Below, in pieces: positions 1-64,000 of a stretch of DNA of 64,000 nucleotides; the first letter of the stretch is position 1; each line of letters begins with the position of its first letter. Where the stretch lies: assembly GCA_034430555.1 (NCBI GenBank), contig DAOUEM010000362.1, positions 1,722 to 65,721 of the forward strand. Direction: 5' to 3'. The translations under genes were made by a program, and so were the position numbers. The notes beneath the pieces were generated by a model. The model saw only the letters and a program-made list of their open reading frames with translations, did not search any database and was not told the DNA's origin. This DNA comes from Anaerolineae bacterium. GTDB lineage: Bacteria; Chloroflexota; Anaerolineae; Aggregatilineales; Ch27.

Positions 1-954
1 CGCTGCGTCAAGGACGCCTTCGTCTCGCAGGGTTCCGGCCTGCTGGACTTCCTGGGCGAATTTGAGGCCTTGCAGCCGGACGTCTTCATCGTCAACGAGG
101 ACGGGCACACGCCGGATAAACAGCAGCTTTGTGCCGAGCGCGATGTCGAGTACGTCGTGCTCAAGCGGGAGCCGCACGCCGGCCTGACCCCGCGCTCCAC
201 CACCGACCTGCGCACCGTCGACCGGATGCCCTTCCGCATCGATCTGGCGGGCGGCTGGCTGGACCAGCCCTGGGTGTCCGAGCACTATCCCGGCGCGGTG
301 GTGACCATCTCCCTGGAGCCGACGCTGGAATTCAACGAACGCAGCGGCATGGCCTCCAGCACGCGGCGGGCGGCCATCGATATGTGGGGGCCGCGCCTGC
401 CCGCCGGCGACCCGGAAAAACTGGCGAAGATACTCTTTTGTTACGATAACCCGCCGGGCACTGAGGTGATTTCCGGCTCGCAGGATGCCATCGGCCTGGT
501 ATTCCCCGGCCTGGCTTATGCCTACTACGAGGGCGAATACTGGCCCAGCCGCATCGACCAGCACCAGGACGAAGCGACGATGGCCTTCGTGGAAGAATCG
601 CTGTACCTGATCACGCTGGGCCCGCGCCACGCCGACTTCGACGTGCTGGCCGACACCCGCATCGACCGCGCCGGGGCCAAAGCCCTGGCCGACGCCGCCG
701 ACGACCTGTGGCAGGCCGCCCTGGACCGGGACGTCGCCGCCTTTGGCGGGGCCATGCGCGCCTCGTTCGAAGCGCAGATCGCCATGTTCCCCCACATGGT
801 GAACCAACAGGTGCTGGCCCTGGTGGACCGCTACCGCGACCAGGCCCTGGGCTGGAAGCTGTCCGGGGCGGGCGGCGGCGGCTACCTGATCCTGGTTTCG
901 GAAACGCCTATCGAAAATGCGGTGCGCGTGATCGCCCGCCGCGCCAACGGATGA
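1..954 (+). CDS. GHMP-kinase family sugar kinase, 5-prime partial (frame open to window edge)
   Basis: Frame 1 has no stop from nt 1, so the listed TTG at 70 is probably internal. GHMP-like motifs 'SGSQDAIGLVFPG' and 'KLSGAGGGGYLILV'. Confidence 0.7.
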   Translation, partial: RCVKDAFVSQGSGLLDFLGEFEALQPDVFIVNEDGHTPDKQQLCAERDVEYVVLKREPHAGLTPRSTTDLRTVDRMPFRIDLAGGWLDQPWVSEHYPGAVVTISLEPTLEFNERSGMASSTRRAAIDMWGPRLPAGDPEKLAKILFCYDNPPGTEVISGSQDAIGLVFPGLAYAYYEGEYWPSRIDQHQDEATMAFVEESLYLITLGPRHADFDVLADTRIDRAGAKALADAADDLWQAALDRDVAAFGGAMRASFEAQIAMFPHMVNQQVLALVDRYRDQALGWKLSGAGGGGYLILVSETPIENAVRVIARRANG

Positions 955-988
955 CCGAACGAACACACATCACCCCTCAGGAGGATTT

Positions 989-1957
989 TTGATGAAAACA
1001 GCACTCGTTTGTGGCGCCGGCGGTTTTATCGGCGGGCACCTGGTGAAGAAGCTCAAGCGGGACGGCTATTGGGTGCGCGGCGTGGACATCAAAGCCCACG
1101 AGTTCGCGCCCACTCAGGCCGACGACTTCCTGCGGCTGGACCTGCGGGAGGAGGACAACTGCCGGACGGCCCTCAGCCGTGAGGGCGGCCCCTTCGACGA
1201 GGTGTACCAGCTCGCCGCCGACATGGGCGGCATGGGCTTCATCCACAGCGCCGAGTGCGAGATCATGCACAACAGCGCCCTGATCAACATCCACATGACG
1301 CACCAGGCCTCGCAGATGGGCGTGCCGCGCTACTTCTTCTCGTCCTCGGTGTGCGTTTACCGCGACATGAAACCCGGCGAGCCGGAAATGACCGAAGCCG
1401 AAGCCGTGCCCGCCAACCCGGACAACGAATACGGCTGGGAGAAGCTCTATGCGGAGCGGATGGCCATGGCTTACGGGCGCAACCGGGGCATGACGGTGCG
1501 CATCGCCCGCTTCCAGAACTGCTACGGGCCGGAGGGTACCTGGACCGGGGGCCGCGAAAAAGCCCCGGCGGCCATCTGCCGCAAAGTGGCCGAGGCCGAA
1601 GACGGCGGGACAATCGAGGTGTGGGGCGACGGCACCGCCGTGCGGTCCTACACCTACGTCGATGACATGGTGAACGGCATCTACCTGCTGATGCACTCCG
1701 ACCTGCAAGGCGCGGCCAACATCGGCTGCCCGCAGTACGTGACCGTCAATGAGCTGGTGGAGGCGGTGGCCGAAGCCTCCGGCAAGACGATCCACATTAA
1801 ACACATCGACGGCCCGGTTGGCGTGCAGTCGCGCAACTTCAGCAACGCGCGCATCTACTCGCTGGGCTGGGAAGCGAAGTTCATGCTCAAGGACGGCATC
1901 GCCCGGACCTATCCCTGGGTGGCGGCGCAGGTCAGGGCGGCGCAGGCCGTGCCATAG
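989..1957 (+). CDS. NAD-dependent epimerase/dehydratase, GDP-mannose 3,5-epimerase-like
   Basis: N-terminal Rossmann 'VCGAGGFIGGHL'; 'YGWEKL' (YxxxK region); 'YGPEGTWTGGREKAPAAICRK' resembles the GME family signature. GGAGGA RBS-like sequence upstream. Confidence 0.8.
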   Translation: MMKTALVCGAGGFIGGHLVKKLKRDGYWVRGVDIKAHEFAPTQADDFLRLDLREEDNCRTALSREGGPFDEVYQLAADMGGMGFIHSAECEIMHNSALINIHMTHQASQMGVPRYFFSSSVCVYRDMKPGEPEMTEAEAVPANPDNEYGWEKLYAERMAMAYGRNRGMTVRIARFQNCYGPEGTWTGGREKAPAAICRKVAEAEDGGTIEVWGDGTAVRSYTYVDDMVNGIYLLMHSDLQGAANIGCPQYVTVNELVEAVAEASGKTIHIKHIDGPVGVQSRNFSNARIYSLGWEAKFMLKDGIARTYPWVAAQVRAAQAVP

Positions 1958-2009
1958 AGCGGCTGGCAGCGCGGTTTCATCCGGTATCACATTTTGAACG
2001 TAGGGTTTC

Positions 2010-2043
2010 CGTAGGGGCACAGTCGTGCCCTTACGTCGTTTTT
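2010..2043 (+). terminator. Intrinsic terminator-like hairpin after the epimerase gene
   Basis: 11-bp stem cgtaggggcac/gtgcccttacg (one G-T pair), 4-nt loop, followed by tcgttttt. Confidence 0.5.
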
Positions 2044-2091
2044 GTGGCACAGTGATAAGGAAGATGTCAGGTGAGAGGGAGGGAGAACTCC

Positions 2092-3405
2092 ATGAAATCG
2101 CTGCGGATGGCATTGTTAGGGCTGTTGATCGTGCTGGTGGGGCAGGTTGGATCGGGGGTGGTTGGCGCGCAGGGCGGCGGGTCCTGGCGGGTGCTCTCGG
2201 CGGAACGACTCGAACTGCCGGAAGGCGTGTCGCTATTTTTCCCCGCGCCGGACGGGCGTCAGGTCGCTTACGAACTGCCGGACGGAGAAGGCGGCTGGCA
2301 GCTCTGCCGCTTCCAGGTGGTAACCGGCGAACGGGCCTGTTATCCGCACCCGTTCCCGGAGGCGCATATCTCAATCGATCAGCCGTGGTCACTCGCGCCG
2401 CGTCCGCTGGCCTGGTCGCCGGACGGCAGTCAATGGGCGGTAACCGGACAGCCGCTGCTGCAGCCCTTCATCGATACCGACCCGGTGGTCATCGACCTGG
2501 CGACGGGCGCGCAAACCATCCTGTTGGACGACGGGCATGCCGGTTCGATCTATGGTGCGACGGATAACCCCGTATGGATCGACATGGTGCCCACCTGGTC
2601 GCCGGACGGCACACAGCTTGCCTTCTGGCGCTGGACCGTCAACGCCGACGATACGATTGCTGTACCGGTGGTGATCGTCGCCGCAGTGGATGGCGGCGAG
2701 CCGCGTACGCTGTTCACGCTGCCGGTTGCGGTGCCGGACCCGCGCATGATCGACATGGCCTGGTCGCCCGATGGCAATACGCTGGCACTGAACCTGCCGC
2801 TGTGGGACGACGAGGGGCGAGGCGGCCTGTGGTTGATCGACATCGATAGCGGACGCCTGACGCAATCCATTGACCAGCAGGCGGCAATAGATGTGCTGCT
2901 ATACGCCCATGGCCTGCGCTACCTGGACTACAGCCATGTGACGGCTGGCCTGGCCTGGCCGCTGGCCTGGTCGCCGGCTGGGACACAGGTGTTGTTCCGG
3001 TTGGCGGAACTCGCCGAGCAGCCTTCGCTGGCCGCCTGGCCCGCCTGGAGAGACCTCGTCGATGGCTGGGTGGTATCACTCTCCGTCGAGCCGCCGCCTT
3101 ACGTCGATCCCGATGGTGGCTGGCGTTTTATGCCGCTGTGGTTCACCTGGTCCCCGGATGGCGGGACCATTCTCGTGGCCGGGCCGGAGTACCCCCAGCC
3201 GCCCGATGATGCCCTGCAACCGTTGGGCGACTCCCTCGACTTTGCTGCTGCCTGGGAGGCGCATACCGTCTTCCTGGTGGACGTGGCGAGCGGCGCGGTC
3301 ACGCTGCTGGGCCACCTGCCGGACGAAGGCTTCCACCTGCCGGTCTGGGGTCCGGCGGGCGACGTGCTGCTCTGCGGCCATCGCCTGGTCCTGGCGCGGG
3401 AATAA
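2092..3405 (+). CDS. Secreted PD40/TolB-type beta-propeller repeat protein
   Basis: Signal-peptide-like N-terminus 'MKSLRMALLGLLIVLVGQ'. Five 'WSP[DA]G' repeats. GAGGGAGGGAG RBS before the ATG at 2092. Confidence 0.7.
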   Translation: MKSLRMALLGLLIVLVGQVGSGVVGAQGGGSWRVLSAERLELPEGVSLFFPAPDGRQVAYELPDGEGGWQLCRFQVVTGERACYPHPFPEAHISIDQPWSLAPRPLAWSPDGSQWAVTGQPLLQPFIDTDPVVIDLATGAQTILLDDGHAGSIYGATDNPVWIDMVPTWSPDGTQLAFWRWTVNADDTIAVPVVIVAAVDGGEPRTLFTLPVAVPDPRMIDMAWSPDGNTLALNLPLWDDEGRGGLWLIDIDSGRLTQSIDQQAAIDVLLYAHGLRYLDYSHVTAGLAWPLAWSPAGTQVLFRLAELAEQPSLAAWPAWRDLVDGWVVSLSVEPPPYVDPDGGWRFMPLWFTWSPDGGTILVAGPEYPQPPDDALQPLGDSLDFAAAWEAHTVFLVDVASGAVTLLGHLPDEGFHLPVWGPAGDVLLCGHRLVLARE

Positions 3406-3540
3406 CGCGGTGCGGATGCGGCCCGGCGGTATAATAGGCGGTATGATAACCTGAACACGCCTCCGGCGGACGTTTGATCCGCAGGGGGACGGTTGGCCAT
3501 ACGTCCCCCGCCGCCGGTTTCACCCTGGGAGAAGACCCAT

Positions 3541-6465
3541 ATGACCGCCAAACCTGCCGCCGTATTGGATTTCGCCGCCGACCTTGCCCCCCAACTGCAA
3601 GGCGATGTCCGCACCGATACCTACAACCGCGTGCTGTACAGCACCGACGCCAGCATCTACCAGGTGATGCCGCTGGCCGTGGTGGTGCCGCGTAACGCCG
3701 ACGACGTGATCGCCGCCGTGCAGACCGCCGCCCGCTATCAACTGCCGGTCCTGCCGCGCGGCGGGGGCACCAGCCTGGCCGGCCAGACGGTGAACGAAGC
3801 TGTGATCATCGACCTCAGCCGCCTCAGCCGCATCCTGGAGATCAACGCCGCCGAGCGCTGGGTGCGCGTCGAGCCGGGCATTATCCGGGCGCGCCTGAAC
3901 GCCGCCCTGGGCCAGCGCGGCTTCAAGTTCGGCCCGGACCCGGCCACCGACAACCGCGCCCAGATCGGCGGCATCACCGGCAACAACTCCACCGGCTCGC
4001 ACAGCATCCTCTACGGCATGACCGCCGACCAAGTGATGCAGATGGACACCGTGCTGGCCGACGGCTCGCGCGTCGACTTCGGCCCGCTGAGTGACGAAGA
4101 AGTCGCGCAGAAGGCGGCGCTCGATTCGCTGGAGGGGCAGGTTTACCGGGGGCTGACGGCCATCCTGGCTGAGCACGGCAAGGCCATCCGCGACCGGCTG
4201 CCCCGCACCTGGCGGCGCTGCGGCGGCTACAACCTGGAACGGCTGATCCCCGGCGCGACCGATAACGTGTCGCCCATGCCGCCCCAGCGCTGGGCCGATG
4301 ACCGCTTCAACCTGGCCAAGCTGATGACCGGCAGCGAGGGCACGCTGGGCACGGTGCTCGGCGTGCAGTTGAACCTGGTGCCGTTGCCCCGGGCGAAGGG
4401 CCTGGCCGTCCTGCACTTCGATGACCTGTATGCCGCCCTGGAAGCCATCCCGGCGCTGCTGGAAGTCGGGCCGAGCGCCGTCGAGCTGCTCGACCAAACG
4501 CAGATGGACCTTTGCCGCCAGTCGGAGGTGTGGTCGCGGCGGCTGTATTTCGTGGAAGGCCGTCCGTCGGCGGTGCTGATCACCGAGTTTTACGGCGAAA
4601 ACGAGGCCGAGGTCGCCGCCAAGCTGGACCGGTTGGCGGCGCTCGTCAAGGGATTGCCCGTCGGGGCGATGCCGCGGCTGACCGATGCCCGGTCCCAGGC
4701 GGACGTGTGGGACATACGTAAGGCCGGGCTGGGCCTGTTGATGAGCCTGCGCGGTGATGCCAAGCCGCTGCCCTTCATCGAGGACGTGGCCGTGCCGGTG
4801 GACCACCTGGCCTCTTACATCCGCGACGTGCAGCGCGTGTGCGACGCGGTCGATACGCCGCTGGCGATGTACGCTCATGCCAGCGCCGGCTGCGTGCACC
4901 TGCGCCCCATCGTCAACCTGAAGGACGCCCAGGGCATCCGCGATATGGAGACCATCGCCCGGATGACGGTTGACCTGGTGCTGGGTTATCACGGCGTGCT
5001 GAGCAGCGAGCACGGCGACGGCCGCGTGCGCTCCTGGCTGAACCGCTACTTTTTCGGCGACGAGGTCTACGAGGCCTTCCGGCAGGTCAAGGCCGCTTTC
5101 GACCCGGAAGGGCGTTTGAACCCCGGTAACATCGTCGACGCGCTGCCCATCGACCGGCACCTGCGCTTCGGCGCGGATTACCAGACCGTGCCGCTCTACG
5201 AAAACCTGGACTGGTCGGCCGATCACGGCTTCGCCGGGGCGGTCGAGATGTGCAATGGGGCGGCCGTCTGCCGCAAGGTCGACGGCGAGACGATGTGCCC
5301 CAGCTACATGGTCACCTTCGAGGAGGAACACAGCACGCGGGGCCGGGCCAACCTGCTGCGCGCCGCCATGATGGGCCTGCTCCCGCGCGATCAGTTGTTC
5401 GGGGAGCGGATGGCCGAGGTGATGGAGCTGTGCATCTCCTGCAAGGCCTGCAAAACCGAGTGCCCCTCCCGCGTGGACATGGCCAAGATCAAGCTGGAAT
5501 GGCAGGGCCACTACTGGCGGCACCACGCACCCTCCCTGCGAACGCGCCTCTTTGCCCACATGCCGCTCTTCAGCCGGATCGGCAGCCGCTTCGCGCCGCT
5601 GGCCAACGCCGTGCTGGGCTTCCGTCTGACCCGCAACCTGCTTGACCTGGCACTGGGCATCGACCGCCGCCGCAAGCTGCCATCCTTTGAACCGGCCTTT
5701 ACCTCGCAATCGCGCCCCTTCACCCCAACCGGCAAGAAGGTCGTGCTATACGTGGACACCTGGGCCAACTACCACGAGACCGCCGTCGCCCAGGCCGCCT
5801 GGGACGTGCTGACTGCCGTCGGCTACGAGGTGATCGTGCCGGGCTACGCCTGCTGCGGGCGCACGTACCTCTCGAAGGGTTTCGTGGACCGGGCGCGCCA
5901 GGCCGCCGACCGCGTGATGAACATCCTGGCCCCCTATGCGCGCGCTGGCGTGCCCATCGTCGGGCTGGAACCGAGCTGCATCCTGACCGTGCGCGACGAG
6001 CACCAGTACCTCAGTCAACACCCCGACCGTGAAACCGTGGCCGCGTTTACCTTCACCTTCGAGGAGTTCGCCGCCCAGCACGCCGACGAATGGGCCGACC
6101 TGTTCGAAGCGGACGCGAGTCCGGTCTTGATGCACGGCCACTGTCACCAGAAGGCGATGGTTGGCACCGACCCGGCCCGGACGGCGCTCGGCCTGTGCCA
6201 TGACCACGTGCACGAAGTCGACTCTGGCTGCTGCGGCATGGCGGGCGCTTTCGGCTACGAGAAGGAGCACTACGACCTCTCCAGGCAGATGGCTTATCGT
6301 AAGCTGGTTCCGGCCATGAGCAGCGCCGCCGAGGACGTGACGCTGGTCGCGGCGGGCACTTCCTGCCGCCACCAGATCAAGGATTTTGCCGGTAAGGATG
6401 CCCTGCACCCGGCCCAGGTGTTGGCGGGCGCTTTGCGAAGAAAGGCGAGCAGTGTCCACGAATGA
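3541..6465 (+). CDS. FAD-linked oxidase fused to a 4Fe-4S / cysteine-rich (GlcD-GlcF type, YdiJ-like) dehydrogenase
   Basis: FAD-binding PCMH-type region 'PRGGGTSLAGQ'; Fe-S motif 'CISCKACKTECP'; C-terminal CCG-type 'CCG' motifs. Start taken at ATG 3541; the ORF track starts at 3493. Confidence 0.85.
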   Translation: MTAKPAAVLDFAADLAPQLQGDVRTDTYNRVLYSTDASIYQVMPLAVVVPRNADDVIAAVQTAARYQLPVLPRGGGTSLAGQTVNEAVIIDLSRLSRILEINAAERWVRVEPGIIRARLNAALGQRGFKFGPDPATDNRAQIGGITGNNSTGSHSILYGMTADQVMQMDTVLADGSRVDFGPLSDEEVAQKAALDSLEGQVYRGLTAILAEHGKAIRDRLPRTWRRCGGYNLERLIPGATDNVSPMPPQRWADDRFNLAKLMTGSEGTLGTVLGVQLNLVPLPRAKGLAVLHFDDLYAALEAIPALLEVGPSAVELLDQTQMDLCRQSEVWSRRLYFVEGRPSAVLITEFYGENEAEVAAKLDRLAALVKGLPVGAMPRLTDARSQADVWDIRKAGLGLLMSLRGDAKPLPFIEDVAVPVDHLASYIRDVQRVCDAVDTPLAMYAHASAGCVHLRPIVNLKDAQGIRDMETIARMTVDLVLGYHGVLSSEHGDGRVRSWLNRYFFGDEVYEAFRQVKAAFDPEGRLNPGNIVDALPIDRHLRFGADYQTVPLYENLDWSADHGFAGAVEMCNGAAVCRKVDGETMCPSYMVTFEEEHSTRGRANLLRAAMMGLLPRDQLFGERMAEVMELCISCKACKTECPSRVDMAKIKLEWQGHYWRHHAPSLRTRLFAHMPLFSRIGSRFAPLANAVLGFRLTRNLLDLALGIDRRRKLPSFEPAFTSQSRPFTPTGKKVVLYVDTWANYHETAVAQAAWDVLTAVGYEVIVPGYACCGRTYLSKGFVDRARQAADRVMNILAPYARAGVPIVGLEPSCILTVRDEHQYLSQHPDRETVAAFTFTFEEFAAQHADEWADLFEADASPVLMHGHCHQKAMVGTDPARTALGLCHDHVHEVDSGCCGMAGAFGYEKEHYDLSRQMAYRKLVPAMSSAAEDVTLVAAGTSCRHQIKDFAGKDALHPAQVLAGALRRKASSVHE

Positions 6466-7594
6466 TCGCAAAAACAAACCCGAAGCCCCACTCGGCGGAT
6501 ATGTGATCGCCAGCATATTTGTGCTGGGTTTGGCGATTTGGGCTTTGGTCTTTTTGCTGAGGCAGTTTGCCAACCGCGGCTCGCTTTCGCCACAACTGGT
6601 CGATGGGTTGGCTGTACTCGCCGTGCTGGTCACGTTGGGGATGATTCTGCGGCCACCGCTGGTTCAGTTCTTCGCCACTGTGCGTGAGTTGCGTCAGTTC
6701 CCGCCGCCGGGGCAAAGGATAAAGCTTAACGGGCATCGGCTGCACCTGCATGTTATGGGGCAGGGTCCGGTGACGGTCATCTTTGAGGCTGGGGCGACCG
6801 GGTGTTCGTTGGATTGGAGCCTTGTGCAGCGAGAGGTGGCGCAATTCGCGCGTGTTTGCACCTATGATCGTGCGGGATACGGGTGGAGCGATCCCGGCCC
6901 CAGGCCGCGCACCAGCGCGCAGATCGTGGCGGAATTACGTACTCTGTTGCACCGTGCGAGCGTTCCAGGGCCGTATGTGCTGGTCGGGCATTCGGATGGC
7001 GGTTATCACGTTCGGCTGTTCGCCAGTCGCTACCCGGATGAAGTGGCGGGCCTCGTATTGGTCGATCCGGCGCACGAAGACCCTGAAGGACGTCTCGTAC
7101 CGTCTATGGCTTTTCCAAACAAGCCGTTTATACAAGGCCTCAAGGCAATGGCGATCACGGCGCGTTTGGGTTTGATTCGCCTGGATAAACGGGCTGACCG
7201 TTTGCTCCTCCTGCAATCCTTTGAGCAATTGCCGGCCGATATCCAGGAGGTGCGCTGGGCGCTGATGACGCTGCCGAAAGCATTTCGCGCCGCCTATGAC
7301 GAACTCAGCGTCCTGCCAGAAAGTGCGTTACAGGTCAGTGCCGCCGACCCGCTGCCGGACGTGCCGCTGGTCGTTCTCACGGCTGACGCCCATGATCCTG
7401 CGGGGCTGCCGCCCGACTTCCCGCTTGAGGGATTCGAGACCGTTTGGCGGGAGCTGCAAGCAGAGTTGGCGGGCCGTGTCCCTCGCGGCAAACAGGTCAT
7501 CGTCGAGGAGAGCTGCAGCAGCTTTATTCACCTGAATCGGCCTGATGCCGTGATCGAGGCTATTCGGATGGTGATTCAAGAAACTCGGCAGTGA
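6452..7594 (+). CDS. Membrane-anchored alpha/beta-fold hydrolase
   Basis: N-terminal TM helix, nucleophile elbow 'GHSDGG', and HG-like 'VIFEAGATG'. In-frame GTG at 6452 follows GAAAGG; the start is uncertain. Confidence 0.75.
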   Translation: MSTNDRKNKPEAPLGGYVIASIFVLGLAIWALVFLLRQFANRGSLSPQLVDGLAVLAVLVTLGMILRPPLVQFFATVRELRQFPPPGQRIKLNGHRLHLHVMGQGPVTVIFEAGATGCSLDWSLVQREVAQFARVCTYDRAGYGWSDPGPRPRTSAQIVAELRTLLHRASVPGPYVLVGHSDGGYHVRLFASRYPDEVAGLVLVDPAHEDPEGRLVPSMAFPNKPFIQGLKAMAITARLGLIRLDKRADRLLLLQSFEQLPADIQEVRWALMTLPKAFRAAYDELSVLPESALQVSAADPLPDVPLVVLTADAHDPAGLPPDFPLEGFETVWRELQAELAGRVPRGKQVIVEESCSSFIHLNRPDAVIEAIRMVIQETRQ

Positions 7595-7601
7595 GTGGAT
7601 T

Positions 7602-7685
7602 GGCCGCCACCCGATCAAGGACTTCGCCGGTAAGGACGCCCTGCACCCGGCCCGGGTCCTGGCAAGTCGGTTGAAGGAGCGATGA
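7602..7685 (+). pseudogene. Remnant of the 3-prime end of a second FAD/Fe-S oxidase gene
   Basis: 7602-7663 matches 6364-6425 (the end of the oxidase CDS) at 54 of 62 positions by hand alignment. It translates to 'RHPIKDFAGKDALHPARVLASRLKER*' versus 'RHQIKDFAGKDALHPAQVLAGAL'. Confidence 0.6.
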
Positions 7686-7692
7686 TAGACAG

Positions 7693-7953
7693 ATGCCCTC
7701 ACGCGAACGAAACGAGCGGAAGTTTGGCAACTGGGAAGAATTACCGGATGGCGGGCGTCGCTACTGGCGCGAGCGGTCCGGCAGGCATTGGGGATTTCAG
7801 CGCATGATATTGCTCGTCGATGCGGACGAGAATACGGTATTGTTATTACAAGAAATCTACGATGATGATGGGACGTTGATGGAGCGGCATCAGAAGTATC
7901 CTGAGGATACCGGCCATGAAGTCCTGAAAGAGCGGGAGGACGAGTCGGCATGA
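7693..7953 (+). CDS. Hypothetical small protein (86 aa)
   Basis: ORF whose stop overlaps the next ORF's start in ATGA. G+C visibly lower than the flanks. No motif recognised. Confidence 0.5.
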   Translation: MPSRERNERKFGNWEELPDGGRRYWRERSGRHWGFQRMILLVDADENTVLLLQEIYDDDGTLMERHQKYPEDTGHEVLKEREDESA

Positions 7954-8204
7954 TCACACGGCAAACGGTGAGCGAACAAATACTGGCCTATCTCAACGAA
8001 GAAATCACGCTGGCCGAACTGGTGGACTGGTCAGAAAGAGCAGTGGGTTTCGCCGAAATAGAGCCAGATGATGATATCGACCTGCTAATGGATATTTTGA
8101 TGTATCTGGCGGCGGCGGACTCGGCGGCATTCCCCTTGACGTGGGGCGTGCTGTCGGGTTTTCTCAGGCAGTTGGGGGTGTCCGTCCGGGTGCTGGCGGC
8201 CTAG
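7950..8204 (+). CDS. Hypothetical small acidic protein (84 aa)
   Basis: Translationally coupled to the preceding ORF by a 4-nt overlap. No motif recognised. Confidence 0.5.
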   Translation: MITRQTVSEQILAYLNEEITLAELVDWSERAVGFAEIEPDDDIDLLMDILMYLAAADSAAFPLTWGVLSGFLRQLGVSVRVLAA

Positions 8205-8219
8205 GTTCTGAGAGGTGTT

Positions 8220-8303
8220 GTGCCTTTTCTGATTCTCTTCCTCGGCCTCGCCCTGCTGCTGATCGCCATCTGGCTGTGGCGGCGGGCTTGGCGGCGCGGT
8301 TGA
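8220..8303 (+). other. 27-codon mini-ORF duplicating the N-terminal TM helix of the 9217 gene
   Basis: 'VPFLILFLGLALLLIAIWLWRRAWRRG*' versus 'MEFLTLTAGLVLLLIAIWLWRRTRRR...'. 8241-8298 matches 9238-9295 at 52 of 58 positions, including a 34-nt perfect run. GAGAGG precedes the GTG. Confidence 0.4.
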
Positions 8304-8325
8304 AGCGTGGTTAAGGAGACTTCTG

Positions 8326-9213
8326 ATGGGTACAAGCTACGGCGCTTACATTGTCGATTCGCCGCCTTTCACGCTAGACCTGGATGACATCAGGGCGCAT
8401 TTGCCTGATGGGTGGACCATCAGCGATGGCCGTCCATCGAACCGAGAAGGACTGCAGGAGTATACCGTCAGCTTTACTTATCAAGCCACGAACCCAATAC
8501 AGGCTGAGCGTCAGTGGAAGGCAGAAGTTACGCTTCACGACGATGGCAGTGTGTTCGTTTACCGGGGGTGGTACGATTTTATCTATTTCCTGGAGTGGTA
8601 TCGCACGTACCTGTCGCCCGAATACAAGCTGATGGCGTCGCTTGGAGTACTGACGGGCCGAGGTAATTACACCATCATGCCCGGCTTCACGTGGGACACG
8701 ATAGATCGCGAGTTGGAAAATGTAGGGCTGAAAGCGGAGATTGCCCCCTCCGATTTTTGGATTGGCCCTGCTCCGGATGTCGACCAGAGTTTGCAAGGGC
8801 AAGCGCTATTGAGCGCGCTGCGCACTTCGTACCCACATGCAATCGTATTTGCTGAGGAACCTGAGGAAAAAATCGTCTGGTATTGGTATGCGATGTGGGG
8901 TGTCGTAGACGTTGACCGTAAGAATGTAACCATTGTTGACCGCGACACTTCTCGGCTGGTCAATGTCGTGGATTGGTTTCGCGACCTGCTGCCAGAGGAA
9001 AGCCGCCGGTATTTTCAATGCACTATACGTAGCAAGCGCACGTTTTACACGCCTGTTGTGGACGAACACGACCACCGGTTGACGCTAAACGAGGTCAACG
9101 AAATGAGCATGAACATGGGCGACGGTTTTGATGTGGAACGATTGGCGGAGATTTGTGAGTATCTACGGGGGTTTGGCACGGAAGGCAAAACGCTGCCGGA
9201 AAAGCAACCGTAA
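8326..9213 (+). CDS. Hypothetical protein (295 aa), compositionally atypical
   Basis: Long ORF with AAGGAG RBS. Clearly lower G+C and different codon usage than neighbours (by eye). No recognisable motif. Confidence 0.6.
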   Translation: MGTSYGAYIVDSPPFTLDLDDIRAHLPDGWTISDGRPSNREGLQEYTVSFTYQATNPIQAERQWKAEVTLHDDGSVFVYRGWYDFIYFLEWYRTYLSPEYKLMASLGVLTGRGNYTIMPGFTWDTIDRELENVGLKAEIAPSDFWIGPAPDVDQSLQGQALLSALRTSYPHAIVFAEEPEEKIVWYWYAMWGVVDVDRKNVTIVDRDTSRLVNVVDWFRDLLPEESRRYFQCTIRSKRTFYTPVVDEHDHRLTLNEVNEMSMNMGDGFDVERLAEICEYLRGFGTEGKTLPEKQP

Positions 9214-9216
9214 CCC

Positions 9217-10194
9217 ATGGAATTCCTGACGCTGACCGCCGGCCTCGTCCTGCTGCTGATCGCCATCTGGCTGTGGCGGCGGACGCGGCGGCGCGTGACC
9301 CGGTTCGCCGTTGCCGTCCCGCTGACCGTGTTGGCGGTGATCGCCATCGTGGTGGGTGGGGTGCTCGTCTGGTACACCCACCGCCCGCTGCCACCGCCCG
9401 TCGACGCGTTGCCGCTGTTCCAGGGCATCACCTACACCCGCGAAGTCCACTCTGAGCCGCGCCCGCTGGTGATCCACGTGGTCGCCATCGACCTGACCGC
9501 GCCCGGCATCGGCTTCCTGGTCACGCCCGGCGACCCGGCAGGCGACCACCAACTGGCGGCCCGCACGACCTCACATTTTTTGCAGACCTCCGGTGTGCAG
9601 GTCGCCATCAACGGCGACTTTTACCGGCCCTGGTGGTACAACGGTCCCTGGGACTACTATCCCCACGACGGCGACCCGGTCAGCGTATATGGCGCGGCGG
9701 TCTCCGAGGGCGTGCGCTATTCGACGTCCGACGAAGTGTGGCGCTGGTCGCTGGCCCTTACCGCGGACAACCGGGCCAGCTTTGAAACCGGCGAGGCGGC
9801 GGGGTACAACGTGATCTCCGGCGACGTGATGATCCTGGTGGACGGCCAGGCGGTGGACCTTTCCGCCAACGTCTACCACCTGGACCCGCACCCGCGCACC
9901 GTCGTGGCGCTGGACCGGGCGCGCGAGACGCTGCTGCTGTTCGTGGTGGATGGCCGCCAGCCCAACTACAGCGAAGGCGTCACCTCCCCGGAGTTGGCCG
10001 CCATCGCCCTGGAGTACGGGGCCTGGGATGCCATCAACCTGGACGGCGGCGGCTCGTCGACGCTGGCCGTGCAGGGGCCGGACGGTGCGCCGCGCCTGCT
10101 CAACACGCCCATCGACATCGCCATCCCCGGCCAGGAGCGTCCGGTCGCCAACCACCTGGGCGTCTACGCCCTGCCGTTACCGGGCGACTCGTAG
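9217..10194 (+). CDS. Phosphodiester glycosidase (NAGPA/DUF2233-like) family protein, membrane-anchored
   Basis: N-terminal TM segment. 'INGDFY' and 'AINLDGGGSSTL' are typical of the phosphodiester glycosidase domain. Confidence 0.8.
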   Translation: MEFLTLTAGLVLLLIAIWLWRRTRRRVTRFAVAVPLTVLAVIAIVVGGVLVWYTHRPLPPPVDALPLFQGITYTREVHSEPRPLVIHVVAIDLTAPGIGFLVTPGDPAGDHQLAARTTSHFLQTSGVQVAINGDFYRPWWYNGPWDYYPHDGDPVSVYGAAVSEGVRYSTSDEVWRWSLALTADNRASFETGEAAGYNVISGDVMILVDGQAVDLSANVYHLDPHPRTVVALDRARETLLLFVVDGRQPNYSEGVTSPELAAIALEYGAWDAINLDGGGSSTLAVQGPDGAPRLLNTPIDIAIPGQERPVANHLGVYALPLPGDS

Positions 10195-10241
10195 GGGCCG
10201 GGTGCGCGGTGCCCCAAGAGGGTATAAGGAGGGACATTCAC

Positions 10242-10826
10242 ATGACGGCTCAGGCGCCCAATACGCTGGAGATAAACGGCCACACCTACGGCATCATCGC
10301 CACCGAGGGCGAAGGGCTGCTCACGCCGTCCGATTTTGGTATTCAGCCCGTGATGATGTCGACCGCCTGCTGGCGGGGCTACATCACCCACTACGCTATA
10401 GTGGACGGCGTCCTGACCCTGGTTGGTCTGCGTATGTGCGCCGAGGAAGACCAGTACAAGCCCATCGCCGGGATCGAGCCGACCATGGAGGTGTATGAGC
10501 CGGTCGAGGGCAAGCGCTATGCCGAGGCCGTCTACAGCGACCTGGCCATCCGGACCCACTTCAGCGGGGCGATGCTGGCCGGACGTGATTTTGTCGATGT
10601 CCTGTACCGCCACATGGCTTTTCAAAAACCGTGGGGATACCGCGTCCTGCTGGAAGTGGTCGTCGCCGATGGCCGCGTGGAACGGGTGCAGGATCACTCG
10701 GATGAGGCCAGGGGCATCCGGACGGTGATCGCGCAGATGGAGAACCCGCGCGATGTGATGGACTTCGAGCGCAAAATCGGGCAGGACCGTTTTCCCTACT
10801 TCGACCGCGATCTGGGCTTCACCTGA
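10242..10826 (+). CDS. Hypothetical protein
   Basis: ORF with AGGAGG 8 nt upstream of the ATG at 10242. No motif recognised. Confidence 0.55.
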   Translation: MTAQAPNTLEINGHTYGIIATEGEGLLTPSDFGIQPVMMSTACWRGYITHYAIVDGVLTLVGLRMCAEEDQYKPIAGIEPTMEVYEPVEGKRYAEAVYSDLAIRTHFSGAMLAGRDFVDVLYRHMAFQKPWGYRVLLEVVVADGRVERVQDHSDEARGIRTVIAQMENPRDVMDFERKIGQDRFPYFDRDLGFT

Positions 10827-10860
10827 GAGGGCGAGTTGGTTGGCGGTACGTACTGAGTGG

Positions 10861-12108
10861 CTAAGCCATTCCCGCCAGCCGGAGTACGGTGTGCAGCATC
10901 ACGTCCCCCGCGTTGACTACGTCCGCGTCGCGCGTGTACTCCGCCGGGTTGTGGCTCACCCCGTCCACCGACGGCACGAAAAACATCCCGCTGGGCGTGA
11001 GCGCGCTCAAACTCATCGTATCGTGCCCGGCAAAGCTCATCAGCCGCGTGTGACTCAGGTCCAGCGACTCCGCCGCGCCCTCGATGGCGGCCATCACGCC
11101 CGCGTCCATCGGGGCCGGTGTGACGCCCCCCGCGCTCTCGATGTCCAGCGCCAGGTCGAATTCGGCAACGGTCTCCTCCGCCAGCGCGAACAGCGCCGCC
11201 CCCATCGCATCGAGCTGTTCCGACGACCCGTGCCGGAACTCCAGGGCCAGCCGGACCTGCCCCGGCACGATGTTAAACGCCCCCGGCCCGACCGCCAGCT
11301 TGCCGCAGTTGACCGTGCCCGGCAGGAAGTCGGCCAGCACCCGCTCCCTGGCCCGTCCCACGAAGGCCGCCGCGCCCCACAGCGCGTCACGCCGGCCGGG
11401 GACCGGCCTGGTGCCGGCGTGCGCCGCCTCCCCGCGGAAGGTCAGCCAGTAGTCGCGGATGCCCACGATGCCGGTCACCACGCCGATGTCGAGGCCGGCG
11501 TTTTCCAGCCGTGTGCCCTGCTCGATGTGCACCTCCACGTAGCCGGCCAGCGATGCCGGGTCGCGACGGGCGCCCAGGATGCTTTCCGGTGTCAGGCCCG
11601 CCCGGTCCAGCCCGGCCCGGAAGACGTCGGGCGGCGTGTGCGGATGGTGAATGTCCGCCTGGGTGAGCTGTCCGGCCAGGGCGCGGCTGCCCAGCAGGCT
11701 GATGTGCGTGCCCTCCTCGTCGGTGAAGCTGATGACTTCCAGGTGCACGGGTGGCGCGAAACCCGCCTCCTTGATCACGCGCAGGGCTTCCAGCGCGGCC
11801 AGCGCCCCCAGCGCCCCGTCGAAGGCTCCCCCGTCGACCACCGTGTCCAGGTGGGAGCCGAAGAGCAGGGTGGGTGCGTTCGGGTCGGCGGCGGGTAGGA
11901 CGGCGGACTGGTTGCCCGCGCCATCCACCCGGTAGATGAACCCGTCTGCCTCGACGCGCTGTTGGAACCACGTCCGCGCGGCCATGTCGGCTTCGGACAG
12001 CGCCGGGCGCGAGACCCCGCCCCCCTCCACGCCCTCCGGGGCGCCGATGGCGGCCAGGGCGGCCATATCGTCCAGCAGGCGTTGGGCGTTGACAGTCGTT
12101 GGGGGCAT
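10861..12108 (-). CDS. M20-family Zn-dependent amidohydrolase (allantoate amidohydrolase / N-carbamoyl-L-amino-acid hydrolase type)
   Basis: 'GSHLDTVVDGGAFDGALGALAALEAL', 'FTDEEG' and 'SFAGHD' motifs are characteristic of the hydantoinase/carbamoylase amidase family. Confidence 0.85.
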   Translation of the reverse strand: MPPTTVNAQRLLDDMAALAAIGAPEGVEGGGVSRPALSEADMAARTWFQQRVEADGFIYRVDGAGNQSAVLPAADPNAPTLLFGSHLDTVVDGGAFDGALGALAALEALRVIKEAGFAPPVHLEVISFTDEEGTHISLLGSRALAGQLTQADIHHPHTPPDVFRAGLDRAGLTPESILGARRDPASLAGYVEVHIEQGTRLENAGLDIGVVTGIVGIRDYWLTFRGEAAHAGTRPVPGRRDALWGAAAFVGRARERVLADFLPGTVNCGKLAVGPGAFNIVPGQVRLALEFRHGSSEQLDAMGAALFALAEETVAEFDLALDIESAGGVTPAPMDAGVMAAIEGAAESLDLSHTRLMSFAGHDTMSLSALTPSGMFFVPSVDGVSHNPAEYTRDADVVNAGDVMLHTVLRLAGMA

Positions 12109-12235
12109 CTTATTCTCGTCTTCCAGGGCAGAGTCGGCACACGATGTTGATTATGCCGTTTCCGTCTGATTCTGTCATGTGGGCAAAAAAACCTGTTCTC
12201 GCATCGCCCGGCGGGGTATACTGGCGGGTCGTACG

Positions 12236-12244
12236 TGCTATATT
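12236..12244 (+). promoter_or_regulatory. Extended -10 promoter-like element (TGcTATATT) upstream of ychF
   Basis: TG-n-TATATT lies 32 nt before the ATG at 12276, and a GAGGA RBS follows it. Confidence 0.35.
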
Positions 12245-12275
12245 AAAAACATCAACAACGAGGACTCAAATCCCC

Positions 12276-13358
12276 ATGCGATTAGGCATTATCGGTCTGC
12301 CGCAAAGCGGCAAAACCACGATCTTTAACGCGCTGACCGGGCAGAATCTACCCACCGGCTTCGGCGCTTCCGGGCAGATGGAAGTCCACACCGCCGTCGT
12401 GCCCGTGCCCGACGACCGCGTCGATTTCCTGAGCGGCATCTACCAACCCAAAAAGACCACCTACGCCACCGTGACCTTCAAGGACATCGGCGGGCTGGAC
12501 AGCGGCGTGGGCGAGGGCGGCCTGAGCGGTCCGCTGCGCAACGAGCTCACCCAGGTGGATGGTTTCGTGCACGTGACCCGTGTCTTCGCGGATGACAACG
12601 TGCCCCATCCCCTGGAAACCATCGACCCCCAGCGCGACCTCGACACCATGGAGAGCGAGTTCCTGCTGCTGGACCTGATCGCCGTCGAGAACCGGCTGGC
12701 CCGCCTCAAAGAGGAATGGACCAAGGGCAAGATGGAAAACCGCCGCTTTAACGAAATGGAAACGGCGGTGATGGAGCGGCTCCAGGCCCAGTTGGAGGCC
12801 GGCCAGCCCGTGCGCGCCCTGGACGATCTCACCCCGGACGACCTGAAGATGATGCGCGGTTACGGCCTGCTGACCCTCAAGCCCCAGTTGGTGCTGCTCA
12901 ACACCGGCGACGAGGCGGTCACGCCGGAATCGCAGGTGTCCGTCGTTGGGGCGCGGACGGCGCTGGCCGCCCTGCAAGGGGCCATCGAGGCCGAGATCGC
13001 GCAGCTTTCGCCGGCGGACCGCGCTGACTTCCTGGTCGAGTATAATATCGAGGAGCCGGGCGCGTCCCGCGTGATCCGCCTCAGCTACGACCTGCTGGGC
13101 ATCCAGTCCTTCTTCACCATCGGCGGCGACGAGGTGCGGGCCTGGAGCCTGCCGCGCGGGGGCACGGCGGTGGACGCCGCCGGGACGGTCCATACCGACC
13201 TGGCGCGGGGCTTCATCCGGGCGGAGGTGATGACCATTGATGATCTAAAGGAGCTGGGCGACGAGAAGGCGGTCAAAGCGGCGGGCCGCCAGCGCCTGGA
13301 AGGCAAAACCTACCTCGTGCAAGATGGCGACGTGATCACCATACGCTTCAACGTCTGA
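12276..13358 (+). CDS. ychF: Redox-regulated ATPase YchF (Obg-like GTPase family)
   Basis: 'GIIGLPQSGKTTIFNALT' P-loop, 'DIGGL' G3 motif, and a C-terminal TGS-like 'LVQDGDVITIRFNV'. The ORF track start at 12099 is too far upstream. Confidence 0.9.
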   Translation: MRLGIIGLPQSGKTTIFNALTGQNLPTGFGASGQMEVHTAVVPVPDDRVDFLSGIYQPKKTTYATVTFKDIGGLDSGVGEGGLSGPLRNELTQVDGFVHVTRVFADDNVPHPLETIDPQRDLDTMESEFLLLDLIAVENRLARLKEEWTKGKMENRRFNEMETAVMERLQAQLEAGQPVRALDDLTPDDLKMMRGYGLLTLKPQLVLLNTGDEAVTPESQVSVVGARTALAALQGAIEAEIAQLSPADRADFLVEYNIEEPGASRVIRLSYDLLGIQSFFTIGGDEVRAWSLPRGGTAVDAAGTVHTDLARGFIRAEVMTIDDLKELGDEKAVKAAGRQRLEGKTYLVQDGDVITIRFNV

Positions 13359-13393
13359 CGCCGCCGGAGGCTTTCCCCGAGGAGGCAGTTCCC

Positions 13394-13645
13394 ATGAGCG
13401 ACGACGACATCCGCGTGACTCCCTGGGATGGTGCCGATCCGCCGACCGAGGCCGCCCTGCTGCGCCGGTATGCGGCCGAGGGTATGAGTCCCTGTACGTG
13501 GTCCAACGGGCCGGGTGACGTGTACGCCCCGCACAGCCACGGTTATCGATTCGTGACCGTGTCGGAGCTTCTGGCCTTGAACTGAGAGCGATGGACCACT
13601 GTCGGGCCGGGGGACCTGGTTTGCCTGGAAGCCCACCGGCGCTGA
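13394..13645 (+). pseudogene. Degraded cupin-family gene (in-frame TGA plus apparent internal deletion)
   Basis: 'SNGPGDVYAPHSHGY...' and a terminal 'VGPGDLVCLEAHRR*' resemble the two ends of a roughly 110-aa cupin. The middle is missing and an in-frame TGA sits at 13583-13585. Confidence 0.5.
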
Positions 13646-13670
13646 TCGATCCCTGGAAGGTGGAGGACGC

Positions 13671-15029
13671 ATGTCTGACGAACTCAACGCCACGCTGAAC
13701 TTCCCGCCCGGCTTTTTGTGGGGCACGGCCACCGCCGCTCACCAGGTCGAGGGCGGCAACCACAACAGTTGGACCGCCTGGGAGAACCTGGGCGGCGGGC
13801 GCGTCTACGGCGACCACGTCAGCGGGGCGGCCTGCGACTGGTGGAACGGGCGCGCCGAGCAAGACTTCGACCGGGCCGCTTCCCTGAACAACAACGCCCT
13901 GCGTCTCTCCGTGGAATGGAGCCGCATCGAGCCGGAGCCGGGCCGCTGGGACCCGGACGCCCTCGACCGCTACCGCCAGATGATCCTGGCCCTGCGGGCG
14001 CGCGGCCTGGCGCCGATGGTCACGCTGCACCACTTCACCAATCCCCTCTGGTTGGAGGAGCGCGGCGGCTGGCTGGACGACGAGACGCCAGAGCGCTTTG
14101 GGCGCTACGCGGCCAGGGTGGCCGACGTCCTGGGCGAGCACGTCGACCTGTGGTGCACCATCAACGAGCCGGTCGTCTACAGCACGGTCAGTTACCTGCA
14201 GGGCAAGTGGCCGCCCGGTCAAGCGGATTTCGGCCAGGTGATGGCCCTGTTCGGCCAACTGGCGCGGGGCCATGCCGCCGCCTATCACGCCATCAAAGCG
14301 ATCCGGCCGGCGGCGCAGGTCGGGCTGGCCAAGCACCAGATCAGCTTCCGCCCCGGCACGCCGCTGCTGGGCCATGGGGGCGTTTGGCTCCTGCACCGCC
14401 TGTTTAACGAGACCTTTTTTGGCCCCATGACCCACGGCTGGCTGAAGTTCCCGTTCCAGCGCGCCGTGCCGATCCCCCAGGCGCGCGATACGCTGGACTG
14501 GGTCGGCCTGCAATACTACAATCGCTACACCGTTTGCTTCAAGCCCTCCCAGCCGAAGATGCTCTTGTTTGATACCTGCGCCCGCCCGGACGTGCCGCAC
14601 GGTCCCGGCGAGTGGGGGGAGCTGGCCCCAGAGGAGAGCCTGCCGCGGATCCGCCACCTCTATAAGCTGGTGCGCTGCCCGGTCTACGTCACCGAGATGG
14701 GCGTGCCCGACAGCGACGACAGCATCCGGCCCGGCTACCTGGCCCGCACCCTGCGCGCGGTGTGGAAGGCCTGCATGCACAGCTACCCGGTCAAGGGCTT
14801 TTTCCACTGGAGCCTGGTGGACAACTTCGAGTGGGCGGAGGGTTACGACCCGCGCTACCGCTTTGGGCTGTTCGGGGTGGATTTTGCCACGCAGGCGCGG
14901 ACCGAGCGTCGCAGCGCCCGCCTCTACCGCGCCGTGTGCGCGGCCAACGCCCTGAGCGCCGCCATCGTCCGCGAGCACGCCCCGGAAGCCCTGGCGGAGA
15001 CCTTCCCCGCGCCGCGCGCGCAGTTCTGA
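13671..15029 (+). CDS. Glycoside hydrolase family 1 beta-glucosidase
   Basis: 'FLWGTATAAHQVEGG' N-terminal signature, acid/base 'TINEP', and nucleophile region 'YVTEMG'. Confidence 0.9.
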   Translation: MSDELNATLNFPPGFLWGTATAAHQVEGGNHNSWTAWENLGGGRVYGDHVSGAACDWWNGRAEQDFDRAASLNNNALRLSVEWSRIEPEPGRWDPDALDRYRQMILALRARGLAPMVTLHHFTNPLWLEERGGWLDDETPERFGRYAARVADVLGEHVDLWCTINEPVVYSTVSYLQGKWPPGQADFGQVMALFGQLARGHAAAYHAIKAIRPAAQVGLAKHQISFRPGTPLLGHGGVWLLHRLFNETFFGPMTHGWLKFPFQRAVPIPQARDTLDWVGLQYYNRYTVCFKPSQPKMLLFDTCARPDVPHGPGEWGELAPEESLPRIRHLYKLVRCPVYVTEMGVPDSDDSIRPGYLARTLRAVWKACMHSYPVKGFFHWSLVDNFEWAEGYDPRYRFGLFGVDFATQARTERRSARLYRAVCAANALSAAIVREHAPEALAETFPAPRAQF

Positions 15030-15089
15030 TTGCCCTCGCCCCGGCGGCCTTGCTATACTGCGAGCGTACCGGAGATTGAGGGGGATTGC

Positions 15090-16886
15090 ATGAAACGGAT
15101 TGCTGCACTTATCCTGGTTTTTCTCGTGTGTGGGGCCGCGTCTGGCCCTTCGCTGGTGATGGCCCAGGGTGATGGCGAGACCTGCCCGGCCCTCGTCGAT
15201 TCAGCGCTGGCGTTGACCGCTGATTCCTGCGCGGCGGCTGGGCGCAACGAGGCCTGTTACGGGCACAGCCAGGTTGAGTGGCAGCCGCAGCCCGATGCGG
15301 AAGGCCTGGTATTCGAGCAAGCCGGGGACATCGTCGACGTGGCCGGGCTGGCCAGCTTGCGTACGTCGGCGCTGGACGTGGCGGCGGAGACCTGGGGTAT
15401 TGCCCTGCTGCGCCTGCAAGCCGACCTGCCCGACTCCCTGCCTGGGCAGAGACCGCTGCCCGGTCAGAACGTGACGATGCTGCTTTTTGGCGATGTGGCC
15501 CTGGCCGATGCCGGCGGATCGGCCCCGCTTGTCGACACGGTGGAAGCGGCGGCCACGACGGGCGTCAACATCCGCGCCCTGCCGATGACCTCGGCCCCGG
15601 TCCTGGGATCGCTGCGGGCCGGCGAAACGGTCAGCGTCGACGGCCGGCTGGCCGATTCGAGCTGGGTGCGCGTGCGCCTGGCCGGTGATGAGGTCGGGTG
15701 GGTCGCCGCGCCGTTCCTGGTCGGCGACTTCGACTTGGCAGACCTGCCGACTCTCAGCGGCGATAGTGAGTCTGGGGAACAGGCCGGCCCAATGCAAGCC
15801 TTCACCTTCACGACCGGCTTTGGGGCCGTTCCTTGCGCTGCCGCGCCGCCCGACGGCCTGCTGCTGCAGACGCCCACCGGGCAGCGGGTGACCCTGCGCG
15901 TGAACGGCATCCGGCTGACGCTTGGCTCTACGGCGTTTTTGCAGGCGGAAGCCGGCGGCGACATGGTGGTGAGTGTGGTGGAAGGCCAGGCAGCCCTGGC
16001 CGCGTTCGGCGTGGCGCAGACTGTGCCGGAAGGTGCGTATGCCACCGTGCCCTTGGACGATGATGGGCTGGCTTCCGGCCCACCCGCCGCTCCAGCGCCG
16101 TATGACGAGGCGGCCCTGTCGGCCCTGCCGGTGGGGAACCTGGATCGGACTATCGTCGTCGCCCCCGCCTGGGACGGGGAGCCGGTCGCCGCCGCCGAAG
16201 AAACGATCGCCGGGCCGGATACGGCGGAGACTCAAGAACCGGCGGTATCTGACCCGCTGGCCTCGGTTGGCGCGGACGATCCATGCATGGTGGGGGCGGG
16301 GCCCAGCAACGTCAACCTGCGCAGCGGGCCGGGCACGAACTACCCGGTGCAGGGACAGCTTGGCGCGGGGCAAACGGCCAGCCCTGATGGTCAGGCGGTG
16401 GGCGCGGATAACATGACGTGGTGGCGGTTGGCTGATGGCACCTGGATCCGCTCGGACGTGGTGGGATCGGCGGGGGCCTGCCCGGCGCTGCCGGTGGTGA
16501 CGGATGGCCTGCCGCCTCCGCCCGCGCCACCGTCCTCAGGCGGGGGGACGGAAACCGTGCGGGTGCATATAGCCCCCGACTTCTGCGAAGTTTACGGCGA
16601 GCTTCGGCCCGGCGTGCGTGTCCAGTTGGAGGCGGGGTCCGGTTGCAGCCCTACTGCTGAACGCCGGGCCGCCGTGACCGCCGCCAACATGCCCGGCTTT
16701 TACGTGGATGGCGTGCCTGTTGGTGGCGTGTTCTATGAATCTGAGGTGTACGGCTTGGTTAGCCAGTGTTACACTATGGAGACACATGCCTACTGGATCG
16801 CCACACCCGGCACGCATGGTTTTACCCAGGATGGTCGGCTGACCGATGGCGATATGACGACCTGCCTGTTCACCGTACCGGAATGA
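15090..16886 (+). CDS. Secreted Cys-motif / SH3b-like / FecR-like domain protein (paralogue 1 of 3)
   Basis: Signal peptide 'MKRIAALILVFLVCGAASGPSLVMAQ'. Shares blocks with the next two genes: 'CPALV..C...GRNEACYGH', 'TWGIALLRLQADLPDSLPGQ' and 'STAFLQAEAGGDMVVS'. SH3b-like 'VNIRALP...DGRLADSSWVRVRL'. Confidence 0.7.
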   Translation: MKRIAALILVFLVCGAASGPSLVMAQGDGETCPALVDSALALTADSCAAAGRNEACYGHSQVEWQPQPDAEGLVFEQAGDIVDVAGLASLRTSALDVAAETWGIALLRLQADLPDSLPGQRPLPGQNVTMLLFGDVALADAGGSAPLVDTVEAAATTGVNIRALPMTSAPVLGSLRAGETVSVDGRLADSSWVRVRLAGDEVGWVAAPFLVGDFDLADLPTLSGDSESGEQAGPMQAFTFTTGFGAVPCAAAPPDGLLLQTPTGQRVTLRVNGIRLTLGSTAFLQAEAGGDMVVSVVEGQAALAAFGVAQTVPEGAYATVPLDDDGLASGPPAAPAPYDEAALSALPVGNLDRTIVVAPAWDGEPVAAAEETIAGPDTAETQEPAVSDPLASVGADDPCMVGAGPSNVNLRSGPGTNYPVQGQLGAGQTASPDGQAVGADNMTWWRLADGTWIRSDVVGSAGACPALPVVTDGLPPPPAPPSSGGGTETVRVHIAPDFCEVYGELRPGVRVQLEAGSGCSPTAERRAAVTAANMPGFYVDGVPVGGVFYESEVYGLVSQCYTMETHAYWIATPGTHGFTQDGRLTDGDMTTCLFTVPE

Positions 16887-16917
16887 TGTGGCATGCTGCC
16901 GTACAATCAGGTTAGGG

Positions 16918-18357
16918 ATGGAAGAAGGCATGGTCATTCGACGGTTCCTATTGCTGGGCCTGCTGTGGACGCTGGTCGCCGGGGCGCTGCCGGCGCTGGC
17001 CCAGGGCGATCCCGATGTCTGCCCGGCCATCATGACGGCGGCGCTGGAGTCGACCGGCGATTTGTGCGCGTCGACAGTCCGCGGCGAGGTGTGTGTCGGC
17101 CATCCAACCGTCGTGGCGGACCTCTTCGCCCGGGCGGAGGATGCGGGCGCGGTCTTCGCCAGGCCGGGCGACCGGGCCTCGGCGGCGGCTTTCCAGCGCC
17201 TGCAAGCCGCGGCCCTGGACCCTGACGCCGGCACGTGGGGGGTGGTCCTGGCGCGGCTGGGGGCCGGTCTACCGGAGTCGCCCGCCGACCTCTACCTGAC
17301 CCTGCTGCTGCTGGGCGGCGTGGACCTCGTGCCGGGCGTGCCGCCGCCCCCGCTCTTCGGCCTGACGCCCGCCGGGACGGTCAACGTGCGGCGCGGCCCT
17401 TCCACCCGCGACCCGATCGTCGGGCAGTTCACGCCGGGCCAGAACATAGTCACCGATGGGCGGCTGGCCGACTCGTCCTGGCTGCGCATCCGCTGGGAAG
17501 AAAGCCACGCCTGGGTTTTTGCCGAGCTGGTGCGGCCCCAGGGCGATGTCGCCGGGCTGGACGTGATCGATCCCCATGAGCCGCCGCTGGTCTACGGGCC
17601 GCTGCAGGCTTTTTCCCTGGCGGCGGAGCCTGGTAACCCGGCCTGCCCGGGGATCCCGCCGGGCGGCCTGCTGGCGCAGACGCCGGACGGCGCGGGCGAG
17701 GTCACGCTGCTGATCAACCAGGCCTGGCTGCACATCGCCGGCACTGCCTGGCTCCGAGCCGAACCAGGGTTGATGCGCGTGTGCGCGGTGGCGGGCGGCA
17801 TCCGGCTGCAAACGCGCCCGGGGGATGCTTTTGCCCTGGCGGGGTCGTGTATCTCGCTGCCGCTCGACGATACACCCGCGCCGGCCGCTGCCCCCGACCC
17901 GGCGGAGCCGTTCGAGGCGACTCCCTTAGCGCCCGCCCTGGCCCTGCTGCCGGCAGTGGTCCCGGTCCCCCCGCCGCTGACCGACGACGCCATCGCCGCG
18001 CTGGCCGTGATCCCGCCCTCCGGCGTATGGCAGGCCGTCTATGATACGGCCGCGTTGAGCTGCCCCAGCGGCTTCGGCGGCCCGGTCGACGTGTCCGCGT
18101 CGAACGGGCCGCGTGATATCACTTTCTTGCCGGGTGGGGGACGGGCCGAGCTGACCGAGCCTGAGACCCGCCAGCCGCTGATCTTCGCCCGCACCGCGCC
18201 GGACGTTTTCAGCGCCGCCACCGCCGGGGATGACGGTACTATCGAAGTGGTGACCTGGCGCATCGCCGCCCCGGATCGCCTGGAGGGACTGTCGGTGCTC
18301 ACTTTCCCGGATGACTGCGTGGTAGAGGCGCCCTTTGTCTTGACCCTGGACCGGTAG
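16918..18357 (+). CDS. Secreted Cys-motif / SH3b-like domain protein (paralogue 2 of 3)
   Basis: Signal peptide 'RRFLLLGLLWTLVAGALPALAQ', 'CPAIM...C....GEVCVGH', and SH3b-like 'VNVRRGP...DGRLADSSWLRIRW'. Start ambiguous (16918 or 16930). Confidence 0.65.
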   Translation: MEEGMVIRRFLLLGLLWTLVAGALPALAQGDPDVCPAIMTAALESTGDLCASTVRGEVCVGHPTVVADLFARAEDAGAVFARPGDRASAAAFQRLQAAALDPDAGTWGVVLARLGAGLPESPADLYLTLLLLGGVDLVPGVPPPPLFGLTPAGTVNVRRGPSTRDPIVGQFTPGQNIVTDGRLADSSWLRIRWEESHAWVFAELVRPQGDVAGLDVIDPHEPPLVYGPLQAFSLAAEPGNPACPGIPPGGLLAQTPDGAGEVTLLINQAWLHIAGTAWLRAEPGLMRVCAVAGGIRLQTRPGDAFALAGSCISLPLDDTPAPAAAPDPAEPFEATPLAPALALLPAVVPVPPPLTDDAIAALAVIPPSGVWQAVYDTAALSCPSGFGGPVDVSASNGPRDITFLPGGGRAELTEPETRQPLIFARTAPDVFSAATAGDDGTIEVVTWRIAAPDRLEGLSVLTFPDDCVVEAPFVLTLDR

Positions 18358-18461
18358 CCCTCGACGTTTCACCGCTCAGAGCGCGTGAGTCCCACCTGCC
18401 AAAAGCGGCCAATTTGTGTACACTCCGGACAAAGACTATCTGGTTATTTTGAGGTGGGATA

Positions 18462-19700
18462 ATGGTAAAAGTAATGTCGAGATTGATGCTGATCGCAGGG
18501 CTGTGTGTGCTCGCCCTGCCGCTGGCGGCGCTGGCCCAGCAGGGCGAAGAAGCCTGCCCGGCCTTCGTCTTCGAAGCGCTGGAAGTTTCGGCGGCGGCCT
18601 GCGACGGCACCGCCCGCAACGAGGCCTGTTACGGGCATGACGATGTCAGCGCCGAGCCGGTCCCGGACGCGGCGACCTTCACCTTCGCCGCAGCCGGCGA
18701 CATCGTGCCGCTGACCGACCTGCGCCGCTTGCAGCTGGAGGGCATGGACCTGGCCGACCAGACCTGGGGGGTGGCTCTGCTGCGTCTGCAGGCCGACCTG
18801 CCCGATACGCTGCCCGGCCAGAACGTGACGCTGGTGTTGTTCGGTGATGTCGTGCTGGACAACGCGCCCCTGGCAGCCGACGCCGGCGGCGAGTCCTTCG
18901 GCCCGATGCAGGCCTTTTATTTCGCCACCGGCCTGGGCGACCCGCCCTGCGCGGAAGCGCCGGTCAGCGGCCTGCTGATCCAGACGCCGGAGGAGGCCGA
19001 ACAGGCCATCACCCTGACCATCAACGAGGCCACCGTCACCCTCGGCTCGACGGCCTTTTTGCAGGCGGAAGCCGGGGGCGATATGGTGGTCAGCCTGCTG
19101 GATGGCGCGGGCCAGATCACCGCCGCGGGCGAGACCCAGGCCGTGCCCGCCGGGTCGCAGACCCGCCTGCCGCTCGACGACGACCTGGCCGCTGCCGGGC
19201 CGCCCTCCCCGCCGGAGCCGTTCGACGAGACGCGGCTGCTGGGCCTGCCGCTGGACCTGCTGGCGGAAGAAATCGAGGTGCCGCCCCCGCTGACCGAGGA
19301 CGAGATCGCCGACTACCTGGCATCGCAGGCCCCGGTCGGCGGCGGCCTGCCCACACCCGGCATCTGGGTGGTGGAGACGACGGTGGTCAGTATCACCTGC
19401 GAGGGCTTCAGCCAGACGATGGACATGAGCGCCGAAAGCCGGGGCGAGCAGGGCGTGCTCACCGTGGAAGACGGCGGCGCGACGATAGTCGTATCGGACC
19501 TGGAGGAAGGCGTGATCTTCACCTTTGAGCGGGCCGCGGACGGCGCGTACACCGCCTCCTTGACCGTGGAGGGTATGGTGATGGCGATGACGATTACCGT
19601 GCTCGACAGCGAGACGATCGAGCTGCGCCAGGAGGGGGCTCAGGAAGGGTGCACGTTTACGACCATGACGACGATTGTCCGCGTGGGCGACGCCAAGTAG
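18462..19700 (+). CDS. Secreted Cys-motif / FecR-like domain protein (paralogue 3 of 3, no SH3b)
   Basis: Signal peptide 'MSRLMLIAGLCVLALPLAALAQ', 'CPAFV...C..TARNEACYGH', 'TWGVALLRLQADLPDTLPGQ' and 'STAFLQAEAGGDMVVS'. GAGGTGGG RBS. Confidence 0.7.
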   Translation: MVKVMSRLMLIAGLCVLALPLAALAQQGEEACPAFVFEALEVSAAACDGTARNEACYGHDDVSAEPVPDAATFTFAAAGDIVPLTDLRRLQLEGMDLADQTWGVALLRLQADLPDTLPGQNVTLVLFGDVVLDNAPLAADAGGESFGPMQAFYFATGLGDPPCAEAPVSGLLIQTPEEAEQAITLTINEATVTLGSTAFLQAEAGGDMVVSLLDGAGQITAAGETQAVPAGSQTRLPLDDDLAAAGPPSPPEPFDETRLLGLPLDLLAEEIEVPPPLTEDEIADYLASQAPVGGGLPTPGIWVVETTVVSITCEGFSQTMDMSAESRGEQGVLTVEDGGATIVVSDLEEGVIFTFERAADGAYTASLTVEGMVMAMTITVLDSETIELRQEGAQEGCTFTTMTTIVRVGDAK

Positions 19701-19797
19701 TTCGCGGCGGTCAATCGGTTTGCATCAGGGCGCGGCGCTGTCCGCGTCCTGTTGATTCCCGTTTCTCTCACCGCTGCTTTTCGCCAGCCGCTCGCTG

Positions 19798-20658
19798 TTA
19801 ATCCCCCCGGTACGACTGCGCCCGCGCCACCAACTGCTCGACGCATTCCGGCGGCACCTGCTGCTGTCCCAGCCGGATCACGCCGCCCTTTTCCCGGTGG
19901 AAGTCCGTGCCGCCCGTCTGGATCAGGTCGTACTGGCGGGCCAGCACGCGCATCCGCCGGGTGAAGGCCGAGTCGTGGTCCGGGTAGTAGACCTCCAGCC
20001 CGTCCAGGTCGTAGCCGATATATTCCGGCAGCAGCGAGTCGAGATTGGGCACGCGGATGGGGTGGGCCAGCACGATCGCGCCGCCCGCCGCGTGCAGCAG
20101 CCGGATCGCTTCCGGCGGGGAGAGGCGGTAGCGGTCCACAAAGGCCGGGCCGTCGTCGGCGATGTAACGGTCGAAGGCTTCCTGCAGCGAGGCCACGTGA
20201 CCGGCTTCGCGCAGGGCCATCGCCACGTGCGGCCGGGTGACGGCCCCCTTGCCGGCGATGGCGCGCACCCGCTCGTAGCTGATGGCCATGCCAAGTTCAT
20301 TGAGCCGGGCCACCATCTGCTCGGCGCGGGTCAGCCGCACCTCGCGGATGTGGCGCAGTTTGTCCTGCAGAGGCGCATTATCGAGATCGTAGCAGTAGCC
20401 GAGAAAATCCACGGAGAAGCCGCCGCGCGGGGTGGTGGGGTCCGGCTGGAAGGTGGCCAGTTCCAGGCCGGGCAGCACGGTCAGGCCCGTGCCTTCGGCG
20501 GCGGTCATGGCAGCCGGCAGCCCGTTGCTGGTGTCATGATCGGTCAGGGCGATGGCATCCAGTCGCCGCGCCAGGGCCAGGGAAACAACTTCCGACGGCG
20601 TGTGGTCGCCGTCGGATGCAGTGGAATGAATATGCAGATCGATTCGGTGATAAGACAT
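19798..20658 (-). CDS. PHP-domain metal-dependent phosphoesterase (TrpH/YciV-like)
   Basis: 'IDLHIHSTASDG', 'AIALTDHDT' and 'AHP' motifs of the PHP family. Confidence 0.85.
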   Translation of the reverse strand: MSYHRIDLHIHSTASDGDHTPSEVVSLALARRLDAIALTDHDTSNGLPAAMTAAEGTGLTVLPGLELATFQPDPTTPRGGFSVDFLGYCYDLDNAPLQDKLRHIREVRLTRAEQMVARLNELGMAISYERVRAIAGKGAVTRPHVAMALREAGHVASLQEAFDRYIADDGPAFVDRYRLSPPEAIRLLHAAGGAIVLAHPIRVPNLDSLLPEYIGYDLDGLEVYYPDHDSAFTRRMRVLARQYDLIQTGGTDFHREKGGVIRLGQQQVPPECVEQLVARAQSYRGD

Positions 20659-20707
20659 TAATCAGGCACTTTTTCGGCGGTGAAGACCCCGCGCGTCCGC
20701 GCCGGAT

Positions 20708-21040
20708 TTACCGAGGCTCGACGACGAAACGAAGGGCGGTGCGTTCCTGTCCATCAATGATGGTCTCGGTGAACATGACCACAAAAACGACGTCGATACC
20801 ATCTTCGGCCAGATATCCACGGGCAATAGCCATTGCTTTGACTGCCTGATTGACCGCCCCGGCGCCAATGGCCTGGACTTCGGCGCGGTTGTGTTCGCGG
20901 GTAACGCCAGCGATGGCGCCGGCCACTGCCGTCGACCGCGAGCGGGCGGAAACCTTAATGACATCTACGTGCGGGTGATCTGCTTCAGGGATCGGCGGGT
21001 GATCCACTTCAGGGATCGAAGGAGATGGAGGCGTTTGCAT
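20708..21040 (-). CDS. spoVS: SpoVS-family protein with a 26-aa Pro/His-rich N-terminal extension
   Basis: 'IKVSARSRSTAVAGAIAGV.....AEVQAIGAGAVNQAVKAMAIARGYL' is a near-textbook SpoVS core. AAGGAAAC RBS. Confidence 0.85.
   Translation of the reverse strand: MQTPPSPSIPEVDHPPIPEADHPHVDVIKVSARSRSTAVAGAIAGVTREHNRAEVQAIGAGAVNQAVKAMAIARGYLAEDGIDVVFVVMFTETIIDGQERTALRFVVEPR
20971..21018. repeat. 24-bp tandem duplication inside the SpoVS N-terminal extension
   Basis: gcgggtgatctgcttcagggatcg / gcgggtgatccacttcagggatcg (22 of 24 identical). Encodes 'IPEVDHPP/IPEADHPH'. Confidence 0.7.
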
Positions 21041-21398
21041 GGCTTGGTTTCCTTAGCTAGGTTGTTATTTTTACGTTGACTAAAAGGATTTTTAGGCACC
21101 TTAATTGTATAGGAATTCTGGGTCAAGTCTACAGCGTTTGCGAAAAACATGACAAACGGCCATAACCTTATCGTGACAATAATCATGCCTGTAACAGGAT
21201 ATTTGACAGTTGCCGTTAACAGGATGAAGGCTACCCAAAACCGCTGGATAAAGCCGCCAGCGCGGCTACAATCGGCAGCCGCACATGCCCCGCGCCGCCC
21301 CCATCAGTGGAAAACGCGCCGCTGCGGCGGGGTGGACCACCGGGCCGGGACCGGGCCAGTACCTTTGGGGGATAATCCGGCAGGGGGGCGAATCGGGC

Positions 21399-21427
21399 TT
21401 GCCATGTGGCAGGGCGGCGTCTATCAT
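21399..21427 (+). promoter_or_regulatory. Sigma70-like promoter inside the non-coding region (TTGCCA-17-TATCAT)
   Basis: -35 TTGCCA at 21399-21404, a 17-nt spacer, and -10 TATCAT at 21422-21427. Downstream hairpins with short T-runs lie at about 21462-21494 and 21529-21551. Confidence 0.35.
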
Positions 21428-21723
21428 ATCAGCCAGCCTGACGCGTCACGGCGCGGCGGGCGCGGGGTACCGGCCCCGCTCGGGCTGCTTTTACCAGGGT
21501 TAGGCCTTAGGGAGGCGTCCGCGCCGCCGGCCCGGCTGCCGGGTAAATTTTAACATAACCCGCGCGCGGCACCGGTGAACGGGCGGCCGATCCCAAGATG
21601 TTGGGGAGCAGCCGGGGGCTTCCCCTGTTGGTAGCCCTTAGCAGCCCACGGACTCGGCACACAGTGATGGTCTGACCGGCAGGGCTAACGTTAAAGATTG
21701 GTGCGAGTTTTACCGAAGCTTAA

Positions 21724-21744
21724 AACCTTAAATATTTTAAGGTT
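21724..21744. promoter_or_regulatory. Perfect AT-rich palindrome AACCTTAAA-TAT-TTTAAGGTT upstream of the dnaA promoter
   Basis: 9-bp arms with a 3-bp centre, ending 16 bp upstream of the -35 hexamer of the putative dnaA promoter. Confidence 0.4.
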
Positions 21745-21760
21745 GGGGCGGGGTTTTGGG

Positions 21761-21789
21761 TTGAGCCGTTGCCGACTCTCTGCTAGAAT
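21761..21789 (+). promoter_or_regulatory. Putative dnaA promoter (TTGAGC-17-TAGAAT)
   Basis: -35 TTGAGC at 21761-21766, exactly 17-nt spacer, -10 TAGAAT at 21784-21789. Implies a 5-prime UTR of about 160 nt. Confidence 0.5.
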
Positions 21790-21956
21790 TAGGGTAACGG
21801 TCCAGATAGGAGCAACCGTCGTTCCCCGGCGCTCCCTCGTCTCAAACATCGACACCATCTCGACAGGTCAGATTACATCGAACCTGACGGCCACGGCACG
21901 GCAGATGTGTTTGTTATTATCCGTTGTGGCTATCGCACCGCTGTTCAGGGGGCTTT

Positions 21957-23453
21957 ATGACTAGTGGGAGTACATCCACCAGTGCACGTATGAATGCGCG
22001 CGATGCCTGGCAGGCCACGCTGGGCCAGCTTGAGTTGCAGCTCAACCGGCCAACCTTTGAGACCTGGGTCAAAGGGGCCGAGCTGCTGGCCTACGAAGAT
22101 GGCTCGTTCATCGTCAGCGTGCGCAACGCCTACGTCAAAAGCTGGCTGGAACGCCGCCTGTACGGCTCGATCCGGCGCACCCTGGCCGATCTCTTTGGCC
22201 GGGTGGTGGAAGTGCGTTTCGTGGTGTACGATCCCCTTGAAGAGCAGGACAACCTGGGGCCGCTGTGGCAGGGCGATGGCCAGCCGGGTGAACAACCGCT
22301 CGACGACATGACCGCCGACGAGGCTTACGACGACTACGCCGACGAGGCCTTCGACGACCGCCAAGAAGCGCCCGTTTACCCGCCAGAGGATTATGACGAT
22401 CACCCCACCCGCGTCGAGCGCCGGCGCAGCAGCGAGGGCAACCTCAACCGCCGCTACACCTTCGATACCTTCGTCGTCGGCAGCAGCAACCAGCTGGCGC
22501 ACGCCGCGGCGATGGCCGCCGCCGAGCGCCCCGGCACCGCCTATAACCCGCTTTTTATTTACGGTGATGTCGGCCTGGGCAAGACCCACCTGCTGCACGC
22601 CATCGGCAACGCCTGCCAGGACGACGGGCTGAGCGTGCTCTATATCTCCTCGGAGCAGTTCACCAACGACCTGATCGAGGCCATCCGCGCCCAGAATACC
22701 AACACCTTCCGCAACCGCTACCGCCGCGTCGATGTGCTGCTGGTGGACGATATCCAGTTCATCGCCGGCAAGGAAAGCACGCAGGAAGAGTTCTTCCACA
22801 CCTTTAACGCCCTGCACAGCGCCAACGCCCAGATCGTGCTGGCCAGCGACCGCCGTCCCCGTTCGATGGCGACCCTGGAGGAGCGGCTGCGCTCGCGCTT
22901 TGAGTGGGGCCTGATCGCCGACATCCAGCCGCCCGACCTGGAAATGCGCATCGCCATCCTCAACGAGAAGGCCGAGCAAAGCGGCCTGGAACTGACGGAA
23001 AACCTGGCCGAGGTCATCGCCAACCAGATCCGCGGCAACATCCGCGAGATGGAAGGGGCGCTGACGCAAATCCTGGCCCAGTCCCGCCTGACCTATCAGC
23101 CGCTCTCGGAAGACCTGGTCCGGCGCGTGCTGAAGGAGTTCCGCGCTCCCCGCCGCACGCAGACGGTCGAGGCCGTGCTGGAAGCCGCCGCCGAATTCCA
23201 TAACCTGTCGGTGGACGACCTGACCGGCCCGCGCCGCACCAAAAAGATCGTCCTGGCGCGCCAGCAGGCCATGTACCTGGCGCGGGAAGCGACTGAAGCC
23301 TCCCTGCCTCAGATCGGGGCGGCATTGGGCGGGCGTGATCACACCACTGTCATGCATGGCTACAGCAAGATGGCTGAAGCCATTGAAACCGACGAAGAAC
23401 TGCGCCAGGAGATCAAGCAGATTCGCCTGCGCCTCTTCGAGGACGACTATTAG
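21957..23453 (+). CDS. dnaA: Chromosomal replication initiator DnaA
   Basis: AAA+ 'YNPLFIYGDVGLGKTHLLHAIG', 'LLVDDIQF', sensor/box VII 'LRSRFEWGL', and C-terminal DNA-binding 'GGRDHTTVMHG'. AGGGGG RBS before ATG 21957 (alternative starts at 21924 and 21990). Confidence 0.95.
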   Translation: MTSGSTSTSARMNARDAWQATLGQLELQLNRPTFETWVKGAELLAYEDGSFIVSVRNAYVKSWLERRLYGSIRRTLADLFGRVVEVRFVVYDPLEEQDNLGPLWQGDGQPGEQPLDDMTADEAYDDYADEAFDDRQEAPVYPPEDYDDHPTRVERRRSSEGNLNRRYTFDTFVVGSSNQLAHAAAMAAAERPGTAYNPLFIYGDVGLGKTHLLHAIGNACQDDGLSVLYISSEQFTNDLIEAIRAQNTNTFRNRYRRVDVLLVDDIQFIAGKESTQEEFFHTFNALHSANAQIVLASDRRPRSMATLEERLRSRFEWGLIADIQPPDLEMRIAILNEKAEQSGLELTENLAEVIANQIRGNIREMEGALTQILAQSRLTYQPLSEDLVRRVLKEFRAPRRTQTVEAVLEAAAEFHNLSVDDLTGPRRTKKIVLARQQAMYLAREATEASLPQIGAALGGRDHTTVMHGYSKMAEAIETDEELRQEIKQIRLRLFEDDY

Positions 23454-23480
23454 TCCGGACCACGCACGAATCCGGCAGGG

Positions 23481-23517
23481 ACGACGCAGCGCCAGGGGCG
23501 GGGCGTCGTTTGTGTTT
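23481..23517 (+). terminator. Possible intrinsic terminator after dnaA
   Basis: Stem acgacgc/gcgtcgt with a 15-nt loop, followed by ttgtgttt. Confidence 0.4.
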
Positions 23518-23528
23518 CAGGAGGGTGT

Positions 23529-24332
23529 ATGACACAGGAGCCGCCCATGGATGACCTGGCCCGTTTCAACCAGCAGCGCTGGGATGCGCTGGTGAAGGCT
23601 AACGTGGCCTATTCCCGCCCCCTGCTGGACCTGGACGCCGCATCGGCCCGGCGGCTGGTCGACCCGTTCGACGTAATGGGCGACGTGGCCGGTAAAAACG
23701 TGCTCTGCCTGGCCAGCGGCGGCGGCCAGCAGTCGGCGGCCTTCGGGCTGCTTGGCGCGCAGGTGACCGTGCTCGATTTTTCCGCGGCGCAGTTGGCACG
23801 GGACCGGCAGGCGCTGGATCACTACGGCCTGGCCGCGGCGCTGATGCAGGGTGATATGCGCGACCTCTCCGCTTTTGCGGATGACGCCTTCGACCTGGTG
23901 TGGCAGGCCTACTCGATCAACTTCGTGCCGGCGGCGGCCCCGGTCTTCGACGAGGTGCGGCGTGTGCTCCGCGGCGGCGGGCAGTATCGACTGGAGTGGG
24001 CCAACCCCTTCCAGATGGGAGCGGACGAAACCAGTTGGACCGGCCAGGGTTATGTGCTGTCGCGAGTGTACGGCGACGGCGAAGTCCACTTCGACGACCA
24101 GGACTGGGAAGTATGGGCCGAGGACGGCACCTGCCAGCAGGTCGCCGGCCCGCGCGAATTCAACCACTCGCTGAGCACGGTCATCAACGGGCTGCTGGCC
24201 CGCGATTTCCGTTTGCTGGGCTTGTGGGAAGAGGCCAGCGGCGATCCGGAGGCCGATCCGGGCAGTTGGGCGCACTACAAGGCCGTCGCGCCACCTTATC
24301 TCACAATCTGGGCGCGGCTCGCACCGGCCTGA
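23529..24332 (+). CDS. Class I SAM-dependent methyltransferase
   Basis: Motif I 'VLCLASGGGQQS' and motif II-like 'VTVLDFS'. AGGAGG RBS. Confidence 0.8.
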   Translation: MTQEPPMDDLARFNQQRWDALVKANVAYSRPLLDLDAASARRLVDPFDVMGDVAGKNVLCLASGGGQQSAAFGLLGAQVTVLDFSAAQLARDRQALDHYGLAAALMQGDMRDLSAFADDAFDLVWQAYSINFVPAAAPVFDEVRRVLRGGGQYRLEWANPFQMGADETSWTGQGYVLSRVYGDGEVHFDDQDWEVWAEDGTCQQVAGPREFNHSLSTVINGLLARDFRLLGLWEEASGDPEADPGSWAHYKAVAPPYLTIWARLAPA

Positions 24333-24368
24333 GCGTGCGCCAGTTTCCCGCGCGGGTACATACCGGTT

Positions 24369-24397
24369 TTGTCAAAATTCCACGTTACCAGTAAGAT
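24369..24397 (+). promoter_or_regulatory. Putative promoter of the TIR gene (TTGTCA-17-TAAGAT)
   Basis: -35 at 24369-24374, 17-nt spacer, -10 at 24392-24397, about 50 nt upstream of the ATG. Confidence 0.45.
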
Positions 24398-24447
24398 ATC
24401 AGTTAATTAGTGGGGAAACAGTTCCGGCCCAGGCCAGGAGGCGGATC

Positions 24448-26292
24448 ATGCTGCGTATCTATATCAGCTACCAGCTTCAATCCAGCGCTGCCCTTGCCAA
24501 ACAGATCGCCGACCATCTGAAAATGCAGGGCTTCTTCGTCTACGTAGACCTGCAGCGTATCGAGAAGCGCGGTTATTTCCCCGACCTGCTCAAGCACGAC
24601 ATCGCGGCCAGCGACGTCTTCATCTGTCTGGTGGCCGAAAGCACTTTTCAATCAGGGTTGGTCCGCCGCGAGATTCGACATGCGCACAGCCTGGGCAAGC
24701 CCATGATCCCCATTCTGCAGGAGGACTACTACCACCTGCCGGAAAAACCCCCGCCGCCGGACCGGTACGTCGCGGCGCTCCTGGCGGAGAAATACGTGCC
24801 TTTCCTGGACCGCAGCAAAGTCAAAAACGAGGTCAGCCTGGCGCGCCTGGGGCAGCTTTTAGCGCAGGCGGAGGCGCAGCAGGACACATCCGACTCGCTG
24901 GCCGGGTTGTGGCGGCTCGTCAGCCGGTTGGTCATGGCGACGGTAGGTCTGGCCGGTGCGGCCCTGGTACTGGTGGTGATCTTCCAGATGGTGGCCGATC
25001 TGAGGCCGGATTTCTCCGGGGGGCAGGGGCCGACGGCGGTCCCTCCCACGGTGGTCCCAGCTACGGTGGGCGTGGTGCCGGTCGCGCCGACTACGACGGA
25101 AACCGCCTCACCTGTACCGCCGCCCTCGCTGACCATGCCCGTCGGGCCGACTACGACGGAAACCGCTTCATCTGTACCGCCGCCCTCGCTGACCATGCCC
25201 GTCGGGCCGACTATCGCTCAGGCCCCGCCGACTGGTGCACTGTCTGCGACTATTCCGGCCATCGACGGGCTGCCATCAATGACGGAGCCGGTGCCGCCTG
25301 ACTCCTGGCTGGCGGAATTTGTGATCACCGCCACCGCGCTGGCCGATGCCTCCGGCGACCTGCCTACTGCGCCCTCGCTGACGGTTCAGGCGGGCTGGCG
25401 GCTGGTCTTCGCCTCGGACCGGGGCGGCGTACCCAACCTCTATATGGTCGATGCGTCCTGTTTGTTGGACGGCTGCACTGGCGCTGCCGTTGCCCCTTTA
25501 ACTGCCGCGCTGGCTGGCAGTAGTTCGCCGGCCTGGTCGCCGGACGGGGGGCGGCTGGCCTTTATCTCGGCGCGGGATGGCGCGCCCGCTGTCTGGTTGG
25601 CCGGGGCAGATGGCAGTGTTCCCACCAGGTTAACGGCTGACCTCCCGGTGGGGCAGGCCAGTGGGGATGCCTCCGCCTGGTCGCCGGACGGGACGCGCCT
25701 GGTCTACACGGCGATCCGTGACAACGGCGTGCCGGTTCTTTCCGTGATCGGGATCGATGGGACCGGCCTGCGCCGCCTGACCGGCCTGGATGGGGGCGAA
25801 GGCGGCCCTGCCTGGTCGTGGACGACGGATCGATTGGCCTTCAGCGCGGATCGCGTCGGCGACTGGGAGCTGTACACCGTCGACATGGCCTGCCTGGACG
25901 CGCCGGGCGGCTGCGACGCCAGCATCCGCCGCCTGACCGACCACCCCGGCCTGGATACCTCGCCCGCCTGGTCGTCCGATGGCAGCCGTATCGCCTTCCG
26001 TTCGGCGCGCGACGGGAACCCGGAGATATATGTCATGGCCGCCGACGGCACTGACCTGCGCCGTGTGACCACTCATCCGGCTGCCGACGATCATCCCACC
26101 TGGTCGCCGGACGGGCGCTGGCTCGTTTTCCAATCGCAGCGGGATGGCGATTGGGACCTCTACGGGGTGGCAACCACCTGCCTGGACGTCACTCCGACCG
26201 GTGACGCCTGTGAGGCCGTCCTGCGCCGCCTGACGGACAGCATCGGCTTTGACGACCAGCAGCCGGCCTGGGAGCCGTTGATCAGCCCGTAG
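24448..26292 (+). CDS. TIR-domain / single TM / Pro-Thr linker / PD40 (TolB-like) beta-propeller protein
   Basis: N-terminus 'RIYISYQ...AKQIADHL..QGFFVYVD....G....L...I..SDVFICLV...S..S.LVRREI..A...GKPMIPIL' fits the TIR_2 pattern. TM helix 'LVMATVGLAGAALVLVVIF'. Five to six 'WSPDG'-type repeats at the C-terminus. AGGAGG RBS. Confidence 0.75.
   Translation: MLRIYISYQLQSSAALAKQIADHLKMQGFFVYVDLQRIEKRGYFPDLLKHDIAASDVFICLVAESTFQSGLVRREIRHAHSLGKPMIPILQEDYYHLPEKPPPPDRYVAALLAEKYVPFLDRSKVKNEVSLARLGQLLAQAEAQQDTSDSLAGLWRLVSRLVMATVGLAGAALVLVVIFQMVADLRPDFSGGQGPTAVPPTVVPATVGVVPVAPTTTETASPVPPPSLTMPVGPTTTETASSVPPPSLTMPVGPTIAQAPPTGALSATIPAIDGLPSMTEPVPPDSWLAEFVITATALADASGDLPTAPSLTVQAGWRLVFASDRGGVPNLYMVDASCLLDGCTGAAVAPLTAALAGSSSPAWSPDGGRLAFISARDGAPAVWLAGADGSVPTRLTADLPVGQASGDASAWSPDGTRLVYTAIRDNGVPVLSVIGIDGTGLRRLTGLDGGEGGPAWSWTTDRLAFSADRVGDWELYTVDMACLDAPGGCDASIRRLTDHPGLDTSPAWSSDGSRIAFRSARDGNPEIYVMAADGTDLRRVTTHPAADDHPTWSPDGRWLVFQSQRDGDWDLYGVATTCLDVTPTGDACEAVLRRLTDSIGFDDQQPAWEPLISP
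25081..25212. repeat. 60-bp in-frame tandem repeat (about 2.2 copies) in the TIR protein linker
   Basis: 25081-25140 versus 25141-25200 is 57 of 60 identical. Encodes 'PTTTETAS[PS]VPPPSLTMPVG'. Confidence 0.9.
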
Positions 26293-26310
26293 GCCCAGCC
26301 ATAAACAGGC

Positions 26311-26351
26311 AAACGGACTCCTCGTCAACCGGGGAGTCCGTTTCATTTTTT
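26311..26351. terminator. Bidirectional intrinsic terminator between convergent genes
   Basis: Perfect 11-bp stem aaacggactcc/ggagtccgttt, an 11-nt loop, then cattttttt. An A-run on the other side serves the minus-strand gene. Confidence 0.7.
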
Positions 26352-26387
26352 ACTGTAAGCGGGCGATTATTGCGCCATCGCCGAACG

Positions 26388-27155
26388 CTAATTTGAGGGC
26401 GGCTCGGCGGAACGCAGCCGCTCCCCGACCCAGGCGCGGGCGGGATGGTTCTGCGCCTCCAGGGCGGCGATCACGGTCTCCACATCGTATTCGACGCGGT
26501 TGATGTCCACGTGGGCCATGCCGGCCTCGAACGTCACCAGTGCGTAGGAAGCCCGCCGGTCACCGTCGAAGGGCAGGCCGACGCTGCCGGGATTGATCAT
26601 GCGCCAGTGGCCCAGGTCGCGGTCCATGGGGCGGTGGGTGTGCCCGCCGAAGGCCAGCCGCCCCTGCCGGTCCAGCAGCGCGTCCAGGATTTCGTCGTCG
26701 GCCACATCCGGCAGCAGGACCAGCTCGTCGTCGCCCGGCGCGGCGTGGAACCCGACCACCCAGCCGTAACCTTCAACTTCCACATCGAGGTCCGTGCCCA
26801 GCTTGAGCAGGTATTCGGCTTCCGCCCAGCCGAGTTTTTCCGTCGTCCAGGCGAAGTTTTTGTCGCGCTCGGCCATCAGCGTGACGATGTTGCCCCACGA
26901 TTCCTCGGTAGGGGGCGGCCAGCCGGGCCGCTGCCCGCGCACCACGTAGCGGTCGGTATTGCCCTGGATGACCCTGGTGGTCTCTTCCGGCAGGGCGCGG
27001 ATCGTCTCGATGCAGGCGACGGGTTCCGGGCAAAAGGCCACCAGGTCGCCCAGAATCCAGGTCAGGTCCGCACCGCCCCTGGCTTTGAGGTCGGCCAGGA
27101 CGGCTTCCAGCGCCAGGTGATTGCCGTGGATGTCCGATAGCACCGCGAGTCGCAT
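26388..27155 (-). CDS. Calcineurin-like metallophosphoesterase
   Basis: 'LAVLSDIHGN', 'ILGDLV', 'GNTD' and 'GGHTH' motifs. Start taken at the ATG at 27155, after GGAG. Confidence 0.8.
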   Translation of the reverse strand: MRLAVLSDIHGNHLALEAVLADLKARGGADLTWILGDLVAFCPEPVACIETIRALPEETTRVIQGNTDRYVVRGQRPGWPPPTEESWGNIVTLMAERDKNFAWTTEKLGWAEAEYLLKLGTDLDVEVEGYGWVVGFHAAPGDDELVLLPDVADDEILDALLDRQGRLAFGGHTHRPMDRDLGHWRMINPGSVGLPFDGDRRASYALVTFEAGMAHVDINRVEYDVETVIAALEAQNHPARAWVGERLRSAEPPSN

Positions 27156-27319
27156 GGGGGGAGTCTCCTTCTCCGTGTGTCGTCTGCGGGCCATTATACC
27201 GCCTGTTGCCGTGGCAGGGGGAATTGGATGGGGCGTTTGGCGGGGAGGGGGCGGGCATACAAAAACACCGGGACCATGCGGCCCCGGTCAGGTGTCATGC
27301 GGATGAGTGACGCGCTAAC

Positions 27320-27715
27320 CTACGAGGATGGCTCGGCCTGGCTCATCGCTTGCAGGTCGACCAGCGCGTCTTCTTCCGTCTCGAGCCAGCGCACGATCGC
27401 GTGCCCGGTCAGGCTGACCAGCGAGCGCTCGATGGTGTAGGCCAGCCGGTTGGAGCCGATGATCAGCCAGAAGCCCATATTACGGTGCCGGAAAGGGACC
27501 AGGGCGCCGTAAATGGTATCGAGCAGGGGGAAGCGCGGGTTGCTGGTGATGTCCACCACGACGTGCACCGGCTGTTCGCTCTCTTCCATGAAGGCCACGA
27601 TCTGCTGGAAGGCGGCCCGCACATCTGTTGGCGCGATGGACCGCTGCCACGTCATTTTGACGGCGTTGTGACCCTCAATCCGGGAAACCGATACAGTGGG
27701 CTGTGCCTGGTCCAT
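27320..27715 (-). CDS. Hypothetical protein (131 aa)
   Basis: ORF with GAAGGGG RBS and an AT-rich promoter-like upstream region. No motif recognised. Confidence 0.5.
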   Translation of the reverse strand: MDQAQPTVSVSRIEGHNAVKMTWQRSIAPTDVRAAFQQIVAFMEESEQPVHVVVDITSNPRFPLLDTIYGALVPFRHRNMGFWLIIGSNRLAYTIERSLVSLTGHAIVRWLETEEDALVDLQAMSQAEPSS

Positions 27716-27858
27716 AAAATCCCCTTCGATAATCGATTGAATAAGTATTCTTATTGTATGCGGGATCGCGTCAATTTTTTGTTAATAAAATCGAAATTCC
27801 ATGAAGGGCGGGCAGTCGGGTTACCTGGCAGCGGCTGCACGACATACGACGTCCCACC

Positions 27859-28221
27859 TCACTGGCGCGAGTAGAAATAATTGCTGCTTTCCTGGTCGAC
27901 GAAGCTCGTGCCGGACGTCAACCCGAAGTGCCCTCGCGAGGGCGCGAAGCCGTCAGCCTCCACCAGCGCCTGTACGCGTGGTAAATCGCCGGTGTGGAGG
28001 ACGTAGTTTTTATTCTGCCACGGACTGCCGCGCTTACGGAGAGTCAGGTCAATTTTGCCTTCCCGACGCCAGTGGCTGAGCTCGCAGTAGTCGTATTGGG
28101 GAGGGATAGGGAAGGCTTCTTCCAGAGTGATATCGCGCTCCGGGCTCGAGAAAAGAAAGAGGATGGCCATAATCGGCCTGACGATGACGATCATGATCAG
28201 TCTTAAAACCAGCTTTAACAT
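27859..28221 (-). CDS. Hypothetical N-terminally membrane-anchored protein (120 aa)
   Basis: Hydrophobic N-terminus 'LRLIMIVIVRPIMAILFLF'. Lower G+C. No motif recognised. Confidence 0.45.
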   Translation of the reverse strand: MLKLVLRLIMIVIVRPIMAILFLFSSPERDITLEEAFPIPPQYDYCELSHWRREGKIDLTLRKRGSPWQNKNYVLHTGDLPRVQALVEADGFAPSRGHFGLTSGTSFVDQESSNYFYSRQ

Positions 28222-28440
28222 GCGTCGTTCCCCCCTGCGTACTGATGACCTTGTCCTTACGCCTGACGATTACACTTACCATAGCACAGACCTTACCCGC
28301 CGCAACCCCACAAAATGAGGGGGAGCACTGCTGCTTTGCTCCGGCGCGGAAGGTGAGAGTCGGGCGGCGCGGCGCATTTTTGGGGTTTCTTTTCTCTGGA
28401 AGCCCACGCTTACCCAACGCAATCCTAACCAACGCCGCTT

Positions 28441-28467
28441 TTGTCACATCATAGCCTGTGCTATACT
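28441..28467 (+). promoter_or_regulatory. Extended -10 promoter-like element (TGcTATACT) immediately before the 8-gene cluster
   Basis: TTGTCA at 28441-28446, 15-nt spacer, TG-c-TATACT at 28459-28467. The ATG at 28476 lies only 8 nt after the -10, which implies a leaderless or near-leaderless mRNA. Confidence 0.4.
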
Positions 28468-28475
28468 GACGCCGT

Positions 28476-28835
28476 ATGGAGAGCGATACCGAACGCGCAC
28501 AGTTGGAAGTACAATTGGCTTTGTGGCGGCAGCGCCTGCAAGCCTGGGGGTTGGAGGGTATCGTGGCGGCGCTGCTGGAGGCCGCCGAGCCGCTCAGCAT
28601 GTTGGGCGCGCAGGTGCTGTACGTGGCGCAGCCGGCCCTGGGCATCTTTCTGCCGGCGCGGCAGGTGGGCCGGTGGGCGCGCTTGCTGGAAGACCCGGCC
28701 AACGTGGCCTGGGTGCGCACCCGGCTCACTGAGCCGACGTTGACCGGGCCGCGGCTCACCGAGCCAGGACCCGCTCTTCACCAGGATGGGACGTCCCCCG
28801 ACGAGGGAGGGGCACCGGATGACTCCGGAGATTAG
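28476..28835 (+). CDS. Cluster gene 1: small protein with a hydrophobic patch (119 aa)
   Basis: First ORF of the co-directional cluster. Overlaps the next start. No motif recognised. Confidence 0.55.
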   Translation: MESDTERAQLEVQLALWRQRLQAWGLEGIVAALLEAAEPLSMLGAQVLYVAQPALGIFLPARQVGRWARLLEDPANVAWVRTRLTEPTLTGPRLTEPGPALHQDGTSPDEGGAPDDSGD

Positions 28836-29676
28836 TGTCTTCACGCTGCTGGTGCTGCTGTTGACTTTCGTGCTCACGATTCTGGGCGCGCAGGTGTTGC
28901 GGCGGCAGCGCGTCCAGCTTTCACTGCGGCGGATTCGCGCCTACCAGGCGATGCCGGTGGCCGTCAGCGAGGCGGTGGAGGGCGAGCGGCCCATTCACGT
29001 GTCCTTTGGCGGCAGCGGGCTGGGCGGGGCCTCGACCATTTCGGCCCTGGCTGTAGCGGACCTGCTTTATCCGTTGATGGAACGAGCGGCCATTGCCAGC
29101 CAGCCGCCCATCGTCTCCCTGAGCGATCCGACGGCGCTGGGATTGGCGCAGGGCACGCTCCGCCGCGCCTACGAGCGTCGCAATAACGTGGAAGCCTACC
29201 GCAGTACCGCCGCCCGCTGGTACCCCCAGGGACCGCGCTCGCTGGCCTTTGCGGCGGGCGTCGCCGGGGCGCTGGCCGACGAGGACTCGAACCTCAGCGT
29301 GGTGGCCGGGCGTTTCGGCGCGGAGATCGCCTTCATCGGCGAGATGACCATGCGCTACGACCAGCTCTTTTTCGGCCAGAGCGATCAGCTCGACGGGCAG
29401 GCGGTGGCCTACGTCATGTCGGAGCGGGCGCTGATCGGCGAGGAGTTGTACGTCGCCGGGGCCTATTTGCCGCGCCGACCGTCACCGCTGCACCTCAGCC
29501 AGCTTTTGGCGATGGAAGGATTGCGTTTCATTGTGATCGCTGCCATCCTGCTGGTAGCCGTCGGGACTTTTATTGCCGAGAACATCGTCATCATCCTGGC
29601 GGTGGTGGTGCTGCTGATCCTGATCACCGGTGGGTTGTTCGGGCTGCGGCTCTGGCGGCAGCGGGGAGGAAACTGA
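28819..29676 (+). CDS. Cluster gene 2: membrane protein with N-terminal TM and C-terminal double TM
   Basis: GAGGGAGGGG RBS 6 nt before the ATG at 28819. TM 'ISVFTLLVLLLTFVLTILGA' and C-terminal 'FIVIAAILLVAVGTFIAENIVIILAVVVLLILITGGLFGL'. Confidence 0.6.
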   Translation: MTPEISVFTLLVLLLTFVLTILGAQVLRRQRVQLSLRRIRAYQAMPVAVSEAVEGERPIHVSFGGSGLGGASTISALAVADLLYPLMERAAIASQPPIVSLSDPTALGLAQGTLRRAYERRNNVEAYRSTAARWYPQGPRSLAFAAGVAGALADEDSNLSVVAGRFGAEIAFIGEMTMRYDQLFFGQSDQLDGQAVAYVMSERALIGEELYVAGAYLPRRPSPLHLSQLLAMEGLRFIVIAAILLVAVGTFIAENIVIILAVVVLLILITGGLFGLRLWRQRGGN

Positions 29677-29680
29677 GCCG

Positions 29681-30307
29681 ATGCGCCGTTTACTCGCTGT
29701 TTTATCGTCGGCCATCGTCATCGGCCTGGGCCTGATCACGCTGTGGGGCCTGTTCCCGGACTCGCCGGTCGCGCCCGTCGCCGCCGGCCTGATCCAGCTG
29801 GTGGTGGTCATCAGCGCGGTGGCGGTGCTGGTCGGCGTGCTGAACCTGCTGTGGGTGCACCTGCAGCGCGTGCTCAACGGCGAGCCAGGCTGGCCTTACA
29901 GTATCGCGCTGTTCCTGGCCGCGCTGGCCGTGATCGCGATCACCCTGCTGGAGCGCCTGGGCGTGCTGAGCGGCCCCTCCTTGAGCGGCTTCCTGTTCAA
30001 CGCGGTGCAGGTCTCGGTGGAGAGCGCGCTGGCCAGTCTGCTGGTGTTTTTCCTGGTATATGCCGCGGCGCGGATGTTACGCCGCCGCTTGACGTGGGGC
30101 GGCCTGCTGTTTGTCGTCACGCTGTTGATCGTATTGGTCGGTTGGATGCAGGTGCCGGCGCTGGGCGCCTTTAACGGCCTCAGCGAGTGGATCCGTACGG
30201 TGCCGGCCTCGGCCGGGGTGCGGGGCCTGCTGATCGGGGTGGCGCTCGGCGCGACCACGGCAGGCGTCCGCGTGCTGCTGGGGCAGGACCCCAGTTATCG
30301 GGAGTAG
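29681..30307 (+). CDS. Cluster gene 3: polytopic membrane protein
   Basis: GGAGGA RBS. The ATG is 4 nt after the previous stop. At least 5 hydrophobic helices. Confidence 0.65.
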   Translation: MRRLLAVLSSAIVIGLGLITLWGLFPDSPVAPVAAGLIQLVVVISAVAVLVGVLNLLWVHLQRVLNGEPGWPYSIALFLAALAVIAITLLERLGVLSGPSLSGFLFNAVQVSVESALASLLVFFLVYAAARMLRRRLTWGGLLFVVTLLIVLVGWMQVPALGAFNGLSEWIRTVPASAGVRGLLIGVALGATTAGVRVLLGQDPSYRE

Positions 30308-30314
30308 TCGCATC

Positions 30315-33300
30315 ATGTCGGACGAACGTCCGTTACCCCAGGATGAAGGACTGCCCGCCTGGTTACGGGGGCGCATTCACCCCTATCCCGGCGAGCCTGC
30401 CCAGCCGTTACCGCCCGCTGGCGCTGGTGCGCCGGGTGATGCGGGTCAGCCCAGTGAGGGCGATGCCATCGACCTGCTGGCCATCTTTGACGCCGCCGGC
30501 GAACCGGGCGCCCCCGAGATTCCCGTTTCCGATGCGGGCGAGGTGCTGCCCTGGGACGCGGATGCCGGCGCGGACCAGGCGCTGCCCTCCGCCGGGGAAT
30601 TAAAGGGCCTGACCGGCGAGCTGCCCTGGATGTCCGACGTGGTGGCCGATGCCTCACCGGATGCGCTGGCCGGACCTCCCGCCGCTGAGTCGCCTGTCCA
30701 GGACGCTGCGCTGCCCTGGCTGGAGGACGAAACGCCGTCCTCGGTCGCCGAAGACGACGTGCCGATGGCCGACTGGTTCGACCAGGCCCCGCCGCCGCCC
30801 GCCATCCCCGCGGAAGAAGGCCCCGGTTTCCTGGAGGATGACGCGACCCTGGCTGGCGCTTTTGACGAGCCGTCGGCCGCCCCGGAGCAGGGCGAGGAGA
30901 CCCCGGATTGGCTGGTCGTGGCTGATGCCCTGGCCGGCGATGAAGCGCCGCCTGATGCCCCGGCGGAGGATGCCGTGCCCGACTGGCTGTCGACCGGCGA
31001 TCTCACGCCGGAAGCAGCCGCGGGAATTCCCGCGGAGGCCCTCGCTCCCGCCGACGCGCCCGACTGGCTGGCCGCCGTCGACGACTTCGGCGGCGACGAG
31101 GATGAGGACGACGAATACCAGCCCGCCGCCTCCGCCGAACCGGTCGGCGATCCGGAGTGGTTGATCACCGATACCGGCGAAGGTCCGGTCGATTTGCTGC
31201 CGGACGACAGCGGCCTGACCTACGAGGAGTGGGAGCAGACGCAGGACGAGGAAGAAGCGGCGCCTTCCCCGGAAGAACTGCTGGCCCAGGAGGTTCCCGA
31301 CTGGTTCGCCGCCATCGACGAGGACGAGGAAGGGGCGGCTCCGCCGCTCGATGCCGCTGCGCCCGCCGCCGAAGGCGCGGATTTCGTGCCGGACTGGTAC
31401 CTCGGCCTGGAAGAGCAGGATACCTCGGAAGCGCCGGAGTGGTTCAATGGCCTGGATTTCTCCGCCGACGCGCTGACTGCCGAGCCGGTCCTGCCGGAAG
31501 CCCCGGAACCGCCGACACCGGAGTCGGCGCCTGCTGCCCCGGCAACGCCCACCGCGGGTGAGGCGCCCGACTGGCTCCAGGACCTGGGCGAAGACATGCC
31601 TGCCGCCGAACAGGCCAAGCCGCCCACCGGGGAACTGGACGAGCTGTTCGGGGATATGGATTTTTCGGCGGATGCCGGGCCGGTGGAGGAAGTGCCGGAC
31701 TGGTTCACGGGTATTGGCGACGACGCACCCGCCCCGCCGCCCGCCGCGCCGCGCCCGCCCACCGCGCCGCTGGACGACGTGGGCGATCTGTTTGGCGACC
31801 TGGACTTCACGCCCGATGATGCCGCCGCGCTGGCCGAGGCCGCCGTCGGGGACGAGGGCGAAAAGATATCGCCGGATTGGTTGAGCGCTATCGGCCAAGA
31901 GACGGGACTGGTTTCCGACCTGCCCGAATTGGACGCCGAGCCTGACTTTGATTTCCTGGCGGACTTACCGTCCGAAGGGGCCGACGCCGACCTAGACGAC
32001 CTGTTTGGCGAGCTGGACGAGTCCGTGGACGAGTCCGTGGACGCAGCTGATTTTGAGGAAGCGGCTGCGCCCCCGCCGCCGTCCCCGGAGCCGTCAGTCC
32101 TGGAGCCGGGCCAAGCCCCTGACTGGCTGGCCGACATCCAGCCGGAAGATATGCCGTTGACCACCGACGGTCTGCTGGCCGGCGGCGGCGATTTTATGGC
32201 CGTTATCGAAGACGAGTTGGGCGAATTCGACCCGTTTGCCGAGGCCGGTGTCAGCCCGGATTCACAGCTGGTGGCCCCCGCCGATGGCACCCTGGACCTG
32301 GAGGCGCTGCTGTCCGAAGGTGACCTGTCGCCTACGTCCGGCGTGGACCGCCCGCCGCCTGCCGCTCCTGGCCCGGCGCCCACCGGCGATGATGCCGAGA
32401 TGCCCGGCTGGCTGCTGGACGCCCGTCCGGACGAGAGCCGTGGCGGCTTCTCCGTGGTGGACGCGGCTATGCGCCAGGCGGAGGAAGCGCCGGTCGAGGA
32501 GCTGACCGATCGCCTCCAGCACCTGCGCGAGGCCACCCGCCGCGCCGCCGAAGCCGCCGAGGATGCGCCGCCAGCGCCATCTGATGCGGCCAGCCAGGTC
32601 CTGGCCGGGGTCACCGACGGCCTTATGCCGACTCACCTGTTCGAGGAGCCGACCGGGCCGGAAGTCATGCTCACCGTGGAGCTGGACGAGGCCCAGGAAG
32701 CCCGCGTCGCCACCCTGGAGGCGCTGCTCGGCCTGGACGCGCTGCACGAGGGCGAGCCCGCCTACGACGAAGACGGCGAGCCGATCCCCGTCGACTACGA
32801 GCAGGAAGCCCTCCGCGTGCGGGAGGCCGCGCGCCGCGCCCGGGCCCGCAGCCGGTTCAAGCCGGGCCGCGTGGTGATCAGCCTGCTGCTGGTGGTGGCG
32901 GCTGTGATCCCCTTCCTGGTGGACCTGTCCTCATTCTTGCAGTTGCCGGTCGCCGCGCTGGACACGGCGCGCCACGGCGAACTGGACGCCCAGATCGAGC
33001 GGCTGGAGCGGGGCGACCTGGTGCTGGTCGGCTTTGAGTACGGCCCCACCAGCGCCGGCGAGATGGACGTGCTGGCCGAGACTCTACTCAGCCATATCCT
33101 GATCAAAGGCGCGGTGCCCGTGATCGTCAGTACCAACCCGGCGGGCACGCTGCACTCGCGCGACGTGCTGGGTGCCCTGGCCGGCGACGAGTGGCTGCTG
33201 GCCCACATGGGCCGTCCGGCCAATCGCCCGCTGGAGACCCCGGACGACTACGTGATCCTGGCCTACCAGCCCGGCGAGTCGGTCGGGCTGCGTTACCTGG

Positions 33301-34214
33301 CCGAGTGTTTCACCGGCACCGGCGCGCTGGATTGCAGCGCCGTCGTGGCCGATTACCAGGGGAACCCGACCGGCCTGGTCGACGTCTCCTTCGCCCTGAT
33401 GATCACGCTGGCCGAGCGCGGCGAAGACGTCCGCCTGTGGGTGGAGCAGGTCGGCGCTGTTGTGCCGGCGCCGCTGGCCGCCGCCGTGACGGTCGGGGCG
33501 GAGCCGATTGCGCGTCCCTATTTCGCCTCCGGGCAGCTGATCGGTCTGCTGGCCGGGTACCGCGACGCCTACATCTACGACACCGTGCTGCTGGCGGCGC
33601 TGCCGCCGGTGCAGGCTCTGCCGCCGTCCGTCGAGGATACGCCCGCCGGGGACGAAACGCCGGTCGAAGCTGCGGCGCTGCCCACCGTTACCCCGACCGA
33701 AGATTCGCTGACCTTCCTGGCCACGCCGACGGCCGGCGAGGTGCTGCCCACCGCGACGCTCCAGGGCCTGGTGACGCGCACGCCGACCCCGTCCCTGACG
33801 CCTTCCATCACCCTGACGCCCTCGCTGACCTTCACGCCCTCGGCGACAGCCACCGCCACGCGCACGCCCACTTTCACCCACACGCCGCGTCCGCAGGACC
33901 TGACCCAGGCGGCCATTGCCATCGGGTCCGGCACGCCGCTGACGGCCACGCCTACCCCGGTGCCGAGCCACACGCCGACCATCGCCCTGGTGACGGAGAC
34001 GCCCGCGCCGGAAGGCACCGTCGTCGATGAAGCGGCGGACGGCACGGTCGTGGCCGACGCCGCCCTGGCAGAGCAGGTCGTGCAGCCGGAGCGCGTCTAC
34101 CGTGAAGAGCGCTGGTACAGCCTCACGCTGAGCGCCATCGCGGCGACCATCGTGATCGGGTTGGGCGCGATGGTGAACATCTTCCGAGGCATTCGCCGGA
34201 GGCGGGAACAGTGA
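30315..34214 (+). CDS. Cluster gene 4: 1299-aa protein (acidic PDW-repeat disordered region / TM / globular domain / Thr-Pro linker / C-terminal TM)
   Basis: About 800 aa are highly acidic, with 12 strict and 4 degenerate P-[DEG]-W-[LFY] motifs. TM 'VVISLLLVVAAVIPFLV', 'TPTPSLTPSITLTPSLTFTPSATATATRTPTFTHTP', and a terminal TM plus 'RRRREQ'. Confidence 0.75.
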   Translation: MSDERPLPQDEGLPAWLRGRIHPYPGEPAQPLPPAGAGAPGDAGQPSEGDAIDLLAIFDAAGEPGAPEIPVSDAGEVLPWDADAGADQALPSAGELKGLTGELPWMSDVVADASPDALAGPPAAESPVQDAALPWLEDETPSSVAEDDVPMADWFDQAPPPPAIPAEEGPGFLEDDATLAGAFDEPSAAPEQGEETPDWLVVADALAGDEAPPDAPAEDAVPDWLSTGDLTPEAAAGIPAEALAPADAPDWLAAVDDFGGDEDEDDEYQPAASAEPVGDPEWLITDTGEGPVDLLPDDSGLTYEEWEQTQDEEEAAPSPEELLAQEVPDWFAAIDEDEEGAAPPLDAAAPAAEGADFVPDWYLGLEEQDTSEAPEWFNGLDFSADALTAEPVLPEAPEPPTPESAPAAPATPTAGEAPDWLQDLGEDMPAAEQAKPPTGELDELFGDMDFSADAGPVEEVPDWFTGIGDDAPAPPPAAPRPPTAPLDDVGDLFGDLDFTPDDAAALAEAAVGDEGEKISPDWLSAIGQETGLVSDLPELDAEPDFDFLADLPSEGADADLDDLFGELDESVDESVDAADFEEAAAPPPPSPEPSVLEPGQAPDWLADIQPEDMPLTTDGLLAGGGDFMAVIEDELGEFDPFAEAGVSPDSQLVAPADGTLDLEALLSEGDLSPTSGVDRPPPAAPGPAPTGDDAEMPGWLLDARPDESRGGFSVVDAAMRQAEEAPVEELTDRLQHLREATRRAAEAAEDAPPAPSDAASQVLAGVTDGLMPTHLFEEPTGPEVMLTVELDEAQEARVATLEALLGLDALHEGEPAYDEDGEPIPVDYEQEALRVREAARRARARSRFKPGRVVISLLLVVAAVIPFLVDLSSFLQLPVAALDTARHGELDAQIERLERGDLVLVGFEYGPTSAGEMDVLAETLLSHILIKGAVPVIVSTNPAGTLHSRDVLGALAGDEWLLAHMGRPANRPLETPDDYVILAYQPGESVGLRYLAECFTGTGALDCSAVVADYQGNPTGLVDVSFALMITLAERGEDVRLWVEQVGAVVPAPLAAAVTVGAEPIARPYFASGQLIGLLAGYRDAYIYDTVLLAALPPVQALPPSVEDTPAGDETPVEAAALPTVTPTEDSLTFLATPTAGEVLPTATLQGLVTRTPTPSLTPSITLTPSLTFTPSATATATRTPTFTHTPRPQDLTQAAIAIGSGTPLTATPTPVPSHTPTIALVTETPAPEGTVVDEAADGTVVADAALAEQVVQPERVYREERWYSLTLSAIAATIVIGLGAMVNIFRGIRRRREQ

Positions 34215-34861
34215 CGCCAGATACGTTAAACACGCTCGCCGGGTGGGTTGGCTTCGTGCTGACCCTGCTGATCTTCAGCTATTTGCTGGCCGATAACTTT
34301 CTGTACCGGCTGGCGGTGTATGTCTTTGTCGGCGTGGCTGCCGGGTTCACCGCCGTCGTGGCGGTGGAAGGCGTGCTGTTGCCCTGGCTGGAAGGCACCG
34401 TGTTTTCCGCGCAAGCCTCCACCGGCGGGATCGTGCTGGGCGTGGTGCCGCTGATCGTCGGGTTTTTGCTGCTGCTGAAGGCCTCGCCACGGCTGGCCCC
34501 GCTGGGCAACCTGGCCCTGGCCGTCCTGATCGGCATCGGCACGGCGGTGGCGCTGGTCGGCGCGGTGAGCGGCACGCTGCTGCCGCTAGTCGGCTCGACC
34601 GGGGGCGCGGTCACCGCCAGCGTGGACGGCCTGGTGATCATCCTGGGCACCATCACCACGCTGTTATACTTCCAGTACCTGGCGGTCCGGCGGCCCGACG
34701 GCGAAATCTCGCGGCCCCTGGCCCTGCGCGCCGCCGGCACCATCGGCCAGGTATTTTTGATTATTGCTTTCGCCTCGCTCTATGCGGGCGCTATTCTGAC
34801 CAGCCTTACCATTTTCAGTGAACGGATCGCCTTCTTGTTGACGCAGGTCGCGGGCGGGTAG
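34211..34861 (+). CDS. Cluster gene 5: polytopic membrane protein
   Basis: GTG start overlaps the previous TGA (GTGA). About 6 hydrophobic helices. Confidence 0.65.
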   Translation: MTPDTLNTLAGWVGFVLTLLIFSYLLADNFLYRLAVYVFVGVAAGFTAVVAVEGVLLPWLEGTVFSAQASTGGIVLGVVPLIVGFLLLLKASPRLAPLGNLALAVLIGIGTAVALVGAVSGTLLPLVGSTGGAVTASVDGLVIILGTITTLLYFQYLAVRRPDGEISRPLALRAAGTIGQVFLIIAFASLYAGAILTSLTIFSERIAFLLTQVAGG

Positions 34862-34880
34862 CTAAACCGGGCGAATAACT

Positions 34881-37103
34881 ATGGCTGAATCGGGCGACAT
34901 CAATTCCATACTGGCGGCGGATTTTGGCAGCGTCAATACGCGCGTCGTGCTGATCGATCTGGTGGACGGCGCCTACCGCCTGGTCGCGCGCAGCGTCACC
35001 CGCACTACGGTGGATGACCCGCTGCGCGACGTGGCCGTCGGCCTGTACCGGGGCGCTTCCCAGATGGCCGAACAGATCGGGCGGCCCCTGGTAGCCGCCA
35101 ACAACGACTCCATCCTCACGCCGGAGGAATCCGATGGCAGCGGCGTGGACGCCGTGCTGGCCACGGCCAGCGTGGGCCGTCCGCTGCGCGTGGTGCTGGT
35201 CGGCCTGATGCCCGATGTCAGCGTGAGCAGCGGCCTGAACGTGCTGGCCGGCTCTTACGTGCAGGTGATCGACAAGCTCTCCCTGGCCGACATCCGCAGC
35301 GAAGAGCAGCAGATTAACGACCTGCTGTCCCGCCAGCCGGACCTGATCTTCATCGTCGGCGGCACGGACGCCGGGGCGGAAGCGTCCATTCTGCGGCTGG
35401 TCGACGTGGTCGGGCAGGCCGTGCAGATGGCCCCCCAGCCGCCGATGGTGCTTTACGCCGGCAATCGCGCCGCGCAGGTGGGCGTCCGCGAGCGGCTGGA
35501 AGGGATATGCACGCTGTTTGTGGCGGATAACGTGCGCCCCAGCCTGATGGACGAGCAGCTCGGCTCTGCCCAGCAAGAATTGGCCGCCGTTTACGACCGG
35601 TTTAAGGTGAACAACCGCTTCGGTTTTGACGAGATCAGCGAGATCAGCGCGATGGGCGTGCTGCCCACCGCCCAGAGTTACACCAACATCGTGCGTTACC
35701 TGGGCGAGATCACGGCGCGCGATCCCAGGGATAAAGGCGCGGCGGCCGTGGGCGTGCTGGCGGTTGACGTGGGCAGCGCCACGACCACCGTGGCCGCTTC
35801 CATCCGCAAGCGCAACACGATCAACATCCGCGCCGACGTGGGGGTGGGGCACAGCGCCGCCGGGGCGCTGGCCGCGACCACGCCCGCCAACGTGCGCCGC
35901 TGGCTCACCTGGGACGCCACCAACGCCGAGATCGCCGATTACGCCTACAACAAAATGCTGCACCCGGCCACCGTCCCCCAGACCGCGCAGGAGCTGGAGC
36001 TGGAATACGCCCTGGCCCGCGAGGCCATCCGGGTGGTGGTCGAGCAGGCGTCGAAGTCCTGGCGGCTGCGCGGCAAGGAGCGTATCCCGGTCCTCAGCCC
36101 ACTGATCGGCGCGGGCACGGTGCTGGCCGGGGCCGCGCACTCCGGCATCGCCGCCCTGATCCTGCTGGATGCCATCCAGCCGGTCGGCGTGACCGAGTTG
36201 TGGCTGGACCCGGCGGGCCTGATCCCGGCGCTGGGCGCGCTGGCTTACCTCAAGCCTTCCTCGGTGGTGCAGATGCTGGACGCGGGCGATCTGGTCATGA
36301 TCGGCTCGGTGGTCTGCGCGGATGGGGGCGTGCGCATCGGGCGCGGCGGCATGAAGGTCACCATCGAGCTGGCCAACGGCGAGGTGATCAAGCGCGGCGT
36401 GGTGGGCGGCTCCCTGTGGACCTACCCGCTGCCGCCGGGGCAGACGGCTAAGGTCGACGTCAGGGTCTCGCGCGGGCTGAGCATCAACGGCCGCTCGCGG
36501 ATCAAGCGGACGCTCAAAGGCGGCGCGGCGGGCCTCATCTTTGATGCACGTGGCCGCCCCCTGGCGCTGCCTCGCCGGGCGGAGGCGCGCGCCGAGTTGT
36601 ACCCGCGCTGGGTGGCCGGCACCAGGGGCCACATTCAACTGCGGGTCTCCGAGGTGGACGAGTCGGCCGTCGACGCCCAGGCGCTGGTCGAAGCGGAAAA
36701 GGCGCCCGAGCCGGACCTGGAAGCCCTCGGCGAGACGGCGGCGGCCCCGGCCCCTAAGCGGCGCGGCTTGTTCGGGCGGCGGCGCGGTACGGTCGAAGCC
36801 GGCCCTGGCGATGGCGACAGTGCCGAACCGGACCTCGATCTCTTTGGCGACCTGGCGGAAGCACCCGCCGAGGACGAAACGCCCGCGCACGCCGCGCCGC
36901 CAGCCGGGGCGAAAGAAAAACCCCGCCGGAGTCGTTTTGGGCGGCGTGGCCGGGCCGAAACAGCCGAGTCAGCCGCCGACGAGCCGGACAGGGACGCGGA
37001 CGAGGAACCGGCGGCGGAACAGCCTTCCGAGATGGATTTGCTGGTGGACGACCTGCGCCTGGACGACGAGCCGAAGAAGCGGCGCGGTCCCTTCCGGAGA
37101 TAA
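34881..37103 (+). CDS. Cluster gene 6: ASKHA-superfamily (GlmL/MutL-like, actin-fold) ATPase with a long charged C-terminal tail
   Basis: Phosphate-1-like 'LAADFGSVNTRVVLIDL' and second-lobe 'VLAVDVGSATTTVA'. The last approximately 170 aa are low-complexity, Arg/Glu/Asp/Pro-rich. Confidence 0.7.
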   Translation: MAESGDINSILAADFGSVNTRVVLIDLVDGAYRLVARSVTRTTVDDPLRDVAVGLYRGASQMAEQIGRPLVAANNDSILTPEESDGSGVDAVLATASVGRPLRVVLVGLMPDVSVSSGLNVLAGSYVQVIDKLSLADIRSEEQQINDLLSRQPDLIFIVGGTDAGAEASILRLVDVVGQAVQMAPQPPMVLYAGNRAAQVGVRERLEGICTLFVADNVRPSLMDEQLGSAQQELAAVYDRFKVNNRFGFDEISEISAMGVLPTAQSYTNIVRYLGEITARDPRDKGAAAVGVLAVDVGSATTTVAASIRKRNTINIRADVGVGHSAAGALAATTPANVRRWLTWDATNAEIADYAYNKMLHPATVPQTAQELELEYALAREAIRVVVEQASKSWRLRGKERIPVLSPLIGAGTVLAGAAHSGIAALILLDAIQPVGVTELWLDPAGLIPALGALAYLKPSSVVQMLDAGDLVMIGSVVCADGGVRIGRGGMKVTIELANGEVIKRGVVGGSLWTYPLPPGQTAKVDVRVSRGLSINGRSRIKRTLKGGAAGLIFDARGRPLALPRRAEARAELYPRWVAGTRGHIQLRVSEVDESAVDAQALVEAEKAPEPDLEALGETAAAPAPKRRGLFGRRRGTVEAGPGDGDSAEPDLDLFGDLAEAPAEDETPAHAAPPAGAKEKPRRSRFGRRGRAETAESAADEPDRDADEEPAAEQPSEMDLLVDDLRLDDEPKKRRGPFRR

Positions 37104-37156
37104 GCGGGCGAGTTTTAGCGCAGCGGCGGCGGGTGGCCGGCTGCTGAGGGTGAGCC

Positions 37157-38236
37157 ATGGCGAATTATTATCCAGACCAATCGACCATCCTGCCGATGTG
37201 CACCATCCGGCGCGAGCGCCTGCTGCCGGAGGACGTGTTCGGCACCGTCACCGTGCGCGAAGGCGAGCACGTCAACGCCATGAATGTCGTGGCGCGCGGC
37301 GTCCGTGCCAACCGCTACGTGATCCTCAACCTGCGCCACCTGCTCGACATGGACGACCCGGACGACATTGAATCCCTGGTGCACGTCGCGCCGGGCGAGG
37401 CCTTCAAGGAAGGGCAGGTCATCGCCGGGGACCAGGAGCACAGCCGCAAATTGGTCCGCGCGCCCGTGAGCGGCATGATGTTGCGCCTGCTGGAAGGCCG
37501 CCTGGTCCTGCAAACCGGCCTCACCGAGGTGTCCGTGCGGGCCGGCTTCAACGGCCAGGTCACGTCGATCCGGGCCAACCGCGGCGTGCTGCTGGAAACG
37601 ACCGGCGCGCTGGTCCAGGGAGTGTGGGGCAACGGCTGCGATCACTTTGGCGTGGTGCAAAAGGAGCCGGAAGGTGGCCTGGCCGCGCTGGAGGTGGACG
37701 AGTTCACCACGGAATGGCGCGGGGCGATCGTGATCACCGGGCGGCCCCTGGTCAAGCTGGCGCTGCACAAGGCGGAGGCCCAGACTATCGGCGGAATCAT
37801 CGCCCCCAGCATGAATGCCGACTTGCGCGAAGTTGCATTACGCCTCAAAATGCCCATAATGCTGACTGAGGGCTTTGGCGATATGCAGATGGGCAGGCTG
37901 GTGTCCGACGTCCTGGAGCAGTATGTCGGGCGTCAGGCCGCCCTCAGCGCCGTCAAGCCGGAACGCGGGCAGGCCAGTCGCCCGGAGGTGATCGTGCCCC
38001 TGCACACCGACGACCGGGTGGCCGCCCCGGCGCGCGACGAGCCGCTGCGGCTGGGATCGGAAGTCCGCCTGACACGGGCTCCTTACCAGGGTATCGTCGG
38101 CAAGGTGGCGAGCCTGCCCAGGACGCCCCAGGTGATCGAGAATGGGCTGCGCCTGCCGGTGGCGATGGTCAACCTGCCCAGCGGGCGTACGGTGACGGTC
38201 CCGCTGGTGAACCTGGAGATGTTTGGACGGGGTTAG
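37157..38236 (+). CDS. Cluster gene 7: hypothetical protein with a barrel-sandwich (lipoyl/HlyD-like) N-domain and a KOW/SH3-like C-terminus
   Basis: 'VREGEHVNAMNVVARG...VAPGEAFKEGQVIAG...VRAPVSGMM' resembles barrel-sandwich hybrids. C-terminal 'YQGIVGKVASL'. Assignment by eye only. Confidence 0.6.
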   Translation: MANYYPDQSTILPMCTIRRERLLPEDVFGTVTVREGEHVNAMNVVARGVRANRYVILNLRHLLDMDDPDDIESLVHVAPGEAFKEGQVIAGDQEHSRKLVRAPVSGMMLRLLEGRLVLQTGLTEVSVRAGFNGQVTSIRANRGVLLETTGALVQGVWGNGCDHFGVVQKEPEGGLAALEVDEFTTEWRGAIVITGRPLVKLALHKAEAQTIGGIIAPSMNADLREVALRLKMPIMLTEGFGDMQMGRLVSDVLEQYVGRQAALSAVKPERGQASRPEVIVPLHTDDRVAAPARDEPLRLGSEVRLTRAPYQGIVGKVASLPRTPQVIENGLRLPVAMVNLPSGRTVTVPLVNLEMFGRG

Positions 38237-38311
38237 CCGCCCCGGTTGGTCGAGGGGGAGATCCCCTCAGTAGTTCGGGGGCTGTTCCCCCACACGGTGA
38301 AGGAGATAGCG

Positions 38312-39127
38312 ATGAGCGACGACGATCTGTTTGGCGACAGCAGAGACGACTTTTTTGGGGATGACGATGATTTTGGGGGAGATACCTTCGACGAATTCGA
38401 GAGTTTTGACGACTTCGATCTCGGCGACGAGGAGGTCGACGCCCCGGACTTCGGCGAGGACTTCACCGCGGAGGAAGGTGGTCCTGCCGGTGCGACGCTC
38501 TTCGGCCTGAACCGCACCTTCGTGCTGATCGCCGGCGCGGCGGCCCTGGTGATCTGCGTGGCGGTCGTCGTGCTGGTACTCGTGATCGGGACGGGCGGCC
38601 CGTCCGACGTGGACCTGACCATCACCGCGGTCTACGCGACCAACACCCAGGTGGCCCTCTTCCTGGAGGAAACCGCGACGCAAAACGCGTTGAGCCTGGA
38701 TATGACGGCCACCGCCGATGCCTGGACCGATACGCCCACGCCGGTGCCGTCCGATACGCCCACCATCGCGCCTACCGAAGTGCCGGCCACCAGCACGCCG
38801 CTCTTCGTGACGCCCACCGTAGACCCCAACCAGTCGGGCGGCGGCGGCCTGGAACCCAATGCCGTGGCGCTGACGGCGACCGCGCTGGCCGGCATCCTGG
38901 CCGGGGCGACCGAAGCCGCGCCTCCCGGTGAGTTCCTCACGCCGACGATCGACACCGGCGCCGGCCCGGGGACCGGCGGCCTTACCCCGATCGCCACGCG
39001 GCTGCCCACTACCGGCCTGTTCGACGACATCGGCACGGGCAACGGCGTCAACGGCCTCCTGACGGCGGGGCTGGCCCTGGTCGGGCTGGCGGCGGTGATC
39101 GTGGTGGCGCGGCGCTTGCGGGCTTAA
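38312..39127 (+). CDS. Cluster gene 8: acidic N-tail / TM / Thr-Pro-rich ectodomain / LPXTG-type C-terminal sorting signal
   Basis: GAAGGAG RBS. 'DDLFGDSRDDFFGDDDDFGGD', TM 'FVLIAGAAALVICVAVVVLVLVI', and a C-terminal 'LPTTG' followed by a hydrophobic stretch and 'RRLRA*'. Confidence 0.7.
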   Translation: MSDDDLFGDSRDDFFGDDDDFGGDTFDEFESFDDFDLGDEEVDAPDFGEDFTAEEGGPAGATLFGLNRTFVLIAGAAALVICVAVVVLVLVIGTGGPSDVDLTITAVYATNTQVALFLEETATQNALSLDMTATADAWTDTPTPVPSDTPTIAPTEVPATSTPLFVTPTVDPNQSGGGGLEPNAVALTATALAGILAGATEAAPPGEFLTPTIDTGAGPGTGGLTPIATRLPTTGLFDDIGTGNGVNGLLTAGLALVGLAAVIVVARRLRA

Positions 39128-39221
39128 CCCGGCGGTTCCTGCCGGACGACCCGGCTTCGCCTGCCCGGCCGTCCGTAGACCGTCGCCTCCTGAGCCGTGC
39201 TGCCGTCTAAAAGTGCTTAAC

Positions 39222-39256
39222 AATCGGCCGGATCGATCTGGCATCCGGCCGATTTT
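39222..39256 (+). terminator. Strong intrinsic terminator closing the 8-gene cluster
   Basis: Perfect 12-bp stem aatcggccggat/atccggccgatt, a 9-nt loop, and a T-run (gatttt). Confidence 0.7.
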
Positions 39257-39367
39257 GGCGTATTATTAGGAGAGTGGCTGCACCCAATCTGCTATTCGTT
39301 TTTACCTGGCGGACGCCTGCTGCCGGCCTGGCCAGACGCGCGGCGGCCGCCCTGATCAGACGGAACT

Positions 39368-40753
39368 ATGTCCACTCAAACTGTCAACCTCTACCGTGAG
39401 CATGATCGCCGGTTCGTCCTCGAAATGCTGGCCAGCGGCCAGTGCGTGGCCGTCATCGGTCTGAGCAACTTCGGCAAGTCCGAGCTGCTGCGCGCCCTGG
39501 AAAGCCCTGAGTCCACCCGCGAATACCAGACCATGACCGGCGCCAACGCGCTCTTCGTCTATGTGGACTGCAACCGGATGCTGGAGCTGTCGCCGCGCGG
39601 CTTTTTTGAGGCCACGCTGCGCGCCATCCTGGAAGTCCTGCCGGCGGAAGAAGTCGAGATGCGGGCCGTGGTCGAGGAGCAGTACCAGATCGTCGTGCAG
39701 CCCCCCAATGATTTCGCCGCGCCCCTGGCCTTCAACAATGCCCTGGTGGCGCTGGTCGAAGACGACTCGCGCGCGCCGGGCCGCCGCGTGATCCTGCTGT
39801 TGGACGAGTTCGACGAGGTGCTGACAGGCATCGAGCCGCGCATCCTGTTGAACCTGCGCGCCCTGCGCGATAAATACGACGTCGACCTGAACTACGTGAT
39901 CGCCTCCGTGATCCCGCCCTCCCAGGGACCGCAAAACGAGCACGTGGCCGAGTTCGCGGAGCTGTTCGCCGTGGGTAAGTGTCTCCTCGGCCCGCTGACT
40001 CCGGCGGATACGCGCCTGATGGCCGCCGAGATCTTTACCGCCGCCGATGACGCTGTCGACGAGCCGGAGGCCGCGTATGTGCTGGCCCAGGCAGGCGGCC
40101 ATCCCGGCCTGATCCGGGCGGTGTGCCGCGTGTTACTCCAGGTGGAAAGCGGCGCGCCCCAGTTATACCAGCAGAAAGCCTTCGAGCTGGCCAACGCCGT
40201 CCTCGAGTCCGACCGCCTGACCCTGATCGAGCTATCCCGCCTGTGGGAGCAGCTTGCCCCCCCGCTGCAGCAGGCCGTGGTAGAACTCGCCGCTTCCGGC
40301 CGCGTCTCGGAGGAGGGGCAACGTCAGTTGGCCCAGCGGGGCATCCTGCTCGAGGGTGGGGGCGATGGGTCGCCGCGTCTTTTTGGGGAACTGTTCGCCC
40401 GCTTCGCCCGCCGTAAAGCGCTGGCCCGGCACGGCATCCCGCAGGGCGTGTGGGTGGATACCGACGCCGGCGAAGTCTGGGTGGACGGCGTGTCCGTTTC
40501 CACCCTCACCGAGCTGGAATACCGCCTGCTGCTGCTGCTGTACGGCCGGCTGGAAAAGATTTGCGACAAGTACCAGCTGGTGGAAGCGGTGTGGGGCCAG
40601 GAGTACATCGACGAAGTGGACGACGCACGGGTGGAAAAGCTGGTCAGCCGGCTGCGCGCCAAGCTGGAGGAGCACGAGGATGCTGCGCGTTACCTGGTGA
40701 CCGTGCGTGGACGCGGCTACAAGCTCTCCAGCGCCCCGGAGCCGGTGACTTGA
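39368..40753 (+). CDS. P-loop NTPase (AAA/STAND-like) fused to a C-terminal OmpR/PhoB-type winged-helix DNA-binding domain
   Basis: Walker A 'GLSNFGKS' and Walker B 'ILLLDEFD'. C-terminal 'LTELEYRLLLLLYG.....C....LVEAVWG.......D.ARVEKLVSRLRAKLE......YLVTVRGRGYKL'. Confidence 0.8.
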   Translation: MSTQTVNLYREHDRRFVLEMLASGQCVAVIGLSNFGKSELLRALESPESTREYQTMTGANALFVYVDCNRMLELSPRGFFEATLRAILEVLPAEEVEMRAVVEEQYQIVVQPPNDFAAPLAFNNALVALVEDDSRAPGRRVILLLDEFDEVLTGIEPRILLNLRALRDKYDVDLNYVIASVIPPSQGPQNEHVAEFAELFAVGKCLLGPLTPADTRLMAAEIFTAADDAVDEPEAAYVLAQAGGHPGLIRAVCRVLLQVESGAPQLYQQKAFELANAVLESDRLTLIELSRLWEQLAPPLQQAVVELAASGRVSEEGQRQLAQRGILLEGGGDGSPRLFGELFARFARRKALARHGIPQGVWVDTDAGEVWVDGVSVSTLTELEYRLLLLLYGRLEKICDKYQLVEAVWGQEYIDEVDDARVEKLVSRLRAKLEEHEDAARYLVTVRGRGYKLSSAPEPVT

Positions 40754-40956
40754 GTCTGGTCGGCGGTGCTCGCTCCCAAGCACATAAATTGTGACATACT
40801 TGATGAAGTGTCTGGGCCTGATGCTGGCCTGATAAACGACTGTTCGGGCGGTTCTGCCGCCGCTGCCCGGTCCGCCGGGACCGTGACCCACCAGCCCGAA
40901 TCGGCGGCTGCCGCGCTGGTGTCCGCCGGTTAAGCCGTTTGAACTCGAGACCATCC

Positions 40957-43900
40957 ATGACCCTGCGCAAACGAACGCTGCTCTACGCCGCCGTCATCCT
41001 GGCCAGCCTGACCCTGGTCCTGGGGCTGATCGCGTACGGGCTGATCTGGGACCTGCTTGGCCGTTGGGAGCAGGAATCGGTCCGCCGCTACCTAGAGAGC
41101 GCCGAGGCGGCGTTGGCGGTTCGGTTGACCGCCCTCAGCACGATCGCCCTCGATTGGGCGCACTGGGATGACACCTACGCCTTTATCGTCGACGGCGACC
41201 AGGCCTATATCGATTCCAATTATTACGACAGCACTTTCACCGACCTGGGAATAAGCCTGGCGGCGCTGTACGATGAGCGGGGCGGGCTGGTGTATGGCAA
41301 GGTCGTGGACCTGGCGACCGGTCATGAAGTGCCGCTGCCGGGGCCGCTGGCGGTCGATCTGCCACCGGACAGTCCCCTGCTGGACCACCCGGACTCGGTC
41401 GGCGGCGTTTCCGGCTTTTTCGTCCTGCCGGAGGGGCCGGTGCTGGTATCTTCCCAGGTGATTCTGCCCAGCACCGAGGATGATGTGCCGCGCGGCACGC
41501 TGGTCATGGGGTTGGAACCGGAGGCCGTCGATTGGGCGGGCCTGCCGGAAACGGCCCGGCTGTCGCTGCTGGCCGCCGAAACAGTCGCGCCGGACGTGCT
41601 GCGCGCGGCAGAACAGGCCCTGACGGGGGGCGATCCGGCCGTCGTGCGCCCCCTCAATGAGCAAGCTATCGCCGGGTACCGGCTGCTGGCGGACGTGAGC
41701 GGCGACCCTGCCGTGCTGCTTTACATCGAGCTGCCGCGTGAGATCGGCGCCCAGGCGCTGGTCGGCTTCGCGCTGGTTTTCCTCTGGCTGCTGCTGATCG
41801 ACCTGTTGCTGGGTGGGGCGCTGTTCTTTATGGTGGAACGGCTGGTGTTGGGCCGGGTGACCGCGCTGGACCGCGACCTGGCCCGGATTGCCGCCGGCGG
41901 AGAGCGCGCCGGGCGCGTGACGGCGACGGGCGGCGACGAGCTGGCCCGCCTGGCCGCCATGATCAATCACACCCTGGACTCGCTGGCCCGGTCGCACGAG
42001 GCCGTTCGCGCCAATGAAAACCGGCTCACCTCGGTCCTTGGCTCGGCCATCAATGCCATCATCATCACCGATGAGGCCCTGACCATCCTTATGTTTAACC
42101 GGGCGGCGGAGCGGATGTTCGGCTGCCCGGCGGCGGAGGCGGTGGGCCGCCCGCTGGGTGATTTGATGCCGGAGCGCCTGCGCGACTTGCAGTTGGCTTA
42201 CATCCGCGAGGCGGGCGCTTCTCCGCCAGAAGCCGACGCCATGGTCCGCGGGGTGATGGTGCAGGGGCAGCGCCGGGGAGGCGCCATCTTCCCGATGGAG
42301 GCGTCCGTGTCGCGCAGCAGCGTCGACGACCAGGTGATTTACTCCGCCATCATTCGCGATGTCAGCGGCCGGGAGCGGACGCTGGCGGCACTGCAGGAGA
42401 GCGAGGAGCGGTTTCGCATCCTGGTCGAACATGCGCCGGACGCCATCGTGGTGCTGGATGAACACTTGCGGTTCGTGAACGCCAATGAGAATGCGGAACG
42501 CCTCTTCGGCCTGAGCCGGGATGAACTGCTGCACCTGGGGCTGGTGGCGGTCAGCCCACCGGTGCAGGAGGATGGACGATCGTCCGCCGAGGTTGCTGCT
42601 GAGTATTTCCACCTGGCGCTGGCCGGAGAAGCCCCGGTGTTTGAGTGGCTGCATCGGGATGCGGCGGGCCGCGTTATCCGCTGCGAGATTCGCTTGGCCC
42701 GGCTGCCGGCGACCGGGCAGTTGCTGGTGCGGGGCAGCATCATGGATATCTCCGCGCCTAAGCAGTCGGAGCGGCTGCTGCGGGGGCAGCGTGCTTTGCT
42801 GGAGCAGTTGGCCGCCGGCGCCTCGCTGACCGAGGTGCTGACCCGGTTGATCGAGCTGCTCGAGTCGTTTATGGAGGGCGCGAGTGGGGCCGTTTTCCTG
42901 TGTGATAAGCGGACCACCACGTGGGAGGAGGCGATCGCGCCCCGCTTGCCTGCCGCCTTCGTCCAGGCGCTGGCCGCGCTGCCCCGGGCGGCGCTGCCGG
43001 GCGGCGCCGATCCGGAGGAGCCGGTGATCGTGCCGGACCTCGCCGCCGATTCCCGCTGCGATGAGCGGTTCCGCGACCTGGCCGTCGCCAGCGGCCTGCG
43101 CGCCAGCCTGTCCTGTGCCATTAAATCGACGGCGGGCGAGGTGCTGGGCTGGCTCAGCCTGTACTATCTGGAGCCGCATGACCCCGGCGAGCAGGACCTG
43201 AGCCTGGCGGAGATGGCGACCCATATCGCCGGCATCGCCATCGAAAATCGCCGCGCCCAGCAGGCCCTGGCCGAAGAACGGAACCTGCTGCGCACGGTGA
43301 TCGACACCATCCCCGACCTGGTCTACGCCAAGGACCGGGAGAGCCGCTTCATCTTCCACAATGACGCACTCTCGACCATTACCGCCGACGCGCTGGCCGA
43401 GCGCGGCGTGTCGTCCTGGGTCGGCCTGTCCGACTTTGACTTCTCTGCGTCGGAGATGGCCAGGGCGTTATATGAGGAAGAACGGCGGCTGATGGAAACC
43501 GGCGAGCCGGTGCTCGATGCCCAGTCGTCGTACGTCGGCGCGGATGGACAGCTCCATTGGCTGTCGACGACCAAAGTTCCCCTGCGCGATGGCGACGGCC
43601 ATATCATCGGTCTGGTCGGGATTGGCCGGGATGTTACCGACATCCAGGTCGCCCAGCGGGACCTGGCCGCGGAGCGGAACCTGCTGCGCACGGTGATCGA
43701 CGCCATCCCGGACCCGGTGTTCGCCAAGGACCGGGAGAGTCGCTTTATCCTCTACAATCGCATGGTGGGGCGCAATGCCGAAAAACGGCTCATGGAGTTG
43801 GGGTTATCCGGGACGTGGATCGGGCACACCGACTTTGACTTTTATCCCCCGGAAATCGCCCAGCGCTATTACGATGAAGAGCAGCGGGTGATGGCGACGG

Positions 43901-45567
43901 GTGAGCCGCTGGTCGACGACGAAGACCTGACGACCTCCCCGGAGGGCAAGCCTCGCTGGCTGTTGACGACCAAGGTTCCGCTGCGGGATGTCGACGGCGA
44001 TATCGTGGGGATGGTGGGCATCGGCCGCGATATCACCACGCGGGTGCTGATGGAGCAGGCCCTCCGTGAAAACGAGCAGATGTATCGCTCGCTGATCGAG
44101 CAGTCCAGCGACATGATCTATCTCATCCGCAACAACCGGTTTGAGATCGTCAACAGCGCCTTCGAGCAGGCCTTTGGTTATACGCTGGACGAACTGCAGG
44201 CGCTGGAGGAAGGGCCGCTGGCCCTGGTCGCTCCCGCCAGCCGCCGGGTGTCCCAGCGCCGCGGGCATGAAGTTCGCGATGGCCGGTACGATACGCTCCC
44301 CCCCCGCTATGAATTCACCGCCCTGCGCCGCGATGGCACGCAGTTTGAAGTCGAAGCGTCGATGACCTACGTGCCGCACCATGATGGTGTGGCCACCCAG
44401 GGTATTTTGCGTGACGTTACCGAGCGTAAGGCGGCGGAGGCAGCCATGCGCCGCCTGAATGAGGAGCTGGAGCAGCGGGTCGCCGACCGCACCGCCGAGA
44501 TTCAGGAGCAGCACCAGCGGATCGCCGCCATTCTCGATTCGGTGGCCGATGCCGTGATCGTGACCGACCTGAGCGGCGCCGTGGTGCTCACCAACCCGGT
44601 CGCCCGCCGGCTGATGGGGGAAACGGCCGTCGAAATCGAGGTCGACGTCAGCCGCCGCATCATGGAGGTGGTGGCGCGGTTAGCGGTTCAGGGCGCTGCG
44701 ACCGATACCGAGGTGATCGAGATCACCGGCAGGACCTTCGAGGCCAAGGCCGCCAAGGTGCTGGCCGACGGCCAGGCACTGGGCGCGGTCATCGTGCTGC
44801 GCGACATCACGCGCCTGCAGGAGCTGGACCGGCTCAAGACCCAGTTTGTGGATACCGTCTCCCACGAGTTGCGCACCCCGCTGTCGAATATTCGCCTGTA
44901 CCTGTCGCTGCTCAGGCGCGGCCGGACGGAGCGGCAGGGCGATTACATCGGCGTGATGGAGCGCGAATCGACCCGCCTGGAACGCCTGATCGGCGACCTG
45001 CTGGACATCTCCCGCCTGGAGTCGGCGGGCGGCGGGCGCCGGCGGGAAGTGGTCGACATGCAGGCGCTGGTGACTCAGGTGGTGGAGAACAACACCGCCC
45101 AGGCCGAAGATAAACAACTGACGCTGACCTACCATCCGGCCCCAGGCCTGCCCCTGCCGCCGCTCTGGGCCGATCGGGACCAGATGGTCCAGATGCTGAC
45201 CAACCTGGTGGCCAACGCCATCTTTTATACCCCGGAGGGCGGCGCCATTGAGTTGCAGAGCCGCCAGGGCGTGATGGGAGATTCTTCCGGCATCGCTGAA
45301 GACGATGAAACGCCGGCCATCATCCTGGAAGTCCGCGACTCGGGGATTGGCATCGCGGCGGAAGACCTGACCCACATCTTCGACCGGTTTTTCCGGGGGC
45401 AGAATGCGCTCGCCGAACAGGTGCCGGGCACCGGCCTGGGCCTGTCGATCACCAGGGAGATCGTGGAGCGACACTATGGTAAAATTGAGGTAGAAAGCCA
45501 TCTCAACGAGGGAAGTGTTTTTCGCGTATACTTACCGTTGATGGCCTCAGAACATCCATCAACTTGA
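40957..45567 (+). CDS. Giant sensor histidine kinase (CHASE4-like / HAMP / multiple PAS / GAF / PAS / HisKA / HATPase_c)
   Basis: Periplasmic 'DWAHWDDTYAF' (CHASE4-like); several 'GRD[IV]T' PAS ends; 'SHELRTPL' H-box; N, G1 and G2 boxes 'NLVANAIFYT', 'DSGIGI' and 'GTGLGLSI'. Confidence 0.85.
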   Translation: MTLRKRTLLYAAVILASLTLVLGLIAYGLIWDLLGRWEQESVRRYLESAEAALAVRLTALSTIALDWAHWDDTYAFIVDGDQAYIDSNYYDSTFTDLGISLAALYDERGGLVYGKVVDLATGHEVPLPGPLAVDLPPDSPLLDHPDSVGGVSGFFVLPEGPVLVSSQVILPSTEDDVPRGTLVMGLEPEAVDWAGLPETARLSLLAAETVAPDVLRAAEQALTGGDPAVVRPLNEQAIAGYRLLADVSGDPAVLLYIELPREIGAQALVGFALVFLWLLLIDLLLGGALFFMVERLVLGRVTALDRDLARIAAGGERAGRVTATGGDELARLAAMINHTLDSLARSHEAVRANENRLTSVLGSAINAIIITDEALTILMFNRAAERMFGCPAAEAVGRPLGDLMPERLRDLQLAYIREAGASPPEADAMVRGVMVQGQRRGGAIFPMEASVSRSSVDDQVIYSAIIRDVSGRERTLAALQESEERFRILVEHAPDAIVVLDEHLRFVNANENAERLFGLSRDELLHLGLVAVSPPVQEDGRSSAEVAAEYFHLALAGEAPVFEWLHRDAAGRVIRCEIRLARLPATGQLLVRGSIMDISAPKQSERLLRGQRALLEQLAAGASLTEVLTRLIELLESFMEGASGAVFLCDKRTTTWEEAIAPRLPAAFVQALAALPRAALPGGADPEEPVIVPDLAADSRCDERFRDLAVASGLRASLSCAIKSTAGEVLGWLSLYYLEPHDPGEQDLSLAEMATHIAGIAIENRRAQQALAEERNLLRTVIDTIPDLVYAKDRESRFIFHNDALSTITADALAERGVSSWVGLSDFDFSASEMARALYEEERRLMETGEPVLDAQSSYVGADGQLHWLSTTKVPLRDGDGHIIGLVGIGRDVTDIQVAQRDLAAERNLLRTVIDAIPDPVFAKDRESRFILYNRMVGRNAEKRLMELGLSGTWIGHTDFDFYPPEIAQRYYDEEQRVMATGEPLVDDEDLTTSPEGKPRWLLTTKVPLRDVDGDIVGMVGIGRDITTRVLMEQALRENEQMYRSLIEQSSDMIYLIRNNRFEIVNSAFEQAFGYTLDELQALEEGPLALVAPASRRVSQRRGHEVRDGRYDTLPPRYEFTALRRDGTQFEVEASMTYVPHHDGVATQGILRDVTERKAAEAAMRRLNEELEQRVADRTAEIQEQHQRIAAILDSVADAVIVTDLSGAVVLTNPVARRLMGETAVEIEVDVSRRIMEVVARLAVQGAATDTEVIEITGRTFEAKAAKVLADGQALGAVIVLRDITRLQELDRLKTQFVDTVSHELRTPLSNIRLYLSLLRRGRTERQGDYIGVMERESTRLERLIGDLLDISRLESAGGGRRREVVDMQALVTQVVENNTAQAEDKQLTLTYHPAPGLPLPPLWADRDQMVQMLTNLVANAIFYTPEGGAIELQSRQGVMGDSSGIAEDDETPAIILEVRDSGIGIAAEDLTHIFDRFFRGQNALAEQVPGTGLGLSITREIVERHYGKIEVESHLNEGSVFRVYLPLMASEHPST

Positions 45568-45590
45568 GGTTTTTTTTGAAGGAGGCGCCA

Positions 45591-46712
45591 ATGGCCGGAA
45601 AAGCGAAGCTCCTGGTGGTGGAAGATGACATCCACCTCTTGCAGGGGATTCGGGACATCCTCGAAATTGAAGGATATCATGTGTTGACGGCCGCCAGTGG
45701 TGTGGAAGGGCTGGACGTGCTCAATGACCAGCCTGTGCCGCCGGACCTGATCATCTCCGACATCATGATGCCCCGTATGGATGGTTATCAGTTCTTCGAG
45801 GCTGTGCAGGCATCCAAAACTTGGCTGGATATCCCGTTTATCTTTTTGACGGCCAAGGGCGAGAAGCACGACGTGCGGTTGGGCAAACAACTCGGCGCGG
45901 ACGACTACATCGTCAAACCGATGGACCCCGAAGACCTGCTGGTGATCGTGGAGGCCAAGCTGCGCAAACACTGGCAGCGTAAGCAGTTCTATGAAGGCCA
46001 GGTGTCGGACATCAAGCGGAGCATCCTCACCATCCTCAACCACGAATTCCGCACGCCGTTGACCTACATGGTCGCCTATTCCGACATGCTCAACAGCGAC
46101 GCCGAGAACCTCACTGCCGACGAACTGCGCACGTTTTTGCACGGCGTGGACAGCGGCGCGGATCGGTTCCGCAGCCTGGTGGAGAACTTCATCGCGCTGG
46201 TGGAGCTGGAAACCGGCGAGGCCAAGCAGAATTACGCCTGGCGCAGCGCGACCATCACCAACGTGCAGCCCATCATCGCCGAAGTGATCGACATGACCCG
46301 GCTCTTCGCCGAGGATCGCGGCGTCCAGGTCGTGACGGACGTGGTGGATACGGTGCCGGCCTTCGTCGGCGACCGCGAATACCTGCGCGCGGCCATCGCC
46401 CAACTGCTGGAAAACGCCATCAAGTTCTCGGACAAACCGGAGGCGCGGGTCGAACTGCGCGTGGCGTACGATGATCGCTGGGTGCACTTCGTGGTCCAGG
46501 ACTGGGGGCGCGGCATCAAACCGGGAGCGTTAGAAAGCATCTGGGACCCCTTTTACCAGGTGAACCGCTCCGAGCACGAAGACCAGGGGGCCGGGTCCGG
46601 GCTGGCGATTGTCAGCGGCATCACCAAATTACACGGCGGTGACGTCGACGTGCAGACGGCGGTCGGCGAAGGCAGCACCTTTACCATCCGGGTTCCACTC
46701 GCCTCGGCCTGA
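45591..46712 (+). CDS. Hybrid response-regulator receiver / histidine kinase
   Basis: GAAGGAGG RBS. REC 'LLVVEDD...DLIISDIMMPRMDG...KP', then 'NHEFRTPL' H-box and 'GSGLAIV' G2 box. Confidence 0.85.
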   Translation: MAGKAKLLVVEDDIHLLQGIRDILEIEGYHVLTAASGVEGLDVLNDQPVPPDLIISDIMMPRMDGYQFFEAVQASKTWLDIPFIFLTAKGEKHDVRLGKQLGADDYIVKPMDPEDLLVIVEAKLRKHWQRKQFYEGQVSDIKRSILTILNHEFRTPLTYMVAYSDMLNSDAENLTADELRTFLHGVDSGADRFRSLVENFIALVELETGEAKQNYAWRSATITNVQPIIAEVIDMTRLFAEDRGVQVVTDVVDTVPAFVGDREYLRAAIAQLLENAIKFSDKPEARVELRVAYDDRWVHFVVQDWGRGIKPGALESIWDPFYQVNRSEHEDQGAGSGLAIVSGITKLHGGDVDVQTAVGEGSTFTIRVPLASA

Positions 46713-46946
46713 CGGGCTGCCCGGTCTCGCCGCCGGGGCGACCACGGGCCGCCGGGAGACGATTGCCCATTGCCGCCGGTGCGTCTATAGTATCCCTGGG
46801 CCTGGACGCCGTCCGGGCCGGCAGCCGGTCGTCAGTCTGGCGGGAAGCGTCAGCTTGGCGTCTGACTGGTGTCAGTGTCATATCCTGCTGGCTGTGTTAC
46901 CATAAAGATCAGGATTGAGAACCAACTTTAAGGAGGACCTTCGCTC

Positions 46947-47636
46947 ATGGCTCAATCGTTCTTGGAAAAAGTTAACACCCTGATCTCCGCTAATATGCAT
47001 GGCATGGTTGATCGGGCGCTGGAAGCGAATTCCGTCAAGGTGATGGACGAGTACATTCGCCAGGCCGAGCGTAACCTGGATTCGCTGGAAGATTCGGCCG
47101 CCACCGTCGGCGGCACCGTTCGCACCCTGAAGCGTAAGTACGAGGAGTTTGCCGCCTCCGCCGAAAAGCTGGACCGCGACATCGATACGCTGCTGATCAA
47201 GGGTAAAGATGAGCTGGCCGCTGCCGCCCAGGCCGACCTCAATACCAAGCAGCAGCTCGCCCAGGAATATTACGAGCAGTGGCATGCGCAGGAAGACCAG
47301 TACCGCAAGATGATGGACATGAAGCTGAAGCTGGAAGCCAAGCTCACCACCATCAAGCAGGAGCGCGAGCAGGTCAAGGCCCTCCTGGAACTGGCCGAGG
47401 CCAAAGCCATCACCACCAAGACCATCAAGAGCCTGGACGACCTGGCCGGCGTGGGCGACGAGGATGTCACCCGCGTGGTGGACGCCATCCGGTCCCGACT
47501 GGATCGCGAGGACGCCAAGCTCGACATGGCGACCGGCCGCCTGTCCGAACAGATCGAGGAGGCCGTCGGCTACAGCGAGATCGACATGCAGCTTTCCGAG
47601 CGGCGCAAGCGCCTGAATCTGGACGAAGGGGAATAA
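46947..47636 (+). CDS. pspA: PspA/IM30 (Vipp1) family membrane-stress protein
   Basis: N-terminus 'FLEKVNTLISANMHGMVDRALE....MDEYIRQAERNL' and an all-coiled-coil composition typical of PspA. AGGAGG RBS. Confidence 0.8.
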   Translation: MAQSFLEKVNTLISANMHGMVDRALEANSVKVMDEYIRQAERNLDSLEDSAATVGGTVRTLKRKYEEFAASAEKLDRDIDTLLIKGKDELAAAAQADLNTKQQLAQEYYEQWHAQEDQYRKMMDMKLKLEAKLTTIKQEREQVKALLELAEAKAITTKTIKSLDDLAGVGDEDVTRVVDAIRSRLDREDAKLDMATGRLSEQIEEAVGYSEIDMQLSERRKRLNLDEGE

Positions 47637-47814
47637 TCCGCCCGGAGACTGGCAACAGGGCGGCGTACGCAGCATATTCGGGATAAAACGGGGCTGCCAG
47701 GGATGGTCCAGGTGCGGCTGGTGAGGCAACAGACCGGCCCGCGCTTGCCAGTGAGTCCCCGGTAGCCTCGTCTTGTTTGACTCATCGCAGCCGGCTGGTG
47801 CAAGGGAGCAGCTT

Positions 47815-50127
47815 ATGCCAGGCGAGTTAGTCGGCACGACCCTGGGGCCGTATCACATCCAGAAGGACCTGAACCGGGGCGGCATGGCCACCGTGTACCA
47901 GGGCGTGCATACCGCGCGCCAGGTCCCCGTCGCCATCAAAGTGCTGCCGGTTTATTTCGCCCACGACCCGCAGTTCCTCAAGCGCTTCCGGCGGGAAGCC
48001 CGCGCCGCTGTCACGCTCAAGCACCCGCACATCGTGCGCGTCTACGATTCTGGCGAGGCGCAGGGCGTGCCCTACATCGTGATGGAGTATGTGCCCGGCG
48101 GCACGCTCAAGGACCTGCTGGAGCGCGAATCGCTGCCCCTGGCCCGGATCGCGCTGGTCATCCGGCAGGTGGCGGATGCCCTGGATTACGCCCACCGGCA
48201 GGGCATCGTGCACCGTGACGTCAAACCCTCCAACGTGCTGGTGGCCGCGCCGGATATATTTAAGCTCTCCGATTTTGGGATCGCCAAAACCGCGGACGAT
48301 GACAGCGGCCTCACCGCCCTGACCGGCACCGGCGTCAGCGTGGGCACGGCGGCTTACATGGCCCCGGAGCAGGCCCTGGAAGCGGCCAGCGCCGACCAGC
48401 GGGCCGACATTTATTCGCTGGGCGTGATGCTCTACCTGATGGTGTCCGGTAAGCTGCCCTACAATGCCGACACGCCGATGGGCCTGCTGGCCCAGCACAT
48501 CTACGAGCCGGTGCCCGCCGTGCGCCGCGACCGGCCCGGCCTGCCGGAAGCCCTCGAGCACATCCTGCTCAAGGCGATGGCCAAAGACCCGGACGCCCGC
48601 TTCCAGTCCGCGCCGGAGTTGGCCGCTCGCCTGGACGATGTCCTCGCCCGGCGGCCGGTGTCTATCGACGTGGAGCTGCCGCCGCCGCTGCCCGACGAGC
48701 CGACCGGCCTGATCGAGGAGACCGCCGGCGTCGGGTTGAGCGCCCCGCCGCCGCCGACCGTGGTCGAGCCGGCCATGGCCATCGTGCCGGACGATACCGC
48801 CTCCGAGATTTCCGACCTGCTCAGCGGTATGAAGCGCCAGCACCGGACGCTCTTCCGCGCCGCGCTGGCCGCCTACGACCTGGGCAATCTGGACTCCTCC
48901 CGCCGGCTGCTGATGCAGATTCTGCGCCTGGACGACCGGGTGGCTCCCGCCTGGCTGCTGCTCAGCTACCTGGAGGAAAACTGGTACGATCAGAAGCAGT
49001 GCGCCGACAACGCACTGGCCGTCGCGCCGGAGATGGAAGACGCCCGGCTGCGCGTCGAACAACTGGAAGCCGAGCGGCTGCCGGCCACCTTTGGCCGCAT
49101 GCACAGCGTCATCCCGGCGGTGAAGGAAGCCCATGACGCGGCCATGGACGCCTACTTCCAGCAGAGCGAATTGGAGACGCCCTTCGGCGATCCGCTGGAC
49201 GACCCCAACCAGTGCCCTTACTGCGGGGTGGTCAACGACGCCGGCCGTAATACCTGCGCCCATTGCAAAAACAACATGATGCGCCAGCAAAAGCTCAAGC
49301 GCGAGGCGATCCCGGCCCTGCGCCTGGCCTTCGCCCTCAACCTGGGCGCGGTGGTGCTGGTGCTGCTGCAATTGTTCCCGCCGCTGCTGTGGACGTGGTA
49401 CATCGGCATCCCGGATAATACCCGGATGCAGATGTTCATCGGCGACGTGTTCGCCACGCGCATGGCGAAGCTGGTGGCCGGCGACTTCACCGCCATCCTG
49501 ACGCCGACGCTGTTTCTGTTCCTGGTGGGTGCCGGTATCGTCCGGATTATCCTGCTGCTGGCCGTCCAGGTGGGATTGCGCTGGCGGTCGTCGTGGGCTT
49601 ATTATGGCGGGCTGTTCGCCTTCGCCCTGGAGCTGGTGTGGGGCGCGCTGGCGCTGGCGCTCGGCTGGACCGGTATCTTCGTCGGCGTCATCGCTGCCTT
49701 GATCGCCGTCGGCGGCCTGTTCTCGCTGGGCGCGGCTTCCGTCAATTTTGGCGTCAACACCGAGCGGATTCGGGTCCTGCCGGAGGGCAAACTCAAAAGT
49801 GGTAAGGCTTTTTGGGAACTTGGCAAGCAGTATCAACGTAATGGTTTATGGGCGATGGCGGTGGCGCAGTACCGGGCGGCGGTCGCGGCAGCGCCGAACC
49901 GTGCCGAGCATTATAAGTCGCTGGGCATCGGGTATAATAAGCTGGGCCGGACGGATCGCGCCTTGCCTGCCCTGGAGCAGGCCGCCCGCCTGGACCCCAC
50001 CGACCTGGAGACGATGGTCCTGCTGAAGCGGCTGCGCCAGGAGCGCGAGGCCGGCGCCGCGGGTCAGACCGTCGACCGCGCCGGCGCGCCCCCATCACAA
50101 CCGTTGTCAGAGCAGACTCCTTCTTAG
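47815..50127 (+). CDS. Ser/Thr protein kinase with multi-TM region and C-terminal TPR
   Basis: Hanks motifs 'VAIK', 'HRDVKPSNVL', 'DFGIA' and 'YMAPE'. A zinc-ribbon-like 'CPYCG...CAHC', four hydrophobic helices, and TPR-like 'AEHYKSLGIGYNKLGRTDRALPALEQAARLDP'. Confidence 0.85.
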   Translation: MPGELVGTTLGPYHIQKDLNRGGMATVYQGVHTARQVPVAIKVLPVYFAHDPQFLKRFRREARAAVTLKHPHIVRVYDSGEAQGVPYIVMEYVPGGTLKDLLERESLPLARIALVIRQVADALDYAHRQGIVHRDVKPSNVLVAAPDIFKLSDFGIAKTADDDSGLTALTGTGVSVGTAAYMAPEQALEAASADQRADIYSLGVMLYLMVSGKLPYNADTPMGLLAQHIYEPVPAVRRDRPGLPEALEHILLKAMAKDPDARFQSAPELAARLDDVLARRPVSIDVELPPPLPDEPTGLIEETAGVGLSAPPPPTVVEPAMAIVPDDTASEISDLLSGMKRQHRTLFRAALAAYDLGNLDSSRRLLMQILRLDDRVAPAWLLLSYLEENWYDQKQCADNALAVAPEMEDARLRVEQLEAERLPATFGRMHSVIPAVKEAHDAAMDAYFQQSELETPFGDPLDDPNQCPYCGVVNDAGRNTCAHCKNNMMRQQKLKREAIPALRLAFALNLGAVVLVLLQLFPPLLWTWYIGIPDNTRMQMFIGDVFATRMAKLVAGDFTAILTPTLFLFLVGAGIVRIILLLAVQVGLRWRSSWAYYGGLFAFALELVWGALALALGWTGIFVGVIAALIAVGGLFSLGAASVNFGVNTERIRVLPEGKLKSGKAFWELGKQYQRNGLWAMAVAQYRAAVAAAPNRAEHYKSLGIGYNKLGRTDRALPALEQAARLDPTDLETMVLLKRLRQEREAGAAGQTVDRAGAPPSQPLSEQTPS

Positions 50128-50145
50128 GGAGCGGGATAGTTTTCG

Positions 50146-50979
50146 ATGAGCGAAGAGATTAGTGCACGGGAAGAAATGCGCAACCGGGCGACGCGCGCCA
50201 TCATCGCCGACGCCTTTTTCCGCTGGGAAAGCGCCGCGACCATCGCCCTGACGATGCTGCTGGCCTTTTTCCTGCCGACGCTGCCGGCCCCCTTCGAGTG
50301 GTGGCAGTGGTGGTTCTGGATCATCGGCGGCCTGGCGGCGGAAGCGGCCTTGATCGTGGCCCACGTCACCGACCCGCGGGCTGCCGATGCTGCCGTGGCC
50401 CGCATGTTCCACGAAGAGTACAACCCGCAGGACATCCAGAACCGGGTCACGCGCCAGCGGATGCTCAAGGCGCTGGAATACCGCGCCGGCATCGTCGGTA
50501 TGATCGGGACCAAGACCGGCGTCATGAAGTTGAGCTTCGAGGAAACGCTGGGCGAGATCGACGACTGGATCGGCCAGATTCATCGGCTGGCCCGCAAGAT
50601 GGACAACTTCGAGGAGAACTCCATCCTGGATCGCGATCGGAAGGCCGTGCCCAACGAATTACGCAACCTGCGCCGCCGCCTGGAGATCGAAAGGTCGGAG
50701 ACCGTGCGCCAGGAGCTGCTGGAAGCCATTCACCTCAAAGAGCAGCAGATGGAGAACCTCAACGCCGTGGCCGATAACATGAAGCGCGCCGACATCCAGC
50801 TGGAGAATACGCTGGCCGCCCTGGGCACGCTCTACGCGCAGATGCAGGTCATCGATACCAAGGACCTGGACAGCGCCCGCGCGCGCCGCCTGCGTGACGA
50901 GATCCATGACGAGGTGGCCGAATTACAGGATACCATCACGGCGATGGACGAGGTTTACGCCGTCAACCTGCGGGAGTAA
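50146..50979 (+). CDS. Membrane-anchored coiled-coil protein (hypothetical)
   Basis: The start is 19 nt after the kinase stop. Two TM helices (Trp-rich 'FEWWQWWFWIIGG') are followed by about 190 aa of heptad-like sequence. Confidence 0.55.
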   Translation: MSEEISAREEMRNRATRAIIADAFFRWESAATIALTMLLAFFLPTLPAPFEWWQWWFWIIGGLAAEAALIVAHVTDPRAADAAVARMFHEEYNPQDIQNRVTRQRMLKALEYRAGIVGMIGTKTGVMKLSFEETLGEIDDWIGQIHRLARKMDNFEENSILDRDRKAVPNELRNLRRRLEIERSETVRQELLEAIHLKEQQMENLNAVADNMKRADIQLENTLAALGTLYAQMQVIDTKDLDSARARRLRDEIHDEVAELQDTITAMDEVYAVNLRE

Positions 50980-51083
50980 GCGGCCTTTTGCCGGCGGCAT
51001 TCTACCGGCGGCCTTTTGCCAGCGGCTTTACGCCGGTTGACCAATCGCTATCTGAGGGCATTGGTGGAGGGTGGTGGGAAACA

Positions 51084-51734
51084 ATGGACGATATTCTGCT
51101 GTCACTCTTTTCCGAACCGAATCTGTTGTATATCGTTTTGATCACCGCGGCCTGGGTCGGGGTGCTGGCCCTGTTCGTGCCCGGCACCGGCGTGATCGAG
51201 CTGGCGGCGGCGGTGGGTCTGCTGGTGGGAATCGGGGGGCTGGCCGCTGCCGGGGGCAGCGTGATCGGCCTGATCCTGTTCGGGGTTTCGTTTGGCCTGG
51301 TGGCCCTGGCGATCCTGCGCCTGTTTTCCCAGGTGGGGCCTGCCGGGCGGATGAGGGTGTCCGATTGGCCGGCTTCCATATGGGCCCTGGTGCTGGGCGC
51401 GACGCTGGTGCAGTTTTTCGGCGGGGTTGCGCTGGCGGTCAGCCTGCCCGATCTCTCGCTGGCGACCGTCGGGCTGCTGGCGCTGGGGTCGCTGGCCATC
51501 TTCCGCTGGATGCTGATGCCCACGGTGAACGCGCTGCGCCCGCCGCCGCAGTCCGGGGCCGAATCGCTGATCGGCGAGCGGGCCGAGGTCCGCTTCGCGT
51601 CGGAAGCGCCCGGCAAACCAGGCACGGTCTTCCTCAACGGCGAGCTGTGGCAGGCCGTGGCCGACAGGCCGCTGGTCGTCGGTGAAACCGTCGAGGTGAC
51701 GAGCCGCGACGGGATGCGGCTGCACGTGCGGTGA
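51084..51734 (+). CDS. NfeD-family membrane protein
   Basis: Polytopic N-terminal part plus a C-terminal OB-like 'GERAEV....G.PGTVFLNGELWQAV....LVVGETVEVTSRDGMRLHV'. Confidence 0.75.
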   Translation: MDDILLSLFSEPNLLYIVLITAAWVGVLALFVPGTGVIELAAAVGLLVGIGGLAAAGGSVIGLILFGVSFGLVALAILRLFSQVGPAGRMRVSDWPASIWALVLGATLVQFFGGVALAVSLPDLSLATVGLLALGSLAIFRWMLMPTVNALRPPPQSGAESLIGERAEVRFASEAPGKPGTVFLNGELWQAVADRPLVVGETVEVTSRDGMRLHVR

Positions 51735-51842
51735 CTCGAGTCGCCCGGCGGCGAGACCTGATCCGGCCTGGTGGTTTATTGGGGGCGGCCCGCGGGTGAT
51801 GTGATCCGGCGGGCTGCCCGTGTTGTTTGGTAACCCTGGTAC

Positions 51843-52313
51843 ATGACGACAGACACAAATTCCCTTGCTGACCACTACCGTCTCGCGCGGACCTCCTGGC
51901 GTGATGTCGGCGCCATTTATCGCCTGCAAAAAGCCGTCTTCCCCCAGGATGCGCTGTCCTGGCCGGAGGTGCTGTTCCTGCTGCTGTGGCCCGGCTTCCA
52001 TAACCTGAAGGCGCTCTCGCCCGGCGGGGAGGTGGCGGGATATGTCTGCGGGGGGCGGCTGCCCGTCGGCAGCAAAATCTGGATCATGATGATCGGCGTG
52101 CACCCGGCCCACCAGCGGCGCGGCCTGGGACGCCGCCTGCTGACCGCCTCGGAGGAAACGCTGGACGGCAGCGCCATCTACCTCACCGTACGCGCCAGTA
52201 ATACGCCCGCCAGCATGCTTTATCAGCAGGCCGGCTATCGGCAGGTCCGGGTGAAACGGCGCTGGTATCCCGGCGGCGAAGACGGCATCGAGATGCGCAA
52301 GGACCGGCTGTAA
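51843..52313 (+). CDS. GNAT N-acetyltransferase (RimI-like)
   Basis: 'IGVHPAHQRRGLGRRLL' acetyl-CoA binding motif A. Confidence 0.8.
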   Translation: MTTDTNSLADHYRLARTSWRDVGAIYRLQKAVFPQDALSWPEVLFLLLWPGFHNLKALSPGGEVAGYVCGGRLPVGSKIWIMMIGVHPAHQRRGLGRRLLTASEETLDGSAIYLTVRASNTPASMLYQQAGYRQVRVKRRWYPGGEDGIEMRKDRL

Positions 52314-52334
52314 GCCGCGGCTGCTCGCTCCGTA

Positions 52335-52832
52335 TCACGTTTCCTCGATCTCAGCAAATCGCAGATGGTCGCCGGCCAGGTCCAGCACGGCCACCGAGCG
52401 CGGTCCGCGCCGGGTGCTGCCCAGCGCGCCGGGGTTGATCACGCGCGTCTGGCCGATCCGGTCGTCGCGCCGGGCGTGGGTGTGCCCGTGCAGCACGTAA
52501 CGATAGGTCTGCGCTTCGATCAGGTTTTGCAGCACCTCGTCGTGATGGCCGTGCATCATGGCGATGGGGTGGCCGTCCAGCGTCAGGCTGACCTGCTCGC
52601 GCGGCGGCGTGGCCCCGATGGCGCGCGCGGCGTCGGCCAGTTCGGCCAGCTGCCGGTCCATGTTGCCGCTCACAAAGGTGATCGTCCAGCCCGCGAACAC
52701 GCCCACGAAGCCCGGCGTGGTTATGTCGCCGCAGTGCAGGAGCTGGCTCACTCCCTCGGCGCGAAAGATGGCCAGCGCGGCCAGGGTGTTGGCCTGGTGG
52801 TCGTGTGTATCGGAGAGAATGCCGATTTTCAT
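52335..52832 (-). CDS. YfcE/MJ0936-family metallophosphoesterase
   Basis: 'IGILSDTHD', 'HCGD', 'GNMD', 'HGH' and 'GHTH' motifs in about 165 aa. Confidence 0.85.
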   Translation of the reverse strand: MKIGILSDTHDHQANTLAALAIFRAEGVSQLLHCGDITTPGFVGVFAGWTITFVSGNMDRQLAELADAARAIGATPPREQVSLTLDGHPIAMMHGHHDEVLQNLIEAQTYRYVLHGHTHARRDDRIGQTRVINPGALGSTRRGPRSVAVLDLAGDHLRFAEIEET

Positions 52833-52863
52833 CAGGGCGACTCCTCGTCGGCTGCGATTAGAA

Positions 52864-53457
52864 TTACGGCTGCGGCAGGCCGGAGTAGGGCGCGGGCAGG
52901 AATTCCGTCAGCGGGCGTTGAGTGGCGCGGTCCACGGCGGCCACGGTGCAGAAGCCCAGTCCCCGCCACCACGTCGGCGACGGGGCTTCGCCGCGTCGGT
53001 GGGCGACGTACAGGGTGAGCACCAGCCCGTGCGTGATCACCGCCGCCGACTCGGGTTCGTCGTGCCGGGCCAGCACGTCGGCGATGCCCGCCTGGAAGCG
53101 TGCCAGGGCGGCGGCGGCCGTCTCCCATCCACGATAGCGCTCTTCCCGATGGGCGAAAAATGCCTCGACTGCCGCCACGTAAGCCGCCTGGTCCGGGGCG
53201 CTGTAGGCGCTGCGATCGACTTCGTTGAGCGCGCTCAGCGGCCGGACCGGCTGCCCGCCGTAGGCGGCCACGCGCTCGGCGGGTTGGATGGCTTTGCGCT
53301 CCGCGCTGGGATAGAGGGCCGCCACGTGCCGCCAGAACGGCGCGGCGATCAGCGCTTCCACCTGGGCGCGGCCTTCCGGGCTGAGGTCCCATTCAGCCAC
53401 GGGTGTATTGAGGTCGACCTGGGTGTGCGGGTGTCGGATCAGGTAAAGCAGGGGCAT
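52864..53457 (-). CDS. Histidine phosphatase (phosphoglycerate-mutase-like) family protein
   Basis: N-terminal 'LYLIRHPHT' (RH catalytic motif) and a downstream 'ITHG'. Confidence 0.65.
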   Translation of the reverse strand: MPLLYLIRHPHTQVDLNTPVAEWDLSPEGRAQVEALIAAPFWRHVAALYPSAERKAIQPAERVAAYGGQPVRPLSALNEVDRSAYSAPDQAAYVAAVEAFFAHREERYRGWETAAAALARFQAGIADVLARHDEPESAAVITHGLVLTLYVAHRRGEAPSPTWWRGLGFCTVAAVDRATQRPLTEFLPAPYSGLPQP

Positions 53458-53514
53458 ACGGTCCTCCCGGCCGGGTGATGGGCCTATCCGGGGCTTATTG
53501 TACCGCTAATGGCG

Positions 53515-53561
53515 GATGACGCGTCATCGACAGATGACGATAGCCGCGTTTCTGGTATAAT
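53515..53561 (+). promoter_or_regulatory. 14-bp perfect palindrome GATGACGCGTCATC overlapping an extended -10 promoter (TGgTATAAT)
   Basis: Palindrome at 53515-53528 with an extra GATGAC half-site at 53533-53538. TG-g-TATAAT at 53553-53561. The ATG of the next gene is at 53604. Confidence 0.45.
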
Positions 53562-53603
53562 GAGTCTGACCTGACCCTGTGGCGTGACACGGAGGCACAT
53601 CCC

Positions 53604-53834
53604 ATGCGGCGCTTATTCCTGTTTTTCCTGGGCGTGATGCTCGGCGCGGCGGTTGGCGTGGCGCTGGCCATGCTGCTGGCTCCGGCTTCCGGCAACCGGA
53701 TGCGCGAGGAAGCGAAAGAGTACTACGATCAACTGCTGGCGGAAGCCCGCAAAGCCGCCGAAGCGCGCCGCCAGGAGCTGCAAATGGAATTGAACACCAT
53801 GACCGGCGCGGCGGAGGCTGACGCCGGGTCGTGA
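53604..53834 (+). CDS. YtxH-like small membrane-anchored protein
   Basis: 'FLGVMLGAAVGVALAMLLAPASG...R' followed by a charged helix. GGAGG RBS. Confidence 0.7.
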   Translation: MRRLFLFFLGVMLGAAVGVALAMLLAPASGNRMREEAKEYYDQLLAEARKAAEARRQELQMELNTMTGAAEADAGS

Positions 53835-53995
53835 GCCAGCGCGACACATCCGATTGGCACCATACCGTGATATCATCCTAAGCTTTTGCGGACGGAATCA
53901 CGGTTTTTTTTGTAGGCAACAGTGCCCATCACCGCCTGTAATAGCTTTCAACTGATCGCTGGAACCTGTTGACTGACGACCCAAGGACCTGACCG

Positions 53996-55276
53996 ATGCG
54001 TATCACCATTCTGACCTACGGCACGCGCGGTGACGTGCAGCCCTACGTGGCTTTGGGCGTGGGCTTGCAGCGGGCCGGCTTCCGCGTGCGCCTGGCCGCC
54101 CCGGAGCCGTTCAAGGCGTTTGTGACGGGGCAAGAGCTGGACTTCGCGCCGCTGGCCGGCGACATCACCGAACTCTCGCGCGGGCTGGTCGATGAGGCCG
54201 GCCACAACCTGCTGCGCACCATCCCCGTGCTGATGGAGTACATTCTGCCGCTGGCTCTGCAGGTGCTGGCCGGCGTTGAGGACGCCTGCCGCGATGCCGA
54301 TGCCATCATCTATACTTTCCTGCTGGCCGTGCCCGGCCACGAAAACGCCCGCGAGCGCGGCGTGCCGGACTTTTTCGCCCAGGTTTATCCGCTCTTTGTG
54401 CCGACGGCGGGTTACCCGGCGCTGATGTTCCCCCGGCTGCCCCCGACCGATCCTCGGCTGACCGGCGCCTACAACCGCCTGACGCACGCCATTTTCACCG
54501 GCGTCTACTGGGGATTCGGCCGCCTGTCTTACAACTGGCTGCGCCGTTCCCACCCCGAGCTGACGCCGCTCTCCGGTTGGCCCTTTGCCGTGCAGGACCG
54601 TCCCCCGCCGCCGGCGCTGTTCGGCTTCAGTCCGCTCGTGGTCCCGCCCCCTGCCGATTGGTCCTCGGACGAGGGTCGCCAGCGCGTGCACGTGACCGGC
54701 TACTGGCACCTGCCGCCCGCCGACGATTGGGTGCCGCCGCCCGACCTGCTGGCCTTCCTGGAGGATGGGCCGCCGCCGGTGTACGTCGGTTTTGGTAGCA
54801 TGATCACGCGGGATGCCGCCCAAATCACCGCCGTGATCCTGGAAGCGCTGGCGAAGGCCGGTCAGCGCGGCGTGCTGCTGGGCGGCTGGGGCGACTTCGG
54901 CGGGGCGGACCTGCCCGCTTCGGTGTTTCGTATCGATTCGGCCCCGCACGAGTGGTTGTTCCCCCGCATGACGGCGGTGGTGCATCACGGCGGGGCGGGG
55001 ACCACGGCCGTCGGGCTGCGGGCCGGGGTGCCCTCGATCCTGCTGCCGCTGACGGCGGATCAACCCTTCTGGGGGCAGCGGGTGGTTGCCCTCGGCGTCG
55101 GGCCGGACCCGATCCCGCGCGGGCGGCTCACGGCGGAGAAGCTGGCCTACGCCATCCGGGTAGCCGTGACGCACGAACCGATGCGCCGGCGGGCCGCGGC
55201 AGTCGGCGCGCAAATCCGGGCGGAAGACGGGGTGGGGGAAGCGGTGCGGATTATTCAACGGGCTTTGGAGGGATAA
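53996..55276 (+). CDS. GT1-family (MGT / UDP-glycosyltransferase, sterol-glucosyltransferase-like) glycosyltransferase, copy 1
   Basis: 'GTRGDVQPYVALG', 'VHHGGAGTTA' and 'DQPFWG' motifs. Confidence 0.85.
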   Translation: MRITILTYGTRGDVQPYVALGVGLQRAGFRVRLAAPEPFKAFVTGQELDFAPLAGDITELSRGLVDEAGHNLLRTIPVLMEYILPLALQVLAGVEDACRDADAIIYTFLLAVPGHENARERGVPDFFAQVYPLFVPTAGYPALMFPRLPPTDPRLTGAYNRLTHAIFTGVYWGFGRLSYNWLRRSHPELTPLSGWPFAVQDRPPPPALFGFSPLVVPPPADWSSDEGRQRVHVTGYWHLPPADDWVPPPDLLAFLEDGPPPVYVGFGSMITRDAAQITAVILEALAKAGQRGVLLGGWGDFGGADLPASVFRIDSAPHEWLFPRMTAVVHHGGAGTTAVGLRAGVPSILLPLTADQPFWGQRVVALGVGPDPIPRGRLTAEKLAYAIRVAVTHEPMRRRAAAVGAQIRAEDGVGEAVRIIQRALEG

Positions 55277-55280
55277 CGAT

Positions 55281-56552
55281 ATGCGGCTTTCGATGTTGGC
55301 GGTGGGTTCGCGGGGCGACGTGCAGCCTTACGTGGCGCTGGCGTTGGGCCTCAAAAATGCCGGGCACGAGGTGCGCCTGTGCGCCGGCAGCGACTTCGAG
55401 GCCTTCATCACCGGCTACGGGCTGGAGTTCGTTTCGTTGGGCGTGGACATGCGCGCCTTCGTCGACGAATACATGCAGGATGCGCTTCGTTCCGGCCGCA
55501 ATGCGCCGCGCGCCATCCGCGATGTGGTGCGCCAGGGTTTGCAGTTCGGCGACGCCATGATGCGGGGGGTGGCAGCGGCCTTCGACGGGGCCGACGCCGT
55601 GATCGCCTCGCTGGTGGGAATGAACATGAGCTACCACGTCGCCGAAAAGCGGGGTGTGCCGCTGCTCCTGGCGCTGACCCTGCCGCTGCCGGGCCGCACG
55701 TCGGCTTTCCCCAGCCCGATCTTCCCACCCCTGCCGCTGGACGGCGGGCGCTTCAACCGGCTGACCCACGACCTGGCGGAGACCATGCTGTGGCTGATGC
55801 TGCGCTGGCCGGTCAACTTCTGGCGGCGTCGGGAGGGCCTGCCGCCGCAAAGCACCTTCCGCTGGCCGTTCCGCGCCATGAACGGTCGACCGCTGCCCGC
55901 GCTGCACGCCGTCAGCCCGTCGGTGCTGCCGCCGCCGCCCGACTGGGGCGATCACGAGCGCCTGACCGGTTACTGGTTCCTGCCCGCCCCGGACGAGTGG
56001 CAGCCGCCCGCCGACCTGCTCGCTTTCCTGGAGGGTGGCCCGCCGCCGGTGGTCGTCGGCTTTGGCAGCATGGCCTCCCGCGATCCGGAGGAAACCGCGC
56101 TCATCGTGCGGGAGGCGGTGCGACGCAGCGGCCAGCGCGCCGTTTACCTGACCGGCTGGGGCGCGCAGGGGGACATCGACTGGCCGGACGCGATGTACGT
56201 GACCGCGGCCATCCCCCACGACTGGCTGTTCCCCCGTGTGGCGGCGGTGGTGCATCACGGCGGGGCCGGGACCGTCGCTGCCGGGCTGCGGGCCGGGCGT
56301 CCCACCGTGGTCGTGCCCTTTTTTGGCGATCAGCCGTTCTGGGGGCAGCGGGTGGTTGCCCTGGGCGTCGGGCCGGAACCGATCCCGCGCGGGCGGCTCA
56401 CGGCGGAGTCGCTGGCTTATGCCCTGCGCGTGGCCGCGACGCACCAACCGATCCGGCAGCGGGCCGCGGCGCTGGGCGAACGCATCCGGGCGGAAGACGG
56501 GGTAGGGGAAGCGGTGCGTTTGATCGAGGCACAATTGGCCCATTTGGCCTGA
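55281..56552 (+). CDS. GT1-family glycosyltransferase, copy 2 (tandem paralogue)
   Basis: 'GSRGDVQPYVALA', 'VHHGGAGTVA' and 'DQPFWG'. Starts 4 nt after the copy 1 stop, with a GGAGGG RBS. Confidence 0.85.
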   Translation: MRLSMLAVGSRGDVQPYVALALGLKNAGHEVRLCAGSDFEAFITGYGLEFVSLGVDMRAFVDEYMQDALRSGRNAPRAIRDVVRQGLQFGDAMMRGVAAAFDGADAVIASLVGMNMSYHVAEKRGVPLLLALTLPLPGRTSAFPSPIFPPLPLDGGRFNRLTHDLAETMLWLMLRWPVNFWRRREGLPPQSTFRWPFRAMNGRPLPALHAVSPSVLPPPPDWGDHERLTGYWFLPAPDEWQPPADLLAFLEGGPPPVVVGFGSMASRDPEETALIVREAVRRSGQRAVYLTGWGAQGDIDWPDAMYVTAAIPHDWLFPRVAAVVHHGGAGTVAAGLRAGRPTVVVPFFGDQPFWGQRVVALGVGPEPIPRGRLTAESLAYALRVAATHQPIRQRAAALGERIRAEDGVGEAVRLIEAQLAHLA

Positions 56553-56641
56553 TTCTGGCGCGCAAATGTTCGATTTTGCTTAAAAACTTGGGTTATCTTT
56601 GGGATAACTTGGGAAAAACCAACCGCCTTGGGGGGCATACC

Positions 56642-57097
56642 ATGGCTGATCGCCTGCGCCTGCGCTTCATCCGGCGCGATGAACTGCCCGCGCTGCTCGA
56701 CCTGTACAACCACCTGCACGCCAGCGACGATCCGCGCCCGTCACCGGATGAGCTGGATCGCCTGTGGGAGACCATCCACGCCGACCCGCGCCTGCTGTAC
56801 TTCGGCGGGGAGGTGGACGGGCGGCTGGTGGCGTCCTGCACGCTGTCCATCATCCCCAACCTGACTCGCGGCTGCCGTCCTTACGGCCTGGTCGAAAACG
56901 TGGTTTGCCATCCCGACTATCGACGGCGCGGCATTGGGAAGCGGTTGCTGCGGTATACGCTGGCCTACGCCTGGGATCAGGGCTGCTACAAGGTCATGCT
57001 GCTGACCGGCCGCCAGGACCCCGGCACCCTGCAATTTTACGAGGAGGCCGGGTTCCTGGCCGGGGTGAAGACCGGCTTCATCGCCTATCCGGCCTGA
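56642..57097 (+). CDS. GNAT N-acetyltransferase
   Basis: 'VCHPDYRRRGIGKRLL' motif A. This is the terminal part of the long artefactual ORF 55379-57097. Confidence 0.8.
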   Translation: MADRLRLRFIRRDELPALLDLYNHLHASDDPRPSPDELDRLWETIHADPRLLYFGGEVDGRLVASCTLSIIPNLTRGCRPYGLVENVVCHPDYRRRGIGKRLLRYTLAYAWDQGCYKVMLLTGRQDPGTLQFYEEAGFLAGVKTGFIAYPA

Positions 57098-57909
57098 GGC
57101 TGCTGCCCTTCCAGGAAGCTGGGCAGGTAGAAGCTCAGGTAGTGCAGGGGGGTCTCCGGACCGGCGCTGATGCTCGTCGCGGCCATGTTCGGGCTTGCCA
57201 CGATCACATCGTACTGGCCCAGGGCCGGCGCGCTGCCGTTGTGCCCGGCCTGCCCGATTCCGTCTGTAATAGCGTGACCACTTCCATCTGTAACGTACAG
57301 GAACAAATCTTCGCCCTCGCGCGGCGCTTCGATGGCCGTCGAGCCGCCGGCGGCGACCATGGTGGCCGTCAGCCGTCCGTGCATGTGCTGCGTCATCGGC
57401 GAGTCGTCCCCGATCAGGCTGGTGATCGTGCCGTCCCCGCTCTGCCGGACCGGCAGTTCGCCGCGCCCCACCTGCTGGTAGTGCGGCTCCTGGTCGCGGT
57501 ACTGCGGGTCGGCGATGTACCATATCTGGATCACGCGGGCCGGTTCGTCGCTGTGATTCAATTCCTGGTGTTCGATCCACTGGCCGGAGAACATGCGCTG
57601 TAATTCCCCCGCCTGGATGTCTCCCTTACCGCCGGTAGTGTCCTCGTGGCTGAGCGTGCCCTCCAGCACCCAGGTGTAAATCTCCAGGCCCCGGTGCGGG
57701 TGCCAGGTGAAGCCGTTGCGCGGCGCGATGCGCGTCATGTGCGCGGTGAGCATCCCGCTCAGCCGCTGCAGGGGACTCCAGCCGCCCACCGCGAAGTGCG
57801 AGTGCAGCCAGTGCACCGGGTGGATGGTAGGGAAGGCGTCCGCCGGGAAGTGCTGGAACGGCTCGGCGCGCACGAAATTGGGGGCGATGGCGGTCTCCAA
57901 TAAATACAT
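57085..57909 (-). CDS. Pirin-family (bicupin) protein
   Basis: 'HPHRGLEIYTWVLEG' pirin N-terminal signature. The 3-prime end overlaps the convergent GNAT gene by 13 bp. Confidence 0.85.
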   Translation of the reverse strand: MYLLETAIAPNFVRAEPFQHFPADAFPTIHPVHWLHSHFAVGGWSPLQRLSGMLTAHMTRIAPRNGFTWHPHRGLEIYTWVLEGTLSHEDTTGGKGDIQAGELQRMFSGQWIEHQELNHSDEPARVIQIWYIADPQYRDQEPHYQQVGRGELPVRQSGDGTITSLIGDDSPMTQHMHGRLTATMVAAGGSTAIEAPREGEDLFLYVTDGSGHAITDGIGQAGHNGSAPALGQYDVIVASPNMAATSISAGPETPLHYLSFYLPSFLEGQQPQAG

Positions 57910-57975
57910 CAGTTACGGCCTTTCCTTACCTATACCAACAAGGATTTTGATCGGTTGACTAGGCGGGTCGTGTAG

Positions 57976-57995
57976 GGGCGACCGGCTGGTCGCCC
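57976..57995. repeat. GC-rich palindromic hairpin of the 'GTAGGGGC' type
   Basis: gggcgacc-ggct-ggtcgccc (perfect 8-bp stem), preceded by tgtag. The 5-prime context resembles the hairpin at 2010-2035 (cgtaggggcac...). Confidence 0.4.
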
Positions 57996-58107
57996 ATGAT
58001 AGGCCGCCTGTAATTCTATTCCATCATGCTGAAATTATGCTGATATAGATATATAATATCCATAAAAACCTGCCGCCGATGCCCATTCGAGCGCTGTCCG
58101 TGGGTGG

Positions 58108-58270
58108 TCAGTCGTCTACCTGACGGGTGTAGAGATAGGCGCTGCCGCCGGCGTCTGATCGTGAGAAGCTATTTATCCGTGTTCTGTGTATACAGATAAG
58201 CGCTGCCGCCGGCGTCTTTTCGGGAGAGGTTATTTATCCGTGTTCTGTGTATACAGATAAGCGCTGCCGC
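58108..58270. repeat. 61-bp tandem triplication spanning the 3-prime end of the 58230-58943 gene
   Basis: 58170-58209 equals 58231-58270 (40 nt perfect, offset 61). A third, diverged copy 61 nt further left (58133-58169) is 31 of 37 identical to the middle copy. Confidence 0.8.
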
Positions 58271-58943
58271 GTTTGCCTACCTGTGTGATCACACCCATCG
58301 CCCGCAGGCAGTAGGCCATCTGCTGGGCCAGGCGGCGCGGACAGCGCAGCGCTTTCGACAGGTCGCCGGTAGTAAAGGGATCGGCCAACTCGTCCGGCAG
58401 CAGGGCCGCCATGTCGCCCGGCCCTTCGAACAACCGCCGTTCCACCACGTCGAGCAGCCGCCGCCCCTCGGTGACCCAGCCCTTGCGCCGCCAGCCGCGC
58501 CGGCCATCGAAGCGCCGCACCTCCTCCTCCTGGATCAGCAGCACCTCCAGCGAGAAGTTGGGGTGGGCCAGCAGATGCGGGAAGCTCACCAGTTCGCGGA
58601 AGACGTCCACCACCGCGCCGCGTTTGGGCGATTTGCGGCGGCTGCTCGGATCACCATCAACCAGCGGCAGCTTGACGATCCATTTTTCGCGGGCGACAGG
58701 ATGCACCAGCCGTACGGCGTGTTCCGCCGTCAGCGCCGCCAGCTTGCGCTTCATCTGGCTGAAGCCGCGCGTCTGGATTTCCACCAGCAGGTTGCCCTGC
58801 ACGATGTCGATCACGTAGCCGTCCACCCGGACCTCGGTGGCGGCCTCCGGCCCGGCATACCACGTCTTGAGAGCGGCATGGAGCAGGTTTTCGTTCAGCG
58901 TGCCGATGTGATTGGGCGGTGGCTGCGGTTGTGGGTCGGGCAT
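58230..58943 (-). CDS. Hypothetical protein, possible PD-(D/E)xK-like nuclease fold with C-terminal winged-helix
   Basis: 'VDGYVIDIV.GNLLVEIQT' resembles a D...E-x-[KQ] nuclease core. The C-terminal 'LAQQMAYCLRAMGVI' is wHTH-like. Weak call, by eye only. Confidence 0.45.
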   Translation of the reverse strand: MPDPQPQPPPNHIGTLNENLLHAALKTWYAGPEAATEVRVDGYVIDIVQGNLLVEIQTRGFSQMKRKLAALTAEHAVRLVHPVAREKWIVKLPLVDGDPSSRRKSPKRGAVVDVFRELVSFPHLLAHPNFSLEVLLIQEEEVRRFDGRRGWRRKGWVTEGRRLLDVVERRLFEGPGDMAALLPDELADPFTTGDLSKALRCPRRLAQQMAYCLRAMGVITQVGKRGSAYLYTQNTDK

Positions 58944-59128
58944 AGCGGCTCCGGGCGATCGGTGGATAGCTGTCCCCAGTATAACGCAGCCCCGGCCAGG
59001 GTGTCATCTGGCAGGTTTCTACCTGGAAAATTGCCAAATGCAGCACCGCTAAGAGCACCACTCACCGGAAGGATGTATAATCAGAACGCGTGTATGTAAC
59101 ATTTTTGTTATCCCGAGGGAGAATACCC

Positions 59129-60190
59129 GTGACCGAACTGGCGATCAATGTCGATGCCGTCGTCGATTTCCTGCTGGGCCTGCTGAATACGCCCAGCCCA
59201 ACCGGTTATCACGACGAGGCCGTGGCTTACGTGCGGGATGTTTTTGCCGGCCTGGGCCTGCCGGACCTGGCGATCGATATCCTGCCTAAAGGCGCCCTCC
59301 GGCTGACCTGGCCTGGCCAGGCCGCCGACGCGCCGCGCGGCCTGACGGCTCACCTCGACACGCTCGGCTTGATGGTCAGGGCGATCAAAAGCAGCGGCCG
59401 CCTCAAGGCCACCAACCTGGGCGGCGTGATGTGGGGCGGCATCGAGTTTGAAGGAGTCACGATCCGAACTTTTGATGATCGCCGCTACCGGGGCACGGTC
59501 GTGCCGGTCAATCCCAGCGTGCACGTCAACCGGGACATCCACAAGGCCGAACGCAACGCCGAGACCATGGAGATCCGCCTGGACGAGCGGGTGGACAACG
59601 CCGCCGACGTGCGCGCCCTGGGCATCGGGGTGGGGGATTTTGTCTTCCTCGATCCGCGGGTGGAAGTCGTCGCTTCCGGCTTCATCCGCGCCCGGTTCCT
59701 GGATGACAAGGCCGGCGTGGCCGCCATTTTCGGCGCGGTGCTGGCCCTCCAGGCTGCCGGGCAACGCCCCGCCCAGGATACGACCATCCTCATTGCCAAC
59801 TATGAGGAAGTCGGGCACGGCGGCGCGACCGGTTTCCCGCCGGACCTGGCGGAACTGGTGGCGGTGGACATGGCCGCCATGGGCGATGACCAGGCCTCGG
59901 ACGAGTTTTCGGTGACCGTCTGCGTGAAGGACAGCGGCGGCCCCTACCACTTCGCCATGAACAACAAGCTGCGCCACCTGGCGGACGCCTTTGCCATCCC
60001 CTGCCAGGTGGATATTTATCCCTACTACGGCTCGGACGGCACTGCCTACTGGCGGGCGGGTGGGGATGCGCGGGTCGGGCTGGTGGGGCCGGGTGTGGAC
60101 GCCTCCCATTCCTACGAGCGCACCCACCGCGACGCGCTGGAGCACAGCGCCCACCTCCTGGCGCGGTACCTGCTGGATACGGAATCGTAG
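59129..60190 (+). CDS. M42-family (glutamyl aminopeptidase / FrvX-like) metallopeptidase
   Basis: 'AHLDTLG', 'FLDDKAGV' and 'YEEVGHGGA' metal-ligand motifs. GTG at 59129 after GAGGGAG. Confidence 0.8.
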   Translation: MTELAINVDAVVDFLLGLLNTPSPTGYHDEAVAYVRDVFAGLGLPDLAIDILPKGALRLTWPGQAADAPRGLTAHLDTLGLMVRAIKSSGRLKATNLGGVMWGGIEFEGVTIRTFDDRRYRGTVVPVNPSVHVNRDIHKAERNAETMEIRLDERVDNAADVRALGIGVGDFVFLDPRVEVVASGFIRARFLDDKAGVAAIFGAVLALQAAGQRPAQDTTILIANYEEVGHGGATGFPPDLAELVAVDMAAMGDDQASDEFSVTVCVKDSGGPYHFAMNNKLRHLADAFAIPCQVDIYPYYGSDGTAYWRAGGDARVGLVGPGVDASHSYERTHRDALEHSAHLLARYLLDTES

Positions 60191-60243
60191 GAGCGACGCG
60201 GACGCTTCCGAGTCCGGGCGGTCGTCCGAAGCAAGCCGTCTGC

Positions 60244-61548
60244 TTATCCCGCCGCCGGGGCCTCCGGCGACGCTTCTGCCGGGGCCTTGATATAGCGCAG
60301 GACCACGAACAGCGCGCCCACTACCATCACCAGCGCCGTGACGAACAGGACCTCGTACCCGGCCACTTCGGCGATGGTGCCGCCGATCAAGGGGGCGCTC
60401 AGCAGCGAGATGGCCGATACGGTGTTGAAAAGGCCGGTATACACCGGGCGTTGGTCGGGTGTGGTATGCATGATCACCCAGTTCAGGTAACTGCTGAACA
60501 GGTTGCTCAGGGCGATGCCCGAGGCGAAAAATCCCAGGTACAGCGGCAGCGGGCCGACCGCGCCGGCCACCAGCGCCGAAACCGGCAGCAGCGCCGCCGC
60601 CACCAGCGCCAGCCGGATAAACTGCAAGTTGTGGCGATTGCCCATCCAGGAGTACACAAAGGCCCCGAGTAACGCACCCAGCGTCTGCATGGCCAGCAGG
60701 TTGCGGACGGCGACCCCGCTGACGACGCCCAGCTGCACCGTCGCAAACCCGATGTAAAAAGGACCGGCCATCATGTACAGGCTGGACAGCGCCCGCGTGA
60801 TGATCATGGCCCGGAAGGCCCGGTCCTGGCGCAGGACCCGGCCCAGCGCCGGGAGGTACTCCCGGAAGCGGGGCGCTTTGACGGTGGTCGGCCGGTTGGG
60901 CAGCTCGCGGATGAACAGGCAGGGGATGATGGACCCCACGAACAGCAGGCCGGCGATGGCGAACAGCAGCCCGTAGTTGTTGGGGAAGCCGGGGCCGTCC
61001 TCCCCCAGGATAACCCCGACCAGCGGCGTGACTCCCAGCGTGATCAGGCCGCCGATGCCCATCATCAGCCCGAACATGCGCGCCCGCCAGCGGTTGTCCA
61101 GGCTGCTACCGATCAGCTCCACCCAGGGCACGCCGACGATCCCGTCGCCCACCGCCGCGATGCCGTAACAGACCAGAAACGCTACCAGCACCGGGCCGGG
61201 CTGCTCCTCCCCCAGCACGATCAAAATCCCGCTGAAGGCCAGTATGGCGAAGCGCACCGGGATATTGGGGCCGGCAAACCACCACTTCTTCCGGCTGAAC
61301 TGGAGCAGGTACCGCGCCATAAACAACTGCGGCATCATCCAGCCGACCTCAAACAGGCTGCTCGACAGGCCGATCAGCACCTCGGAGTCGGTGAGCTGGC
61401 GGATGAAATCGGGGATGACGGTGGTCGTCCCGATGATGCCCATCGCTATCGTGAACAGGATTCCATCGACTAAAAAGAGCAAGAAGTTGCTGCGGTAGGT
61501 GCTTTCCAGCTGGGCAGGGGAGAGCGTCTGCGCGGTCGAATCGGTCAT
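60244..61548 (-). CDS. MFS transporter
   Basis: About 12 hydrophobic helices and MFS-like loop motifs. Start taken at the ATG at 61548. Confidence 0.8.
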   Translation of the reverse strand: MTDSTAQTLSPAQLESTYRSNFLLFLVDGILFTIAMGIIGTTTVIPDFIRQLTDSEVLIGLSSSLFEVGWMMPQLFMARYLLQFSRKKWWFAGPNIPVRFAILAFSGILIVLGEEQPGPVLVAFLVCYGIAAVGDGIVGVPWVELIGSSLDNRWRARMFGLMMGIGGLITLGVTPLVGVILGEDGPGFPNNYGLLFAIAGLLFVGSIIPCLFIRELPNRPTTVKAPRFREYLPALGRVLRQDRAFRAMIITRALSSLYMMAGPFYIGFATVQLGVVSGVAVRNLLAMQTLGALLGAFVYSWMGNRHNLQFIRLALVAAALLPVSALVAGAVGPLPLYLGFFASGIALSNLFSSYLNWVIMHTTPDQRPVYTGLFNTVSAISLLSAPLIGGTIAEVAGYEVLFVTALVMVVGALFVVLRYIKAPAEASPEAPAAG

Positions 61549-61681
61549 GCTGCGCCTGTGCTTTCGTACGGCGGATGATATTCGTGGCGGCGTGTCCGCC
61601 GGAATCATCCACGGGAAGGGTCAGGATGGCTTCACGCGGCTTCAAGATCAAGTCGGGTGCCGCCCACCAGCAGTGCGTATT

Positions 61682-62197
61682 TTACCACGGCAGTCCCGAC
61701 AGCTCGATCCGCCCCTCTGGCCAGGGACGATTGCGCAGCGGCAGCACCATGATCGCCAGGTCGGTCTGGACGTATTCACCGCGCCAATCGGTGAAAAACA
61801 TCGGCGCGGTGGTTTCCTGCCAGCCCAGCCCTGCGTAAAGGGAGACCCGATCCCGGATGCACAGCAGCAGCCCAAAGTCGGCAGTCGTAGCCCGGCGCAT
61901 GTGATCGCCCGCACGACGCATCGCCTCGGAAGCCAACCCGCGTCCGCGCCACTCAGGCTCGGTGATCACCCCGGAAATGCCACCTAACGACACCGGCTGC
62001 CCGTCGACGGTCGACGCCTGTGCCACGATGCCCACGTGGCAGACCAGAATCTCGCCGGCCCAAGCCAGCACCCGCCAGCTTGCTGGGGCCAGTTGATCCA
62101 GCATAATGCCGAATTCGATGTCGAACCACTCGTTGATTAAGGCCGTGATGGACGGCGGCAGGTCGTCTGCTCGCCTGACCTCGAAGCGGATTTCCAT
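61682..62197 (-). CDS. GNAT acetyltransferase (aminoglycoside 2-prime-N-acetyltransferase-like)
   Basis: 'VITEPEWRGRGLASEAM' motif A. The ATG at 62197 has a GAGGA RBS. The upstream part of ORF 61682-62563 looks non-coding. Confidence 0.7.
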   Translation of the reverse strand: MEIRFEVRRADDLPPSITALINEWFDIEFGIMLDQLAPASWRVLAWAGEILVCHVGIVAQASTVDGQPVSLGGISGVITEPEWRGRGLASEAMRRAGDHMRRATTADFGLLLCIRDRVSLYAGLGWQETTAPMFFTDWRGEYVQTDLAIMVLPLRNRPWPEGRIELSGLPW

Positions 62198-62686
62198 GCC
62201 GGGAGTCCTCTGCAAGCGCGCCTTACCAGGGTAGGCCGGAAAACCATTCGTCTTTCCGGCGCTGAGAGTAATTGGCCCGGAGCGCCCAAACACCCTTCCC
62301 ACGTAAATAGAAACAGCGCGGGACGGATGTCTCTCGGCCAAGAGTGCAGTCCGTCCCCACCACTTCGCTCTCAGGCGAACCCGAGAGTTATTGGTCGACC
62401 GCGGCGACGCGGGTGACGCATTTTTTACGATCACCTCAATCCTAACATGGGTGATGCCGGCGGGCAAGACCAGTGTGCAGTAGGGAGAGCTTGGACGAGG
62501 CAGGGGGGGATAAGTCCTATCAACGCAAATCATGTTGCGCGGCCCAAGGAGAACCGCAAGCACCGGAAGGTAGGCGGAGACGAGGGCGACAACGCGCTAG
62601 CGGATTAGCTCTCCGCCCGGTGCTGCGTGCGACGTCACCGGCCCGCAGCTCTGGCGGGTAGCCCTACATACTCAGCTTGAAGAAAC

Positions 62687-62749
62687 TGGCGTGCCGCAGC
62701 GGAGCTTGTGACCGAAAGTCGCAAGCCGGGTGCAAATCCCGACACGCCA
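62687..62749 (+). ncRNA. Candidate riboswitch-like / tRNA-like three-way junction (unclassified)
   Basis: 7-bp closing helix tggcgtg/cacgcca; 9-bp hairpin 62704-62712/62718-62726; 4-bp hairpin with a 7-nt T-loop-like loop (cggg-TGCAAAT-cccg). An intrinsic terminator lies about 50 nt downstream. Confidence 0.3.
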
Positions 62750-62801
62750 ACTCGCAGGACAGCCCCTGGCCCATGGTGCCAGACCGGTGTTCTGCCGAAA
62801 G

Positions 62802-62836
62802 CCCGACCGTCTCCCCCTCGGTCGGGTTTCTTTTTT
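62802..62836 (+). terminator. Intrinsic terminator
   Basis: Stem cccgacc/ggtcggg, an 11-nt loop, then tttctttttt. Confidence 0.7.
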
Positions 62837-62903
62837 GATTCTGACGTCACGCGCCCGCCTGTAAACCCAGGCGGGGTCGTTGTTCCCAAAAAGGAAATAG
62901 GAA

Positions 62904-63308
62904 ATGCATACCCAGAATACCACAACCCGTAAGCGCCAATAACCCCTGTCCGTCGGCACGTTCCTGGACGACGACGACCGCTACCGGGCGGCCATCACCA
63001 TCAGCCCGCCCAACACGATACCGGTCTTCGTCGTGGTCCGGCGCGGCGTGGTGGCCGAGATTTACGCCGAGCTGCTCGAGGCAGGCCGTAAGCCGGTCGA
63101 GGCGACCGGGCTGGCCTCGGCAAGACGTGGCTCCTCAATAACCTGGCGCTGAACGCCGCGCGAAAAGGGGCGCAACGAGAGCCTTCACCGGGAGCGCGAG
63201 ATGCTGGCCCGCCACAACGCCCTCAAGCGCCAGTTCTGGCTGGCGGTGATGTGGGGGGGGGGGTGTATCGGGTTCGGCGTAGGGCTGGTAGTGGGGTTGA
63301 TGTTTTAG
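62904..63308 (+). pseudogene. 134-codon reading frame interrupted by two in-frame stops, ending in a TM helix and containing a G11 tract
   Basis: Strong RBS (aaggaaataggaaATG). TAA at 62940 and TGA at 63150 are both in frame. The last segment, 63201-63308, encodes 'MLARHNALKRQFWLAVMWGGGCIGFGVGLVVGLMF*'. G11 run at 63253-63263. Confidence 0.35.
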
Positions 63309-63389
63309 GGGGACGTATGACCGAACCCTACCGGCGAACGAGTGCGAGTCCACCTCCATCACCATGCGTCTCCGCGATCCGAACAACTT

Positions 63390-64000
63390 CTACTCCGTTT
63401 CAAAGGCAATGGATTGTATCAACGTATCTAGCGTATTCAGGCTCGGGTTAAACGCTTCATCGGGCAGGCTGTTAATTTGCGCGAAAGCCTGCGGCAGATA
63501 GTGGTCCGAGTAATTCGCTGCGAATTCATTCCAGTCAATGTCGCTGGTATCGACTTCTTCCGGCAGCACACCGGTTTTCACCGGGAAGATGGCTGAGACA
63601 TAGTACGCGCCGTCAGCCATGATACCTTGAAAGGTATAGAAAATTTGTCTATCGGTGAGATGGTCGGCCTCTTGTGAATGCCGGGTCACATAACGTATGC
63701 CGCTGCCGACCCCGGCAATCTCTACATATTGTGGATGCGAGCGCAGCATCTGACCGGAGTTTACCCAGGGCAAAAAGGGGAGACGTATCTCAGGCGGGCG
63801 AGCCGATGTCCCGACATAAGCAGATAGATCGGGACGTTCCCGCAGCAGCGACTCCAGGGCATTGGGTTGATCGACAAAATCGTAGCCAAATTCGCGCATG
63901 GAATCGGTCGAATAGACCAAAATCTGTGGCCCTGCAATGAGATAAGGCAGTCGAAACTCACTTCCGTCCAGGTAGTTAAGAAAGCTGAAGCGGATGTGCT
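63390..64000 (-). CDS. Hypothetical protein, 5-prime partial (frame open to window edge)
   Basis: The listed TTG at 63920 is probably internal, because the minus-strand frame stays open to nt 63998. Lower G+C. No motif recognised. Confidence 0.6.
   Translation of the reverse strand, partial: HIRFSFLNYLDGSEFRLPYLIAGPQILVYSTDSMREFGYDFVDQPNALESLLRERPDLSAYVGTSARPPEIRLPFLPWVNSGQMLRSHPQYVEIAGVGSGIRYVTRHSQEADHLTDRQIFYTFQGIMADGAYYVSAIFPVKTGVLPEEVDTSDIDWNEFAANYSDHYLPQAFAQINSLPDEAFNPSLNTLDTLIQSIAFETE

What the first reader, a model, noticed from the sequence alone, without database searches (positions are those of the whole stretch)
31641..38350. A shared 'D-L-F-G-D' short linear motif recurs in the acidic tails of three different proteins of the operon
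Seen in sequence: the giant protein carries 'ELFGDMDF' (about 31641-31668), 'DLFGDLDF' (about 31785-31810) and 'DLFGELDE' (about 31998-32020). The ASKHA protein tail carries 'LDLFGDLAE' (about 36835-36860). The LPXTG protein begins 'MSDDDLFGDSRDDFFGDD' (about 38321-38350). Four of the five copies use nearly the same codons (ga[tc] ct[gc] ttt ggc ga[cg]). All five lie in predicted cytoplasmic, acidic, low-complexity segments. Inference: this is a docking motif recognised by one common partner encoded in or near the operon, giving multivalent recruitment of the ATPase, the giant scaffold and the surface protein to the same site.
Basis: seen in the sequence. Interest (0 to 1): 0.7.

Follow-up and report, generated by a model that had tools for sequence, protein, structure and literature searches.

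The report
Shared acidic docking-type motif in operon tails
A five-residue acidic motif (D/E-L-F-G-D/E) really does recur, far beyond chance, in the disordered cytoplasmic tails of three proteins of an uncharacterised envelope operon of Anaerolineae bacteria, but it is a young, lineage-specific flavour of a larger and much better conserved set of tail motifs, and its binding partner is still unknown.

Summary
[DE]LFG[DE] occurs five times in the six-frame translation of the 64-kb window. All five copies lie in the cytoplasmic disordered parts of three adjacent genes: a 1299-aa membrane protein ("giant"), a GlmL/MutL-type ASKHA ATPase, and an LPTTG-ended membrane protein ("p7"). Shuffles of the three segments expect 0.028 copies.

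The DNA flanks of copies in different genes are unrelated. The shared codons are simply the preferred ones. In the nearest relative all copies are kept, through synonymous changes only.

The motif is not conserved deeper. Only 2 of 120 ASKHA tails have it, 8 of 69 giant orthologues, and 4 of 71 p7 orthologues. Its presence in giant and p7 is not correlated across genomes. It does recur in unrelated flanks in distant lineages, about 12-19 times more often than composition predicts.

The family-wide motifs are different:
- [VL]P[DE]W[LF] in giants (501 copies)
- [DE][LM]Px[FIL][DE] in p7
- I[DP][EP]xW[LF] in many ASKHA tails

Hybrid forms (PEWFGDLDF, APDFGED) tie DLFGD to that set.

Most likely these are multivalent docking motifs for a conserved cytoplasmic operon protein, either the ASKHA core or gene 6. 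No partner was shown. The operon has seven genes and has not been described in the literature I could search.

The parts
28786..29676 (+). Operon gene 1: polytopic membrane protein, DUF6754. Its C-terminus ends in GLFGLRLWRQR (nt 29632-29664).
   Evidence: Pfam PF20539, E = 2.9e-20. Syntenic in 55 of 55 complete loci.
29678..30307 (+). Operon gene 2: small polytopic membrane protein with no family assignment.
   Evidence: No Pfam or NCBIfam hit. Conserved and colinear in related loci.
30315..34214 (+). Operon gene 3, the 'giant' (1299 aa). It has a cytoplasmic acidic disordered region (aa 1-850, net charge -188), a transmembrane segment at 853-871, an outside globular part, a Thr/Pro-rich linker and a C-terminal transmembrane segment at 1272-1290.
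   Evidence: Translation and hydropathy. Orthologues found.
30354..32417 (+). Array of 18 Trp motifs in the giant's disordered region. Thirteen are P[DEAG]W[LFY], for example VPDWL, APDWL, VPDWF.
   Evidence: The family-wide consensus is [VL]P[DE]W[LFM][AS]x[LMI]: 501 [DE]W-hydrophobic instances across 69 orthologues, with the core 4-mers in 56-57 of them, 40-80 times above shuffles.
31434..31469 (+). Hybrid module PEWFNGLDFSAD (giant aa 374-385). It reads PEWFGDLDFSAE in the nearest relative.
   Evidence: It links the PDW-type motif to the LFGD[LM]DF[ST] module.
31635..31673 (+). Giant copy 1: LDELFGDMDFSAD (core ELFGD, nt 31641-31655).
   Evidence: Kept in P0122/L086 with a synonymous change.
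31779..31817 (+). Giant copy 2: VGDLFGDLDFTPD (core DLFGD, nt 31785-31799).
   Evidence: Kept in P0122/L086 through three synonymous changes.
31992..32021 (+). Giant copy 3: LDDLFGELDE (core DLFGE, nt 31998-32012).
   Evidence: The core is kept in P0122/L086 while the flanks diverge.
34211..34861 (+). Operon gene 4: polytopic membrane protein with no family assignment.
34881..37103 (+). Operon gene 5: GlmL/MutL-type ASKHA ATPase. The folded core is aa 1-590 and the disordered tail is about 150 aa.
   Evidence: PF13941, E = 1e-59. The AlphaFold2 core has pLDDT above 90 and the tail 632-712 is below 50.
36756..36788 (+). Basic box 1 of the ASKHA tail: KRRGLFGRRRG. Box 2 is RRSRFGRRGR at nt 36924-36953. 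Box 3 is KKRRGPFRR at the C-terminus, nt 37074-37100.
   Evidence: These boxes are the conserved tail feature in the close clade P0001-P0024.
36834..36860 (+). ASKHA-tail copy: LDLFGDLAE (core DLFGD, nt 36837-36851), lying between basic boxes 1 and 2.
   Evidence: It is present only in the window and in the 83%-identical P0002. About 10 of 24 close homologues have a looser form at this position (two hydrophobic residues, G or A, an acidic residue, a hydrophobic residue).
37157..38236 (+). Operon gene 6 (g7, 359 aa): a conserved cytoplasmic beta-rich protein. It has an N-terminal barrel-sandwich domain and a C-terminal KOW/SH3-like barrel. It is a candidate motif reader.
   Evidence: No Pfam hit. 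AlphaFold2 pLDDT 90.8. Only domain-level PDB matches were found: Spt5 KOW5, uL24, NqrA, NusG domain II.
38312..39127 (+). Operon gene 7 (p7): acidic N-terminal cytoplasmic tail (75 aa, net charge -24), transmembrane segment 71-89, Thr/Pro-rich outside part, LPTTG (nt 39002-39016), a hydrophobic segment, then RRLRA.
   Evidence: Positional orthologues exist in 71 loci, 53 of them with an LPxTG-like C-terminal signal.
38312..38365 (+). p7 N-terminus MSDDDLFGDSRDDFFGDD. DLFGD is at nt 38324-38338 and DFFGD at nt 38348-38362.
   Evidence: MSD[DRK]D[DE]LF or DIFGD is kept in the near clade (L081, L082, L002, L004, L005).
38435..38470 (+). p7 motif EEVDAPDFGEDF. It is this clade's form (hydrophobic-P-x-F-G-[DE]) of the family-wide p7 motif [DE][LM]Px[FIL][DE].
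   Evidence: Sequence. All 7 near-clade p7 proteins keep it. Family-wide there are 40 observed against 2.3 expected, in 37 of 71 loci, at a fixed distance from the transmembrane segment.

Best explanation
DLFGD, in its extended form hydrophobic-[DE]-x-hydrophobic-F-G-[DE]-hydrophobic, is a short linear docking motif. It is a recent, lineage-specific variant of a family-wide class of acidic, aromatic motifs in the cytoplasmic disordered tails of the two single-anchor envelope proteins of a seven-gene Anaerolineae operon (giant and p7) and in the tail of the operon's ASKHA ATPase.

Shown:
- The motif is far above chance, specific to the operon, held by protein-level selection over short evolutionary distance, lost over longer distance, and re-invented in other lineages.
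- The same three proteins carry a better conserved proline-aromatic motif across the family: [VL]P[DE]W[LF] about 7 times per giant, [DE][LM]Px[FIL][DE] once in p7, and I[DP][EP]xW[LF] once in many ASKHA tails.
- Hybrid forms (PEWFGDLDF, PDWFGDM, APDFGED) connect the two motifs.

Inferred:
- These motifs are many weak ligands for one conserved folded cytoplasmic component of the operon.
- My first choice for that component is the ASKHA core, by analogy with PilM binding the N-terminal peptide of PilN and FtsA binding the FtsZ and FtsN peptides. My second choice is the KOW/SH3-like barrel of gene 6.
- The effect would be to concentrate the ATPase under a complex that reaches the cell wall, through an LPxTG signal on p7 and SH3b domains on giants of other clades.
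- The copy in the ATPase's own tail would then act as a competing pseudo-ligand or as a self-association site.
For: - Five copies against 0.028 expected; 0 of 20,000 shuffles reach five.
- No shared exact 5-mer in 3000 shuffles.
- Background is 1 per 294,233 residues outside the operon and 0 in 6,690 residues of acidic non-operon segments.
- The DNA flanks of copies in different genes are unrelated.
- Against the nearest relative, all 24 core residues are identical while the disordered regions are 63-88% identical. The giant's core codons show 5 synonymous and 0 non-synonymous changes.
- Across 69 giants: strict motif 11 observed against 0.59 expected; relaxed hydrophobic-FG[DE] 38 against 6.4, in 22 loci; extended consensus 13 against 0.28, in 12 loci, in non-homologous flanks.
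- Across p7 tails: 5 observed against 0.41 expected.
- Family-wide motifs are documented, and the hybrid forms.
- The operon is colinear in 55 of 55 complete loci.
- PilM and FtsA, including their peptide-bound structures, are among the nearest solved folds to the ASKHA model.
- Gene 6 ends in a KOW/SH3-like barrel.
Against: - No binding partner was demonstrated.
- AlphaFold2 leaves the ASKHA-tail copy disordered and undocked, with pLDDT about 52.
- The exact motif is absent from 118 of 120 ASKHA tails and from most giant and p7 orthologues.
- Its presence in giant and p7 is uncorrelated across genomes. One shared receptor would predict some correlation, unless the receptor tolerates the whole motif class.
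- Fold matches of the ASKHA core are generic, with TM-score at most 0.45, so the PilM/FtsA analogy is only an analogy.
- The proteome-wide test was limited to about 300,000 residues from flanks of related genomes.
- Several copies within one giant may come from internal duplication. Flanks within the giant are 50-55% identical, so the copies are not all independent.
Confidence: 0.45

Rival explanations
1. Sticker-and-spacer electrostatics without a specific pocket. The acidic tails with scattered Phe/Trp 'stickers' associate collectively with Arg-rich hydrophobic boxes (RRRGLFGRRR in the ASKHA tail, juxtamembrane RRGLFGLNR in p7) or with the membrane surface. This would form a dense layer under the membrane. 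What matters is composition and patterning, not the exact motif.
For: - The giant tail has net charge -188 over 850 aa and the p7 tail -24 over 75 aa.
- The conserved ASKHA-tail features of the close clade are three Arg-rich GLFG boxes separated by acidic spacers.
- The LFG tripeptide is enriched 25-fold in ASKHA tails, in a basic context.
- The identity of the acidic motif drifts between lineages (DLFGD, DDFF[AS]xL, FDFDDD) while the acidic-aromatic character stays.
- Presence is not correlated between the proteins.
Against: - [VL]P[DE]W[LF] and the p7 motif are conserved in exact sequence and, in p7, in position. This points to a shaped binding site.
- Many clades have acidic giant and p7 tails although their ASKHA has no tail or only a short non-basic one. 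The Arg boxes therefore cannot be the obligatory counterpart.
- The LFG[DE] core is invariant against the nearest relative while the flanks change.
Confidence: 0.25
2. No function. The recurrence is a by-product of low-complexity acidic composition, preferred codons and internal duplication inside the giant, with two coincidental extra copies.
For: - The codon similarity is explained by codon bias.
- The giant copies have 50-55% identical flanks, consistent with internal repeats.
- The motif is missing from most orthologues.
Against: - Composition-preserving shuffles never reproduce it.
- Flanks of copies in different genes are unrelated, so there was no copying between genes.
- Only synonymous change is seen in the core codons.
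- Family-wide enrichment is 12-46-fold, in unrelated flanks.
- It does not occur in non-operon acidic segments.
Confidence: 0.12
3. The motif docks to a housekeeping hub outside the operon. One example would be a beta-clamp-type pocket, whose known ligand consensus is QL[SD]LF (LDLF and LDDLF resemble it). Another would be FtsZ- or FtsA-type division proteins. A further possibility is that it is a protease or processing signal.
For: LDLFGD and LDDLFGE contain an L-[DS]-L-F-like core. That they resemble the clamp ligand rests on my own knowledge of the consensus. p7 tails of some clades carry LDE[IM]PxF[DE], which recalls the FtsZ C-terminal peptide LDIPxFL, again from my own knowledge.
Against: - The conserved Q of clamp ligands is missing.
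- The motif is confined to this operon in about 300,000 residues of neighbouring genes. A housekeeping hub should have ligands elsewhere too.
- The carriers are tethered to the membrane.
Confidence: 0.08

Closest known systems
PilM-PilN (type IV pilus alignment complex)
   Same: An ASKHA/actin-fold cytoplasmic ATP-binding protein is encoded next to a single-pass membrane protein. That protein's extreme N-terminal cytoplasmic peptide docks on the ASKHA protein. PilM, including the PilM:PilN(1-12) structure, is among the nearest solved folds to the ASKHA model. The p7 motif sits at residues 5-9 of a single-anchor membrane protein.
   Different: There is no sequence relation: PilN's peptide is a neutral INLLP-type motif and is not acidic. 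TM-scores are at most 0.45. No pilus genes are present. Here the motifs are multi-copy and sit in very long acidic tails. Binding was not shown.
FtsA binding of the FtsZ C-terminal peptide and the FtsN N-terminal peptide
   Same: A membrane-associated actin-fold protein reads short acidic-hydrophobic peptides at the ends of disordered linkers. FtsA:FtsZ(336-351) and FtsA:FtsN(1-29) structures appear among the fold neighbours. The basic-hydrophobic boxes at the ASKHA C-terminus could play the role of FtsA's membrane-targeting helix; this is inference.
   Different: The protein belongs to a different ASKHA subfamily (PF13941, GlmL/MutL type). It has an extra beta domain and a 150-aa tail. The operon is not a division cluster. 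The motif sequence differs.
Motif arrays of eukaryotic endocytic adaptors (DPW, DPF, FxDxF, DLL/DLF in epsin, Eps15, AP180) - from my own knowledge
   Same: Long disordered acidic regions carry many copies of very short Asp-Pro-Trp and Asp-Leu-Phe type motifs that give multivalent weak binding to a folded hub. The giant has 13 P[DEAG]W[LFY] copies plus 3 DLF-containing copies.
   Different: The carrier is bacterial and membrane-anchored, with no homologous hub domains. The resemblance is one of design only and was not tested.
GlmL / MutL accessory protein of glutamate (methylaspartate) mutase
   Same: Same Pfam family PF13941 (E = 1e-59, 203 bits).
   Different: It falls far below the NCBIfam equivalog cut-off (96.7 against 475 bits). 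No mutase genes are adjacent. It carries a long charged tail and sits in a membrane-protein operon.

Membership tests
Short linear docking motif (general definition) | Lies in an intrinsically disordered, accessible region | tested here: met
   All copies are in acidic low-complexity cytoplasmic segments. The ASKHA tail 632-712 has pLDDT below 50.
Short linear docking motif (general definition) | Occurs more often than composition predicts and is conserved relative to its flanks | tested here: met
   5 observed against 0.028 expected. All 24 core residues are kept against the nearest relative, with disordered-region identity of 63-88%. Only synonymous changes are seen in the core codons.
Short linear docking motif (general definition) | Evolutionary turnover with convergent re-appearance in orthologues | tested here: met
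   Absent from most orthologues, but 12-19-fold (strict motif) to 46-fold (extended consensus) above expectation, in unrelated flanks.
Short linear docking motif (general definition) | A defined folded partner binds it | not testable with these tools
   Complex prediction was not possible. The single-chain ASKHA model does not dock its own copy.
GlmL/MutL ASKHA family (PF13941) | Match to the family profile above the curated cut-off | tested here: met
   203 bits against a cut-off of 27, over residues 10-467.
Methylaspartate mutase accessory protein GlmL (NCBIfam NF040745 equivalog) | Score above the equivalog cut-off, and a mutase gene context | tested here: not met
   96.7 bits against a cut-off of 475. 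The neighbours are membrane proteins, not mutase subunits.
Sortase substrate (LPXTG cell-wall sorting signal) | LPXTG pentapeptide followed by a hydrophobic segment and a basic tail at the C-terminus | tested here: met
   LPTTG at aa 231-235, hydrophobic segment 248-266, then RRLRA. 53 of 71 positional orthologues have the same layout.
Sortase substrate (LPXTG cell-wall sorting signal) | Cleavable N-terminal signal peptide and a sortase gene | tested here: inconclusive
   The N-terminus is a 70-aa acidic cytoplasmic tail plus a membrane anchor, not a classical signal peptide. The three Pfam scans of neighbouring window ORFs found no sortase domain. The rest of the genome was not available.
Beta-clamp binding motif (QL[SD]LF) | Conserved Gln followed by L-x-L-F | tested here: not met
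   None of the five copies has Gln. Contexts are LDELF, VGDLF, LDDLF, DLDLF and DDDLF.
FG-nucleoporin-type GLFG repeats | Many GLFG repeats in uncharged Asn/Gln/Ser/Thr-rich spacers | tested here: not met
   Only one exact GLFG box is in the ASKHA tail, flanked by Arg runs. The spacers are strongly acidic.

The most novel reading that the evidence does not exclude
The seven-gene Anaerolineae operon encodes an envelope-spanning machine that has not been described. In it, an 850-residue polyanionic disordered tail carries about 20 short Trp/Phe motifs, and a second, cell-wall-anchored protein carries the same motif class. Together they act as a multivalent landing pad that recruits and regulates an actin-fold ATPase. 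The ATPase's own tail carries a competing pseudo-ligand plus Arg-rich membrane anchors. This would be a bacterial counterpart, by design, of eukaryotic adaptor motif arrays. The recognition code is evolving fast enough that one lineage has switched part of it from PDW[LF] to DLFGD in all three proteins at once.
Probability: 0.2. Interest if true: 0.8.

Novelty: new variant of a known kind. Interest (0 to 1): 0.55.

Why it matters
Multivalent short-motif scaffolds in long disordered regions are a hallmark of eukaryotic cell biology and are rarely documented in bacteria. Here a whole bacterial class keeps an operon whose two membrane-anchored proteins and its actin-fold ATPase share a fast-evolving motif vocabulary. 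Full-text searches of the paper library for its family names (DUF6754, PF13941, TIGR01319, GlmL) and for the motif strings found nothing relevant.

If the partner is found, it would give three things:
- a handle on the function of an uncharacterised envelope system of Anaerolineae, which are abundant filamentous bacteria in sludge, sediments and mats;
- a natural case of a recognition motif being swapped in several partners within one lineage;
- defined peptides for pull-downs.

The exact DLFGD motif on its own is of narrow reach: this lineage plus scattered convergent cases.

Tried and rejected
- **DNA-level repeat or gene conversion between the copies.** Rejected. Flanks of copies in different genes are 23-37% identical. 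The degenerate 15-mer occurs only at four of the five protein-motif sites. The nearest relative differs synonymously inside the core.
- **Codon identity as evidence of common origin.** Rejected. CTG, GGC and GAC are the dominant codons. TTT is the minor Phe codon (66 against 105), but 4 of 5 is not significant.
- **The ASKHA-tail copy as a conserved family feature.** Rejected. Only 2 of 120 tails have it. The conserved tail features are the Arg-rich GLFG boxes, the E[ML]DxM[MV]DELR helix and, in other clades, the TGDPxxxIDExWLxP element.
- **Co-occurrence of the motif in giant and p7 across genomes.** Tested and not found.
- **AlphaFold2 of full-length ASKHA, to see whether the tail copy docks in cis.** No docking was seen.
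- **Fold and sequence searches to name gene 6, the giant's outside domain and DUF6754.** Only domain-level or insignificant hits.
- **Literature searches.** Searches for DUF6754, PF13941, GlmL with ASKHA, TIGR01319, the motif strings, and Anaerolineae with short linear motifs found nothing relevant.
- **Sortase or other informative neighbours in the window.** No sortase was found.
- **Not attempted:** complex prediction with a fused sequence.


Full report
**What is in the sequence**

The window is about 66% G+C. Between nt 28786 and 39127 it carries seven co-directional, tightly packed genes:
- gene 1: a DUF6754 polytopic membrane protein (PF20539)
- gene 2: a second polytopic membrane protein
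- gene 3: a 1299-aa protein, "giant"
- gene 4: a third polytopic membrane protein
- gene 5: a 740-aa ASKHA protein of the GlmL/MutL family (PF13941, E = 1e-59; far below the GlmL equivalog cut-off)
- gene 6: a 359-aa protein without any family, "g7"
- gene 7: a 271-aa protein, "p7"

The giant has an 850-residue acidic N-terminal region (25% Asp+Glu, net charge -188), then a hydrophobic segment preceded by RRARARSRFKPGR, an outside part with a Thr/Pro-rich linker, and a C-terminal hydrophobic segment followed by RRRREQ. p7 has a 70-residue acidic N-terminal tail (net charge -24), a membrane segment, a Thr/Pro-rich outside part, LPTTG, a hydrophobic segment and RRLRA. By the positive-inside rule both acidic regions are cytoplasmic.

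- giant ELFGD, nt 31641-31655
- giant DLFGD, nt 31785-31799
- giant DLFGE, nt 31998-32012
- ASKHA DLFGD, nt 36837-36851
- p7 DLFGD, nt 38324-38338, with DFFGD eight residues later

p7 most likely starts at ATG 38312, which has GGAG upstream, so its motif sits at residues 5-9.

**Is it more than chance?**

[DE]LFG[DE] occurs exactly five times in the six-frame translation of the whole 64 kb, and only at these places.

Shuffling the residues of the three disordered segments expects 0.028 copies. None of 20,000 shuffles reached five.

To remove the bias of picking the motif after seeing it, I asked how often any exact 5-mer with at least three different letters is shared by all three segments. 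This never happened in 3000 shuffles. With Asp=Glu and similar mergers, P = 0.037.

The shared codons are not evidence of common descent. CTG, GGC and GAC are simply the preferred codons. The 30 nt on either side of copies in different genes are 23-37% identical, which is random. Within the giant the flanks are 50-55% identical, which fits internal repetition of a longer module LFGD[LM]DF[ST]xD.

**Surroundings and relatives**

The ASKHA protein has hundreds of homologues, all from Anaerolineae or other Chloroflexota where named. A scan of species-representative genomes found 322 loci, of which 80 were fetched.

All 55 loci that are long enough carry the six BLAST-detectable genes in the same order and strand. 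In 71 loci a p7-like gene follows g7, with an acidic tail, a membrane segment and a Thr/Pro-rich part. In 53 of these it ends in an LPxTG-like signal.

This is therefore a conserved, class-wide operon. Full-text searches for its family names and for the motif found nothing.

**Conservation of the motif**

*Short range.* A metagenome (SRR13394437) holds the nearest relative. Its ASKHA is 83% identical, g7 90% and giant about 76%. It keeps every copy and has a fourth in the giant, PEWFGDLDFSAE, where the window has PEWFNGLDFSAD. All 24 core residues are identical although the disordered regions are only 63-88% identical. The 12 core codons of the giant show five synonymous and no non-synonymous differences. 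Selection therefore acts on the peptide, not on the DNA.

*Longer range.* At the next step (ASKHA 71% identical, L082) the giant and ASKHA copies are gone. Only p7 keeps MSDDIFGD. Across the family the strict motif is found in:
- 2 of 120 ASKHA tails
- 8 of 69 giants and 4 of 71 p7 tails

Its presence in giant and p7 is not correlated (Fisher p = 1.0 strict, 0.67 relaxed).

*Recurrence.* The motif is nevertheless over-represented family-wide:
- giants, strict: 11 observed against 0.59 expected
- giants, relaxed hydrophobic-FG[DE]: 38 against 6.4, in 22 loci
- giants, extended consensus hydrophobic-[DE]-x-hydrophobic-F-G-[DE]: 13 against 0.28, in 12 loci
- p7 tails, strict: 5 against 0.41

These copies sit in flanks that are not alignable between lineages.

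*Background.* Outside the operon, 294,233 residues of ORFs in the same loci hold one copy. Their acidic segments (6,690 residues) hold none.

This pattern is what fast-evolving docking motifs look like: tight over short distance, lost over long distance, and re-invented. It also means that the state "the same 5-mer in all three proteins" is peculiar to this lineage.

An unbiased 4-mer enrichment over the 69 giant tails is dominated by a different motif, [VL]P[DE]W[LFM][AS]x[LMI]. It has 501 copies in total, with its core 4-mers in 56-57 of 69 loci at 40-80-fold above expectation. A second motif is DDFF[AS]xL. In the window, 17 of the 18 Trp residues of the giant tail sit in such contexts.

p7 tails carry one positionally fixed [DE][DE][LM]Px[FIL][DE][DE], 8-22 residues before the membrane (40 observed against 2.3 expected, 37 of 71 loci). 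In the window's clade it reads hydrophobic-P-x-F-G-[DE] in all 7 members: APDFGED in the window, and LPEFGEE, MPQFGDE and others elsewhere.

Forty-six of 120 ASKHA homologues carry a strongly conserved [AV]TGDPxxxI[DP][EP]xW[LF]xP directly after the folded core.

So the three proteins do share a motif class across the family: an acidic residue, a hydrophobic residue, Pro, any residue, then Trp or Phe. DLFGD[L] fits the same template, [DE], two hydrophobic residues, a small residue, any residue, a hydrophobic residue (compare D-W-L-A-x-L and D-F-F-A-S-L). It is joined to that class by hybrids: PEWFGDLDF, PDWFGDM and APDFGED. I read DLFGD as a derived variant of that vocabulary. This step is inference.

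**The ASKHA tail**

In the close clade the conserved features of the tail, in order, are:
- RRRGLFG[RF]RR
- an acidic spacer
- RRGLFGRRR
- an acidic helix E[ML]DxM[MV]DELR
- a C-terminal KKRRGLFRR

The window's DLFGDL lies in the first acidic spacer. About 10 of 24 relatives have a looser version there: EAFADL, S-ILGDVL, DFMAHI.

**Structures**

g7 gives a confident AlphaFold2 model (pLDDT 90.8) with no whole-protein match in the PDB. Its C-terminal 60-80 residues are a KOW/SH3-like barrel (Spt5 KOW5 at rmsd 1.7 Å; uL24). Its N-terminal part resembles the barrel-sandwich domains of NqrA and of NusG domain II.

The ASKHA core is confident (pLDDT above 90 for residues 10-580). The tail 632-712, which includes DLFGD, is disordered and not docked. 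Only 717-729 forms a helix, with pLDDT 64-70. The nearest solved folds are generic ASKHA proteins: acetophenone carboxylase/hydantoinase type, PilM, FtsA, sugar kinases, diol-dehydratase reactivase and DnaK. All have TM-scores of at most 0.45.

**How it most likely works**

*Shown.* A selected, operon-specific, fast-evolving peptide motif lies in cytoplasmic disordered tails. It sits within a family-wide set of related motifs shared by the same three proteins.

*Inferred.*
- The motifs are multivalent weak ligands for a conserved folded cytoplasmic component of the operon.
- The ASKHA core is my first candidate. Precedents are PilM with the PilN N-terminal peptide, and FtsA with the FtsZ and FtsN peptides. 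The ASKHA core and g7 are also the only universally conserved cytoplasmic folded proteins of the operon.
- The KOW/SH3-like barrel of g7 is the second candidate.
- The Arg-rich GLFG boxes cannot be the obligatory partner, because many clades keep acidic tails although their ASKHA has no basic tail.
- The outside parts point to the cell wall: an LPxTG signal on p7, and SH3b domains in giants of other clades. The likely role is to couple an ATPase to a wall-anchored membrane complex.

I put 0.45 on this reading. The rivals are:
- composition-driven sticker-and-spacer association: 0.25
- no function: 0.12
- a hub outside the operon, or a processing signal: 0.08

**Comparison with what is known, and verdict**

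The ASKHA protein is a member of PF13941 but is not a GlmL equivalog. p7 has the C-terminal half of a sortase signal, but no classical signal peptide and no sortase nearby. The motif matches no clamp-binding, FtsZ-tail, SSB-tail or nucleoporin definition (see the membership table). In design it resembles PilM-PilN, FtsA-peptide systems and, more loosely, eukaryotic endocytic motif arrays.

The exact motif is a narrow, lineage-specific variant. The broader phenomenon is undescribed and worth following up: a class-wide operon whose disordered tails share a motif vocabulary, including an 850-residue polyanionic tail with about 20 motifs. Interest 0.55; new variant of a known kind.

Noticed in passing
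window 30354-32417 (giant aa 14-701): The giant's tail carries 18 Trp residues. Seventeen sit in P-x-W-hydrophobic, L-P-W or A-D-W contexts (VPDWL, APDWL, VPDWF and so on). Across 69 orthologues this [VL]P[DE]W[LF] motif has 501 copies and is by far the most enriched and best conserved tail motif, much more so than DLFGD.
   Followed up: yes
window 36756-36788, 36924-36953, 37074-37100 (ASKHA tail): Three Arg-rich boxes with a GLFG/RFG/GPF core (KRRGLFGRRRG, RRSRFGRRGR, C-terminal KKRRGPFRR) alternate with acidic spacers. RRRGLFG[RF]RR boxes are the conserved tail feature of the close clade. They share the LFG core with the acidic motif but in the opposite charge context. They may be membrane anchors or counter-ions for the acidic tails.
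   Followed up: partly
ASKHA homologues P0041-P0120, directly after the folded core (window equivalent about nt 36640-36680, VDESAVD): 46 of 120 homologues carry a strongly conserved element [AV]TGDPxxxI[DP][EP]xW[LF]xP (T 89%, G 100%, W 100%). It resembles the giant's PDW[LF] motif. The window's clade has lost the Trp at this position.
   Followed up: partly
window 38435-38470 and 38495-38521 (p7): p7 carries EEVDAPDFGEDF, which is this clade's form (hydrophobic-P-x-F-G-[DE]) of a positionally fixed p7 motif [DE][LM]Px[FIL][DE] found in 37 of 71 orthologues. It also has a juxtamembrane TLFGLNRTF, which reads RRGLFGLNRRF in L002. DUF6754 likewise ends in GLFGLRLWRQR (nt 29632-29664).
   Followed up: partly
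window 37157-38236 (g7): This conserved 359-aa protein has no family and no whole-fold match in the PDB. Its confident model shows a barrel-sandwich N-terminal domain and a KOW/SH3-like C-terminal barrel. Its invariant residues include W157-G-N and L236-T-E-G-F-G. It could be an enzyme or a peptide reader.
   Followed up: partly
P0139, P0146, P0162, P0186 (giant orthologues), residues about 1000-1250: In other clades the outside part of the giant carries one or two bacterial SH3 domains (PF08239), where the window has only a Thr/Pro-rich linker. This suggests contact with the cell wall.
   Followed up: partly
L082-L084, between gene 4 and the ASKHA gene (L082 7493-9942): In the 71%-identical relative two extra genes are inserted inside the operon: an NAD-dependent epimerase and a 479-aa secreted protein without a family.
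   Followed up: no
window 39368-47636, also L082 14317-22151: The downstream neighbours are conserved with the operon in the close relative: a STAND-type ATPase fused to an OmpR-type DNA-binding domain, a 1542-aa PAS/GAF histidine kinase, a response-regulator histidine kinase, and a PspA/IM30 membrane-stress protein. They may be the operon's regulators.
   Followed up: no
window 21924-23453 and 24448-26292: dnaA lies about 5 kb upstream of the operon, so the locus is probably near the replication origin. Next to it is a protein with an N-terminal TIR domain fused to PD40 beta-propeller repeats.
   Followed up: no
window 15030-19700: Three adjacent genes encode paralogous secreted proteins that share an N-terminal Cys-containing module. 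Two of them carry bacterial SH3 domains.
   Followed up: no
window 38246 versus 38312: The mechanical ORF start for p7 (TTG 38246) is probably wrong. ATG 38312 has a GGAG ribosome-binding site 8 nt upstream, and orthologues begin with MSD.
   Followed up: yes
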